Origin: Gammaproteobacteria bacterium
GTDB lineage: Bacteria > Pseudomonadota > Gammaproteobacteria > CBDDKY01
Length of the DNA: 64,000 nucleotides
Reading direction: 5' to 3'
Assembly (NCBI GenBank): GCA_965230455.1
Contig: CBDDKY010000003.1
Span: 196,039-260,038, forward strand
Made by a program: the position numbers and the translations under genes. Shown here piece by piece: positions 1 to 64,000 of this stretch; position 1 is the first letter of the stretch, and each line of letters begins with the position of its first letter. The notes beneath the pieces are model-generated. The model saw only the letters and a program-made list of their open reading frames with translations, did not search any database and was not told where the DNA came from.

Positions 1-1
1 A

Positions 2-982
2 CAGTCCACTGATTTAACACTTGCTGCTTTTTATCGTTTTCTATCGGGTGTTGGTAGCGCCTTTTGTTTTCTAAGCAGCGTTCGCCTGGCAACCCGTTGG
101 TTTCCTCCACAGCGCATGGCCTTAGTGAGCGGGCTTATCGTCACCATGGCCATGCTCGGTGGCATGGTCGCACAGACGCCTTTTACCCTGTTAGTCGCAC
201 ACATCGGCTTATTGAAAACACTTTATGTTGATGTGGCTTTTGGCATTTTTATTCTAGCCTTAATGGCTATCTTTATAAAAAATGCACCTGACGGTTATGT
301 GGAACCCGTCCAAACTGAAGACGCCTTAAAGCTTTCCACGTCACTTAAAGCCTCTTATGGGACATTGAAGAATTGGTTTGCTGGCGTTTATACCTCTTTA
401 ATGAATTTACCTATTTTCTTACTCGGTGCGCTTTGGGGAAGTCTATATCTGTCACAAGTACATGGTTTAAATCGAGAAAAAGCTTCCATCATCGCCAGTA
501 TGATTTTCTTAGGAACAACCATTGGCTCCCCTTTAATGGGTTTTATTTCTGATAGGTTGGGTCGCAGAAAACCACCCATGCTCATAGGCGCCATGCTGAC
601 CTTCGCCAATCTCTTGGCTATTATGTATTTACCCAATTTAAGCTTTACAGAACTTACACTGTTGTTTTTAAGCTTAGGTTTTATCACCAGCACGCAAGTT
701 ATCAGTTATCCTCTGGTGGCAGAAAGCAACCCACGACGCATTACCGCTACGGCTATCAGCGTTATTTCCATCAGCACTATCGGTGGTGGCGCCTTATTTC
801 AGCCTTTTTTTGGTTGGCTCATGAGTATCGGTTGGGAGCACAAACGGCTACACGGCATTGCAATATATTCTATCGCTGATTTTCAACGCGCCATGATGAT
901 AATGCCTGCAGCTGTGGTCATTGCTTTTGTATTAGCACTTTGTGTGAAGGAAACTTACTGTAAGGCCACTGAACACGTTTAG
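2..982 (+). CDS. MFS transporter, 5'-truncated by the window edge; resembles Legionellales Pht-type MFS
   Basis: Frame is open from nt 2 into ORF 116..982; MFS motif A (GFISDRLGRRKP) and multiple TM helices. Confidence 0.85.
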   Translation, partial: QSTDLTLAAFYRFLSGVGSAFCFLSSVRLATRWFPPQRMALVSGLIVTMAMLGGMVAQTPFTLLVAHIGLLKTLYVDVAFGIFILALMAIFIKNAPDGYVEPVQTEDALKLSTSLKASYGTLKNWFAGVYTSLMNLPIFLLGALWGSLYLSQVHGLNREKASIIASMIFLGTTIGSPLMGFISDRLGRRKPPMLIGAMLTFANLLAIMYLPNLSFTELTLLFLSLGFITSTQVISYPLVAESNPRRITATAISVISISTIGGGALFQPFFGWLMSIGWEHKRLHGIAIYSIADFQRAMMIMPAAVVIAFVLALCVKETYCKATEHV

Positions 983-1013
983 CGTGAGAAATATAGGGCC
1001 TGGACGCAGGCCA

Positions 1014-2171
1014 TCAACTATCCTGTTTGGCTGCAAAAAATAGGGGTAAACTGCTCACCGTAATTTTCTCTGTCAATGCGTATTGGTTTTGCCCAGGATA
1101 AATGACATATAGTTGGTCTAACGTTAATAATTCCATAGCACTATGCATGGATTTTGTTAGCGTGGGCGCATCGGCAAATTTAAATTCAAACCCTATGCGT
1201 TTTCCCTGATAAAAAACTAATAAATCAAGTTCTGCTGTTTGATGAATCGCCCAAAAGAAACAGTGTCCCTCCAAGCGTTCATAAAAACGAGCAATCTCCT
1301 CTAGTGCAAAGCCTTCCCAAGAACAACCCAATTTAGGATGCACCAAGATCTGTTGCTTATCAGCAATATTAAGTAAGGCATGGAATAACCCACTATCACG
1401 AAAATAAATTTTTTTTGAACGCACCTGCCGTTTATTAATATTTTCATGCCAAGGCTGCAACTGCCGCACCATAAAGGTACCTGATAATATATCCAAATAA
1501 GACTGTACTGTTTTATAATTGAGGCCTAATGATCTAGCAATCTCTGATGCATTAAAAATATTACCGTGATAGTGAGCTAACATCATCCAAAAGCGTAATA
1601 GTTGTGGTGCCGGTATACGGATACCTAAATTGGGAATATCCTGCTCTAAGTAAGTCTTAATATAATTTTTACGCCACAGAAAGCTTGCCTTTTCATTTTT
1701 TGCTAAATAGGCTGCGGGGAAGCCACCCTGCAACCAGAGCCGCTGAGTATCGCCTGTCTCTAAGTAATTAAAAGGGGTTAATTCTAAGTAGATAATACGC
1801 CCTGCCAAACTTTCAGAGGATTGTGCAATCAACTCCCGTGAAGCGCTGCCTAAGATAATAAAATACCCCGTGAATTCAGGCTTATCCGCTAAAACTCGCA
1901 AAACAGGAAATAACTCAGAACGCCGTTGAATTTCATCAATAACAATGAGGCCTGTCAAAGATGATAGCGTATTCATGGGCTGTTCTAAACGACGTATATC
2001 ATCAGGGTCTTCTAAGTCAAAATAATTACTTTTAGGAATCTGCCGATGATTAGCGTAATCGCGCGCCAAGGTCGTCTTACCACATTGGCGAGGCCCCAGA
2101 ATGGCTACAATGGGGCACACTTCAAAACCGTGATGAATTTGTTGAATATGATGTGTTCTTTCTAGTAACAT
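1014..2171 (-). CDS. AAA+ ATPase with DUF4143 domain (COG1373-like)
   Basis: Walker A GPRQCGKTT, Walker B IVIDEIQ, LGSAS, ESLAGR, GGFP and C-terminal ELDL..EFK nuclease-like motifs. Confidence 0.9.
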   Translation of the reverse strand: MLLERTHHIQQIHHGFEVCPIVAILGPRQCGKTTLARDYANHRQIPKSNYFDLEDPDDIRRLEQPMNTLSSLTGLIVIDEIQRRSELFPVLRVLADKPEFTGYFIILGSASRELIAQSSESLAGRIIYLELTPFNYLETGDTQRLWLQGGFPAAYLAKNEKASFLWRKNYIKTYLEQDIPNLGIRIPAPQLLRFWMMLAHYHGNIFNASEIARSLGLNYKTVQSYLDILSGTFMVRQLQPWHENINKRQVRSKKIYFRDSGLFHALLNIADKQQILVHPKLGCSWEGFALEEIARFYERLEGHCFFWAIHQTAELDLLVFYQGKRIGFEFKFADAPTLTKSMHSAMELLTLDQLYVIYPGQNQYALTEKITVSSLPLFFAAKQDS

Positions 2172-2281
2172 AATGATGAAAATTAGTATGCTTTATACTA
2201 ATTTTCATCATTATTAGCCCATATGTCAAGGATCATATAGATTTTTTCATGAAAATTAGTGTTCAATATACTAATTTTCAT
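2171..2281. repeat. Two related palindromes, candidate operator pair upstream of the AAA gene
   Basis: 19-bp perfect inverted repeat at 2171-2189/2195-2213; 12-bp inverted repeat ATGAAAATTAGT..ACTAATTTTCAT at 2249-2281. Confidence 0.7.
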
Positions 2282-2284
2282 AAT

Positions 2285-2564
2285 CCTAAAATCAGCAGCA
2301 AATCGCGTCTTTTTGGTGTAACAGATTGATTTAGATAAGGAAACTAAAAAGAGAAATAAGCAATGACTGCGACAGACATCCTGTCGCAAGGCTCTTGTTC
2401 TTATCAGTCCCAGCTCGGACATCCTGTCCTCGCGCTCACCAGACTGCAATGTGCCACTGGCACATCGTTCTAGTTCACCCTTATTGGTGATGGAGACTTT
2501 TTTTGTTTTCTTAGATGAATCAAGATGTTATCGCCAAAAACGTGATTTAACTGCTGATTTTAGG
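2285..2564. mobile_element. MITE family B (280 bp)
   Basis: Terminal inverted repeats CCTAAAATCAGCAG...CTGCTGATTTTAGG; ATAAT target duplication; near-identical copy at 35793. Confidence 0.9.
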
Positions 2565-2591
2565 ATAATATAAGGGGCGGAAATACAGACC

Positions 2592-3548
2592 TCATTTCAC
2601 AGCAAATGCCATCACCTCATGAATATGAGGCAACGAAAGCATCAACATCAGCAACCTATCTACCCCTAAAGCAACCCCGGCACAAGCCGGTAATCCGTGC
2701 TCAAGGGCCGCGAGTAAGTCTTCATCCAAAGGAACGGCAGACAAGCCTAAACGCCGACGCTGTTGTTGGTTTTCTTCAAAGCGTGCACGCTGTTCTTTAG
2801 CATCAGTTAATTCGTGAAAGCCATTGGCCAATTCCACACCTTGGTAATAGACTTCAAAACGCTCAGCACATTGTGTTTGTTGATTGATTTTTGCTAACGC
2901 TGCAAAGGCCTTGGGATAATCATAAATAAACACAGGTTCGGAAAAAGCAGCCAATGCTGGCTCTACTTTTTCGGTAAATAAAAATTCCAACCCTTCCTCA
3001 TAGCTATCAGCCATGCCTTGCATGGGTACAACATTCAAGTGCAAAAAGCAATTTGTTAGAGCTTGTTTGGATGCAACGTGCGGATTTAATCCTAGAAATT
3101 TTTCACAAAGTTCTGCGTAGGTAAAACGCAGGGCAGGCTTAGTCCCAAGCATCGCCTGCAAAAACACATCCATTTCATCCATCAATTGATGATGATCAAA
3201 CCCCAAACGATACCACTCCAACAGAGTAAATTCGCCATGATGATAACGCCCCATCTCCTCATGGCGAAAGGCTTTACCTAATTGGAAAATATCGCCACTA
3301 CCCGCCGCTAACAGACGCTTCATCGCATATTCGGGGGAAGTTTGTAAATAGCGAAAACTGGACGTGTCTTTTGATACCACAGAAAAAGAAGATAAGTGGG
3401 GATCAGCAACGGGTGCCGCTCCTAACAGGGGCGTTTCCACCTCCAACACCTGACGCGCTTTAAAAAAATCGCGTATTTTTTGCAAGAGGCGGGCGCGCTT
3501 TTTTAATGTCGCTAAAGAGGCTTGTGGTTTCCAATCACTCTTTGACAC
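2592..3548 (-). CDS. epmA: EF-P lysine-(R)-beta-lysine ligase EpmA (GenX/PoxA)
   Basis: [39 protein letters not shown]; adjacent to efp. Confidence 0.95.
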
Positions 3549-4104
3549 GAGAGACGTATTCGCCCGTGCGAGTGTCTACTTTGATGAGTTCATCGCGCTG
3601 AATGAATAAAGGAACACGCACCACTGCACCGGTTTCCAACGTTGCCGGTTTACTACCGCCACTGGCTGTATCACCTTTGAGCCCTGGGTCTGTCTCGGTA
3701 ATTTTAAGCGCAACAAAGTTAGGCGGCACCACATTCAAAGGCGCATCGTTATAAAGCGTGACTGTGCAGGCGTCCTGTTCTTTAATCCACTGCGCCGTAT
3801 CACCCATGGCCTTTTGGTCAGCACTGTACTGTTCAAAAGAATCCGGGTGCATGAAATGCCACATTTCGCCGTCACTATATAGGTACTGCATGTCCACTTC
3901 CATGACATCAGCCGCTTCCACCGTCTCGCCAGACTTAAAGGTGCGCTCTAAAACACGCCCCGTTTTAAGGTTGCGGATTTTAACCCGGTTAAAGGCTTGC
4001 CCTTTGCCGGGTTTAACAAACTCATTTTCGATGATGCTACAAGGGTCACCATCTATCAAAATTTTTAATCCGGAACGAAACTCATTGGTGCTGTAGGTGG
4101 CCAT
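3535..4104 (-). CDS. efp: Translation elongation factor P
   Basis: VKPGKGQAF loop (Lys34 type), [17 protein letters not shown]. Confidence 0.97.
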
Positions 4105-4181
4105 ATTCATTTACCCTGACGTCGACAATGCGTCCATGGTACGATGTTTACAGCGGTTCTTCAAGCAATTGTTGGCACGCG

Positions 4182-5312
4182 TTAATTTACCAATAGCGCG
4201 GGGGTTGTGCTTGCAGCCTTATAATCATTCTTAAGCTCTTCTTTAGCGGTCTTAGCCTCGTTTTTATTTTTCTGCTTATATAATTTGGCCACTTCCTGCG
4301 CTCTTCCAGGGGCAAGAGCACGAATCTTCATGGCAAGCTGTTTTATCTTGACCTTGTGGCCAGGGCTGTTTGTATTTTTATTGCGTTTTGTTTTATCAAC
4401 AACAATATCCTTTAATACATCATCACTTTCGGCATTAAACACTAAATAAATTAAGCGCTGATCAGATTTTTCAATCTGTTGGCTAAATAAAAACGCCATT
4501 GCTGCGCCATAGGGGATAGTGATTTTGCTCTGCGCTTCGTTTGAGTATTTCATATTGGTCAACGCCCTCTGGTTCTCTTGAAACGTCTTATTGACCGTTT
4601 TTACATCTATGTCATAGGCTTCGCGATAGGTTTGTATTTCCCTGAGATAAAAAGTTTGAATATTATCCATAGAAGAAGAGTGGAATAACATATCCATGAT
4701 GTTGCTATCGTCATTACTAACGTCACTCATGTAGGTTCCAGCAGCCGTCATAAAATACCTTATAGGAACAGGCAGATAGTCTTTTTCTGGCGCAGCTGCA
4801 AGGTCCTTTCGCATGGCTTTGGGAACTCTATCACCAAAAGCCAAATGAGCAATATTATTTAGCCCAGTTGTTTCTCTCTCATCAGCTAAATTAAAAAATC
4901 CTTTGTGGCGTAAGGGGGCATTCTCTTTTCGAGAAGCAATGGGCATAATAATATTCTCGAACAGCTTTCGAAACTTAATTAAGGCTTCATCATCCTCAAT
5001 TTTTTTATCGGCTTGTAAGAAAGCGTGCACCCGATAAGATTCCGGTGCCAAGCGCCTAAAAATCTCTGCTAGGTTCATCATCTTACGAGGACTCTCTTTG
5101 TTCTCAAGGGACTCCTGCGCCAGCACGCTCACAGTGTACTCGTCATCAATTTCAAACTGACTGATTGCAAATTTAGTTTGATCCTTAAGCGCATCATCAC
5201 CGCCTATTGCCTTAAGCAAATTATCCAATACTTGTAAGCGCTCCACATACTTTAATTTTTTACCGTCAATAGTATGATCTTCCAATAGATTTTCCAGGGA
5301 AACACTTGGCAT
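4182..5312 (-). CDS. Hypothetical soluble protein, effector-like; ORF track start is 5396
   Basis: Long uninterrupted ORF with no family recognised; probable start MPSVSL preceded by a GAGAG SD-like motif; Lys/Glu-rich C-terminus. Confidence 0.7.
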   Translation of the reverse strand: MPSVSLENLLEDHTIDGKKLKYVERLQVLDNLLKAIGGDDALKDQTKFAISQFEIDDEYTVSVLAQESLENKESPRKMMNLAEIFRRLAPESYRVHAFLQADKKIEDDEALIKFRKLFENIIMPIASRKENAPLRHKGFFNLADERETTGLNNIAHLAFGDRVPKAMRKDLAAAPEKDYLPVPIRYFMTAAGTYMSDVSNDDSNIMDMLFHSSSMDNIQTFYLREIQTYREAYDIDVKTVNKTFQENQRALTNMKYSNEAQSKITIPYGAAMAFLFSQQIEKSDQRLIYLVFNAESDDVLKDIVVDKTKRNKNTNSPGHKVKIKQLAMKIRALAPGRAQEVAKLYKQKNKNEAKTAKEELKNDYKAASTTPALLVN

Positions 5313-5559
5313 AATAAACTCTCTTTCGACAATTATTGTTGACTTTACGCCCAAACAGGACATGATTTGCCCAATAATAAGCCGTATAATGTTCATTTGT
5401 CAACCAATATTTTTATGGGCCTGCTAAAATTTCCTGATATAATTACAGTAACCTACGTTCAACATCAGTAAGCGAGATACCACTATTTTTACCTTAAAAA
5501 CCTTACAGCAATGGATAGATGACCTACCCAAAGCCAACCTCAAAGCCTTTGCAAAGGCT

Positions 5560-7206
5560 TTGAGCGAAGCTTTAACGCATACTCAAACCCTATCCTGCAC
5601 ATCTCGTGAACAACTTGAGGTGTTGGAACGCTTGTTTGAACAGGTTCGGTGGATTTGTGAACAGTTAGACCTTGCGGCGCTAAGTCCTGAACACGCCCAA
5701 GAACCCTTTTCTGCACAAAACACCGCCCAAGCTGATGCATTAGAGCTGCATCTGGCCAGCCGTTACCAAAAGCTGGCCGAAACAAACCTCACCCAGAAAG
5801 CCTTAGATGATGCCAGCCTCAGCCTGGCCATTTATCGCGCATTAACCTTACTCAGTCACACCTATCTACGTACTAAATTAGCTTACTTCATACCACCCAC
5901 TCACTTGTGGAAAAATATTCACCACTTGTATAGCTTAGCTGTGCAACAAAACATACAAGATAAGCACCTGTGTGATGAACACCTCCGCTTTCGCAAGAAA
6001 ACCAATATTACTGAAGCCTATAAACGTATTTTATTATTGGCTAGCAGTAATCCTTCCCGCATTCAACGCCAATGCATTCGGCATTTATTTACGGTATTAG
6101 AATCTTGGTCATCATTGGCTGATATCCATTATCCTGGCCATAAAAAAGATTTATTTGTGATAGACCCCCGCGTGGATCATGCCCTCTCTTATCAAGCATT
6201 CCAAGCAACACATAGCGAACACCACCATACCTTAGACACCAAGAACCTCGCACTGCATGTAGAGCCATTACTCGAACATCCCGAGCAAGAAGATGTCACC
6301 ATACAAACCGATGAAGTGCATATGCCCAAGCTCCCTGCTCACTTACTATTACAACTTCACCAAGCCTGGCGAGAACCTACGCCTCGCATTTTCACCTATT
6401 TAGATGACGATGGAAAACTACAAGCCTCTGCCCGCGCCTTTCCACGCACACAATTAAAAACCCCAAAACCCTACGCGTTATCCTTAGGCTTATCGGCTAC
6501 ACATTTTTTTATCCATACAAAAAATCAACCTGCAACACAAACAGAACCTCATGCCACTGAAGAAGAAACAACCAATCCATCCAACTTGCAGTTACAGTAC
6601 AGCGAGTTAGATAACGCACCGGTTAAAGAGACAAGCACATCAAACCACGACCCCGTCTGGAAAATGATGCATAAACCCCCTGCCAACAAACAAGACGGCC
6701 TAGGGGCCGACAACTCAAGCAAAAAAGTCCACTATGGCATCGAAAACGTCTCTCTTTTAGATATTAGTCCCACAGGCTTTGGCGTTTGTGCCACAGAACG
6801 TCCTCACCATATTATTCAGCCTGGCGAGCTGGTAGGTTTACAACCCTCACAACTCAAACAGGACACCTCCTGGGCCATCGGCACTATTCGTTGGGTTCGC
6901 AGTGAAGGCCATTGCAAGTGCCACTTTGGTATACAAGTTATTGCCACCCATGGTACTGCTATTGATACTTGTCTTTATGTGGGTGGCCATCAAAAAGGCA
7001 ATGTTATGCGCAGTCTGCTGTTACCCAGCAATGAAAGGCTAAAACAAAAAGCCTCCATCATCACCTTTAAGTTTCCTTATAAAACCGGCGATACCATTCA
7101 TTTATTAGACAGTGAAAAAGAATACCAAGCCACGCTTACCCAGCTACTTTTTTGTACTGGCAGCTTCAAACAGTTTGAGTTTGAGCTAATGGCACAGAAT
7201 CATTGA
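5560..7206 (+). CDS. fimW: FimW-like c-di-GMP receptor with C-terminal PilZ-like domain; frame extends upstream to 5452
   Basis: In-frame upstream WIDDLPKAN resembles the FimW N-terminus; PilZ-like LLDISPTGFG..GELVG..WAIGTIRWVR..FGIQ. Confidence 0.6.
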   Translation: MSEALTHTQTLSCTSREQLEVLERLFEQVRWICEQLDLAALSPEHAQEPFSAQNTAQADALELHLASRYQKLAETNLTQKALDDASLSLAIYRALTLLSHTYLRTKLAYFIPPTHLWKNIHHLYSLAVQQNIQDKHLCDEHLRFRKKTNITEAYKRILLLASSNPSRIQRQCIRHLFTVLESWSSLADIHYPGHKKDLFVIDPRVDHALSYQAFQATHSEHHHTLDTKNLALHVEPLLEHPEQEDVTIQTDEVHMPKLPAHLLLQLHQAWREPTPRIFTYLDDDGKLQASARAFPRTQLKTPKPYALSLGLSATHFFIHTKNQPATQTEPHATEEETTNPSNLQLQYSELDNAPVKETSTSNHDPVWKMMHKPPANKQDGLGADNSSKKVHYGIENVSLLDISPTGFGVCATERPHHIIQPGELVGLQPSQLKQDTSWAIGTIRWVRSEGHCKCHFGIQVIATHGTAIDTCLYVGGHQKGNVMRSLLLPSNERLKQKASIITFKFPYKTGDTIHLLDSEKEYQATLTQLLFCTGSFKQFEFELMAQNH

Positions 7207-7943
7207 GCAACAACGCAAAATTGCCACTGACACTTCCCCCGTTGATTGCCCATCGCGGTGCCAGCGCACAGGCCCCAGAAAATACGCTGATTGCGATGAA
7301 AAAAGCGCAGGCCTTAGGTGCGCGCTGGGTAGAATTTGATGTCACCCTCACGGCTGATAATGTACCGGTTATCTTTCACGATGAAACCCTAGAACGCACA
7401 ACCAATGGCCAAGGAGAAATAGCCCTCACCACCTGGAAAGATTTGCAGCAACTCGATGCCGGCAGCTTTTTTGATACGCGTTATCATCAAGCACGCATTC
7501 CCAGTTTTGAATCTTTACTCATTGCCTTGGCGCCTTTAAATCTAGGCATTAATATTGAGCTCAAACCCAACCATGTATCACAATTACCCTTGCTTGCAGA
7601 ACTAAGCCTACGCTTAATAAAAAAATATTGGCAAGCACGGCCTCGTATTATTTCCAGTTTTAATTGGGACATGTTAAAACACGTGCAACAACAAGACAGC
7701 ACGCAACCCTTAGGCTTACTCATGGATAGCTGGCATCAACAATGGCAAAAAACCGCTCAAGCTCTACATTGTTACAGCATACACGTGGCAGCATCGCTAT
7801 TGACCGCTGAGAGAATTGCTGAGATCAAAGCTCACAACTATCAATTATTAGCTTATACCGTGAACCATAAACCTTCTGCCAAAATACTGCTAACATTAGG
7901 AGTAGACAGTATTTTTAGTGATTACGCCGATTTGCTCAGTTGA
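7203..7943 (+). CDS. ugpQ: Glycerophosphodiester phosphodiesterase
   Basis: IAHRGAS..PENT, VEFDV, IFHDETLERTT, NIELK. Confidence 0.9.
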   Translation: MSNNAKLPLTLPPLIAHRGASAQAPENTLIAMKKAQALGARWVEFDVTLTADNVPVIFHDETLERTTNGQGEIALTTWKDLQQLDAGSFFDTRYHQARIPSFESLLIALAPLNLGINIELKPNHVSQLPLLAELSLRLIKKYWQARPRIISSFNWDMLKHVQQQDSTQPLGLLMDSWHQQWQKTAQALHCYSIHVAASLLTAERIAEIKAHNYQLLAYTVNHKPSAKILLTLGVDSIFSDYADLLS

Positions 7944-7952
7944 GACATCCCT

Positions 7953-9440
7953 ATGACTCCTACTTACGATATTGCCATCATTGGTGGCGGCATTAATGGT
8001 TGTGGTATTGCCTTAGAAGCCGCTCAAAAAGGCCTACGGGTTTTCTTAGCAGAGCGGGCTGATTTGGGCAGTGGCACCTCCTCTTACAGTAGCAAATTGA
8101 TTCATGGCGGCTTACGTTATTTAGAACAAGGCCATATCGGTTTAGTAAAAAAGGCGTTGCGAGAACGTGATATTTTATTAAAAAAAGCACCACACCTCGT
8201 CCAGCCCCAAGCTTTTATTGTACCCTGTGGTGCGCAATCACGCCCACGCTGGCTGATTGGCGCAGGACTTTGGATTTATGATCAGCTAGCCAAAAGTCAC
8301 CTTTTAGCAACGTCGCATACCCTTTCACGAGAGCAACACCCCGCCTTTTATCCACTTGAAAAAAATTACCGTAAAGGTTTTGTCTTCAGTGATTGCTATG
8401 CCGATGATACACGCCTTGTCATTGCTAACGCGTTGGGTGCCAAAAAATTTGGTGCTGATATTTATAATTATCGTGGCTGTCAAAAAGCTCACCGGTGCAG
8501 GGAAGGTTGGAAATTAACCTTGAGCAATGGTGCAACCATCAAAGCAAAAGCACTCGTTAATGCTGCAGGCCCCTGGGCAGATAGGATTAATGATCACGTG
8601 CTAGAAAACACTAACCAAAAACGCCTCACACTCATTAAAGGCAGCCATTTAATTATCCCTAAAACCTATGAAAGCAATGATGCCTATCTATTACAACACA
8701 CCGACAAACGCATTGTTTTCGTTATTCCCTTTCATGAAAAATATTTATTGCTCGGCACCACAGAAGTTACTTATAACGGAGACCCTGGCAAAGCACAATG
8801 CAGCCAAAAAGAAATTGATTATTTATGCCAACTCTACAACCAATATTTTGCTAAAAAAATAACCAGCAAAAATATACTAACGACATTCAGTGGAGTAAGA
8901 CCACTACTACCCAAAAAACAAAAAAAAGCTAGCGCTATTTCCCGAGACTATCAAATTGAATTACAGCATGAAAAAGACGATGCGCCCTTATTACAAATCT
9001 GGGGAGGAAAACTCACCACTTATCGCCAACTCGCACAAGATGCCCTGAATAAGTTAACCCCATTTTTTCCAGAGCTCAACTCAAACCACACGCTAGACTT
9101 TCCTTTGCCCGGCGGTGATATTCAAAGCCTGCCTGATTTTGTTTTTGAGTTACATCAACGCTACCCTTTTTTGCCGGAAGCATTAGTTCATCGCTACGCA
9201 AAAAGTTATGGCAGTTTATGCGAAGACTTTTTAGCCGGTTGCTCTAAAATTCAACATTTAGGCCAGACCTTAGGGCACGGTTTATATGAAGCTGAAATTG
9301 ATTATTTATGCCAAGAAGAATGGGCACAAACTGCTGAAGATATTTTATGGCGCCGCACAAAGTTAGGTTTGGCGTTCACCGAGACTGACATCAGAAATCT
9401 CACGCGCTTTTTAGCATCTAGAGGTTATTCTAAACCCTAA
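7953..9440 (+). CDS. glpD: Aerobic glycerol-3-phosphate dehydrogenase
   Basis: GGGINGCG, TSSYSSKLIHGGLRYLE, GVRPL, GGKLTTYR, WRRTKLGL. Confidence 0.95.
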   Translation: MTPTYDIAIIGGGINGCGIALEAAQKGLRVFLAERADLGSGTSSYSSKLIHGGLRYLEQGHIGLVKKALRERDILLKKAPHLVQPQAFIVPCGAQSRPRWLIGAGLWIYDQLAKSHLLATSHTLSREQHPAFYPLEKNYRKGFVFSDCYADDTRLVIANALGAKKFGADIYNYRGCQKAHRCREGWKLTLSNGATIKAKALVNAAGPWADRINDHVLENTNQKRLTLIKGSHLIIPKTYESNDAYLLQHTDKRIVFVIPFHEKYLLLGTTEVTYNGDPGKAQCSQKEIDYLCQLYNQYFAKKITSKNILTTFSGVRPLLPKKQKKASAISRDYQIELQHEKDDAPLLQIWGGKLTTYRQLAQDALNKLTPFFPELNSNHTLDFPLPGGDIQSLPDFVFELHQRYPFLPEALVHRYAKSYGSLCEDFLAGCSKIQHLGQTLGHGLYEAEIDYLCQEEWAQTAEDILWRRTKLGLAFTETDIRNLTRFLASRGYSKP

Positions 9441-10657
9441 TCCCAGCGCATTTTAGCTGACCGCGGTAAGTCCGAGCTAAGCCCCATGGCTTGTCGCAAA
9501 ATACAAGGTTTTATAAAAGACAACCTATCGGTAATTTGTAATCCGCTGTTGCGCAGCCAAACTAATGCGGGGTGACTGTTGCTAAATAGACGTTTAAAGG
9601 CTTCCATGGTGGCTATCATTGCCAAGGTTTGCCCTTTGCGCCAACGCTCATAACGCCGTAATAATTCATAACTTCCCAGAGGCTCATTGCGTGCTAAACC
9701 CTGCTGTAATACATCGGCAAGGGTTGCTGCATCCATTAAACCTAAATTAGCGCCTTGCCCCGCTAAAGGGTGAATAGTGTGGGCAGCATCGCCAATTAAA
9801 GCTAACTGTGGTTTTACATAATGTTTCACATGGCGCATTTGCAAAGGAAAACTCAACGGCGAAACCGCATGGGATACAGCCCCCAGCTTAAACTCAAAGG
9901 CAAGCCCTAAGGCCTTACAAAAAAGCTCCGCATCTAAAGCCATAAGACGTTCAGCTTCTTCGGGGGATGTGGACCAAACGACAGCGCTTTCATGGGGATC
10001 CTCCATGGGTAAAAAGGCTAAAGGCCCTGAGGGTAAAAAACGTTGCCAAGCTGTTTTTCCGTGGGGATATTCTGTTTTAATACGCGTTATCACAGCGCTT
10101 TGATCATATTCCCAAGACGTCATGGGCAAATGGGCTTGCTCACGCACCCAAGAGCGCGCACCATCGGCACCCACCACCAACGAAGCTGTAAAAATATCAC
10201 CTTGCTTCGTTTGCACTTCAGCTTTATCTTTGGTAAAACGCAAACTGTGTAATTCCGTAGAGGGCAAAAGCGTCACTTGTTTTGCCTGAGAAAGTTTGCT
10301 CAACAAGGCATGTTGCGTTACATCGTTTTCCACAATATGACCTAACTCAGCATAACCCACGCTATCACTATCAAAGTCAATATAACCCTTACCCATGTAG
10401 TCCCATACATGCATTTTAGTAAACGGACTAACCCGCATATCACACATGGTAGACCAAACATCCAGGTTGTCTAAAAACTGTCGAGAGGCCCGGTTAAGTG
10501 AACAAACCCGCAAGGCGCGCTCATCTTCATTCCACGCTGCACCCAGAGGATGGTGATCCACAATGGCAATACGCAAGTCTGTGGCCAATAAAGCACAAGC
10601 AAAAGCTGCTCCCACCATGCCACCACCCACCACGATGACATCAAACTGTTGGTTCAT
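9437..10657 (-). CDS. ubiI: UbiH/UbiF/VisC-family FAD monooxygenase, probably UbiI
   Basis: GGGMVG, GADGARSWVR, IGDAAHTIHPLAGQGANLG; directly after ubiH; coq7 in the window would supply C6 hydroxylation. Confidence 0.8.
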   Translation of the reverse strand: MNQQFDVIVVGGGMVGAAFACALLATDLRIAIVDHHPLGAAWNEDERALRVCSLNRASRQFLDNLDVWSTMCDMRVSPFTKMHVWDYMGKGYIDFDSDSVGYAELGHIVENDVTQHALLSKLSQAKQVTLLPSTELHSLRFTKDKAEVQTKQGDIFTASLVVGADGARSWVREQAHLPMTSWEYDQSAVITRIKTEYPHGKTAWQRFLPSGPLAFLPMEDPHESAVVWSTSPEEAERLMALDAELFCKALGLAFEFKLGAVSHAVSPLSFPLQMRHVKHYVKPQLALIGDAAHTIHPLAGQGANLGLMDAATLADVLQQGLARNEPLGSYELLRRYERWRKGQTLAMIATMEAFKRLFSNSHPALVWLRNSGLQITDRLSFIKPCILRQAMGLSSDLPRSAKMRWD

Positions 10658-20068: not shown

Positions 20069-21226
20069 CTACAACTTATGCAATAAGTTACGCGTTGCAA
20101 AACCCAATAAGGGGATATCCATGGCTTTACTCAACGCCATCACCTTAAAAAGCTCTCCCATCTCATGAGGCATCGTCAAACGCTGTACCTGTTGACTATA
20201 CTGGAGACGTTCTTTTTCCGAAGCGCCGTGCATGGCAGCTTCTACCCGTGCGGGCAACCCACAATTTACTAAAAACTGCGCCTGGTTGGTATAGCCTTCT
20301 ATTTGAAAGTCTGCCTCAAAGGCCGCTGTTGCTACCGCCGTGAAATCTACGTGAGCAGTAATATCCTGTAACCCCACCAAAAAAAACGGGTCATCATGGT
20401 GACGATGCCGATAATGGCAGTTTAAGGTTCCTTGGCTACGCTCGGCATGATAATATTCTCGCGCTGGAAAACCATAGTCAATCAATAGCACTACGCCTTT
20501 TTTCATAGCTTGAGATAAGCCCGCAAGCCACGGTTTCAGACGCGCATTAATTTCTGAGTGATAATCATTGACAAGCTTTAACCCTTGGCAGACAGAAGCT
20601 AACGGCTGTGAAGCCAGCTTAAGACACCAAGCCAAAGACGACTGTTTCGCTTCCACATAATATTCCCACGCTGTATTTTCAAACCACCGAAAACGACTCA
20701 CAGGCATCGCATCTAACACTTCATTAGCCAACACAATACCCACAAAATTTTCCGGCCACTGTTCTAACCATTGAACACGAGCAACAAGCTCTGGAATAGT
20801 AGCTGCAATTAATGCTCGCTGCCGTTCTCGCAAGGAGGCTGATATCTCCAATAAATAATAATTTTCAGGCAATTGACCCCATTTGGCCAAGTGCGTAAGA
20901 ACATCCACAGCCAAGCGGCCAGAGCCCGGTCCAATTTCTAACACATCTCCGCCCGCTAGGTTTTCTAACACCTCATGACATTGATAAGCTACACTCTGCC
21001 CAAAAAAACAAGAAAGCTCCGGGGCTGTCACAAAATCACCTGCCTGCCCAAACTTGCGTGTTTCAGAACAATAATACCCTAAGCCTGGGGTATAAAGGGC
21101 TTTTTCCATAAACACATCAAAGGGAATTGCACCACCCTGAGATTGTATTTCATCAAGAATATGCTGACGTAACACCAAACTCTGAGCTTTAGCCTCATCG
21201 CAAGGTTCAGGAAGTGTTTGCATCAT
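20069..21226 (-). CDS. SAM-dependent methyltransferase, MidA/NDUFAF7 family
   Basis: GDFVTAPELS, EIGPGSG, ANEVLDAMP, IDYGF, QDITAHVDF, MGELFKVM. Confidence 0.92.
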   Translation of the reverse strand: MMQTLPEPCDEAKAQSLVLRQHILDEIQSQGGAIPFDVFMEKALYTPGLGYYCSETRKFGQAGDFVTAPELSCFFGQSVAYQCHEVLENLAGGDVLEIGPGSGRLAVDVLTHLAKWGQLPENYYLLEISASLRERQRALIAATIPELVARVQWLEQWPENFVGIVLANEVLDAMPVSRFRWFENTAWEYYVEAKQSSLAWCLKLASQPLASVCQGLKLVNDYHSEINARLKPWLAGLSQAMKKGVVLLIDYGFPAREYYHAERSQGTLNCHYRHRHHDDPFFLVGLQDITAHVDFTAVATAAFEADFQIEGYTNQAQFLVNCGLPARVEAAMHGASEKERLQYSQQVQRLTMPHEMGELFKVMALSKAMDIPLLGFATRNLLHKL

Positions 21227-21450
21227 GAAAAAGAGCCACGGTAGAATATCTGCCCCACATTATACCGATGAGATAAAGGCATAGCCATGGAATCTTCTAA
21301 AAAAGTTGTAAGAGCAAAGCGGCTATTTTCGCTTACTGAAAAGCTATTTAAAAGCCTATGGTCGCCCACTAGCTGCTATCACGATAAGCACGATAAGCAC
21401 GGGATTGCCTTGACAAACCTAAATCCAACGCTTGAGGAATAAACAGCGCA

Positions 21451-21485
21451 AGATAATTGACTTGAAAATCAATTATCTCTATAAT
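21451..21485 (+). promoter_or_regulatory. Sigma70 promoter with an overlapping palindromic operator, probable TetR site
   Basis: TTGACT (21457-62), 17-nt spacer, TATAAT (21480-85); inverted repeat AGATAATTGA-N8-TCAATTATCT; AGGAGG SD at 21501. Confidence 0.75.
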
Positions 21486-21517
21486 GGCTTCACATTAAAT
21501 AGGAGGAACCCAAATTC

Positions 21518-22108
21518 GTGGCCAAAGTAACGCGCCCTAGCGCGGATAAAACCCGCAAAAAAATTCTGCAAGCGGCCAAAGTACTCTTTTTACAAAAAGG
21601 CTTTGATGGCACCTATATTAAACATATTGCAGAACGTGCCAAAGTGCATACCAATTTAATTTTTCATCACTTTACAGACAAAGCGGCACTTTGGCACCAA
21701 GTCAAAGCCCATATTTTAGCGAAAGACATTCAGGCACCTCAATATGATATGAGTTCTGCAAAAGCTTATTTCAAAAGCATCATTGCCCATCGCTTTGTTA
21801 TTTATAGCAAGCATCCTGATATAGCGCGGCTCATCCAGTGGCAACAACTCACTGATAAAGAGTCAGCGCTTATTGACATAGGCAAGCACTCGCCTAATCA
21901 ATGGCTGCAACCTTTTAGAGACTTTCAAGAAAAAAGCGAAATTCATACTAATGTGGAAGCAGAACAAATATTACTTTTCATTGTCTTTAGCAGTTATGCG
22001 CCATTTTTGCAGCAGGTAATACCACTACATCCAACTCAAATCGCACGTTATGAAAACATGCTTTTCACCATGTGCTGTCAACAATTTTTAACTGTTGAAG
22101 AGGGCTAA
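21518..22108 (+). CDS. TetR/AcrR family regulator
   Basis: ILQAAKVLFLQKGFDGT..IAERAKV..LIFHHF..KAALW HTH. Confidence 0.92.
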   Translation: MAKVTRPSADKTRKKILQAAKVLFLQKGFDGTYIKHIAERAKVHTNLIFHHFTDKAALWHQVKAHILAKDIQAPQYDMSSAKAYFKSIIAHRFVIYSKHPDIARLIQWQQLTDKESALIDIGKHSPNQWLQPFRDFQEKSEIHTNVEAEQILLFIVFSSYAPFLQQVIPLHPTQIARYENMLFTMCCQQFLTVEEG

Positions 22109-22110
22109 CA

Positions 22111-23316
22111 ATGCCACCTTTTAGTACACAAAAAAGTCCTCCCTTGTGGCTGCTATTACCATTGATTGGTTTTACCCAGCTAAGTGAAACCATTTATTCG
22201 CCAGCGTTACCTAATATTGCCCATGCCATGGCAACCAGCAACAGCTGGGTGCAATGGACTTTAACCCTTTATTTTATGGGTTTTGCTTTTGGCGTTTTTA
22301 TCTGGGGCAGACTATCTGATAGCATTGGAAGGCGTTTAGCGCTCTTAGGTGGGTTAAGTTTCTATCTGTTAGGTAGCTTATTGTGCCTTACAGCCTCTCA
22401 TATTACAGCGTTACTTATCGCTCGTGCCGTACAAGGGTTTGGCGCCAGTGCAGGTTCTGTGGTCGTACAAATTATTGCGCGTGAAGCGCTCAGCGATAAA
22501 AAACGTCATACTTTTTTTTCTTCCATGGGATTTGTTTTAGCCTTTTCTATTACCTTAGGACCTTTTTTAGGTGGCTATTTAACCCAATGGTTTCATTGGC
22601 AGGCTAATTTTATGTTTTTAGTTTTCTTGGGCGTATTACTTATCGCCTTGTGTGGCTTTTGCTTACCAGAAACAAAGAGCTTTCATGCCAACAGTGAGGA
22701 AAACGTTCGGCCTATTACGGAAATCATCGGGCTATTTTTAAAGGACAAAAACATTCTGCTCGCCATTTTGCTTGTCTCTGGCGTTAATGGCATGCTGTTT
22801 AGCTATTATGCTGAGGCGCCTTTTCTTTTTATTAAATTACTTAAATTAACGCCAGGCATGTACGGTTGGTTGGGCAGTGGTATTGCTTTAGCGGCACTAC
22901 TCGGCAGTTTGAGCGCCAATGGTTTATTGCATCGCTTTCAGCCCAAAAAAGTTTTACAAGCAGGTGGAACTATTATGCTGATTAGCAGTATGGCATTGGC
23001 CTTACTGGCAAGCGTTGGTGTTATCAATGCAAAACATCAAGTGCTGTCTGGTGCCGTCATCTTATTTTCCATGATGGGCATCGTGTACGGTGGGTTTGGA
23101 TTTATCATCCCGATTACGCTTACCTCAGCATTAAAAGACTACCAAAAAACCTTGGGAACCGCGGGCGCCTTGTTTGGCTTGGGTTATTACGTTGGCATTG
23201 CACTCATCACCTGGCTGATGGGTTGGATACACAACGGAGGCCCATTACCCATGCCTTGGTATTTTTTCAGCATCAGCCTCCTGTGCCTCTGGGCTACTCG
23301 GCAATATCGCATGTAA
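22111..23316 (+). CDS. Bcr/CflA-like multidrug efflux MFS transporter
   Basis: IYSPALPNIA, GRLSDSIGRR, GPFLGGYL, LPET. Confidence 0.9.
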   Translation: MPPFSTQKSPPLWLLLPLIGFTQLSETIYSPALPNIAHAMATSNSWVQWTLTLYFMGFAFGVFIWGRLSDSIGRRLALLGGLSFYLLGSLLCLTASHITALLIARAVQGFGASAGSVVVQIIAREALSDKKRHTFFSSMGFVLAFSITLGPFLGGYLTQWFHWQANFMFLVFLGVLLIALCGFCLPETKSFHANSEENVRPITEIIGLFLKDKNILLAILLVSGVNGMLFSYYAEAPFLFIKLLKLTPGMYGWLGSGIALAALLGSLSANGLLHRFQPKKVLQAGGTIMLISSMALALLASVGVINAKHQVLSGAVILFSMMGIVYGGFGFIIPITLTSALKDYQKTLGTAGALFGLGYYVGIALITWLMGWIHNGGPLPMPWYFFSISLLCLWATRQYRM

Positions 23317-23389
23317 CGCTCAGCTTATTGCCCGTTCAGAAAACAATCAACTCACTAGGCTATACCTTAAGATACAATTGCTGTGTAAC

Positions 23390-23566
23390 CCTAAAATCCT
23401 CAGTTGAAATCTACTGCGGCCGCCTAACTCACCGAATCTAAAGGATTTTTCTCGATATTTTTTATTCACCGTATGGGTGATACGCTTTCACAAAAAATAT
23501 CGAGAAAAATCCTTTATCTTCAGCAACTAAGTCGGCCTCGCGACGATTTCAACTGAGGATTTTAGG
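23390..23566. mobile_element. MITE family A (CG stem variant)
   Basis: 177 bp, GTAAC target duplication. Confidence 0.92.
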
Positions 23567-23692
23567 GTAACGCTAAGATCTGTTGACTACGCTGCAATTT
23601 GCATAAAATGGGCGTGAAAACGCCCCTCTTTTTGACCTCATGCCATAACTTATGCATAATCCTAACCTGTTTCAATAAGATGGACGGAATTT

Positions 23693-25162
23693 ATGCAATC
23701 TCAGTCTGTGACAACTCACCCCGCCAAACAACCAACGGCTATGTATTTCCTATTTTTCACCACCATGTGGGAATACTTTAGCTATTATGGCATGCGCGCT
23801 TTACTCATTTTATTTATGACCAAAGCATTTTTATTTTCCGACGATAAATCTTATATTATCTATGGTGCTTATACTTCGCTCATCTATGTCACGCCCATTC
23901 TAGGTGGTTTCATTGCTGATAAAGTTTTTGGCTTTCGACGGGCTATTATCCTGGGTGGCATACTAATGGCCTTAGGGCACTTTACCTTAGCCTTTGGTCA
24001 ACAGTTTAGTTTTTTCCTTGCCTTAGGATTTTTGATTTCAGGTTATGGTTTATTTAAACCTAATGTTGCTTCCATGTTGGGTCTCATGTATGGACGTAAT
24101 GATCCTCGGCGTGACGCTGGATTTGTTTTATTTTATGTGGGGGCTAATTTTGGTGGCTTTCTTGCGCCTATCCTTTGTGCATTCGTTGCTGACAAATGGG
24201 GGTGGCACTATGGATTTGGACTAGCGGGCATTGGTATGTTAACAGGCTTAATAGTCTTTACGCTGGGCCAAAAAACCATGGGCGACAAAGGGCTTCCCCC
24301 CAGCAAGAAGAAATTAAACAAAGTGGTCTTCATACCAGGCCTTACGATGAATCGCCTAATCATCATTGGGGCCTTTCTGTTGGCACCTATCTCCGCGCTT
24401 GTCTTAAATAAAGGGTTTGCAGGTCCTGTTTTAAGCAGTATTGGGCTTATTGTTGGCATTATGTTGCTGTGGATTATGTATAACAGTACGCATGGGGAGC
24501 GTATACGCTTAATAGGTGTGATGTTGCTGATGGGCATTGGTACATTATTTTGGGCCTTTGATCAACAAATGGGTAGCTCCATTAACCTATTTACCGATAG
24601 AGATATTAATCGCGTTATTTTAGGCTGGCACATTCCTACGGCCATGTTCCAAGCAGTCAACCCTATGGTAGTATTAATTGCAGGCCCGCTATTTGCAGCC
24701 CTTTGGACTTATATGGCGCGCCGCAACCGCGAGCCCATGCCCAGTACAAAATTTGGTTTTGCTTTATTGCAGTTAACCTTGGGATTTGCTTGCCTTTCCC
24801 ACGGTGCACTCAATGCAGAAGCCACAGGCCAAGCCAGCATGCTCTGGCTTCTGGTAAGTTATTTATTTGTTTCTACCGGCGAGCTCTGCCTAGAGCCTAT
24901 CGGGTTATCCATGACAACTCACTATTCGCCGTTACGTGTCATCGGTGTCATGGTAGGAACCTGGTACATCATAACAGGCGCCATTGCTAATTTCGCAGCC
25001 GGAAAAATTGCAGAAATTGCCAGTGTCCCCAATAGTACCACAGCTTCTGCCCCCATTTATCATGAGGTCTTTCATGATATTATGTTAATTGCTCTAGCTT
25101 GTACCGTTATTACTTTTATTGTGGCACCTTTTATTAATAAGCTATTGCGTACTCGAAGCTAA
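23693..25162 (+). CDS. POT/PTR family di-/tripeptide:H+ symporter
   Basis: WEYFSYYGMRALL, GLFKPNVASMLG, ELCLEPIGLS. Confidence 0.93.
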   Translation: MQSQSVTTHPAKQPTAMYFLFFTTMWEYFSYYGMRALLILFMTKAFLFSDDKSYIIYGAYTSLIYVTPILGGFIADKVFGFRRAIILGGILMALGHFTLAFGQQFSFFLALGFLISGYGLFKPNVASMLGLMYGRNDPRRDAGFVLFYVGANFGGFLAPILCAFVADKWGWHYGFGLAGIGMLTGLIVFTLGQKTMGDKGLPPSKKKLNKVVFIPGLTMNRLIIIGAFLLAPISALVLNKGFAGPVLSSIGLIVGIMLLWIMYNSTHGERIRLIGVMLLMGIGTLFWAFDQQMGSSINLFTDRDINRVILGWHIPTAMFQAVNPMVVLIAGPLFAALWTYMARRNREPMPSTKFGFALLQLTLGFACLSHGALNAEATGQASMLWLLVSYLFVSTGELCLEPIGLSMTTHYSPLRVIGVMVGTWYIITGAIANFAAGKIAEIASVPNSTTASAPIYHEVFHDIMLIALACTVITFIVAPFINKLLRTRS

Positions 25163-25870
25163 AGGTGTTTTTAATTTAACTAAAATGCAAAGCAAAAGTG
25201 TATCAAAAAAAATAAGACCCAATAAGCCAGGAAAAAAAACAAACACTTGCGCAACATAAGCAGCTGATTGAAAACTTAGCGTTAGTGGGTCCAAGCTGGC
25301 GCTCCAAGAAGCAAAAATAACCAGCAAGCAGTAAAGAGACAAAACAACCGATAACAAAGCAGGCAATAGACCCAGTAAGCTTAACCCTATAATCTTGAGT
25401 CTATTGCCCTTAATCAATTGATGCAGCTTTAAACAATAAGCTTTATACTTACCTTCTTCGATACAAGACAATGGAAAGAGCAATAGATAATAAGGAAGAT
25501 AAAAGAAAAAAGGCACCACAAGCAACAATAAAAAGAACAGCCCCCACAATCTATTATAAAACCAAGTTAATAACACCCGCGGAGAAACCTCAACGCTACG
25601 CTTTACGACAGCTTGCAACCCCACAGACACATCTGTATCCATGCGCATCCAGATAGCATTGACTAAAACCAATTTCCACACAACAAATACAAAAGGAAAA
25701 CAAATAATTATAAAATGCTCACTCTTGGGGAAAAAATCTCCTAACACGTTAAACAAAGGAAGCACGAAACCCGCCAACAACAAACTCATTAAACTATTAA
25801 AAAGCCAGTTATCAACAAAGAGCTGCGAGGCTTCAAGAAAAATAGGTTTAATCGGCAGGTTAGTTTTCAT
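25142..25870 (-). CDS. Integral membrane protein, last gene of the tss-like operon
   Basis: 5-6 TM helices; starts 8 nt after the tssM stop. Confidence 0.7.
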   Translation of the reverse strand: MKTNLPIKPIFLEASQLFVDNWLFNSLMSLLLAGFVLPLFNVLGDFFPKSEHFIIICFPFVFVVWKLVLVNAIWMRMDTDVSVGLQAVVKRSVEVSPRVLLTWFYNRLWGLFFLLLLVVPFFFYLPYYLLLFPLSCIEEGKYKAYCLKLHQLIKGNRLKIIGLSLLGLLPALLSVVLSLYCLLVIFASWSASLDPLTLSFQSAAYVAQVFVFFPGLLGLIFFDTLLLCILVKLKTPLASSTQ

Positions 25871-25878
25871 AAAAAATC

Positions 25879-28800
25879 CTATAGCTGAGGTAGCCTAAAC
25901 CCTTTAAGGCTTTGTAGCGTCCAAAAAGAAAAAGGCTCGGCACTCAGCAGTGAAAAATTAGCCTTATAACCATGAACGACTAATGCCAGTTTGTATTCTT
26001 CCTGTGGAATTGAAACCGAAAATTTACTGTCATCTAACCACCTAAATAATGACCAAGGACCATCATAATGGCGAATATAGCAATGCTCATCAAAATCACA
26101 CAGTTTAATTGAAATCAATTCTAGCGCCTTTGGAAAAGGCCACGTTATACTATAGCGTTCAATAGGCCCATGTTGGTAAAAAATATTTTTTCCCGCAATG
26201 CTAAGATTCAAAGAAATAGCCCTCCCATCTAAATTTTTGGGTGCCAATAGAAACAAGCGAGAAAACTTATCTGTACCTACCTTAAAATATTGCTGTGTGA
26301 TAGTATTTGCTTGTTTAAACCTCTTCAGATCAAGCGTTGATAACGCCAACCCTAATCCATCTCGTTTAAAGGAAACCCACGCTTCACCACGCGTATCAAC
26401 AAAGTCTTTTATATAGGTATCAAAAAATGTCTGCATAATGCCAGAATAACCAAAAAACACTTTAAACTTATCTACACTGGCTTGTCGAGTGCTTTGAACA
26501 TAGAAAGGATATTTACCTTGCAAATAAGCATTAAAATACAAACTGATTTTTTGATGAAACAAGCGATGAACTTCATCTTGAGACTGTTGCAAAATCAGCT
26601 GCCAAGCGTTATCAGCCAACGTGTTTAGCCATTGCTTTAATGGGTAAGGAGCGTTTTTAGCTTGTTCTCTAAGTGTCGCAATCGGGTTGCCTTTAACAGA
26701 TTTTATATAGTTTCTTGCTGCATTTAAGGCGGCAAGCCCAACATCAGAAGACTGTCTTATGGTGCTCAAATAATCACGTAGCGCATTTAAATTAGCAAAG
26801 GTTTCTTTTAATGATTGGTGTTTTTGAATGTATTGATTTACTGCCAAAAACTGTTCATTTACACTGATCTCAGATCCTGAAATGGTGCTAGTGTTTTCAT
26901 GGATAAAATTTAATGCTTTTTTAAGAGGGGAGTTTTGGCTAGTTAATTGATTTATTTCAGCAATCAATTGCGTCAGAGTGTTTGCTCGTTGAAGAGATAA
27001 GTCATTAATCCATGCTTTCCAAATGGCCGTATATTTTTCAGCATAATACTGGTTCAACTGAGAAAGCAGCTGTGCTTTAGATATACGCTCATGTTGTTCA
27101 CTCCAAATTTTTAGTTTATTATTATCATCAATCACGGTTTGTACAATAGTACTATTTTTGACTTTATAAACACGCAAAAATCCTTTTTCAGTAAAAAGTC
27201 CCGGTATAGGATTTTTTAAATTAACTGCAGGGAAAGCCTTAAAGAATGCCGCACCTAAAAATGATATTGTTGATAAAGGCGTAACACCATATTCATGAGC
27301 GTAATAAGTGAGCAATGCCCTTGCATGCACTAAAGGCCCAAGACTAGAGAGTTCATATCGTGTTCGGGAAATTAAACTACGGTCTAAAGGAAAGTAAACG
27401 GGGTTTCTAACTGTTACTTTTTGCAAATAGTTAAGTAAATCCTTATATCCTATCTTTTGAGCTGCTGACTGATCTTTAAGCAGAAACCCCATGGACGTTG
27501 ACACCTGCTGAAAGGGAACATCCGAATACTGACTAAACGCTAAATATCCAGCCAACCCCCAAAATTTATCCCCAACACTGACATCGCTTTTATTAAGCAT
27601 GTGTTGAAAAAAAATAGCCGCAGGAGGAAGCAAAAGTTCTTTTATCTGTCGCTGCTGCAGTTTATCAAGCTCAAAGCTTAATAAATAGTGTCCCACAAGC
27701 AATGATTTTAACCAAAAATTTTTTTTATTTAACCTTATAATATTGCTCACTCTGTCTAATCGTTCTAAAACTTTGCCACGCCGTAAGGAGACAGGATAAT
27801 TATCCTGGTAAATGTTTTTATTTTTTATGATTTCTTTTTCAACCTTGCTTACTTCCAGGCTGTTTTCTCGGTAACTGAAAAATAAGAAAAGCGAAAAAAC
27901 AACAAACAAAAAAGGAAAAACAAAAATCGTCACGTAGCTTTTTATTTGTTGATGATGCTCATATTTTTTATTTAAACCCAGCAGATGAGATTCTGGCAAA
28001 ATAATATTTTCCAGTGTTTTTGATAAAAAATAAGATCTTTGCTTATTAACCGCCACCCCCAATTTTCGTTCTTCTATAAAGTAGTCCTCCTCTAATGAGG
28101 GTGACAAAAAGTTAGTCGGATTCGCTTGCTGCTTAACACTGCTAAAAAAAACACCTCGAACAACAATGCTATTAGCACTGTTTAATTTTTCAAAAAGTGC
28201 TTCTAGCCAACTACAAATTCTCGAAGAGAAATATTCTATTTGCTTTAAAAACAAGAAAATCACTTGCCTCTGATTTGTATTTTTTTCCTTTGCCAATAGC
28301 ATCAAAGTCTGTTCTTGAAGATTTTCGATGAGAGTAGAAAATTGTACTTTCAATTGGCTACCTATTTTTAGGCCATCTCGACCATGCTTAGCGGGTAGTA
28401 AAAACCCTAATGGGAGCTTTGCATCTTCACTGTGCATATTCTGAAAAAAAGCATTAAACCCTAATACAGCATCAAGCTTTGTAACAAAAAAGTAAATAGG
28501 AACCTCAATGCTACACTGCCTGTTAAGCTCTTCAACCACTATTTTAAGCGCTATTATCTCTTTTTCCCAAACAGAACCATACTGCCCACATAATACATTA
28601 AGGCTTAATGTATAAATAATGCCACTCAACGGCTTTTTCCTATTTTGCCGCTTGAGTTTTGAAGTTAATTTTTTAGCTAGAACAGCCGTGTCGCGCTGGG
28701 TGTCTTGCACCCCACACTCTAAAAACACACTGTTATCAGCAATCAAAAAGTCAACACCAACAAAAGTATCTTTCAAATACTCTGGAACAGTTGAATTCCC

Positions 28801-29130
28801 TGGAATATTCCCCAATTCTAGGCAACAACTGCTTTTTCCACTACCTTTACTACCCATAACAAGATACCAAGGATAGTCTTTTAAATAAGACTTTTGCTTA
28901 GACAATAATTTTTTCGCTTTTGTGAGGATTTGTTTTTTCACAAGGGTTTTACGATGAAAAAATTTAACGCAAGCAGTCTTGGGTTTTTTTTCCCAAGGCA
29001 GAGGCGATGGAACTTCCTGCGTCGATGAAGTTAAATTAGGTAACAATCTCGGTCGCCTGCTACCGCATTGTTGGAAAAAACATAGGGCATATTTTTTAAA
29101 TCTATAGAGTAATTTAATTAACTTATTCAC
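25879..29130 (-). CDS. tssM: TssM/IcmF membrane-complex protein
   Basis: PWYLVMGSKGSGKS, PIYFFVTKLD..GF..FF, VRGVFFSS, GKYPF, GPWSLFRWLD; a single TM near aa 400. Confidence 0.9.
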   Translation of the reverse strand: MNKLIKLLYRFKKYALCFFQQCGSRRPRLLPNLTSSTQEVPSPLPWEKKPKTACVKFFHRKTLVKKQILTKAKKLLSKQKSYLKDYPWYLVMGSKGSGKSSCCLELGNIPGNSTVPEYLKDTFVGVDFLIADNSVFLECGVQDTQRDTAVLAKKLTSKLKRQNRKKPLSGIIYTLSLNVLCGQYGSVWEKEIIALKIVVEELNRQCSIEVPIYFFVTKLDAVLGFNAFFQNMHSEDAKLPLGFLLPAKHGRDGLKIGSQLKVQFSTLIENLQEQTLMLLAKEKNTNQRQVIFLFLKQIEYFSSRICSWLEALFEKLNSANSIVVRGVFFSSVKQQANPTNFLSPSLEEDYFIEERKLGVAVNKQRSYFLSKTLENIILPESHLLGLNKKYEHHQQIKSYVTIFVFPFLFVVFSLFLFFSYRENSLEVSKVEKEIIKNKNIYQDNYPVSLRRGKVLERLDRVSNIIRLNKKNFWLKSLLVGHYLLSFELDKLQQRQIKELLLPPAAIFFQHMLNKSDVSVGDKFWGLAGYLAFSQYSDVPFQQVSTSMGFLLKDQSAAQKIGYKDLLNYLQKVTVRNPVYFPLDRSLISRTRYELSSLGPLVHARALLTYYAHEYGVTPLSTISFLGAAFFKAFPAVNLKNPIPGLFTEKGFLRVYKVKNSTIVQTVIDDNNKLKIWSEQHERISKAQLLSQLNQYYAEKYTAIWKAWINDLSLQRANTLTQLIAEINQLTSQNSPLKKALNFIHENTSTISGSEISVNEQFLAVNQYIQKHQSLKETFANLNALRDYLSTIRQSSDVGLAALNAARNYIKSVKGNPIATLREQAKNAPYPLKQWLNTLADNAWQLILQQSQDEVHRLFHQKISLYFNAYLQGKYPFYVQSTRQASVDKFKVFFGYSGIMQTFFDTYIKDFVDTRGEAWVSFKRDGLGLALSTLDLKRFKQANTITQQYFKVGTDKFSRLFLLAPKNLDGRAISLNLSIAGKNIFYQHGPIERYSITWPFPKALELISIKLCDFDEHCYIRHYDGPWSLFRWLDDSKFSVSIPQEEYKLALVVHGYKANFSLLSAEPFSFWTLQSLKGFRLPQL

Positions 29131-29909
29131 TAAAACACACCACCCTTGTTATAGCCATGAGAAAAACTGACAAAAACTGTTACGGGCGATACCGTATAGA
29201 GCCTAGAAAGATTATCCAGTAACGGTTCGGTTTTTTGGTAAAAAAGCGTATTGAAAATAAAAAATAAAAGAACGCACAAGAAAAAACCACAAAGCCCTAC
29301 TACTTTTATATGCTTTTTCTTTCGTATTTTTTTAGCAATAGCATCATCAACATTAAAAGTGCTGCCTATCAAAGCTTTTCGTTGGTAGGGGCCAATGACG
29401 TCCAAAATTCTTTCTTGCCAATTTTCCCCCTCTCGTTTGGAAGCGCCATAAAACTTCCCTTCAAAACCCAACCGAAGCAACAAATAGACAAATTCCAAGG
29501 CATCTTTGTGCTGCGCCGGAGCCTTTAGGAACCTTTCTGATATCTCATAGAATTTCTCACCACCCCATGTTTCCTGATGAAAAAGACTTAGCAAACTTTG
29601 CTGACTCCACTGACTATCACGCCCCCACTCCCGGCTTAATACTGCCTCATCAATAGCAGCACACAAACAATATCTAAGTTTTATTAGCAAATTTTCATGA
29701 CAGATATCCATTAAATTTTCTTGAAAAGCATTCAATTGTTTTATGATTTTTTCTTGTAACAACATCGGTGCTGAATGGGTAGGGCTGCGCCCTATTTGTA
29801 TAATCAATACAATGAGCTTATCAGCCGCTTTAAGGATATAATTATTCCTCATAGTGCTCTTCTTCCCAAATCCCCCAAAGCTCAAGCTGCAAAGCAGGAA
29901 AGTCACCAC
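29130..29909 (-). CDS. tssL: TssL/DotU (IcmH) without an OmpA domain; true start probably near 29849
   Basis: RYCLCAAIDEAVL..WG..WSQQSLL..FHQETWGGEKFY, LGFEGKF, C-terminal TM. Confidence 0.92.
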   Translation of the reverse strand: MVTFLLCSLSFGGFGKKSTMRNNYILKAADKLIVLIIQIGRSPTHSAPMLLQEKIIKQLNAFQENLMDICHENLLIKLRYCLCAAIDEAVLSREWGRDSQWSQQSLLSLFHQETWGGEKFYEISERFLKAPAQHKDALEFVYLLLRLGFEGKFYGASKREGENWQERILDVIGPYQRKALIGSTFNVDDAIAKKIRKKKHIKVVGLCGFFLCVLLFFIFNTLFYQKTEPLLDNLSRLYTVSPVTVFVSFSHGYNKGGVF

Positions 29910-31194
29910 CTATATGTATAGCGAGCCCAGAACTCTCAGCAAGCTCTTCTGATAAGGCTTGCATTTCTAGAGAAAAATAGAGCGTATTTATTTTATAAGG
30001 AATTTGTCTTGGCGCAACCGATAACGCATGCACAGAAACTCCCGGCAATGAGCGGCTGACGAGTTCTTTTATTTTTTCTATAGCACTTATTTTAACATGT
30101 TGCTTGAAAGTTTTTTGCATTTTTTCCATCGGTACACGTGCTTGTGCTGACAAAATCAACTGCATTTTTTCTTCCACCTTGTTTTTTTTAAGCAGCATGT
30201 ACCAATAACCCCGAGGTTGTTTATCTAGAACTATTAATTTTGCTGTTTGCTGTAACGTAGCTGTTAACGCCTCATTCAAACGTCGAATTAAAGGCATGAA
30301 AGTCTCCGTAAGGTTGTGATGCTGATATGGATTATCTAATTGTGGACGACGCCTTTTTTGGGTGAAAGTCTCTAACTCTGCAAGACACGTATTTACTATT
30401 TCATAAACTTTAAAAGGGTGTATTGAGCCTTGTTGGGTATATTGATAAAACATCGCTTGATAACGGTTGATAGCTTGCAACATCAGTAGCTCACTCAACT
30501 CTCCCGCTGTCTGCGCTTTGCGTTGACGCAACCCTTCCGCCATACTATCTGCTCGCTGCGTCAAGCGTAAATACAGTGTATGCAGTAAATTTTTGAAGTT
30601 CATATCTGCGCCACTACAAAGGCTGCTTGCAAGAAAATCATTATCCAATTTAATAATATGGTTGCTATTAATTTCTTTAATGCGTGCAAGGGGAATGAAG
30701 CTATGCCCATGAAGAAAAGCTTCACCCATCAGTAAATGCGGCTGTAATTTTGCTACATTAATTTCTCCAGCCTCGCCACTTTCTTCATTAATATCTTGGC
30801 AAACTTGTTGAGCTAATAGGTATCTTGATATGCCGCGTGTCTCTTTGGCCATATTTTCAGCCTTGCCTTGCTGCTGCAGAGGAATCGCCAAATAGATAAG
30901 CTTTCCTTCTTCCTCATCATTTCCTTTTAAATGGAGAGGTTTTGGTAATTTATCTTTCCCCGGGCAATTAAAGTAAGTTCCATCCGGAAAAATCCCCGCT
31001 GCCGAATTCAACCCAATTTGCCCAACATCTAAGAGTGTTTCGTCTAGTTGAAGCTGTAACATTCCCCATCCGTAAGAAAATACCGCGCCCATTTTTTGAT
31101 GAAGCAATTGCTCTATATAAAAATTTTCTTGTTGAAAATGCTGCGGCTGCAAAAACATGCCTTCAGACCAAATCACTTTATTGTAAATAGGCAT
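29842..31194 (-). CDS. tssK: T6SS baseplate-membrane connector TssK
   Basis: KVIWSEGMFLQPQHFQQ, GIFPDGT, LPGV..APRQIPY. Confidence 0.93.
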   Translation of the reverse strand: MPIYNKVIWSEGMFLQPQHFQQENFYIEQLLHQKMGAVFSYGWGMLQLQLDETLLDVGQIGLNSAAGIFPDGTYFNCPGKDKLPKPLHLKGNDEEEGKLIYLAIPLQQQGKAENMAKETRGISRYLLAQQVCQDINEESGEAGEINVAKLQPHLLMGEAFLHGHSFIPLARIKEINSNHIIKLDNDFLASSLCSGADMNFKNLLHTLYLRLTQRADSMAEGLRQRKAQTAGELSELLMLQAINRYQAMFYQYTQQGSIHPFKVYEIVNTCLAELETFTQKRRRPQLDNPYQHHNLTETFMPLIRRLNEALTATLQQTAKLIVLDKQPRGYWYMLLKKNKVEEKMQLILSAQARVPMEKMQKTFKQHVKISAIEKIKELVSRSLPGVSVHALSVAPRQIPYKINTLYFSLEMQALSEELAESSGLAIHIGGDFPALQLELWGIWEEEHYEE

Positions 31195-31195
31195 G

Positions 31196-31687
31196 TTATT
31201 TTACTGGCTCCACATGATTAATACTTATTGACTGTGAATTTAGCCGAACTGTAATATTTATGGCTTTGTAAGCTTTAGGTAAAGCCACAATAGCTCGCCA
31301 GTGCGCCTGTTCAATATTACGATAACCCGCAGTGATGCCTAAGAAACGAGAACCTTTCGTTATCGTTTCATGAAGTGTTCGACTTTCATCGGGTTTTAAT
31401 TCCACACTGTCTCTATCTAAAAGTGCAGCGCCCAACACATCGGCAGCTTGCTCATTTAATGGTTTAAAGTTTGCTTTTTTAAATGCATCGACGCGCGTTA
31501 ATTGATAAATATCAATAACAAGTGGTGAGGCTCTACCGCTACTATCAGGATTTAGATATTTTGCCGTGTTTAAAGAAAAAACCGCCTGGGGCGTGGTGTT
31601 CTGAGCACAACCTGAGAGCAACAATAAGAGCCCGACTATTTTCCAAAAGCCTCCTAAAACTTGCTGTTCATTCATCTTAAGCTGCAT
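31196..31687 (-). CDS. tssJ: T6SS lipoprotein TssJ
   Basis: Lipobox LLSGC, LNPDSSGRASPLVIDIYQL, FLGITAGYRNI..WR. Confidence 0.92.
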   Translation of the reverse strand: MQLKMNEQQVLGGFWKIVGLLLLLSGCAQNTTPQAVFSLNTAKYLNPDSSGRASPLVIDIYQLTRVDAFKKANFKPLNEQAADVLGAALLDRDSVELKPDESRTLHETITKGSRFLGITAGYRNIEQAHWRAIVALPKAYKAINITVRLNSQSISINHVEPVK

Positions 31688-32183
31688 TTGCTGTCACAAG
31701 ATCATAGCTTGAGCTTACGGGGCCTTGTGCTTTTGCTTCTTCATCGGAAGGAATATAACGCACCTCAATATGGGTATAGTTGAGTCCAATATGCTCTAAT
31801 GGCTTCTGGAAAGATTTTTTTTCCTCGCCTGCTTTTGCTTCTTCAGCATCTAATTCATACTGACTGACCATAACTTTTTGCAAGGTGATTTCCATATAGG
31901 TTGTCACATCTGCTCCACTGCGCACCACTGATAACACCACCTCATCAATGGGGCCCATGCTTAACGCTTGCTGAAACCAAAGCGGGGTGGTTTTATCTAC
32001 TTCTTTCGTTATTAAAATATCGCTTAAGCTCGGTTTACTGTTCTCTCTATCGCTCTGCCGCCCAACTTCCCCCGGATAGTTTCGGCTAATATAAAAGCGC
32101 ATATGACGTATGTTAATTTGTTGCTCAAACCCTTTAGTGGTGATATCACCCTCTATACCACTGGCTTTTAGATAAATACTCAT
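31677..32183 (-). CDS. hcp: Hcp/TssD tube protein
   Basis: IYLK..GIEGD, PSLSDILITKEVDKTTP, YMEITLQKVMVS, EHIGLNYTHIEVRY, SYDL. Confidence 0.92.
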   Translation of the reverse strand: MSIYLKASGIEGDITTKGFEQQINIRHMRFYISRNYPGEVGRQSDRENSKPSLSDILITKEVDKTTPLWFQQALSMGPIDEVVLSVVRSGADVTTYMEITLQKVMVSQYELDAEEAKAGEEKKSFQKPLEHIGLNYTHIEVRYIPSDEEAKAQGPVSSSYDLVTANAA

Positions 32184-32349
32184 ATTTTTATCCTCATTAA
32201 ATAAATATTCTAAAATGGATAGGTTCATTATACCCAATAAATTCATTTTTGCAATATTTTTTATTTGCTTTATGCGTTTTCTGTCTTATTCATTTTTATT
32301 CAAATAGTTATCGCTTAATCCTGCCTTAAGGTTTGTTTGTTATCGTTTA

Positions 32350-33828
32350 TTGAAATTAGAAACGCTTGGAATACTTCACGTGAAAAACAACCCCTTTGTT
32401 AAAGCAAAAAGGAATCTCCAGACATTGCTTAATAGACTTGAGACACCTAAGGAAAAGCTAAGCCTTGTGACTTTTAAAAAAGATGAACTGTCTATTGATG
32501 AAAAGCCGGTCAGTATGCTCTGGGTTCCCGAAGAAAATTGCCACTTTGTTTTAACACCGTTGGGCGGTGGTGCTAATGCAACAGCCTATGTCATTAGAGG
32601 GTACGTAGGCCAAGCTAAATCAGCTTTTACACCGGCCAAAGCACCATTAGAAGTCCTTAAGATTTCCACGCCAGAACTGCGTGAATCTCTTCCACAACAG
32701 GAACAGCCTTATGCAAAAGCCCAAGTGGAAAATAAAGCATCCATCGCCGTAGGCATTGCCCCGAAGAGAGCTAAGGTCTATTCTCTAGAAGAAAAAAGTG
32801 AATATGGTACAACTATTTGCCATGTTTCTCGCCAATACCTAATCCCGGGGGAAAATCTAGCTGACTACTTAGACAGTCGTAGAAATCTCGATTTTAACGC
32901 ACGCGCTACAATCATCCAGGCAGTATTAGCTGCAGCACGCTATCAATTAAACCGTGGTTGGGCACATCTAGACTTGAAACCCGATAACATCATGTATGAT
33001 GAAAAAACAAATACCGCCTACATCATCGACATGGGTGAGGCGATATATATGGGCAAAGCCCATGAGCTTCAGGTAAGTAACTTTTTTAATTTTGCAAGCA
33101 CCTATTCAGCGCCAGAGTCAGAAAAAAACAAGACGGAAGGACATACCTATAAGCTACATAAAAATACCGACCTGTACAGCCTTGGTAAGGTTGTTCGTGC
33201 CATTATGTTTGGACGAGAATCCACAGAAAGCTTTCAAAATGACACGCTTGAGAACCATAGGTTATCAACCCGTCAGTTGTTGACCAAGAAAAGAGTAACC
33301 AAAGAGACGCACCCTCACTTGCTAGGAAACACCAATAAAAAGCACCTACTTAAAATAGCTACGCTTTGCGATATGATTTGCCAGGCACCTCCTGAAAAAC
33401 GCCCCTCTGTCAGTGCTATTCAAGCCAGTGTGGCAACTATTTCGGGTGTTCCAGCTCAAACATTTCAACCTCTCAAAAAAGGTCTGTTAAGTACCCTGAG
33501 CCAACCGTTTAAAAGCGCGGCTAGAATCCTCAGAAAAGCAGGTGGTTATTTCTTTTCACACGCTAAAACAACCGATGACATCCCTACTCATGCTAAAAGA
33601 AAAGTAAGGTTAACTCGTAGCAACTCCTTTACAGAAGGCATGAACCCCTATGCGCCTGGCAGGTTGAATAACCAGAGCACAACCGCCCAAACACAAGGTG
33701 AACACTACACACATCCTGCGCTTTTACGCGGACATTTAAGTTTTCCTCGCAAAGTAGAAGCTTTTACACAAGAAACCAACCTATCACAACAAGCAGCGCT
33801 TTCTTATGGAGTGACAAGCCCAATGTAG
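32350..33828 (+). CDS. Eukaryotic-like Ser/Thr protein kinase, candidate secreted effector
   Basis: Gly loop LGGGANATAY, LKI, catalytic HLDLKPDNIM, DMG, YSAPE, DLYSLG. Confidence 0.85.
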   Translation: MKLETLGILHVKNNPFVKAKRNLQTLLNRLETPKEKLSLVTFKKDELSIDEKPVSMLWVPEENCHFVLTPLGGGANATAYVIRGYVGQAKSAFTPAKAPLEVLKISTPELRESLPQQEQPYAKAQVENKASIAVGIAPKRAKVYSLEEKSEYGTTICHVSRQYLIPGENLADYLDSRRNLDFNARATIIQAVLAAARYQLNRGWAHLDLKPDNIMYDEKTNTAYIIDMGEAIYMGKAHELQVSNFFNFASTYSAPESEKNKTEGHTYKLHKNTDLYSLGKVVRAIMFGRESTESFQNDTLENHRLSTRQLLTKKRVTKETHPHLLGNTNKKHLLKIATLCDMICQAPPEKRPSVSAIQASVATISGVPAQTFQPLKKGLLSTLSQPFKSAARILRKAGGYFFSHAKTTDDIPTHAKRKVRLTRSNSFTEGMNPYAPGRLNNQSTTAQTQGEHYTHPALLRGHLSFPRKVEAFTQETNLSQQAALSYGVTSPM

Positions 33829-33918
33829 AAAGCCTATTGAATCTTCTCTTTTTTGTAGCCAATAGAGAAGTTTGCTATGATGAGGGCCTTATAGTTCGGT
33901 AAAAAGTAGTCCTATCAC

Positions 33919-34593
33919 ATGGGAAGAGTCGGATTTTTCAACAGATTGTGCATTTTAGTGCTCGGCGCCACGCTAACCGGCTGTGGCATTGTGACATCAG
34001 AAAACTCACAGCCTAAATTCACCCCCACACTCACTACCTCCAATGTCCATGTGGCTGGGCTAGATTTAGGGCGCAACCGGGAAAAAACGTCCGAAGATAC
34101 AGGACTTATTACGGCCATCAGACAGGGGTTTGATGACAGCCTAGGCACCAACGCCAACCTTGCCGATAAATTACGCCAGCAAGGTATACAAGCCTACCAA
34201 CAAGGCGACCAAATCCATATCATCATGAGCAATCACATGCTCTTCAGGCCAGGCACCACGATACTCATTCCCAGTAGCTATCCTAAGCTAAACAATGTCG
34301 TCCCGCTATTACAGCGCTACAAACCTTCTCCTATTATTATTACGGCCTACAGCGATAACACCGGCTCCAAAGCTTATTTGCAAGAACTCACCCACTTCCA
34401 AGCAGAACGCGTAAAGTCTTATCTCTGGGCTCAGGGTATTCCTGCTGAGCGTATGGAAACCAAAGGCGGCGCAGACACTAACCCCATTGCCAGCAACGCT
34501 ACCCCTCAAGGCAAGGCTTTTAACGACCGTGTAGAAATCAGAACCACACAGCCCATTCATAATGCTGGCATTTTGCCCTTTGGGTTTTATTAG
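33919..34593 (+). CDS. OmpA-family lipoprotein (CmpA/DotK-like)
   Basis: Lipobox LTGC, LRQQGIQAYQQGD, AYSDNTGS, PIASNATPQGKAFNDRVEI. Confidence 0.85.
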   Translation: MGRVGFFNRLCILVLGATLTGCGIVTSENSQPKFTPTLTTSNVHVAGLDLGRNREKTSEDTGLITAIRQGFDDSLGTNANLADKLRQQGIQAYQQGDQIHIIMSNHMLFRPGTTILIPSSYPKLNNVVPLLQRYKPSPIIITAYSDNTGSKAYLQELTHFQAERVKSYLWAQGIPAERMETKGGADTNPIASNATPQGKAFNDRVEIRTTQPIHNAGILPFGFY

Positions 34594-34604
34594 GGTCTGT
34601 TGAC
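34591..34604. mobile_element. Solo end of MITE family C overlapping the OmpA-gene stop codon
   Basis: TAGGGTCTGTTGAC, identical to the ends at 45049 and 53414; no partner end found. Confidence 0.5.
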
Positions 34605-34933
34605 TTGGCGCTGTGTGAGAAAACTCTTAAAGATAGAGGCGCTAAAGGCGCAAAAAAATAGCTTTGATGCGGTTTTTTTGGATAAGTTCACTGTAACATA
34701 TTGATTTTAAACGACTTAAGGTAAAGTTTATTCTAAAAAACAAAGTCTGAATTTTGTGCTTTATTTATAGGGTGGTGACAAAAAGATACCGTTTGGTATC
34801 ATGTTTTTTCGACGTTCAAGGATGAGTGTCGAAGGAACTCAAGGAAGAGTTCCTTACAAGGATGTTTATCAGGCAAAGGATTTGCCTGGGGCAAGCTGAG
34901 AAAGGGTTTTCCGCAAGGTTAACCCTTTCTTTT

Positions 34934-35449
34934 TTACTGCAGCTTATTCCTCTTAAAACTCAATAACACCAACACCCCTAGTCCAAGAAAAGCCACAAAG
35001 CTCCATTCAGGAATACTCATTCCCCACAAAGTCCAAACAACTTTTGCGCAGTCGCCTGTTCCTCTAAATAGCACTTGTACCGTTTCGCTTAAAGGAAAGT
35101 GTTTCAGCATAAACGCTAAATCAGGACCGCAGGCAGGCACCTGCCCTGCCGGCAAGTGCTGCAACCAAATTTGCCGTCCTGCAAAAAATAGCCCCGCACT
35201 TGCTAGCATTAATAGCAAGACCCCATAGACTATTTGCACAAAACGAGAAGCCCGCTGCAAAGCAGCTATCAAAAATACAAGTCCCATTCCAATGATCATC
35301 ACGCGCTGCATAATACACAACGGGCATGGTGCAAGACCTTTGACCAACTCTAAATACAACGCCATACCCATTAAAGCCGCACACAGGCAAAAGCCTAATA
35401 CGTAAAGCTTTCGAGCAGCAACCACTATGCCTCTTCCTCTTGCGTCCAT
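34934..35449 (-). CDS. dsbB: Disulfide bond formation protein B
   Basis: PCPLCIMQR, QIWLQH, PACGP, GTGDCA, SIPEWS. Confidence 0.95.
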   Translation of the reverse strand: MDARGRGIVVAARKLYVLGFCLCAALMGMALYLELVKGLAPCPLCIMQRVMIIGMGLVFLIAALQRASRFVQIVYGVLLLMLASAGLFFAGRQIWLQHLPAGQVPACGPDLAFMLKHFPLSETVQVLFRGTGDCAKVVWTLWGMSIPEWSFVAFLGLGVLVLLSFKRNKLQ

Positions 35450-35754
35450 GTTGTCAAAATCTCAATGATTTTTAAGGCTTGATCACGACTAGAGATATTA
35501 AATTTAGATTTCTGGCGGTAAGTCCCATCACGTTTTTGGTAACGGCGAATGGAGTATTTCACTGGTGAATATTCCGATTTGCGGTTATCCCAGTCTTGAT
35601 AACGATAAACCAAGGTGGCCCACGCGCCTTTGGTCAATACTTTTTTGTCTAATTCTTTAACGGTGGTCACACCATTTTCTATATATTCAATGGTTAGTTC
35701 ATCAACGGTTTCAGCCATGGTAGAATCCTTTGTTACTTTAGCGTCTGTTGACAT
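35425..35754 (-). CDS. Conserved hypothetical protein; native start probably MAETV at 35718
   Basis: KGAWAT..YQDWD..YSIRRYQK..YRQKSKFNISS looks like a conserved small protein. Confidence 0.75.
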   Translation of the reverse strand: MSTDAKVTKDSTMAETVDELTIEYIENGVTTVKELDKKVLTKGAWATLVYRYQDWDNRKSEYSPVKYSIRRYQKRDGTYRQKSKFNISSRDQALKIIEILTTWTQEEEA

Positions 35755-35781
35755 TTCATCTTTGCCAGTGAAGTGTCAACA
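35743..35781. repeat. Minimal family-C hairpin (two ends, no body)
   Basis: GTCTGTTGACATTTCAT..GTGAAGTGTCAACA. Confidence 0.6.
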
Positions 35782-35792
35782 AGCTCTATCAT

Positions 35793-36069
35793 CCTAAAAT
35801 CAGCAGTAAATCGCGCTTTTTTGGTGTAACAGATTGATTTAGATAAGGAAACTAAAAAGGGAAATAAGCAATGACTGCGACAGACATCCTGTCGCAAGGC
35901 TCTTGTTCTTATCACTCCCAGCTCGGACATCCTGTCCTCGCGCTCACCAGACTGCGATGTGCCACTGGCACATCGTTCTGGTTCACCCTTATTGGTGATG
36001 GAGACTTTTTTTTTCTTAGATGAATCAAAATGTTATCGCCAAAAACGTGATTTAACTGCTGATTTTAGG
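35793..36069. mobile_element. MITE family B (277 bp)
   Basis: Near-identical to 2285..2564; ATCAT target duplication. Confidence 0.9.
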
Positions 36070-36109
36070 ATCATGTCGGTGGTAAATTTAACAAAATAAG
36101 ACGTAGGGA

Positions 36110-36760
36110 TTATAGGCTGTTAAGCTCGCGTTTGCGAGCAATTCCTTCAGTTAGCGTAATAATAACACGACCCTTTTTGTGAGGCTCTATGGCCAATGAG
36201 CGCCCAGCCCCATCATAGCCCGTATATAGACTATCTTCCGCAATTTTTGCTGATAACGAACTTTCGGCAGTTTGAAGACTATTAAAGCTTTTTTCGTAAG
36301 CTGAGCCAACACTAATGGTGAGAGGGTAATAAAAACCCATAGCTCGAACCTGCTGTGAACATCGCTTATAATCAGCACGATAGTAATTAACCAGTGCATT
36401 GACCAATACCGGTAACTCAGCATTATTGAAGTATTCAATGAGTTTGCTATCATCAGCATAAGCATACTCAAAATGACAGCTTAACGATTCTTTTACATCA
36501 CTAATATGACGTGGCACGCTTTCCTGCTCATTAACGATAATGCGTTGAAGCGTTCGACTCTCTCTTTTGCCAAAAAAAGTTTCCCGCTCAACGTGGAAAT
36601 CTTCACACCCTAGTTTTAGCAATCGCCCTTCGCAGTCATAAGCAGCAACTCTATCCTGTTCTTCTACTACCCAAGATTCTAAATAACACCGTATGTGTTC
36701 AATAGAAAAATAAGGAACTATGTTGTAAAGTGGTTCACCAATTAAGAGAGGATATTGCAT
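36110..36760 (-). CDS. Hypothetical protein with an internally duplicated small domain
   Basis: YPL.I...AYDCEGRLL recurs as YPLTI...GYDGAGRSL. Confidence 0.65.
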   Translation of the reverse strand: MQYPLLIGEPLYNIVPYFSIEHIRCYLESWVVEEQDRVAAYDCEGRLLKLGCEDFHVERETFFGKRESRTLQRIIVNEQESVPRHISDVKESLSCHFEYAYADDSKLIEYFNNAELPVLVNALVNYYRADYKRCSQQVRAMGFYYPLTISVGSAYEKSFNSLQTAESSLSAKIAEDSLYTGYDGAGRSLAIEPHKKGRVIITLTEGIARKRELNSL

Positions 36761-36970
36761 TAAAATCTATCCCAAAAGCTCTTATCGTCTTTATGTTTCT
36801 GCCACGGCCTATGTCTGCGCATACTAACACAATAGTCAATTAAATTACAAATGGAAGTGCTTTTTAAATTTATTCTTTGTAAAGATAGGCTAAAATCTTA
36901 AACCTGTGTCAACATAGACTCCATACACGAAAAAAATGAATGGCCAACAGACCCTAATAAAAGTCGGGCT

Positions 36971-37387
36971 TCACTCACCACCTTGAACTTCACTTAGCTC
37001 TACTAATAACTGCAATGCGCTTTCTCCATTAAGCTGGCAAAAATTCTCATCCTCAAAACCAAATCGTTGCAATACATGTTGTACCGCTGTTGTGTCGCCG
37101 GCATACCCCATTTGCCACTTAGAAAATAGCCTACTCTGAATAGGTTCTTTCGCAAGCACTTTAATGTCATCATGACGAAAATCTTCAGCAATTTTATCAA
37201 AAATATGATGGACGTTCTCCTCGTCACCTTCAAGCGTTTGAAGAAAATAGTTTGAATCATAGTACAACATACCACACACATCACTGCGGGCATTATTTTT
37301 GCGCGCCGACGCAAGTATACTTTTTATGTCGGCCAACCGAATATCCAAATCAGCTTCACTGCTGTAAATCAGGCGTACCATGCTCAT
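36971..37387 (-). CDS. Stand-alone BLUF blue-light/FAD sensor
   Basis: RLIYSS, ILASARKNN, GMLYY..YFLQTLEG, DFRH, RLFSKWQM. Confidence 0.93.
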   Translation of the reverse strand: MSMVRLIYSSEADLDIRLADIKSILASARKNNARSDVCGMLYYDSNYFLQTLEGDEENVHHIFDKIAEDFRHDDIKVLAKEPIQSRLFSKWQMGYAGDTTAVQHVLQRFGFEDENFCQLNGESALQLLVELSEVQGGE

Positions 37388-37476
37388 TATTACTTCTCCA
37401 CTTTGCGCATATTTTTAAAGTTATCGACCGAAGGGCCGATTAATTAACTAACTAAGTATAGCAGACTGGAAAAAAC

Positions 37477-39183
37477 ATGAAATATAGCTGTTACATTCTG
37501 TATGATGAGAGTAACCACGACGTACTGGAGCAATTGCGTCAATATCTTGACAGTGGGTTTGCTATTACCTTTATTCCTTTAGCTATGCCATTAAAAGAAA
37601 TAAAACAAGCAATCATGTCAAGTAAAACCATCCACTTGTTGATTATTATTAGCACACACTTTACCAATCAACTTGACTCACTGGTAAAAATGACTAAAGC
37701 AAAAAAGCATTTTGCATGTGCTTATTTAGGCAATACACCTGTCCAGGATCCCTTTATTGACTTTGCTGACGATTATCAAAATTTTTTAACAAATGCAGAA
37801 GCAAATGCAAAACTTCTGATTTTTTTAGCGAAAACTTCAGCTCATAAACAGAGGGAAATTGCTGTTTATCAAGCCAAAATTGATTTACTATCACAGCTAA
37901 CACAGTTAACTCGCGCTGAAAATAGTGTAGATACCTGTATTGATAAACTGACACAAAATCTCGCTGCGCTTTGCCAAGCAGAGCATGTTTTAGTATTCAA
38001 TAATTATAAAGACTATGAAGTTGTTATTGGTGATAAAAACATAAAAATTGAAACACCAATACCTGTTAGCAAAGCAATGGAACAAAAAAAAGTAAAAGTT
38101 TGTTTTGAGGAAAATAGCGATGAACTTCAAAAAATAACCGATAAAAAAACGAGAATAGCAGGCTCACTAACCTTTCCTATTATTTGTAACAAAGAAATAA
38201 TACGAACCATACATTGCTATATCCCTGAAGATGTACTTGAAATCATTACACTAGAAACAATCAGCCTAATTGAACAAGCCTGTCGACAATTGCAAATCAT
38301 TCTGGAACGAAAGAAGGCCATGCTTGATTTAGAAACCCAGCATCAAACCCTCAAACAAACACTACACGAGTTGGAAACAACCAAAGAGCAGCTATATCAA
38401 TCAGAAAAACTCGCAGCTATCGGACAACTTTCAGCAGGAATTGCTCATGAAATAAACAACCCATTAGCCTTTGTTAACAGTAATTTTAAAGCGCTGAAAT
38501 CCTATATTGTAACGCTGCAAGAAGCTATCAACATGCATGGAAAACTTATCCAGCAATTACGCGCCCCCCAAAACCCGACTATTGACCTCACCAACTTTGA
38601 TAAAACCTACAAAAAGTCACAAATAGATTTCATTGTAAATGACTTAGATAGCCTAGTTGCAGATTCAACAGAAGGATTAAGTCGAATTCATGATATTATT
38701 AACAACCTATTAACCTTTACCCGTAAGGATAACACGGGAACTGATTTTTTTAATGTCAATCAAGGCATAGAGTCAACATTAAAAATACTAAACAATCAAA
38801 CTAAATATGGAATCACCATCAATAAAAAACTCGAAGAGATACCCTGTATTAACTGTAATGCAGGCCTTCTCAATCAGGTTTTTTTAAACGTATTACAAAA
38901 TGCCATTCATGCTGTCGATGGCAAGGGAGAAATTACAGTCAAAACATCAGCAAATGACCATAATGTTTTTGTCAGTATTCGGGATAATGGCTGTGGTATT
39001 CCCGATGAAATCAAGCGTGACATATTTAATCCTTTTTTTACCACCAAAGATGTCGGCAAAGGAACAGGGTTGGGGCTGTCTATTTCCCACTCAATTATCG
39101 AAAAACATAAGGGAAAAATTAACATTAACTCTACGACGGGTGAATTTACTGAGTTTACTATCGAGCTTCCCATTAATTGTTAA
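37477..39183 (+). CDS. Cytoplasmic sensor histidine kinase with GAF-like region and unusual N-terminal domain
   Basis: QSEKLAAIGQLSAGIAHEINNPL, QVFLNVLQNA, DNGCGI, FFTTKDVGKGTGLGL. Confidence 0.92.
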   Translation: MKYSCYILYDESNHDVLEQLRQYLDSGFAITFIPLAMPLKEIKQAIMSSKTIHLLIIISTHFTNQLDSLVKMTKAKKHFACAYLGNTPVQDPFIDFADDYQNFLTNAEANAKLLIFLAKTSAHKQREIAVYQAKIDLLSQLTQLTRAENSVDTCIDKLTQNLAALCQAEHVLVFNNYKDYEVVIGDKNIKIETPIPVSKAMEQKKVKVCFEENSDELQKITDKKTRIAGSLTFPIICNKEIIRTIHCYIPEDVLEIITLETISLIEQACRQLQIILERKKAMLDLETQHQTLKQTLHELETTKEQLYQSEKLAAIGQLSAGIAHEINNPLAFVNSNFKALKSYIVTLQEAINMHGKLIQQLRAPQNPTIDLTNFDKTYKKSQIDFIVNDLDSLVADSTEGLSRIHDIINNLLTFTRKDNTGTDFFNVNQGIESTLKILNNQTKYGITINKKLEEIPCINCNAGLLNQVFLNVLQNAIHAVDGKGEITVKTSANDHNVFVSIRDNGCGIPDEIKRDIFNPFFTTKDVGKGTGLGLSISHSIIEKHKGKININSTTGEFTEFTIELPINC

Positions 39184-39262
39184 GATATACTTATTATGCT
39201 AACGCGCCACTCAACTTTCTAACGCACAATAATAGGCTTTTATCTACCGCTAGGAATAATCT

Positions 39263-40357
39263 AGGACTTACGCATTGACAACGGCATCATTTTTTGAACG
39301 GGCGTTGATGTATTCACGAATGACTTTGACATATAATTCCTTCTTCACCTGATACCAATGTGAAATTTCCTTGTTTAACCGCATAAATTCTAGCTTCACA
39401 TAAGCCTTTATGGCGCAAATATGATTTTTTATAGGATTTTCGTTACGTACTTGAAAGCGTTCAACGTTACACACTTGTTTAATGGCACGATGAAATCTCT
39501 CTATATTCCAGTGCGCATCATGTACTCTAGTGAAATCAACCTTCGTGATACTTTCCAGGTTAGCACGCTCAAATGTGCTCATGATATAATAGCGATATGA
39601 TTTTTTGTATATCTGTCTAAATATCTTCACCATGCCATAATCCTTTAAGTAAAGTGTTGCAGAATCATCAGATGACCAGCCTTCAAATTTTTGTATTTGA
39701 ATGTACTCACCACGCGTTTCTGAAATGACACGGTTGCTTTCAATCCCAAACATGAAATTTAGGTTTTGCTTACGAATAAACTTTAAATTGTTCAAGCTTG
39801 AATACCAGCTATCGCCAGTTACCCAGGCGGGCTTTAGTCCCCAAGACAGCACCTCTAGCAGCATGTCTTTAAAATAATCATTCTTAGTTTTACCCACTTT
39901 CTTATTAACAAGTCTGAAATTAACCGGCACAGAAACACCTTTTATATCAGTGTAAAATAGCGTTATTAAATTTATTCCTTTGACAGACCGCTTATGCTTC
40001 CCAGACCAAAACCAATCTATAAATACAGCCTTGCTTGGGTCACTATAAGGCTTATCCAGCACTGAATCATCAACACTGAGTACGCCGCCTGTTAACTCAA
40101 TTTTATTTTTTTCTTCATCATATAAATCTTTTGGCTCAAATCGTTCGCGTACTAAAAATCGGTTCACGCTATCGTGCGAAACAGTTTCCATAATATCCCC
40201 TAGCCGTGTACAACTTGTGTATTGCGGGTCGCTAAGTAGATAGGAAATGTAAATATCTTCGTTACAACGTGCCGTTGATGGCTTCTTTTTGAGCAGCATA
40301 CCCACCTCCTTGCAAAAAGGAAGCATTTTAACAGAATATTGTCAATGCGTAAGTCCT
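39263..40357 (-). mobile_element. IS701-family insertion sequence, apparently intact
   Basis: Perfect terminal inverted repeats (T)AGGACTTACGCATTGACAA at 39262-81 and 40339-58. Confidence 0.88.
39268..40326 (-). CDS. IS701-family transposase
   Basis: SHDSVNRFL, VDDSVLDKPY, TGDSWYSS, WNIERFHRAIKQ. Confidence 0.9.
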   Translation of the reverse strand: MLPFCKEVGMLLKKKPSTARCNEDIYISYLLSDPQYTSCTRLGDIMETVSHDSVNRFLVRERFEPKDLYDEEKNKIELTGGVLSVDDSVLDKPYSDPSKAVFIDWFWSGKHKRSVKGINLITLFYTDIKGVSVPVNFRLVNKKVGKTKNDYFKDMLLEVLSWGLKPAWVTGDSWYSSLNNLKFIRKQNLNFMFGIESNRVISETRGEYIQIQKFEGWSSDDSATLYLKDYGMVKIFRQIYKKSYRYYIMSTFERANLESITKVDFTRVHDAHWNIERFHRAIKQVCNVERFQVRNENPIKNHICAIKAYVKLEFMRLNKEISHWYQVKKELYVKVIREYINARSKNDAVVNA

Positions 40358-40362
40358 ATAAT

Positions 40363-40413
40363 CCTAAATTCCGCCGTTGATATCGTCGCGAGGCTGACTA
40401 AGTCGCTGAAGGT
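40363..40413. mobile_element. Truncated family-A' MITE end
   Basis: ATAAT then CCTAAATTCCGCCGTTGATATCGTCGCGAGGCTGACTAAGTCGCTGAAG, after which similarity is lost. Confidence 0.7.
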
Positions 40414-40445
40414 AAGCGGATAGTTTTAAAAATTATTTGATGATA

Positions 40446-41564
40446 TAGTCCCCGCAGTTGAAACCTCGGGTTTTTGTAGTAAAATAGTCTAATAGAAAAA
40501 TTTAGGACATGGTTGTGCTAGAGTATAAATTATCAGAACGAGAATTAATCGAATTAAAATCTCGCCATCAAGGTAGTAAAAAACGTAAAGAAGCTGATCG
40601 CTTAAAAGCGGTGTATTTGCTAGGTAGTGGCTGGAAAATATCAGCAGTAAGAGAAGCCTTACTCTTAAGCGAAGATACAATACGGGGTTATTATAATAAT
40701 TACAAGCAAGAGGGGCTGGATGGTTTATTGAAAAGTAAATATTCTGGACGGCAGTCAGAAATGACAAGCTCGGAAAAAGAAGCTTTATTTTTACATCTTG
40801 AATCAGTAACCTATCAACGTGTATCTGATATTATTTTATACGTTGCCAAAGAGTTTGATATTGTCTATTCAGATAGCGGTATGCGCTTGATATTGAAAGA
40901 GCTAGGTTTTGTTTATAAAAAACCAGAGAAAATTCCCTACAAGGTGAACAAACAGTCCCAAGAAGCATTTATTAAGGCTTATAAGTCTCTCAAGAATACT
41001 GTAGATAAAGAAGATGGCCTTTATTTTATGGATGCAACGCATCCTGAGCACAATGCTGTCCCTGCGCATGGCTGGATGAAAAAAGGTGAGCGCATAGTCA
41101 TGAAGTCAAACCCACAACCAAGACGTTTAAACATTAATGGTGCGATTAATATAGACAGTTTAGATATGGTTGTTAGATTTGAGGAGCGTTTAAATAAAGA
41201 AACAACAAAAGATTTTTTAGAATCTTTACGGAAACATCAGCCAAAAGGTTATATTTATTTAATATGTGACAATGCAGGTTATTACCAATCTCCAGAGGTA
41301 CAAAGTTTAGCTGAGGCGATGGCGATTAAATTAATATTTTTACCAGCCTACTCACCAAATTTAAACTTAATAGAGCGAGTATGGAAGTTTTTTAAGAAAA
41401 AAGTACTGTACAATAAGTACTATGAAGAATTTGAAGAAATGGAAAAGGCTTGTAAAAAATTCTTTAGGCATATTTCTTATTATAAAGAAGAGCTGTCATC
41501 ATTGATGACAGAAAACTTTCAAGTTATAGAGATTTAAAACCCGAATTTCATACTGCACTGACTA
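40446..41564 (+). mobile_element. IS630-family insertion sequence, apparently intact
   Basis: TA flanks and imperfect ~30-bp terminal repeats (TAGTC..GCAGT..GAAA..TCGGGTTTT). Confidence 0.85.
40509..41537 (+). CDS. IS630-family transposase
   Basis: YFMDATHP, ICDNAGYY, LPAYSPNLNLIERVW. Confidence 0.95.
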   Translation: MVVLEYKLSERELIELKSRHQGSKKRKEADRLKAVYLLGSGWKISAVREALLLSEDTIRGYYNNYKQEGLDGLLKSKYSGRQSEMTSSEKEALFLHLESVTYQRVSDIILYVAKEFDIVYSDSGMRLILKELGFVYKKPEKIPYKVNKQSQEAFIKAYKSLKNTVDKEDGLYFMDATHPEHNAVPAHGWMKKGERIVMKSNPQPRRLNINGAINIDSLDMVVRFEERLNKETTKDFLESLRKHQPKGYIYLICDNAGYYQSPEVQSLAEAMAIKLIFLPAYSPNLNLIERVWKFFKKKVLYNKYYEEFEEMEKACKKFFRHISYYKEELSSLMTENFQVIEI

Positions 41565-41671
41565 TATACTGCCCGCGCTTTGGTTTGCGGGCAATGAGTC
41601 CAGCTCATTGAGCGCTTATTTTAACCTAAAATCGGCAGTATATCAGGCAGCATGGCGCGCCAAGCTTTACG

Positions 41672-41941
41672 TTATGGTGCCAAAACGTTGGCGCGATATG
41701 TTCGTTCTTCATCAATAGTTTGGTGCGGACATTTTTGATTGTCTACTGCTGTTCGAGGTTCGATAATATGATTGAGCTCAACAATTGATGATTCTATTAA
41801 CGCTTGATGTTGGTGAATAATATTTCTTAACGATGCGCCTCGCAACGGTTGACTGAGAATAGTCACTGGTTTCTTTTTTAACTGTGGTGGCTGTTCTTCT
41901 TGCGCGAAGTTTCCTGAAGCCACGGAATTTGGTTTGGACAT
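41672..41941 (-). CDS. Small hypothetical protein
   Basis: GGAGGT SD-like motif 7 nt upstream of the ATG (MSKPNS); no family recognised. Confidence 0.4.
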   Translation of the reverse strand: MSKPNSVASGNFAQEEQPPQLKKKPVTILSQPLRGASLRNIIHQHQALIESSIVELNHIIEPRTAVDNQKCPHQTIDEERTYRANVLAP

Positions 41942-42099
41942 AAAATAACACCTCCCATGATTATTTTGTTCATTCTGAAAACGATGGAGTGGCATTTTAG
42001 TACGACGGTTATTGTTTATTTATTCCGTAGCTTATTGATTTTTAAGGGCACAAAGTTGAAAGGCCTCGGAGCTGGGTGCGGGGTGTGTTTACTTAATGG

Positions 42100-42173
42100 G
42101 AACGATACGAATTGAGAAATTCACGTACCGTTCTGCGAGAGGCTGGTGGGAAAATTCTACCGGTTTACTCTCC
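42100..42173 (+). ncRNA. Group II intron domains V and VI (3' remnant)
   Basis: 34-nt D5 GAACGATAC-GAATT-GAGA-AATTC-AC-GTACCGTTC with GNRA loop and AC bulge; D6 GAGAG...A-CTCTC with bulged A. Confidence 0.8.
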
Positions 42174-42444
42174 CAAGTGTTGACAAATCACAAAGCCGTT
42201 AAGGTGTACTACAGGGTATAATTTAAACGAAAAATAAATTTTATAAAAGATGTTTCTTTTAGTGCTTATTTTCGATAACATAACCGCTTGGTTGGTTGGA
42301 ATGCTCTTATTTTTATGTGGCCCATTGCTATTCTTTAAGGCGCCTGCTTCGAGCGTTACTCTCATCATTTTTAATAAGTTTATTTAAGCTGATGTATGGT
42401 AGCTATTCTACCCGACGATTTTTTTAGGGGAAAATCATTCAAAG

Positions 42445-42717
42445 GTGGTTGGCGGGTGGCAGCTCAAAACCCTAAAATTCAAACGCTACAGGTATTTATT
42501 GGGGAGTGCACTAGTCTTGCCATGCAGGCAAAAAAAGCTAGGGGGTGAGTATACCGATGTATTTATACCATACGGATATAGGTTATTAACAGATAAAAAA
42601 ATATTAACCAATGTTGATAAAGAGCAAAAAATAATTATAATAGCGAACCAATTGCGTAGCGAAGGGTATAAGCTAGAAGCAATAGCAAAAAATACTGACA
42701 AGAAACTTTATCCATAG
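42445..42717 (+). pseudogene. Serine recombinase/resolvase C-terminal remnant
   Basis: GGEY..IPYGYR..EQKII..LRSEGYKL.AIA; catalytic N-terminus absent. Confidence 0.55.
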
Positions 42718-42809
42718 CAAGTTGCTAGACGTAGATTAATACGACTCTTTTGCTATAAGGCAACATGAGCAAGTGAATTTAAATCAATAGCATAAAATAT
42801 GTCATATCA

Positions 42810-43463
42810 ATGAAATTATACGGGAAGAAATTTGAAGATAGAGAAACGCTAAATAAAGCAAGAGAAATGCTGTATCGTTATTATGTTCAAGAGCTACACT
42901 GGAAAATAAATATAGAAAATCAATCTGGAATAAAAACAATAAAAACAAGTAGAAACCAAATGATGCTCGTTGATGATTATGATAATAATTCTGATTGGTT
43001 TGGTGTCTTTTATCAAAAAGATATTATTGCTTGTGCAAGAATAATTGACCATAGCCAATATCCCGTTGAGCTATCAAGATATTCTTCAGCGGCAAAGATA
43101 ATGAAAGATATTATTTTACACGAGAAAATAGCCGAGCTTAACAGGGAAGCGATAGACTCAAGGTTTGCTAACATTAAAAAAGTTTACTGCTGTTTATTTA
43201 AAACTATTTTAGATTACTGTTTGCTAAAAAATAAAGCGGTAATTACCACTAGCAACCTTACATCATGGCAAGCGTTTTATAAAGAGATTCGCCTGTCAAA
43301 GCTACAGGATTATAGTTTTAAGTATGAGCCAACTGATCACAAAGAAGTAGATGTTTATTTTGCAGAAAATGATGAAATATCTACATTAATAAAAACCATA
43401 GAAATGAAAGAGCATCCTGCTGTTAACACTAAAACAATACCGTTACATCTTGTGACTGAGTAA
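42810..43463 (+). CDS. GNAT-fold acyltransferase, LuxI/FeeM-like
   Basis: YRYYVQEL.W, DDYD, IACARI, ELNREAID. Confidence 0.7.
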   Translation: MKLYGKKFEDRETLNKAREMLYRYYVQELHWKINIENQSGIKTIKTSRNQMMLVDDYDNNSDWFGVFYQKDIIACARIIDHSQYPVELSRYSSAAKIMKDIILHEKIAELNREAIDSRFANIKKVYCCLFKTILDYCLLKNKAVITTSNLTSWQAFYKEIRLSKLQDYSFKYEPTDHKEVDVYFAENDEISTLIKTIEMKEHPAVNTKTIPLHLVTE

Positions 43464-43486
43464 ATTATTTATTACATAGGTACCCC

Positions 43487-44563
43487 ATGATAAACTTTGA
43501 ATCTTTTGTGTCACTACATAATATTTATCCAGAAAAAACAAGACCTTTTTTGGCAAAATCTTGTAAAGAAGCAAGCAGAAAAAATTTTAAGGGCTTAAAA
43601 ATACTACAGAATATTCCCTTAACTATAGAGGCCGTTTTAAAGATAGAGCCTTTACTTATTGCAGGAGCAGACTTAACTGTTAGCTGTATAACATCACTGC
43701 AACCCCATAAAAAAGCTATAGATATACTTAAAGCAGCCAATGTTAAAGTAAATATAGAACACAATTTCACAGAGCAATATGATATTCACTTAGATTGCTG
43801 CGGGGAACTTGCCGACAATATTGCACCAAGGATAGGGAGTATTGAGCTAACCCAAACCGGTACAAATAGATACAAAGAGCTAAACCCAAAATATCCCGTC
43901 ATCTCTGTAGATGATTGTGATTTAAAATATTTAGAAGCATTATATGGAACAGGAGATGGGTATATTAGAGCAATAAAAAAAAATACTGATATAGATTTGC
44001 ATAACAAAAAATTTATTGTTTTCGGTTGCGGGAAGATAGGTAAGGGTGTTATTAATGCGGTGTTACGATATTCAGATAATATTTTTGTTATTGACCCAGA
44101 TGAGAGCGCTCTAAATTTTGCTACAGCACGAGGCATTAAGTCCTCTTACGGCAAGAATATCAGTCAAATTAAATCAGAAATAAAGGATGCTCACTTTGTT
44201 GTAACGGCAACAGGAATTAAGGACTTGCTCACAGATTATTATCAGCTGGAGAAACTCGATTTTGGAAATGCCATATTAGCAAACATGGGCGCAGAGGATG
44301 AGTATGGAAGTAATTTTAGCTCAGACGATGTGCTTTTTGATAAAATGCCGCTAAACTTCTCTCTTGAACAACCAACACAAATGAAATACCTCGATCCAAT
44401 TTTATATGCACATAACAAAGCCATAGATATATTGCTATCAAATAATACAACAAAAACCTACCAAAGTTTCCCACAAAAAGAAGTAAATAACATTTTAATG
44501 AATTGGGCAAAATTTCACGATGAAAATATAGATCTGCTACTTAGTTCTACTAATAAAAAATAA
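43487..44563 (+). CDS. Short, divergent adenosylhomocysteinase-like NAD-binding enzyme
   Basis: ELTQTG, PVISVDD..K..YGTGDG, FGCGKIGKG, VTATG, LANMG. Confidence 0.8.
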   Translation: MINFESFVSLHNIYPEKTRPFLAKSCKEASRKNFKGLKILQNIPLTIEAVLKIEPLLIAGADLTVSCITSLQPHKKAIDILKAANVKVNIEHNFTEQYDIHLDCCGELADNIAPRIGSIELTQTGTNRYKELNPKYPVISVDDCDLKYLEALYGTGDGYIRAIKKNTDIDLHNKKFIVFGCGKIGKGVINAVLRYSDNIFVIDPDESALNFATARGIKSSYGKNISQIKSEIKDAHFVVTATGIKDLLTDYYQLEKLDFGNAILANMGAEDEYGSNFSSDDVLFDKMPLNFSLEQPTQMKYLDPILYAHNKAIDILLSNNTTKTYQSFPQKEVNNILMNWAKFHDENIDLLLSSTNKK

Positions 44564-44591
44564 AAAGTAACTATTCAGCTATTTTTGCTGA

Positions 44592-44829
44592 GGAATATAG
44601 AGAGATTTCATCGTGCCATCAAAGAAGTGCGTAACATTGAACGCTTTCAAGTACATAACGAAAATTATATTTTTCGCGCCATAAAGGCTTATGTGAAGCT
44701 AGAATTTATGCGATTAAATAAGGAAATTTCATATTGGCATCAAGTAAAAAAGGAATTATATGTCAACGTCATTTTTGAATACACCACCGATCTATCAAAA
44801 ATGATGCTGTTGTCAATGCATAAGTCCTA
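44592..44829 (+). pseudogene. 3' remnant of the same IS701 element
   Basis: NIERFHRAIK..AIKAYVKLEF; ends in TTGTCAATGCATAAGTCCTA. Confidence 0.85.
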
Positions 44830-45050
44830 CTCATGTGAATATACCCGTAGCGTTTTGATCTTAGGTCGTTGATTTGTTACAATTCACCCACGAAAGGATC
44901 TAACTTATCTACAGAAGAATTAAAAGAATTACACATAGCACATAAAGCTGCCAAGGGAATAAATGCCGCATACAAAATTAATGCTGTGATTGTGCGTGCC
45001 TGGGCGTTAAAAAAGTAAAAAATACATTACTTTTGGATGATAAGACACTA

Positions 45051-45397
45051 GGGTCTGTTGACATTTCATTTTTGCAAGCGGAATTTAGGTTGAACCTAAA
45101 ATCCTCAGTTGAAATCGTCGCGAGGCTGACTTAGTTGCTGAAGATAAAGGATTTTTCTCAATATTTTTTGTGAAAGCGTATCACCCATACGGTGAATAAA
45201 AAATATTGAGAAAAATCCTTTAGATTCGGTGAGTTAGGCGGCCGCAGTAGATTTCAACTGAGGATTTTAGGTTGAAGGAACGAAAGGCAAATTTGCGTTT
45301 ATTGGAGGCAGTATAGTGAACTATATAACGAAAATATACGCAAACTTGCACCCGTTTTATTCAAATTGTAGCGTGAAAATGAATTGTCAACAGACCC
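45051..45397. mobile_element. MITE family C carrying a nested family-A MITE
   Basis: GGGTCTGTTGACA...TGTCAACAGACCC ends, TA target duplication. Confidence 0.88.
45095..45271. mobile_element. MITE family A nested in MITE C
   Basis: 177 bp, TTGAA target duplication. Confidence 0.92.
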
Positions 45398-45943
45398 TAA
45401 GGGGATACGTAAAAAAATATCGTGGTGGTGGCATTGATACTTTATTGGCAACAAGCCACAAAGGTCGCGATATTTTTTTTAAAGTGAGAAATCTCGGGGG
45501 CTAGCCCCCGAGGCAAAGGCGATGGGGTTTCCCGCGTAGGCGACACAAACCAGGAGACAATCTCGGGAGCGAACGGCCGAGTTGTTGAACCGGATCATAA
45601 AAGAGAATACGTTGCGAAGAGCTTAACATAACTATTTACCTGACAACACACGATCAATTATTTATTTTGTGGGTAACTATTCAGCTATTTTTGCTGAATA
45701 GTTATTTTTGTGGAAAATAAATTTTCTGTTAATTATAGCACTCGCCAATGAAATAGGTATTATGGAAAATTTTCTGATTTTACTGAGGCTATCAAACATT
45801 TTTTTTAGACATATTGGCAAAAAGAAAAAACTATTGCGTTCAAGAATAGCAGATAATTTTCAAATCTTAGAAAAATCTGTGTTCGCATCTTGAAGTGGAA
45901 TTGGTATATTAACTGCTGCATATGACATTTCAAGGATGTTTTA

Positions 45944-47158
45944 ATGAAAAAAATCATGGTTCTTACAACCTATCTTGCCAACCTTTGGCTTGCAATTAAA
46001 GGTGAGAAAATTAACACTGAAGATAGTGATGTTTATTTGGATAGCATAATAAATAGGATGCCGGCGTATATTTTTTGGAAAAATAAAAGCTCCATCTATC
46101 TCGGATGTAATCATAGATTTTCTCATCTCGTTGGATTAACTTCATCAGAAGAAATTATAGGAAAAACAGACTTTGACCTAAACTGGAAAAACGAAGAAGT
46201 AGAACTATTTAGAGAGGGCGATAGAAGTGTAATGAGCGGCAACCCACTGATTAATGTGGAAGAAATAATCAAACAACCCAATAAAAAAGATATTGTGATG
46301 CTAGTAAGCAAAGTTCCATTGCGAAATAAAACCGGGGAGTGCATCGGTATGCTTGGTATGTCCATGGACATAACAGAGCTAAAAGAGACCCAACAAAACT
46401 TAAAAGTAGCCAAAGAAAAAGCAGAAAGGCTATTGCAGGATAAAAATGAGTTCTTACGCAATATTGAGCATGATATTAGAACTCCATATAGCGGTCTTTA
46501 TTCCATTATTAGCCACCTAGAAAGTATCGAGGAAAATCAAGAGAAAAAAGAAATGCTAGAGATAGTCAAGGATTCCGCTAAAGAGCTTCTGGACTATAAT
46601 AATGCGATGATAGAGTTTGCCCGAGCTGATGAGGGAATGTTGACAGTTTTACAAAAGAAATTCGACCTCGAGAGCTTGGCGTCAGGCGTTATTAATATAG
46701 AAAAACCCGCCGCTATAGCCAAAGGGCTTAAGCTCGAGTTAAATTACTCAGAAGATATACCTAAATATTTAATTGGAGACCCCAATAAAATTCAAACATT
46801 ATTAATAGACCTATTAGGAAATAGCATAAAATTCACAAAAGAAGGTTATTGCAAACTCACTGTTGATTGCGCTAAAAAAGATGAAAAATTAGCCATAATA
46901 CAGTTTATTATTGAAGATACTGGCATCGGAATACCCGAAGACAAACAAGAATATATTTATGAAAAATTTGCAAAACTATCCCCGTCCAACCAGAATGTGT
47001 ATAAAGGCGCAGGATTAGGATTAAGCATGGTGAAATTAATCATGCAAGAGCTAAATGGTGAGATTGAGCTTAAAAGTGAGTTAGGTAAAGGTACCACTTT
47101 CTCGTGCACCATCCCTTTGCGAGTTGCACTTACTGATAAACCGCCACTTAACGCATAG
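45944..47158 (+). CDS. PAS-domain sensor histidine kinase
   Basis: IFWKNK..YLGCN PAS; NIEHDIRTP H-box; LGNSIKFT, DTGIGI, GAGLGL. Confidence 0.92.
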   Translation: MKKIMVLTTYLANLWLAIKGEKINTEDSDVYLDSIINRMPAYIFWKNKSSIYLGCNHRFSHLVGLTSSEEIIGKTDFDLNWKNEEVELFREGDRSVMSGNPLINVEEIIKQPNKKDIVMLVSKVPLRNKTGECIGMLGMSMDITELKETQQNLKVAKEKAERLLQDKNEFLRNIEHDIRTPYSGLYSIISHLESIEENQEKKEMLEIVKDSAKELLDYNNAMIEFARADEGMLTVLQKKFDLESLASGVINIEKPAAIAKGLKLELNYSEDIPKYLIGDPNKIQTLLIDLLGNSIKFTKEGYCKLTVDCAKKDEKLAIIQFIIEDTGIGIPEDKQEYIYEKFAKLSPSNQNVYKGAGLGLSMVKLIMQELNGEIELKSELGKGTTFSCTIPLRVALTDKPPLNA

Positions 47159-47160
47159 GA

Positions 47161-47532
47161 GTGAACATGTTGATTTTGGTTGTTGAAGATACACCAATTG
47201 CTCAAAAAAGCATAAAAATAATATTAAGCAGCCTAGGGCATGAGGTTTCTATCGCCGACACAGGAGAAGATGCCGTTGAGATGGCCGATAAGACCAAATA
47301 CGATATTATATTTATGGATATTGGCTTAGGAGAAGGCATTAACGGTTTTGAGGCAACAGCGCAAATCAAAAAGGCTAATAATCTTAATGAATCAACACCA
47401 GTAGTTGCCTTAACAGCCCATGACGAACCTGAATTTGTCGAAAAAGTCAAAGAAGTTGGCATGGTAGAATACTTCAATAAGCCCATGACCCCAGACAAAA
47501 CACAAACTGCCTTCAAACATGTTAAGCCATAA
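47161..47532 (+). CDS. Single-domain response regulator
   Basis: LVVED, IFMDIGL, VALTAH, NKP. Confidence 0.93.
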   Translation: MNMLILVVEDTPIAQKSIKIILSSLGHEVSIADTGEDAVEMADKTKYDIIFMDIGLGEGINGFEATAQIKKANNLNESTPVVALTAHDEPEFVEKVKEVGMVEYFNKPMTPDKTQTAFKHVKP

Positions 47533-47749
47533 AAATGCATTGTTAGGCTTAACAAAGCCAAGAAACTTTATAGCCCAATCAACGTCATGTGACATGGGAA
47601 ATAGTGTCACTCATTCTTATCATCATCAAGATCAGTGTTTTTAGTTTCTGTGTTTTTATTGGTAACAACTGAGACACCAGAAAATAAAGTATCGATATGA
47701 GTTGTAAAAGCCATTAGCTTGTCTAATGGCGCTGAATGCAGCCCATAAT

Positions 47750-48174
47750 CCTAAATTCCGTAGTTGAAATCTACTGCGGCCGTCTAACTCACCGAATCTA
47801 AAGGATTTAGTCAGCCTCGCGACGATTTCAATTGAGGATTTTAGGCTTATTGGTGATGGAGACTTTTTTTGTTTTCTTAGATGAATCCAGATGTTATCGC
47901 CAAAAACGTGATTTAACTGCTGATTTTAGGTTTAACCTAAATTCCGCAGTTGAAATCGTCGCGAGGCTGACTAAGTCGCTGAAGATAAAGGATTTTTTTC
48001 CGTCTTTTTTGTGAAGGCGTATCACCCATACGGTGAATAAAAAAGACGGAAAAAAATCCTTTAGATTCGGTGAGTTAGACGGCCGCAGTAGATTTCAACT
48101 ACGGAATTTAGGTTTAACCTTGTATCTTAACTGCGAGGAAAAGAAGAGCTTGATAATCGACTGCGAAATTTAGG
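47750..48174. mobile_element. Composite MITE stack: deleted A', B fragment, full A' at 47936-48112, and a further end
   Basis: Whole unit flanked by ATAAT (47745-49 and 48175-79); inner A' flanked by TTTAA. Confidence 0.8.
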
Positions 48175-48217
48175 ATAATTCACCTACGCTGAGTCTATTC
48201 AATAAAAGAGAGAAGCC

Positions 48218-49006
48218 ATGTCACCTGATACCGGAAAACAGCTCTACCACTATCAAGATGAAGATATCGAACTAGAGGTACGAGAAGATGATAAACAACG
48301 CTGGTTGCATTTGGGTAGTGACTTCATCCAAAGCGCCATGAACCTTATGGCCCCCCAGGCACTCACACTCTATTACTTGCAATTTATGTTAGCAAGCTTA
48401 TTATTTAATCCAGCCCCAAAACGTGTTTGGGTTTTAGGCCTAGGCGGTGGCTCGCTCATTCGCTTTTTTCAGCACTACCTACCAGAGACACAAGTCGACG
48501 TGGTAGAACTTAACCCCCATGTCATTGATGTAGCAAAACGTTATTTCTTATTAGAAGAAACGGCCAATGTACATATTCATTGCATGGATGCGGTGGAATT
48601 TGTTCGAGAAAAAAAAACCGTGGTAGATATGATTTTTGTAGATATTGCCACTAAAACCGGCCTACCCAAGCCACTTTATCTCAATGCTTTTTATCGCAAT
48701 TGCCTAAAAGCCCTCAAAAAAAAAGGCGTGTTTGCTTTTAACATGTTGTCTCATTCAGACAGAGAACTACAAAAGCTCATCAAACGTCTGCGTGATATTT
48801 TTACCTATCGCCACTTATGCTTAGATGTACCTGGCTATGAAAATATCATCAGCTTTTGCTTTAAAGATATTCCTGAGCTACTCTCCCTGGAGGGTCTCAA
48901 AGAACGCGCTTTCCTGCTGGAGGAAAACTACCCTATTCAATTTAGCCAATTCTTGCTGCCTTTATTTAAAATAAACCCAAGTTATCGCGGGCTATTGAGT
49001 TTTTGA
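48218..49006 (+). CDS. Spermidine synthase-like SAM-dependent methyltransferase
   Basis: IQSAM, VLGLGGGSLIRF, VVELNPHVIDVAKRYF, DMIFVD. Confidence 0.85.
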   Translation: MSPDTGKQLYHYQDEDIELEVREDDKQRWLHLGSDFIQSAMNLMAPQALTLYYLQFMLASLLFNPAPKRVWVLGLGGGSLIRFFQHYLPETQVDVVELNPHVIDVAKRYFLLEETANVHIHCMDAVEFVREKKTVVDMIFVDIATKTGLPKPLYLNAFYRNCLKALKKKGVFAFNMLSHSDRELQKLIKRLRDIFTYRHLCLDVPGYENIISFCFKDIPELLSLEGLKERAFLLEENYPIQFSQFLLPLFKINPSYRGLLSF

Positions 49007-49104
49007 ACAAGCTTTCAGTTCCTTAATTAAAATTTGATAAAATATTTTTCATCAGTTATCATACCGACCACTCGTTTGAGTCTTTTGGCTGCAATACAGG
49101 GAAT

Positions 49105-49845
49105 ATGAATAATATGAACATGGATGAAGAAATTATAGTAGAAACACAAGCCACACACCCCTTTGATTCACTCACCCCCAAAATACGACAACAATTACAA
49201 CACGAGTTTCAATGGATTATCCAGCCGGTGCTTGAGCGATGTCGCGCACTGATGTCAGGACCTTTTTTTCATTGGCTGCACGCATTAGACTGCGTTGAAC
49301 TTTTTGCACCTACGGCAAAGGAACTCTACTTCCCTACCTACCACCTGCCTCGCGCCACGGGATTATTGCTTTCGAGTACCCCCATAAACCAAAGCTATAT
49401 GCTCTCTTACTTAGCTCGCCACACCTTCACAGAAGCCTGTCAGCATGAACTACTGTTACAGTGGATGCTAAATCACAAGCTTATGCAGAAACCACAAGAC
49501 ATCTTAGCCATACGGCCAAAGCCTGCCACAAAAGCACTGGTGAATTTTTACTACCGTAGCGCCCTGGAACGTGAGCTTATACCCTGGGTCATCAGTATCC
49601 ACTATGCTATTGATCTTTGTCATAAAAAGCTTTTTCAAGTTCTCTTGCCCAAAATGAGCAGCCTGGGTGCTGATGACCCCTATTTCCATATCAATGCTGA
49701 TGAAAGTGACATTGGTGGCATCACCAGCTTCCAGTGGGTAGAGCCTCTGCTAAGCATAAGACCGCATACTAAACATCTGTTAATACAGCACAGCCTAGAC
49801 GCCATTGATCTGTGGGATAAGATGCTAGGGGATTCCATTTTATAG
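49105..49845 (+). CDS. Heme-oxygenase-like (TenA/PqqC/HDO) helical-fold protein with degenerate metal ligands
   Basis: RH..TEACQHELL and PYFHINADESD align with HDO E..H and YF..H...D..H patterns but are altered. Confidence 0.55.
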   Translation: MNNMNMDEEIIVETQATHPFDSLTPKIRQQLQHEFQWIIQPVLERCRALMSGPFFHWLHALDCVELFAPTAKELYFPTYHLPRATGLLLSSTPINQSYMLSYLARHTFTEACQHELLLQWMLNHKLMQKPQDILAIRPKPATKALVNFYYRSALERELIPWVISIHYAIDLCHKKLFQVLLPKMSSLGADDPYFHINADESDIGGITSFQWVEPLLSIRPHTKHLLIQHSLDAIDLWDKMLGDSIL

Positions 49846-49935
49846 CAATAATCCACCCTAGAGCACACCGTTTATATTTCAACTATACTATAGGAACCTG
49901 TTTAAAAAATTTACGGAAAAAAGGACTACAATCCT

Positions 49936-50196
49936 ATGAATAAAAATAAAATTTTAGCCTCAGCGCTTAGTGGTGTACTGGCACTGGGGCTAAGCACTGT
50001 TGCCCAGCAGGCTATCGCTGCAAAATCTGGTTTTGAGAAGTGTTATGGTGTCACCAAAGCGCGTATGAATGACTGCGGCACCAGCAAACATGCCTGCGCC
50101 GGACAAGCTAAAAGTGATAACGACCCGGAAGAATGGGTTTATCTGCCCAAGGGCACTTGTAAAAAAATTGCCGGTGGAAAAACCACGCGAAGCTAG
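49936..50196 (+). CDS. DUF2282 / BufA1 bufferin-type precursor peptide
   Basis: Signal peptide plus EKCYGV..NDC..HACAG..WVYLPKGTCKKI.GG (4 Cys). Confidence 0.92.
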   Translation: MNKNKILASALSGVLALGLSTVAQQAIAAKSGFEKCYGVTKARMNDCGTSKHACAGQAKSDNDPEEWVYLPKGTCKKIAGGKTTRS

Positions 50197-50234
50197 CGCG
50201 TTTATTGTCGCTTTTTGCGTGAGAATTTCTAGTC

Positions 50235-50996
50235 ATGCCTTTGCAAGCACTACAACAGCAAATGCTCAATGCGATACTCGCTGCCGATGAGAATATCGCA
50301 TCTCTACCTGTCTGTCAGCAAAATCCATTATCGCCTCAAGAGCGCATTGGTATTTATCGCCATAATATTCGCGCGCAATTAATACAGACACTCAAACAGG
50401 TTTATCCCGTCTGCTTTCAATTAGTCGGAGAAGATTGCTTTAACGCCATGGCCGCCCATTTTGCCATGAAGATATCGCCCCCGCAGTCTTTTTCACTGAA
50501 TCACTATGGCCATAACTTTCCAGCTTTCATTGAACAATTTGAGCCGCTTGCCTCCGTGCCTTATTTAGCCGATGTGGCACGTTTGGAATGGGCCTACGAA
50601 AAAGCCCAGTATAGTCCTTATGCAGCTACTTTCCCTCATGAGAAACTTGCTGCTGTACCCACTGAACACTACCAGCAATTACGATTTTGTTTGCCACAGG
50701 GTTCTACTTTGTTGGCTTCACCTTTTCCGGTTTTTACCATTTGGCATCATCATCAACAAAAGGAGGACATCCCTGCTATCGATATCCAACAGGGCGGCGA
50801 AACGCTATTGATCTCACGAGAACAATGGGATGTTCGTCCGACGTTATTAAGCCAAACACAATGGCAGTGTTTAATGGCCATCAAACAAGGACAAACCTTA
50901 AGCGAACTCAGTGTATCGCAAGACACAACACTGCATAGCTTACTCACTCACCTCATTACGAAACAATGGGTCAATGACATCATCTTGGAGGACTAA
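50235..50996 (+). CDS. DUF2063 / BufC (HvfC-like) RiPP partner protein
   Basis: RIGIYRHN..L...YP..LVGEDCF, YG..FP.F, YLADVARLEWA. Confidence 0.9.
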   Translation: MPLQALQQQMLNAILAADENIASLPVCQQNPLSPQERIGIYRHNIRAQLIQTLKQVYPVCFQLVGEDCFNAMAAHFAMKISPPQSFSLNHYGHNFPAFIEQFEPLASVPYLADVARLEWAYEKAQYSPYAATFPHEKLAAVPTEHYQQLRFCLPQGSTLLASPFPVFTIWHHHQQKEDIPAIDIQQGGETLLISREQWDVRPTLLSQTQWQCLMAIKQGQTLSELSVSQDTTLHSLLTHLITKQWVNDIILED

Positions 50997-50999
50997 GTA

Positions 51000-51488
51000 A
51001 TGATTCTATGTAAAATAGCTTGCGCCATCGCAAAGCCCTTTAAGGTTGCGCTGGATTTTTTAGCGCCCTTAGCGGATTTGATATTGCGCATTTTTGTTGC
51101 AGAGATTTTTTTCATGTCAGGATTAGTAAAACTACAATCTTGGGAAACCACTGTCATGCTATTTGAGCATGAGTATCACGTGCCTTTTTTAGCAGCCGAT
51201 ATGGCGGCCTACGCCGGAACAGCTGTTGAAATCGTGATGCCGATTCTACTGGTATTGGGCTTATTTGGACGATTACCAGCATTTATTTTATTTATATTTA
51301 ATGCTGTGGCGGTTATTGCCTATCCCTTCTTACACACACCCGAAGGCGCAGTAGGGCTTTATAACCATCTGACCTGGGGAATGCTGCTCTTAGCGCTAAC
51401 CTTCCATGGACCTGGCAAATTAGCGCTGGATAATTGGATTAGGAGCAAGTGTTGCTGCCCGGTTAAAAAAGCAAAAGAGGAAGCTTAG
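51000..51488 (+). CDS. DoxX family membrane protein (BufD-like)
   Basis: LRIFVAEIFFMSGLVK, LFEHEYHVP, GPGKLALD. Confidence 0.9.
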   Translation: MILCKIACAIAKPFKVALDFLAPLADLILRIFVAEIFFMSGLVKLQSWETTVMLFEHEYHVPFLAADMAAYAGTAVEIVMPILLVLGLFGRLPAFILFIFNAVAVIAYPFLHTPEGAVGLYNHLTWGMLLLALTFHGPGKLALDNWIRSKCCCPVKKAKEEA

Positions 51489-52453
51489 GAGACTGCCGTA
51501 AACAACATCACAAAATACGCTGTAAAAGCTAACAACAACAAAACGCCACTAAAACGGCCTATACAGCGTGTTTTGCCTTTCTTGGCAAACGACATAACAA
51601 ACAACATCACCGCTAAAATCACCATAGCAGGGTAATCACGTTCCATCAGCAGAGGACTTAGGGTGGCTGGATGAATAGCACCTGGTAAGCCTAACACCGC
51701 CAACAAGTTAAACATGTTAGAACCCAATACATTGCCCAAGGCTAAATCAGACTCATTCCGCAATGCGCCCATCAAGGATGCCGCCAGCTCTGGCAAGCTA
51801 GTTCCCACAGCCACCACGGTCAGACCAATAATCAAATTATTGACCCCCAAGGCTTTGGCGATAAACACGGCACCTTGCACCAAGACTTCACCGCTACCGA
51901 TTAATAGCACCAAGCCCAATACCACCCAAAAAACAGCCCTTGCCGTAGGCATCCCTGTTGGAATTTCTTCTGCAAATTCTTTGGAGAGCGGTTCATCTTC
52001 TTTAGAGGAAAGCCCTAATTTTACAAACCAGCCAAACAATAAAAAGAAACCCACCAATAAGATGATGCCATCCATGCGACTAAAGTAACCATTCCCTAAC
52101 AACACGCCAACCAGAGCCATTATAATAAATAACATGGGAAATTCACGCCGCAAAATACCCGAGTTTACTTGCAGCGGTTTAATCAACACCGTCAACCCAA
52201 TAACCAGTCCCACATTGATAATATTAGAGCCAATGGCATTACCCACCCCCAGTGCTGTGCTGCCATGTAAGCCCGCCACCCCCGATACAAACATTTCTGG
52301 TGCCGAGGTACCAAAGCCTACAATAATTAAACCCACCAGCAAAGGCGAGACCCCTAAATTACGTGCTAGCGCCGATGCACCAGCCACAAAACGGTCAGCC
52401 CCCCAAATTAAAAAAATGAACCCGATAATAACAAAGAGGATGGCTTGTAGCAT
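51485..52453 (-). CDS. yrbG: Ca2+/Na+ antiporter (YrbG family)
   Basis: GFGTSAPE, GNAIGSNIIN, VGTSLPELA, GNVLGSNMFN. Confidence 0.92.
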   Translation of the reverse strand: MLQAILFVIIGFIFLIWGADRFVAGASALARNLGVSPLLVGLIIVGFGTSAPEMFVSGVAGLHGSTALGVGNAIGSNIINVGLVIGLTVLIKPLQVNSGILRREFPMLFIIMALVGVLLGNGYFSRMDGIILLVGFFLLFGWFVKLGLSSKEDEPLSKEFAEEIPTGMPTARAVFWVVLGLVLLIGSGEVLVQGAVFIAKALGVNNLIIGLTVVAVGTSLPELAASLMGALRNESDLALGNVLGSNMFNLLAVLGLPGAIHPATLSPLLMERDYPAMVILAVMLFVMSFAKKGKTRCIGRFSGVLLLLAFTAYFVMLFTAVS

Positions 52454-52600
52454 GCTGATGAGTTCCTTAAGCTATATACTATACTGCGAACTGAAGGGTT
52501 TTAAGTGTACTTTTAGTTGTTACTTAGAAGGCTAATGGCCCGAATCTGCAGGTACATATTAAAAAAGCCATCCCCCGGAAGCTTACAAATGCTCACACTA

Positions 52601-53354
52601 TCGTCATCGCGAGCGGCAGCGACGCGACCCTGGTTTAACCTAAAATCCTCAGTTGAAATCTACTGCGGCCGCCTAACTCACCGAATCTAAAGGATTTTTC
52701 TCGATATTTTTTATTCACCGTATGGGTGATACGCTTTCACAAAAAATATCGAGAAAAATCCTTTATCTTCAGCAACTAAGTCGGCCTCGCGACGATTTCA
52801 ACTGAGGATTTTAGGTTTAACCACAAAGCGGCGCACATTGAACACATAACACCCTGCTTTGTTCAAGAGAAGGTGTTAGACACTTAATGCGCACGGCTTC
52901 GTAGTTAAAACTTTCCTACCGTTCAACGTAGATTGCTTCGCTGCCGCTCGCAACGACGAGTAAGAGAGCATGTAAGCCATTGAAAGGAAATGACTCTTCT
53001 ATGGTGTACCCGTTAGTTTATTACTCAATACGGTTTGCTTTCACAAGGAATGATGAACGCACAAGCACATCCGAAAAAATTCACTCTCTCTCAGTAGCTT
53101 ACAACCCCTCTTATTCGTCGTTGCGAGCGGCAGCGAAGCAATCCAAATTAAATCCTAGGAAAGTTTAAACCACGAAGCTATAGACTCTGCACACATAACA
53201 CCTTGCCTTGTTCAAGAAAGGACATACCTGTTTCTAGTTCACTGAAAAAATAGAACAAGTCAGCCTACCGCCCTGGATTGCTTCGCTGCCGCTCGCAACG
53301 ACGAGTAAGAGAGCATGTAAGCCATTGAAAGGAAATGACTCTTCTATGGTGTAC
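52601..53354. repeat. REP/BIME-like array of alternating inverted palindromes
   Basis: TCGTCGTTGCGAGCGGCAGCGAAGCAATC forward at 52601 (degenerate) and 53115, reverse at 52931 and 53276; 79-bp direct repeat 52931-53009 = 53276-53354. Confidence 0.85.
52639..52815. mobile_element. MITE family A (CG variant) inserted in the REP array
   Basis: 177 bp, TTTAA target duplication. Confidence 0.92.
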
Positions 53355-53415
53355 TCGTGAACTCATTACTCAGAAGACTCGACTTCACAGTAAGACATGA
53401 CATTAATCCCGGCTA

Positions 53416-53743
53416 GGGTCTGTTGACAATTCATTTTCACGCTACAATTTGAATAAAACGGGTGCAAGTTTGCGTATATTTTCGTTATATAGTTCACTAT
53501 ACTGCCTCAAATAAACACAAATTTGCCCTCCGTTCCTTCAACCTAAAATCCGCAGTCAAATCACGATTTTAGCAGTAACGTTTTGATTCATCTAGAAAAA
53601 AGAAAAAGCACTCCATCACCAATGAGGTGTATTCCGACTTTTTCTTTTTCCTATCTAAACCAACCCGTTACGCTAAAAAGTCGCGATTGACTGAGGATTT
53701 TAGGTTCAAATTTCGCTTGCAAAAATGAAATGTCAACAGACCC
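53416..53743. mobile_element. MITE family C (reverse orientation) carrying a short family-B-like MITE at 53542-53704
   Basis: Same ends and body as the 45051 copy; inner element has CCTAAAATCCGCAG..CTGAGGATTTTAGG ends and TTCAA duplication. Confidence 0.88.
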
Positions 53744-53782
53744 CAATATAAAGTCTGATTTTATATTAGTCGGGATTGCACA

Positions 53783-54145
53783 CTAAATCAACCCCTGTTC
53801 CAGAGTAAGTGAAATACACTGCGCATTGGCGATGGCCTCTGGCTTATGCAAGGTCAACGTAAAACACTGCAAGGCAAATTTATTGGCCAATAGCTCCACT
53901 AAAGCCTCTCCTAAGCTTTCTAATAATTGAAATTGGCTCGCTTCAACAAACGTGGTCAAACTTTCACACAGCCTTTGATAGTCCAGAGTATCAGACAAAC
54001 TATCTTGTCTAGCGGCTTGTGCTGTATTGACAGGAAAACGTAAATCCAGTAATAAGGGTTGTGGTGTAACACGCTCATGAGCATGGCAACCAATAACGGC
54101 GTTAACGGCTAATCTTGATATTGTAAAGTGGCTTTGTTTTTTCAT
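53783..54145 (-). CDS. folB: Dihydroneopterin aldolase
   Basis: IGCHAHER..QPL.LDL, DTLDY, FQLLESL, LHKPEA. Confidence 0.92.
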   Translation of the reverse strand: MKKQSHFTISRLAVNAVIGCHAHERVTPQPLLLDLRFPVNTAQAARQDSLSDTLDYQRLCESLTTFVEASQFQLLESLGEALVELLANKFALQCFTLTLHKPEAIANAQCISLTLEQGLI

Positions 54146-54199
54146 ATTATTGGTTCAATAAGGGCTTAAGGAGCAGGGTTAAAGTATCGCTTCAAAAGC

Positions 54200-54454
54200 T
54201 GTGGATAATTCTGTTAATACATTGCCGGAAAGTCTGTGCATAACACTGTGCGCAGTTCAGAAAACAAGGGGCTAAGACCTAGACTTAAAGTAATTTATGA
54301 ACTGTCTCGCATAATGCAAATCAGATAAAAACATATAAAAATCATATAGTTACAAAAGCATCCTCGAGCAAAACCTGAGAAAGGCATGCTAACCCCACAT
54401 TTTATAAAACGTGTGAATAAATCAAGAAGAAACGCAAATTTACTATGTGGATAA
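54200..54454. promoter_or_regulatory. Cluster of co-oriented DnaA boxes with an IHF-like site
   Basis: TGTGGATAA at 54200 and 54446, TGTGCATAA at 54235, TGTGAATAA at 54412; AATCATATAGTTA at 54340. Confidence 0.6.
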
Positions 54455-54466
54455 CCTAAAACAGCG

Positions 54467-55438
54467 CTAATAAGCCATCTCTCGCAAGTGACGGTTCACC
54501 GCAAAAAAAGCACCGACCCAGCCTAAACACGCACTAATCAATAACAACATCAAAAAGTCGCTCCCTTGTAAACCTTGTAAGGAAAAATGCCCTTGATATA
54601 AAGCAGCTACTTTTTCTACGCCATTGTCTAATAACAGCATCATCAGCCCAACCAAAACCCAGGCAAAAAAACCTCCCAACAGACCATAAAACATACCTAT
54701 GTAAAGAAACGGTCGACGCACATAAGCATGGGTAGCTCCCAAAAGCGTGATAATTTCAATTTCATCGCGGCGATTTTGCACCGCCAAACGAATAGTATTA
54801 CCAATGATAAACAGGACAGCTAAGGCGAGAAACACGCCCAACACCAGCACAGCACTTTTTACCAAATTCATGATGGCATACAATCTTTTCACCCACATCA
54901 TATCCAATTGAGCAAACTGTACATCTGGAAATTGTTTTAGCTGTGATAACAAGGTATTCAAACGTGTCGGACTGTTCAAATTATTGGCAGGTATCACTTC
55001 AATCACTCCCGGCAGCGGGTTGTCTTTAATTTGTTCCAACAAGTCCCCCAAACCTGATTGTTCTTTGAACTCTTTTAAGCCTTGAGCCGGCGAAATGTAA
55101 CGAACACGCTTAATATCGGCACGTTTTTCTAAGCGCTTTAACAAATCTTGCACTTGGACGCTAGACGTTTCCATTTGCAGAAATAATGCAATGCGAGTGT
55201 CTTGATTAACGCCTGCGGTTAGCAGTTTCACATTGCCCAAAAAGGCATAAAGAGCACTGGGCAAAGCGAGCGCAAAACCTAATACAATGAGAATTAACAC
55301 GTTAGAACCTGGATTTGCTATCATGCGCTTAATACTAATACGACAACAACGCACATGCTCGCCTATCACCTTTTTAAAGGGCTTTCTTTTACTTAGTTTT
55401 TTGCCTTCTGTGCGACCCAAAGCACGCTTCATATTCAT
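54467..55438 (-). CDS. ftsX: Cell division permease FtsX
   Basis: NPLP, IGNTIRL...RRDEIEI..LLGAT..YVRRPFLY. Confidence 0.95.
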   Translation of the reverse strand: MNMKRALGRTEGKKLSKRKPFKKVIGEHVRCCRISIKRMIANPGSNVLILIVLGFALALPSALYAFLGNVKLLTAGVNQDTRIALFLQMETSSVQVQDLLKRLEKRADIKRVRYISPAQGLKEFKEQSGLGDLLEQIKDNPLPGVIEVIPANNLNSPTRLNTLLSQLKQFPDVQFAQLDMMWVKRLYAIMNLVKSAVLVLGVFLALAVLFIIGNTIRLAVQNRRDEIEIITLLGATHAYVRRPFLYIGMFYGLLGGFFAWVLVGLMMLLLDNGVEKVAALYQGHFSLQGLQGSDFLMLLLISACLGWVGAFFAVNRHLREMAY

Positions 55439-55439
55439 A

Positions 55440-56102
55440 TCAATCCCCAGAGTGTATCAACTTCCCATCTTTAAGCGTCACAATACGATGGCGTAATTGC
55501 GCAATCAAAGATAAATCGTGGCTAGCAATCAACACACTCACGCCTACACGGTTAAATTGTTCAAATAAATGCATAATTTCCTCAGACAACTTAGGATCTA
55601 AATTCCCCGTGGGTTCATCGGCCAACAATAAATCCGGCTTATTGACCACAGCGCGCGCAATACCCACTCGCTGCTGTTGACCTCCGGACAATTGCCTAGG
55701 ATAACAACGCTCCTTGTTCAAAAGACCTACTTTATCCAATGCCGCGCGGGCACGGCGAAACATATCCTGCTGGCTATAACCACAGATAGCTAAAGGCATG
55801 GCCACGTTTTCTAAAATGGTTTGGTTCAACAAAAGACAAGGGGTTTGAAAAATAATACCAATTTTGCGTCGCAAAAAAGGCACATGTTTTGGCTTAATCT
55901 CATCCACATCGTAGCCATCCACAATAAGACGACCGCTGGTCGCTCGCTCAATGATAGCGCACAGTTTTAATAAGGTGCTTTTACCCGCACCGGAATGCCC
56001 CGTTAAAAAAGCCATCTCGCCCCTATCTAAGGAAAAATTAATGCGTTGCAAAGCGTGGCCTGTGTCGAGGTAACTTTTATTAACATGTTCAAAACGAATC
56101 AC
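55440..56102 (-). CDS. ftsE: Cell division ATP-binding protein FtsE
   Basis: LTGHSGAGKSTLLK, LSGGQQQRVGIARA, DEPTGNLDP. Confidence 0.95.
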   Translation of the reverse strand: MIRFEHVNKSYLDTGHALQRINFSLDRGEMAFLTGHSGAGKSTLLKLCAIIERATSGRLIVDGYDVDEIKPKHVPFLRRKIGIIFQTPCLLLNQTILENVAMPLAICGYSQQDMFRRARAALDKVGLLNKERCYPRQLSGGQQQRVGIARAVVNKPDLLLADEPTGNLDPKLSEEIMHLFEQFNRVGVSVLIASHDLSLIAQLRHRIVTLKDGKLIHSGD

Positions 56103-56114
56103 AATAACACACCT

Positions 56115-56756
56115 TTAAATGTAATAAGTTAAGCTTGTCATGACGTTAGACATGCCCCGCATGAGTTTTTTTATCGCAGGAGGGAAATCCAAAGCGCCAG
56201 CTTCTTCAGCCTGATGCGCATGTTCGGCTTCATCTTGCTTCATTTGTTCTAAAATAGCACGCGTACGCACATCTGCTTCTGGAAGTTTATTCAAGTGTCC
56301 CTCTAAGTGAGACATCACTTGGCGCTCAGTTTCCGCCAAAAACCCTAAGTTATGTTTGTCACCCACCAAGCCTGCTGTTACGCCTAAGGCGAAAGAACCG
56401 GCATACCATAAAGGGTTTAAATAACTTTTACGACTACCCAATTGCGTTAAGCGCGCTTCGCACCATTGCAAGTGGTCATTTTCCTCTTGAGCAGCTTGCT
56501 GAAAAGATTCTGCCAAACGTTTATTACGCGCAGTTAACGCTTGCCCCTGATAAAGCGCTTGCGCACATACTTCACCGGTATGATTCACACGCATGAGGCC
56601 GGCGATATCCCGTTTTTGTTCATCATTTAAAATAGCATCCTCTAAACCCTCAGCCGGGTTAGGGCGCCCTGTCCCTTGCGGATGACCAAAAACCGTCCGT
56701 ACGGCTTGATCTATGCCAACAATCGTTTTATCAAAAAAAGATAAAGCACGTGTCAT
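56115..56756 (-). CDS. coq7: Demethoxyubiquinone hydroxylase Coq7
   Basis: LMRVNHTGEVCAQALY, EENDHL, ETERQV..HL, DEAEH. Confidence 0.95.
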   Translation of the reverse strand: MTRALSFFDKTIVGIDQAVRTVFGHPQGTGRPNPAEGLEDAILNDEQKRDIAGLMRVNHTGEVCAQALYQGQALTARNKRLAESFQQAAQEENDHLQWCEARLTQLGSRKSYLNPLWYAGSFALGVTAGLVGDKHNLGFLAETERQVMSHLEGHLNKLPEADVRTRAILEQMKQDEAEHAHQAEEAGALDFPPAIKKLMRGMSNVMTSLTYYI

Positions 56757-56983
56757 TATGAAGCCTCTTTATCAGTAAAAATAAACTGTCGAGAATCTAT
56801 AGCACGATTCAACACCACTAATAGTTTTCTGCCGGTATCCACAAACAAAAAAGGGAAAATAGCATGAACAATCAAGGCGAACCCTGCTAATAACATTAAT
56901 GAACCAAAACGCAATGCAAACCAAGCGTGCGTCCAATAATTTTCTCCCACGGTGTGAAGGTGTTTTGTAAATAAGTTTGGCAA
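56756..56983 (-). CDS. Small membrane protein (DUF6356-like)
   Basis: FTKHL..VGENY..H..FA, HAIFPFLF. Confidence 0.8.
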   Translation of the reverse strand: MPNLFTKHLHTVGENYWTHAWFALRFGSLMLLAGFALIVHAIFPFLFVDTGRKLLVVLNRAIDSRQFIFTDKEAS

Positions 56984-56987
56984 TGTC

Positions 56988-58235
56988 TTATGTCCTACGA
57001 ATGAAAAATAGCATGGTTAATGCACTTAAGATGAAACTTAGTAAGGCAACAGCAAAAGGTGAAAAATGTGTAAGTTCACCGGTTAATCCTACTAAAATAC
57101 CATCGAAAAACCACGCCACAGAAATCACTGACGAACAAATTCCCATCACCCAGCCTTGCCGACTAGCATCCACCATATTAGAAAAAACGGTGAGTCCGCA
57201 AGTATAAACCAATGCTGCACTCATGGTAATTAAAACTGTCGACAGCCAAAGGGAAAGTTCTGTAGGAAATAAGGTAGGAAAAAGCATACCAATGCTCGCG
57301 CCCACCAAGGCACACAGTGTTACTTTTTTCAGCTCATAATTTACAATGACCCGCACGATAAGCGTTAATGCTAGCGTGAATAAAATACCCAGGAACGTCA
57401 TAAAAACCCCCACCTGCCAGGAAGTATAATGAAAACGCTCCACAAAAAATAAAGAAATAAACTGAAAATACGTGCCCCATGCTAATTGCATAAAAAGCAT
57501 GACCAACGCAAAAACACGTAAGTTCTTATGCCTGAAGGCATCAATAAATAAGGACAGCCCTTTCAGCAAATGGAAGTTTGGCTTTTCTGTTATAACCACC
57601 GTTTCTTTAAAGGTAAAACACAAAGCCACAGCATTAAGCACGGCTAAAATTCCTGCAAATACAAAAGGGGTGACCGACGTAAACCAGGCAAAATGTTCAG
57701 CATGAGACAAAAGTCCACCAAGGATAGGCCCAACCACAAAACCTAAACAATTAGCAAGCGTAATCAAACCCAAATGGCGCGCTTTATTTTCCGGTGTACT
57801 CACGTCAATAATAGCCGCCTGAGCAATGGGCTGACTGCCGGCCATTAATCCACATAAGCAACGTCCAGCAATCAGTAAAAATAAGCTATGAACATAAACC
57901 CCCAACGCACTCATAAAATACCCAAGCGCAACGCCCCCCAAGCCCAACAGCAAAACTCGGCGACGCCCCACTTTATCGGACAAATCGCCTAATACCGCCG
58001 CACCAAATAACATAAAAAGAAAAAAGCAGCCAAGGCTCATGCCATACCAAAAAGTACGCAACAACAACGGCGTATCTGGCGAAAGAATAGCATGAGGGCC
58101 TTTCCCCATAAAAATAGTACTCAGAATAGGTAAAACAATACCTATTCCCATGGTGTCAATCACCAAGACTAAAAATAAAGGCACAAAAGCATAAGCAAAA
58201 GAATGTTGCTTTTCTGTCAAGGGTACATCAGACAT
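56988..58235 (-). CDS. MFS transporter (TetA/DHA1-like)
   Basis: LGDLSDKVGRR, GRCLCG..AG...AQAAIID, GPILGG. Confidence 0.9.
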   Translation of the reverse strand: MSDVPLTEKQHSFAYAFVPLFLVLVIDTMGIGIVLPILSTIFMGKGPHAILSPDTPLLLRTFWYGMSLGCFFLFMLFGAAVLGDLSDKVGRRRVLLLGLGGVALGYFMSALGVYVHSLFLLIAGRCLCGLMAGSQPIAQAAIIDVSTPENKARHLGLITLANCLGFVVGPILGGLLSHAEHFAWFTSVTPFVFAGILAVLNAVALCFTFKETVVITEKPNFHLLKGLSLFIDAFRHKNLRVFALVMLFMQLAWGTYFQFISLFFVERFHYTSWQVGVFMTFLGILFTLALTLIVRVIVNYELKKVTLCALVGASIGMLFPTLFPTELSLWLSTVLITMSAALVYTCGLTVFSNMVDASRQGWVMGICSSVISVAWFFDGILVGLTGELTHFSPFAVALLSFILSALTMLFFIRRT

Positions 58236-59601
58236 AAGTTAATTTTACCTGGAATAATTGTTCTACATCGGCAATCCGTTTTTTCTCCACCACAAATAAA
58301 ATTACATGATCCCCGGATTCTATCAATGTATCATCCTTGGCAATAATGGTTTGATGCCCGCGCACCACAGCGGCAATGGTCGTGCCCGGCGGCAATTTAA
58401 TCTCACGCAAGCGCCGTCCCACCACACGCGAGGTTTCTCTATCGCCGTGCGCCACCGCTTCAATAGCTTCAGCAGCCCCGCGTCGTAAGGAATGCACCTT
58501 CACAATATCACCACGACGTACATAAGTAAGAATGCTACCAATGGTTACCTGCTGGGGCGACACCACAATATCAATATCACTGTCTTCAATTAAATCTACG
58601 TAAGCCGGTCGCGTTATTAGCGCAATGACCTGCCTTGCGCCTAACCGTTTGGCCTGCAAACAAGACAAAATATTGGCTTCATCATCATTGGTTAATGCAC
58701 AAAACACATCAACATTTTCTACATTTTCATCCACCAGTAACTCTTTATCGGTACCACTGCCTAAAAGAATGGTGGCATGACTTAAAGTTTGCGCCAAAAA
58801 TTGCGTGCGCTTTTTATTGCGGTCAATGACTTTCACTAAATAACGATCTTCTAAGGCCGACGCCAAACAATGGCCGATGTTACCACCACCTGCAATCATC
58901 ACTCGCTTAAACGGACTTTCAAGACGTCTCAATGACCCCATCACCGCACGGATATGATTACTGGCTGCAATGAAAAAAACTTCATCGCCAATTTCAATGA
59001 CGGTATCTTTACTTAAGGGTATGGATTCATCGCCCCGATAAATGGCTGCAACGCGGGTTTCCACCTCGGGCAGATGATCATGCAACGCTTCTATACTTTT
59101 CCCAACCAGTGCACCACCATAATAGGGCTTAATAGACACTAATTGCATTTTACCGTCAGCGAAATCCACGACCTGTAAAGAACCTTGGTATTCAATCAAG
59201 CGTTCGATATTGGTTGTGACTAATTGCTCGGGGCTAATACACACATCAATGGGAATGGCATCATTATGAAATAGTTCTCGCCGGGTTAAATACTGCTGTG
59301 CACGAATACGGGCTATTTTAGTGGGTGTTTGAAACAGTGTATAAGCCACTTGGCAAGCTGTAATATTGGTTTCATCATCGTTAGTCACCGCAATCAACAT
59401 GTCAGCATCTTCAGCATCGGCCTGCTCTAAAATATTCGGATGAGAACCTCGCCCGACCAAGGTCCGAATATCCAGGCGGTTTTGCAGCTCCTGCAATATG
59501 TCAGCGTTGGTATCAATAAGCGTGACATCATTATTTTCTGCCACTAAGTTTTCCGCCAGCGTCCCACCTACTTGGCCCGCGCCTAAAATAATAATATTCA
59601 T
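58228..59601 (-). CDS. trkA: Trk potassium uptake NAD-binding subunit
   Basis: IIILGAGQVG, AVTNDDETN, SPEQLV, GGGNIG, GAAEAIEAVAHG. Confidence 0.97.
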   Translation of the reverse strand: MNIIILGAGQVGGTLAENLVAENNDVTLIDTNADILQELQNRLDIRTLVGRGSHPNILEQADAEDADMLIAVTNDDETNITACQVAYTLFQTPTKIARIRAQQYLTRRELFHNDAIPIDVCISPEQLVTTNIERLIEYQGSLQVVDFADGKMQLVSIKPYYGGALVGKSIEALHDHLPEVETRVAAIYRGDESIPLSKDTVIEIGDEVFFIAASNHIRAVMGSLRRLESPFKRVMIAGGGNIGHCLASALEDRYLVKVIDRNKKRTQFLAQTLSHATILLGSGTDKELLVDENVENVDVFCALTNDDEANILSCLQAKRLGARQVIALITRPAYVDLIEDSDIDIVVSPQQVTIGSILTYVRRGDIVKVHSLRRGAAEAIEAVAHGDRETSRVVGRRLREIKLPPGTTIAAVVRGHQTIIAKDDTLIESGDHVILFVVEKKRIADVEQLFQVKLTYV

Positions 59602-59605
59602 TGTG

Positions 59606-60655
59606 CTATTCCATCATCATGCGTTGCAACTGTTCTATCACGTTCTGCGGTCCCACTGTTGTAAAACAAGCCGGAAAAACATCAGTCTCGCCTTTATAGG
59701 TACAATGCCTAGAACCACAAGGCGCACAGGGAAAATCAGCCACTAACGCATGTGACCGCTCTCCTGCCGGTTTTAGCCGATACGGATCCGTAGCTCCCCA
59801 GAGCATGAGCTGAGGCCTATTAAAAGCACCGGCCAAATGCCCAAGTCCTGTATCCACGGACACAACGGCCTGACTATGTGCTATTAATGCGGCAAGTTCT
59901 GCCAACGACATGGCGGGCAATACTGCAATATCCTGATGGGTTTTAGCAATCCGTTGAGCACGCTCATACTCTTCACTATTTCCCCAAGGTAACTTAACCT
60001 GCAAACCTTGCGTACAGCACCACGTTGCTAATTCACGCCAATAGGCCTCGGGCCAGCATTTAGTCTGCCAAGCACTACCATGAAAAAACAAGACATATTT
60101 TTTTTCAGTAGAAACCTGGGGTAGGCGCGACGTATCCAAACCATAATTGGCTGGACTTTGCGGCTTTTCATAACCCATAACCTGACTCAACAAAAAGCGC
60201 CCACGCTCAGCCACGTGAATATTGTAATCGATAGCATACTGCTGCTGATAGAAAATACTGGCATTACCATCACGAGCAGAACATCTATCAAAACCACAAC
60301 GACGCCCTTTAGCCAACAAGCTCACCAGGCCACTTTTGATCAAGCCTTGTATATCAATAATGTAATCATACGTTTCGGCACGCAGCGCCTGCCAAAAAGC
60401 CCTTATTTCCCCTTGAGACACCCCCTGCCATGGATGACGCCGCCAACGACGCAAAGCAATAGGGATAACCCTTTGGACAAAAGGATGCCACGATGGAATT
60501 TCTGTAAAAGCTTCTTCTACCACCCAATGTAAGGTAACCTCGGGACACGCGGCTTGCAAATCCGTAATGGCAGGCAAACTGTGAACCACATCCCCAAGGG
60601 AAGATAGACGTACTAAGAGGACTTTCAACGAATTAACATACTGCGGACCAAACAC
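59606..60655 (-). CDS. waaC: Lipopolysaccharide heptosyltransferase I
   Basis: VLLVRLSSLGDVVH..P, WVVEE.F, DIQGLIKS, K.WPE..W, VDTGLGHLA. Confidence 0.88.
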   Translation of the reverse strand: MFGPQYVNSLKVLLVRLSSLGDVVHSLPAITDLQAACPEVTLHWVVEEAFTEIPSWHPFVQRVIPIALRRWRRHPWQGVSQGEIRAFWQALRAETYDYIIDIQGLIKSGLVSLLAKGRRCGFDRCSARDGNASIFYQQQYAIDYNIHVAERGRFLLSQVMGYEKPQSPANYGLDTSRLPQVSTEKKYVLFFHGSAWQTKCWPEAYWRELATWCCTQGLQVKLPWGNSEEYERAQRIAKTHQDIAVLPAMSLAELAALIAHSQAVVSVDTGLGHLAGAFNRPQLMLWGATDPYRLKPAGERSHALVADFPCAPCGSRHCTYKGETDVFPACFTTVGPQNVIEQLQRMMME

Positions 60656-60760
60656 CCATGATATAGCGCGCCCAAGACTTATTCAAGCTCAAGGTTTTCA
60701 GGCGACTGCAGCTGAAAAAAACAGGTCTGATTGTTTTTTGGCCATTCCTTATTGTATAAT

Positions 60761-60937
60761 CCTAAATTCCGTAGTTGAAATCTACTGCGGCCGTCTAACT
60801 CACCGAATCTAAAGGATTTTTTTCCGTCTTTTTTATTCACCGTATGGGTGATACGCCTTCACAAAAAAGACGGAAAAAAATCCTTTATCTTCAGCGACTT
60901 AGTCAGCCTCGCGACGATTTCAACTGCGGAATTTAGG
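60761..60937. mobile_element. MITE family A' (variant stem and ends)
   Basis: 177 bp, CCTAAATTCCG..CGGAATTTAGG ends, ATAAT target duplication. Confidence 0.92.
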
Positions 60938-60970
60938 ATAATGAAGCTTTTCATCTTCTGGAGTCTTCCC

Positions 60971-62032
60971 ATGCCTTTTGCTGAAAAAGAACAAAAAAAA
61001 TCGCCAAGTGCTCTTATTATCAATTTATCCTTATTAGTCAATACAGATACAAACCGCTCAATACAGCGCTTTAACGCGCTTGCAGACTTACTACCCGAAG
61101 GCACAGAACCCAGTTGCACTCAGTCATTGAGAAACACTCTCTGGATAATTTACCAATACGCGACAAATGCTCGCCAAGAAGCTCTGCGTATGATTCCTGG
61201 CGCAAAAATGCTGCTAGGTCCCTGTGCAGGCCAAGGCATCATTGATAAATACAAATGTGGAAAAATCTCCACTGACGATTTTTTAGAGCAAATAGGGGAA
61301 ACTTTTTCCCATCTCGACAAAGTTTCTAAGGGCAAGCTAACAACCTTATGGACAAAATGGAAAAAAAAAGACGGCACTGCTGAAGCTGAGCGCCATGAGC
61401 CTCCCACTGAAAAAAGCGCACTCATTAAAGATTTATTCACCCTGGCCTGGAATGCCGTCAGTGAGGTGGACGACAACAGTATTAAGTGCTTGCAAGCCCT
61501 TATTGAACAACATCCTAATAAACCTATTATCTTCATTTCAAACAGCAATCAGTTAAATATTGAGAAAATTGTTAGCCAACTCCGTCAGAAAATTAAAACC
61601 TCTGATAACCTATCGGAAAAAATTATCATTAACCCAGACATGGACACCAGCTATGTGACAGAGGGTGTTCGCCAATATAACAACAAAGCTACCGAAGTTA
61701 ATGGGCTAGAACAGCTTCCTGGCATTGCTGACTTCGCTGTACATAACGTTGAACATATCTTTTTCTATGCTTCCTATAAAGCAGGCATGTTTAAGGCGGA
61801 TAAAACCTCGCCCCTTAACACCTTTTTTTCCTATGGTACGCCGGGGTTGGTGGGTGCACTTGCAACTGTCGCTAAAGAAGATGAGCGCCTAAAAAATGCA
61901 ACAATACTGTCGCAATTTGGTGGCGATATCACTTGCGCTAAAAAATACTTCCCTGATGCCCACTGCGAAAAGGTTACGGACTTGAGCGAATACTTAAACC
62001 TGCAAGCGATGCCGGCCTTAGTCTATCAATAA
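60971..62032 (+). CDS. Hypothetical protein with a degenerate HAD-like fold, effector-like; ORF track start 60848 lies inside the MITE
   Basis: IIFISNSN (HAD motif II-like), FYASYKAG.FK; motif I Asp replaced (INLSLLV). Confidence 0.55.
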   Translation: MPFAEKEQKKSPSALIINLSLLVNTDTNRSIQRFNALADLLPEGTEPSCTQSLRNTLWIIYQYATNARQEALRMIPGAKMLLGPCAGQGIIDKYKCGKISTDDFLEQIGETFSHLDKVSKGKLTTLWTKWKKKDGTAEAERHEPPTEKSALIKDLFTLAWNAVSEVDDNSIKCLQALIEQHPNKPIIFISNSNQLNIEKIVSQLRQKIKTSDNLSEKIIINPDMDTSYVTEGVRQYNNKATEVNGLEQLPGIADFAVHNVEHIFFYASYKAGMFKADKTSPLNTFFSYGTPGLVGALATVAKEDERLKNATILSQFGGDITCAKKYFPDAHCEKVTDLSEYLNLQAMPALVYQ

Positions 62033-62034
62033 AC

Positions 62035-62856
62035 TTATCCCGGCTTTCTGGGCAGTGGTTCAACCTTAGGCGGTGCCCAATTCGCTTCCAATTCATAGAG
62101 CTTGGCATAACGATAAAAAGAACTTTCAAAGGCACCCAGGGCAATAACAAAACCAGCCCAGCCGTCTAGTATGCCTTTTTTGAGGATAAGATGCTTGAAA
62201 AAAGACCACAAACCATGCCCCAATGCACCACACATGGATGGTTTGTGGTTTTTAGCTTTAAGCTTTTCAACCATCAACGTGGAATAACGATTTTGCTTCG
62301 CCACCACTTCTTCTAGATGACGAAAAGGGAATTGCCAAATAGCGTGTTCGAGCTTACCCAGGCGTTTACCCGGCACCAGCTCAAAACCCTCATGCACAGA
62401 CTCTTGCGTATACTTCATCGCACCTTTGCGAAAAAACTGCGGTTGCCTGAAATTCGGGTACCAACCGCTGTGCTTAATCCAGCGTCCCATGAAAAAGTTA
62501 CGCCGTGGCACATGATAGGCATCATAGGACTCAGATTGTCTGGCAATGGCCAACATTTCATCACGCACCTCGGCGGTACAACGCTCATCGGCATCCAGGC
62601 TAAAAATCCAAGGATACTGACAGTGTTCCAGGGCATCATTACGTAACTGGCCAAATCCACTGAAAGGAATTTGTACAACACGGGCCCCCAAAGATTCCGC
62701 CAACGCCACCATCCCATCGGTACTGCCCGAATCCGCCACAATAATTTCATCGGCCCAAAGCACACTGTTTATACAGCCGACAATTTTCTCAACTTCGTTA
62801 TAAGCAATAATATAAGCAGAAATTTTTTCCATGGGATACTCTAATTCGGTCAACAA
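62035..62856 (-). CDS. Glycosyltransferase family 2 (WaaE/KdtX-like); start probably 62832
   Basis: ISAYIIAYNE, DSGSTDG, SLDADER, VHE. Confidence 0.92.
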   Translation of the reverse strand: MLTELEYPMEKISAYIIAYNEVEKIVGCINSVLWADEIIVADSGSTDGMVALAESLGARVVQIPFSGFGQLRNDALEHCQYPWIFSLDADERCTAEVRDEMLAIARQSESYDAYHVPRRNFFMGRWIKHSGWYPNFRQPQFFRKGAMKYTQESVHEGFELVPGKRLGKLEHAIWQFPFRHLEEVVAKQNRYSTLMVEKLKAKNHKPSMCGALGHGLWSFFKHLILKKGILDGWAGFVIALGAFESSFYRYAKLYELEANWAPPKVEPLPRKPG

Positions 62857-62990
62857 TAGCCAGCATTTTAGTGAGGCTGGGCCCTTTTAGCAAACTTACC
62901 CTAAAACCCACCCGATATACCCAATTAACGTGAAGATGCTTGTTTGAGCATTCCATCAAATGAGCATCTTTAGCCGTTTTTCCACAGAAC

Positions 62991-63998
62991 CTAAATACCA
63001 AAACCAAGCTGTGGCTGTGGTTCTGTGTCCTCTGCTGACACAGCAGGAAATGAAAAAATAGAGCTAAACATTTGCTTTGCACTTGAAAAATAGTCTATTT
63101 GGTACTTGGCGAAGGCTTCGGTTAAGGCATTAAGCAGGGGGTCATACGCAGCAACCCCCAAACCTAGTTGTTTCATATAACTTTTAAAATTATTACTGTT
63201 ATTATCGACTTCTCGCAACACAAACCGCAAGTTATGTTCCGATAGGCTCTCCAGAAGCAGTGCTTCCGCAGGTTCATTCTCGAAAACCTGTGCCATCAAT
63301 AATAAAACAGCCAGATAAGTCGCTTCAACACTCGTCGATATGTCTTGGTGAAGAGGAGACAAATTCTGATAAATAGCTGCTAGTACTTTTTTATCCTGCA
63401 CCTGTTCGATTAAGTAACAAGCCACTTCTAAAGCTTGATTCGACAGTTGGGAGGGTCGATTATAGTCTTTTGGATGCGAAAAAATATTAACGCTTTTCAG
63501 TAAAATGGGCACACAATCTAAACTATTTACTTGCACTGCAAACTGAGTCCATCCTAACAGAATAACGGCAAACTCATCATTTTTTTTCTGGCTATTACGC
63601 TGCCATTGCTCGTCAAGCAGCGACGGATTCAAAAGCCGCCCAACAAGCTCTGGGCGATTAAAACTAATGGCATCCCGCATGGTGATATCCACTAAATTAA
63701 TTTCACTACGCATTGATACAAGGTAAACAGTAGCTGGTGTTCGGAAGTGGGCAGCAAAAATTTTCTCGGTACGATGATAAATCATTTTAAGAAAATGACC
63801 GGTAGGGTCATTCTCCCGAAGCACATGGGTTTCATAAATTAATAATACGCGTTCCCAGAAAAATTCTCGCTCATCCAAAGACCAAGCATGATTAATAACT
63901 TCAAGCTGCTTACCATATTCAACAAGACAGCTTTTCGCCTGATGAATAATAATTTGTTCTAATAATTGTTGTAAAACAAAAGGGCCTTCTGCTGCAAC
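62991..63998 (-). CDS. Hypothetical protein running off the window end, ankyrin-like helical repeats, effector-like
   Basis: Frame is open from 63878 to the window edge; AISFNRPELVGRLL and FAVQVNSLDCVPILL. Confidence 0.55.
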   Translation of the reverse strand, partial: VAAEGPFVLQQLLEQIIIHQAKSCLVEYGKQLEVINHAWSLDEREFFWERVLLIYETHVLRENDPTGHFLKMIYHRTEKIFAAHFRTPATVYLVSMRSEINLVDITMRDAISFNRPELVGRLLNPSLLDEQWQRNSQKKNDEFAVILLGWTQFAVQVNSLDCVPILLKSVNIFSHPKDYNRPSQLSNQALEVACYLIEQVQDKKVLAAIYQNLSPLHQDISTSVEATYLAVLLLMAQVFENEPAEALLLESLSEHNLRFVLREVDNNSNNFKSYMKQLGLGVAAYDPLLNALTEAFAKYQIDYFSSAKQMFSSIFSFPAVSAEDTEPQPQLGFGI

Positions 63999-64000
63999 CA

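Follow-up and report, generated by a model that had tools for sequence, protein, structure and literature searches.

Bufferins are a very large and recently defined family of copper-binding RiPPs, and their chemistry is thought to depend wholly on an MNIO, an iron enzyme, acting together with a PME1 partner. The nearest known counterparts of the locus described here are the Buf1 gene cluster of Caulobacter vibrioides (bufA1B1C1D1) and, in Cupriavidus and Legionella, the GIG operons. The conversion of two central cysteines of the precursor BufA1 to 5-thiooxazoles requires both BufB, the MNIO, and BufC, the DUF2063/PME1 partner, and these two proteins suffice for it (PMC11626156). Deletion of bufA, bufB or bufC abolishes copper protection in Caulobacter, while deletion of doxX does not (PMC11626156). 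Proteins of the DUF2063/PME1 type have been described as dedicated MNIO partners, and the genes for MNIO and PME1 are almost always adjacent and overlapping (PMC13097082). The gene order A-B-C-D and the Cys-to-thiooxazole chemistry, which the original prediction for the locus described here had taken as its starting point, match the literature (PMC11626156; PMC12452194).

The same PME1 architecture (DUF2063 and RRE) and a Cys-rich, Sec-exported substrate are also found in captophorin and other MNIO-PME1 clusters (oxazolin HvfABC, fontiphorin, gonophorin; PMC13097082, PMC11252979), and TglHI from the 3-thiaglutamate pathway of Pseudomonas syringae is a further MNIO-partner complex. Precursor genes that are not linked to an MNIO gene are common, and modification in trans or no modification at all has been suggested for them (Antoine et al. 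2025, PMC12452194). Out of 4072 complete genomes with DUF2282, 21 (0.5%) have no MNIO (PMC12452194). We found no description in the literature of a cluster that comprises precursor, partner and DoxX genes without the enzyme; published surveys were anchored on MNIO or precursor genes.

Here we describe such a cluster in a 64-kb stretch of gammaproteobacterial DNA, referred to as the window. It is a Buf1-type cluster with bufA1, bufC and bufD but without an MNIO gene, and thus a variant of the known bufferin operon. With the Buf1 and GIG operons it shares the PF10048 precursor with Sec signal and four-Cys spacing, the DUF2063/PME1 partner, the DoxX protein, gene order and strand, and the coupling of bufC to bufD is retained. 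Unlike those operons, it lacks bufB, both in the cluster and in the entire 64 kb, has no adjacent ECF sigma/anti-sigma pair, and encodes a DoxX protein with a CCC tail. Stand-alone precursors and the 21 MNIO-less DUF2282 genomes (PMC12452194) likewise have a precursor that is unlinked to an MNIO. Both of these are described as precursor only, whereas the locus in the window retains the partner and DoxX under purifying selection. PME1 genes are reported to stand beside an MNIO gene almost universally, unlike that of the window. Structurally, the BufC model comes closest to TglHI (chain A of the holoenzyme); identity is only 14-17%, the substrate class differs, and BufC of the window has no MNIO beside it.

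Results

The Precursor, Partner and DoxX Genes Are Intact

Three genes on the forward strand, bufA, bufC and bufD, span positions 49936-51488 of the window, and each reading frame is uninterrupted. The bufA1 gene (49936-50196) encodes the bufferin precursor of 86 aa. PF10048 (DUF2282/BufA1) scored 83.7 bits on this protein against a gathering cutoff of 22.4. As read from the sequence, residues 1-28 (nt 49936-50019) form a Sec signal peptide with predicted cleavage at AIA|AK, which leaves a core of 58 aa with Cys36, Cys47, Cys54 and Cys75. All four cysteines were invariant in an alignment with 10 BufA1 proteins, and BufA of the window has 13 invariant columns in common with the canonical BufA1s. 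The central motif NDCGTSKHACAGQA, which surrounds the two modified cysteines, is identical in several canonical relatives. The predicted monoisotopic mass of the core is 6207.98 Da in the reduced form, 6203.95 Da with two disulfides, and 6197.90 Da with two thiooxazoles and one disulfide.

The precursor gene is followed by a spacer of 38 bp (50197-50234, forward strand) at the site of the canonical bufB gene (MNIO, about 840 bp). A consensus scan found a small G+C-rich hairpin at 50185-50201 on the forward strand, overlapping the bufA stop codon. This hairpin is a possible attenuator behind the precursor gene; hairpin-like palindromes are also present within the spacers between bufA and bufC of two other loci without the enzyme (L171 and L048, see below). 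Scans of the window for Rfam families and tRNAs gave no matches.

The bufC gene (50235-50996, forward strand) is preceded by a weak ribosome-binding site and encodes the DUF2063/PME1 partner at full length (253 aa), in which the DUF2063 domain is N-terminal and an RRE-like domain forms the C-terminal part. Separated by only 3 bp, and with GGAGGA 7 nt ahead of its ATG, bufD follows (51000-51488, forward strand), which encodes a DoxX-family membrane protein of 162 aa with a C-terminal KCCCP tail. PF09836 (DUF2063/HvfC_N) scored 79.1 bits on BufC (gathering cutoff 27.2) and PF07681 (DoxX) 56.7 bits on BufD (cutoff 23.6). Thus, the ORF coordinates and the Pfam scores agree with the original prediction that the precursor, the 38-bp gap, the DUF2063 gene and the DoxX gene are all intact. 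The NCBIfam equivalog models for HvfC (NF050145, 36.3 vs. 142) and HvfX (NF050144, 57.2 vs. 80) stayed below their cutoffs, as did the BufA2 model on the precursor (25.9 vs. 60). Since neither the Hvf models, which represent the Haemophilus oxazolin proteins, nor the BufA2 model reached its cutoff, we consider the proteins of the window as Buf1-type and not Hvf-type. Judged by these scores, they are relatives of the Haemophilus oxazolin proteins that fall outside those equivalog families.

BufC has kept all invariant and nearly invariant residues of its family, including PYLADVARLEW, and scored 266.8 bits against a profile of the BufC family, which corresponds to about the 10th percentile. An AF2 model (pLDDT 91.4) has the two-domain PME1 architecture, and its best matches in the PDB were chain A of the TglHI holoenzyme (8HCI/8HI7) and NGO1945 (3DEE). 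We take chain A of 8HCI/8HI7 to be the partner subunit TglI. A search of the PDB sequences with the BufC profile gave no match. When the divergence of BufC was compared to the expectation from its own BufA and BufD, BufC of the window ranked 7 of 121 for excess divergence, and the enzyme-less BufCs together held ranks 3, 7 and 26. Each of them deviates from the consensus at 12 of 56 conserved columns (median 5). Two canonical relatives deviate equally, L002 at 13 and L003 at 15 columns. Relaxation of BufC after the loss of bufB was considered and rejected on these grounds: as canonical proteins deviate as much, the divergence is a lineage effect and not evidence of decay.

BufD is 45-54% identical to the DoxX proteins encoded 3' of bufC in canonical clusters. 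Its CCC tail occurs in no other of 100 BufD sequences. Cysteines in the DoxX tail occur in both enzyme-less A-C-D clusters (the window and L048) and in 2 of 98 others, a comparison made post hoc.

The Window Contains No MNIO Gene or Remnant

For the search of MNIO sequences a profile was built from 37 MNIO genes located directly 5' of BufC in other loci; six Pfam-labelled MNIOs scored 394-426 bits with this profile. Applied to the six-frame translation of the whole 64-kb window, it gave no gene or remnant (best E = 0.26). Six MNIOs of the nearest related clusters were used as tblastn queries against the window and reached a best E value of 0.11. Both searches bear out the claim that no DUF692 remnant is present in the window. 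At the site of the spacer the canonical relatives encode an MNIO of 279-281 aa, and the 3' end of its gene overlaps the start of bufC. Hence, of the features of a Buf1 cluster, the precursor with PF10048, Sec signal and four cysteines, the DUF2063-RRE partner and the downstream DoxX (a frequent though not an obligatory component) are present, and the MNIO (PF05114/DUF692, BufB) is absent from the 64-kb window.

The contigs of the source runs were also compared with the canonical L002 cluster as bait at 80% likeness. The bufA gene of the window was recovered (83 nt, 81%). MNIO-like contigs found in this way had a depth of 2-12 compared to 26 and 43 for this genome, in a test that is insensitive, as fewer than 15% of orthologous MNIOs were detectable in a blastn proxy. 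Low-GC baits performed no better in this proxy.

The Junction between bufA and bufC Is Real and Shared by a Second Strain

The sequence of the window occurs in three runs (X1-X3) of one study from 2025, and a relative is present in an unrelated coral metagenome from 2023 (X4). Positions 48900-51700 were covered with 0 differences by Logan contigs of both X1 and X2 (depths 26 and 43, respectively), and a contig of X3 covered 49805-50381. Because of its fragmentary appearance, X3 was considered as an RNA run; this was rejected, since its depth is uniform across genes, as for DNA. A contig of X4 covers 50008-50574, that is the 3' end of bufA, the spacer and the 5' end of bufC, with 35 substitutions and no gap. 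The 38-bp spacer differs in the X4 relative by 3 substitutions, without any indel. The X4 strain is about 94% identical to the window, and the arrangement without the enzyme is older than the separation of these two lineages, which are about 6% apart in DNA. An assembly collapse, which the original prediction had named as a possible refutation, is excluded by the contiguous junction in X1-X3 and, independently, in X4, with no joints, indels or loose ends.

The substitutions seen in X4 were applied to the window sequence and dN/dS was calculated by the Nei-Gojobori method for the covered parts only. The values were 0.19 for bufA, 0.18 and 0.14 for two covered parts of bufC, 0.03 for bufD and 0.09 for the upstream gene orfU, at a dS of about 0.13-0.23 in these genes. 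In bufC 13 of 31 changes were nonsynonymous, compared to a neutral expectation of 79% (p = 7e-6). For bufA, bufC and bufD together the count was 17 of 49, compared to 78% (p = 8e-11). No frameshift or stop was seen in the parts covered by X4. We concluded that bufA, bufC and bufD are under purifying selection and are maintained without an adjacent enzyme.

The Neighborhood Contains a Haem-Oxygenase-Like Gene and Numerous Repeats

At a distance of 90 bp upstream of bufA and on the same strand lies orfU (49105-49845), which encodes a haem-oxygenase-like member of the iron redox enzyme superfamily. Its membership in the bufferin cluster is doubtful. The protein scored 21.5 bits with PF14518, under the cutoff of 28.9, and 13 of 13 aligned homologues match PF14518. 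The family is rare, with only 24 representatives among 1.84 billion proteins; two members also carry tandem rhodanese (sulfur-transfer) domains as a fusion. The AF2 model (pLDDT 87.6) has an HO-like fold, and Foldseek matched it to 3DDE, CADD and UndA with TM values of 0.65-0.72. The family consensus H..D..H of the last metal-binding helix aligns as N..S..I/G in OrfU, whose putative metal ligands there are not clearly conserved; a shift by 2 residues would give H-x3-D-x2-D. A TetR regulator gene adjoins the closest homologue of orfU, and no bufferin genes are located near it. As orfU is also absent beside the other enzyme-less A-C loci, it was rejected as a conserved bufferin partner.

MITE-like repeats of about 190 nt bracket the segment from 48.1 to 52.7 kb. 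Composite repeats on the left (47745-48119) comprise the families D2, D3, D5, D6 and D7 and the inverted pairs I4, I7 and I22, and the repeat on the right (52630-52832; D1, I7) is inverted relative to 47919-48119. The k-mer depth of the repeat was about 100 times that of single-copy sequence in X1 and about 40 times in X3, which indicates roughly 40-100 copies in the genome. A Logan contig of 4532 bp from X1/X2 (48132-52663) ends at these flanking repeats. No MITE-like repeat was found at the deletion junction. The genome is small and repeat-ridden, and two transposase genes are present. The window also encodes DsbB.

Loci with BufC but without an Adjacent MNIO Are Rare

Two scans of sequence collections with the BufC alignment yielded 160 loci from genomes and metagenomes. 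The 129 loci with at least 900 bp upstream of BufC were considered informative, and 128 of these had an MNIO gene, which normally overlapped the start of BufC. The sole exception was L048 (CBDFNK01), a Hyphomicrobiaceae MAG in which 84 bp separate bufA from bufC, and doxX comes next. Looking up the closest BufC homologues added L001 (bufA, a 281-bp spacer, bufC and then an HPP-family gene) and L171 (bufA, a 48-bp spacer and bufC), both without MNIO; the remaining close homologues looked up were canonical clusters. No MNIO remnant was found in L001, L048 or L171. The survey for clusters lacking bufB, as proposed with the original prediction, has thus provided three other enzyme-less A-C pairs.

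The closest relatives of BufA from the window are 60-71% identical, depending on the method, and derive from L002, L163, L164, L165/166 and L167/168, all of them canonical A-B-C(-D) clusters. The identity to the BufAs of L171 and L001 is only 48-51%. Since the closest BufA relatives are all in canonical clusters, the ancestor had bufB, and the simplest reading of these sequence comparisons is that bufB was cleanly excised from a canonical operon. The original prediction had offered clean loss or relocation of the MNIO gene, and it is the clean deletion from an A-B-C-D operon that these relatives support. A neighbor-joining tree of BufC placed the window within a marine gammaproteobacterial subgroup whose other members were L171, L001 and eight canonical loci, with unsupported branching (bootstrap 19% for the window with L171, and 0% for the window with L171 and L001). 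Independent losses appear more likely than a single clade of enzyme-less loci.

Discussion

Our analysis confirms and strengthens the observation of a bufferin-type operon without its enzyme: the junction is real, is conserved between strains, is under selection and recurs in other lineages. We regard it as a genuine Buf1-type operon which lost bufB in cis by a clean deletion and has since been kept as bufA1-bufC-bufD. As best explanation we tentatively propose, at somewhat less than even confidence, that an MNIO encoded elsewhere acts on the precursor in trans. BufA1 would be made with its Sec signal peptide and would still be bound in the cytoplasm by BufC, the RRE-bearing partner responsible for substrate recognition. 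BufC would then hand BufA1 to an MNIO whose gene lies at another site of the chromosome, such as a second MNIO/bufferin-type cluster. This MNIO would turn Cys47 and Cys54 into 5-thiooxazoles, the peptide would be exported, a disulfide would form between Cys36 and Cys75, and the product would buffer periplasmic copper. A single catalytic subunit would then serve two recognition subunits, which in this small and repeat-ridden genome would amount to streamlining. BufC is under purifying selection and its sole demonstrated role is that of an obligatory MNIO partner; it is thus most economical to assume that an MNIO is still available. The motif around the two modified cysteines, unchanged from canonical relatives, also speaks for an MNIO in trans, as do the small number of complete DUF2282 genomes without MNIO and the frequent occurrence of stand-alone precursors (PMC12452194). 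On the other side, no MNIO is encoded within the 64 kb, the adjacency of MNIO and PME1 genes is near-universal (128/129 loci), and in a small genome filled with MITEs and IS elements paralogous clusters may be few. We know of no demonstrated case of a PME1 pairing with a non-cognate MNIO. The high rank of BufC for excess divergence would also count against an MNIO in trans, although L002 and L003 deviate to the same extent.

The main rival view, less probable, is that the genome contains no MNIO, and that the unmodified BufA1 is exported with its four cysteines as a thiolate metal ligand or a redox-active disulfide pair. BufC would then act independently of an MNIO, for example as a cytoplasmic chaperone that keeps the Cys-rich precursor competent for export, and DoxX may handle thiol redox. 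Selection on BufC and BufD with no MNIO nearby would fit this view, as would the fact that A-C pairs without the enzyme, both genes intact, recur in at least 3 other lineages (L001, L048, L171), the small genome (longest contig 1.52 Mb) and the DsbB encoded in the window. The KCCCP tail of DoxX is unique, and the DoxX tail of L048 also has cysteines, a similarity noted post hoc. Complete DUF2282 genomes without MNIO are on record, but they make up just 0.5% (PMC12452194). Moreover, the loss of copper protection in the Caulobacter bufB mutant means that the unmodified peptide is not protective there (PMC11626156), an MNIO-independent function of DUF2063 proteins is not known (PMC13097082), and the modification-site motif is the same as in canonical relatives. 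We regard as similarly probable a broader reading that combines the absence of any MNIO with a selected, enzyme-independent function of PME1 (such as that of a chaperone for an unmodified bufferin which, with DoxX, would serve as a thiol-based metal/redox buffer of the periplasm) or with another oxidant such as OrfU. That OrfU, a putative di-iron protein and the one candidate for the different chemistry named in the original prediction, has replaced the MNIO as oxidant of BufA1, with or without BufC, is in itself very unlikely. Its gene is strongly conserved (dN/dS 0.09) and closely precedes bufA on the same strand, the di-iron oxidases CADD and UndA have a related HO-like fold, and the family is rare, with two members fused to tandem rhodanese domains. 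Against such a replacement, the closest homologue stands beside a TetR regulator and not beside bufferin genes, the other A-C loci without the enzyme lack a neighbor of this kind, several of the consensus His/Asp/His positions of the last metal-binding helix are occupied by Asn/Ser/Ile-Gly in the alignment, and there is no precedent for a haem-oxygenase-like di-iron oxidase (HDO) working with a PME1.

It is also improbable that the operon is a recently disabled relic, in which the pathway ceased to function with the loss of bufB and the three remaining genes are yet to decay. The genome does bear signs of reduction and of mobile elements, with its 40-100 or so MITE copies and two transposase genes, the weak ribosome-binding site of bufC might be what remained after translational coupling to bufB was lost, and BufC is slightly more divergent than expected. 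However, the same junction is present in the X4 strain at a dS of about 0.13-0.23, with dN/dS values of 0.03-0.19 and no frameshift or stop. Such low dN/dS across this divergence is not expected of useless genes in a reducing genome. An artefact of assembly or annotation, by which bufB collapsed out or was hidden by a frameshift, is hardly credible, as the same contiguous junction was obtained from three runs of the source study and from an independent coral metagenome, and neither the six-frame HMM search nor tblastn found a fragment.

An operon with a selected precursor, partner and DoxX protein but no enzyme constitutes a natural experiment on the dependence of bufferins on their MNIO. If an MNIO in trans does modify the peptide, one MNIO would serve a non-adjacent, non-cognate partner and precursor, which bears on the rules of substrate specificity, and genome mining centered on MNIOs would miss such loci. 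In the alternative outcome the partner and the unmodified peptide would have a function of their own. The locus would be considerably more interesting if the genome proved to be without any MNIO: the intact A-C pairs, seen in at least 4 lineages, would in that case point to a separate class of bufferin-like systems that has so far been overlooked.

Genes flanking and forming the enzyme-less cluster

The ORF orfU (49105-49845, plus strand), which lies 90 bp upstream of bufA, encodes a divergent haem-oxygenase-like protein (PF14518). Its family is very small, with 24 representatives among 1.84 billion proteins, and two members carry tandem rhodanese domains at the N-terminus. The dN/dS value of orfU was 0.09; the gene is under strong purifying selection.

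At the other end of the operon, the DoxX-family protein BufD terminates in ...RSKCCCPVKKAKEEA (51440-51488). The other 99 BufD sequences compared all lacked a CCC tail. The BufD tail of L048, the other enzyme-less A-C-D cluster, also contains two Cys residues, a post hoc observation based on small numbers.

Bufferin variants in other loci and in the source samples

We aligned contigs of X1 and X2, two sequencing runs containing the genome studied here, to positions 200-2300 of the canonical relative L002. GC-rich contigs of low depth with bufA-, MNIO-, and bufC-like sequences were detected, and therefore canonical bufferin clusters are present in other community members. At 29, the depth of one bufC-like contig was similar to that of the genome harboring the window, yet the contig had GC-rich flanks.

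Among the loci compared, the 650 bp metagenome contig L162 encodes a protein of 149 aa (P0131, positions 62-511) that consists of two tandem BufA1 domains preceded by a single signal peptide. Fusions of the tandem Buf1/Buf1 type are noted in PMC12452194. In L073 (6220-7881) and L042 (8579-10702), one long ORF spans the BufC match and the MNIO region, which could be an MNIO-PME1 fusion or read-through in ORF calling.

Putative mobile segment, repeats, and type VI secretion genes

The stretch at 39268-44801 has a low GC content (0.34-0.37), and GC skew is reversed from about 40 to 48 kb. It harbors two DDE transposase genes (39268-40326, minus strand; 40509-41537, plus strand), and 140-nt inverted repeats flank it at 39291-39430 and 44662-44801. 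The stretch resembles a mobile segment, either inserted or inverted, that carries two unannotated genes plus a PAS histidine kinase/response regulator pair, the latter downstream of the inverted repeats (45944-47532).

Type VI secretion genes are located at 25142-33828. Pfam matches identified TssM/IcmF (25879-29130) as well as the genes after the secretion ORFs, which encode a Ser/Thr protein kinase of eukaryotic type (32350-33828) and an OmpA-family protein. DotU/TssL-, TssK-, TssJ-, and Hcp-like ORFs, recognized only by eye from their translations, adjoin TssM/IcmF.

Direct (D) and inverted (I) repeats of about 100-130 nt (D8, I17, I19) are clustered at 52896-53372, between folB and the Na/Ca antiporter gene. 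A dispersed family of about 200-230 nt with 81-99% identity (D4, D6, I1, I15, I18) occurs at 2280-2570, 19849-20046, 35788-36074, and 47846-47930. Another, MITE-like repeat of about 190 nt has copies with 88-99% identity in both orientations across the window (14305-14506, 19155-19345, 23381-23580, 45078-45276, 47745-48119, 52630-52832, and 60752-60943). ORF-callers read through it, producing spurious peptides (KKDGKKSFIFSDL...); one copy also contains the start of the ORF at 60848-62032. In the source runs, the k-mer depth of this MITE-like repeat was about 40-100 times that of single-copy sequence, suggesting many tens of copies within a genome of 1.5 Mb.
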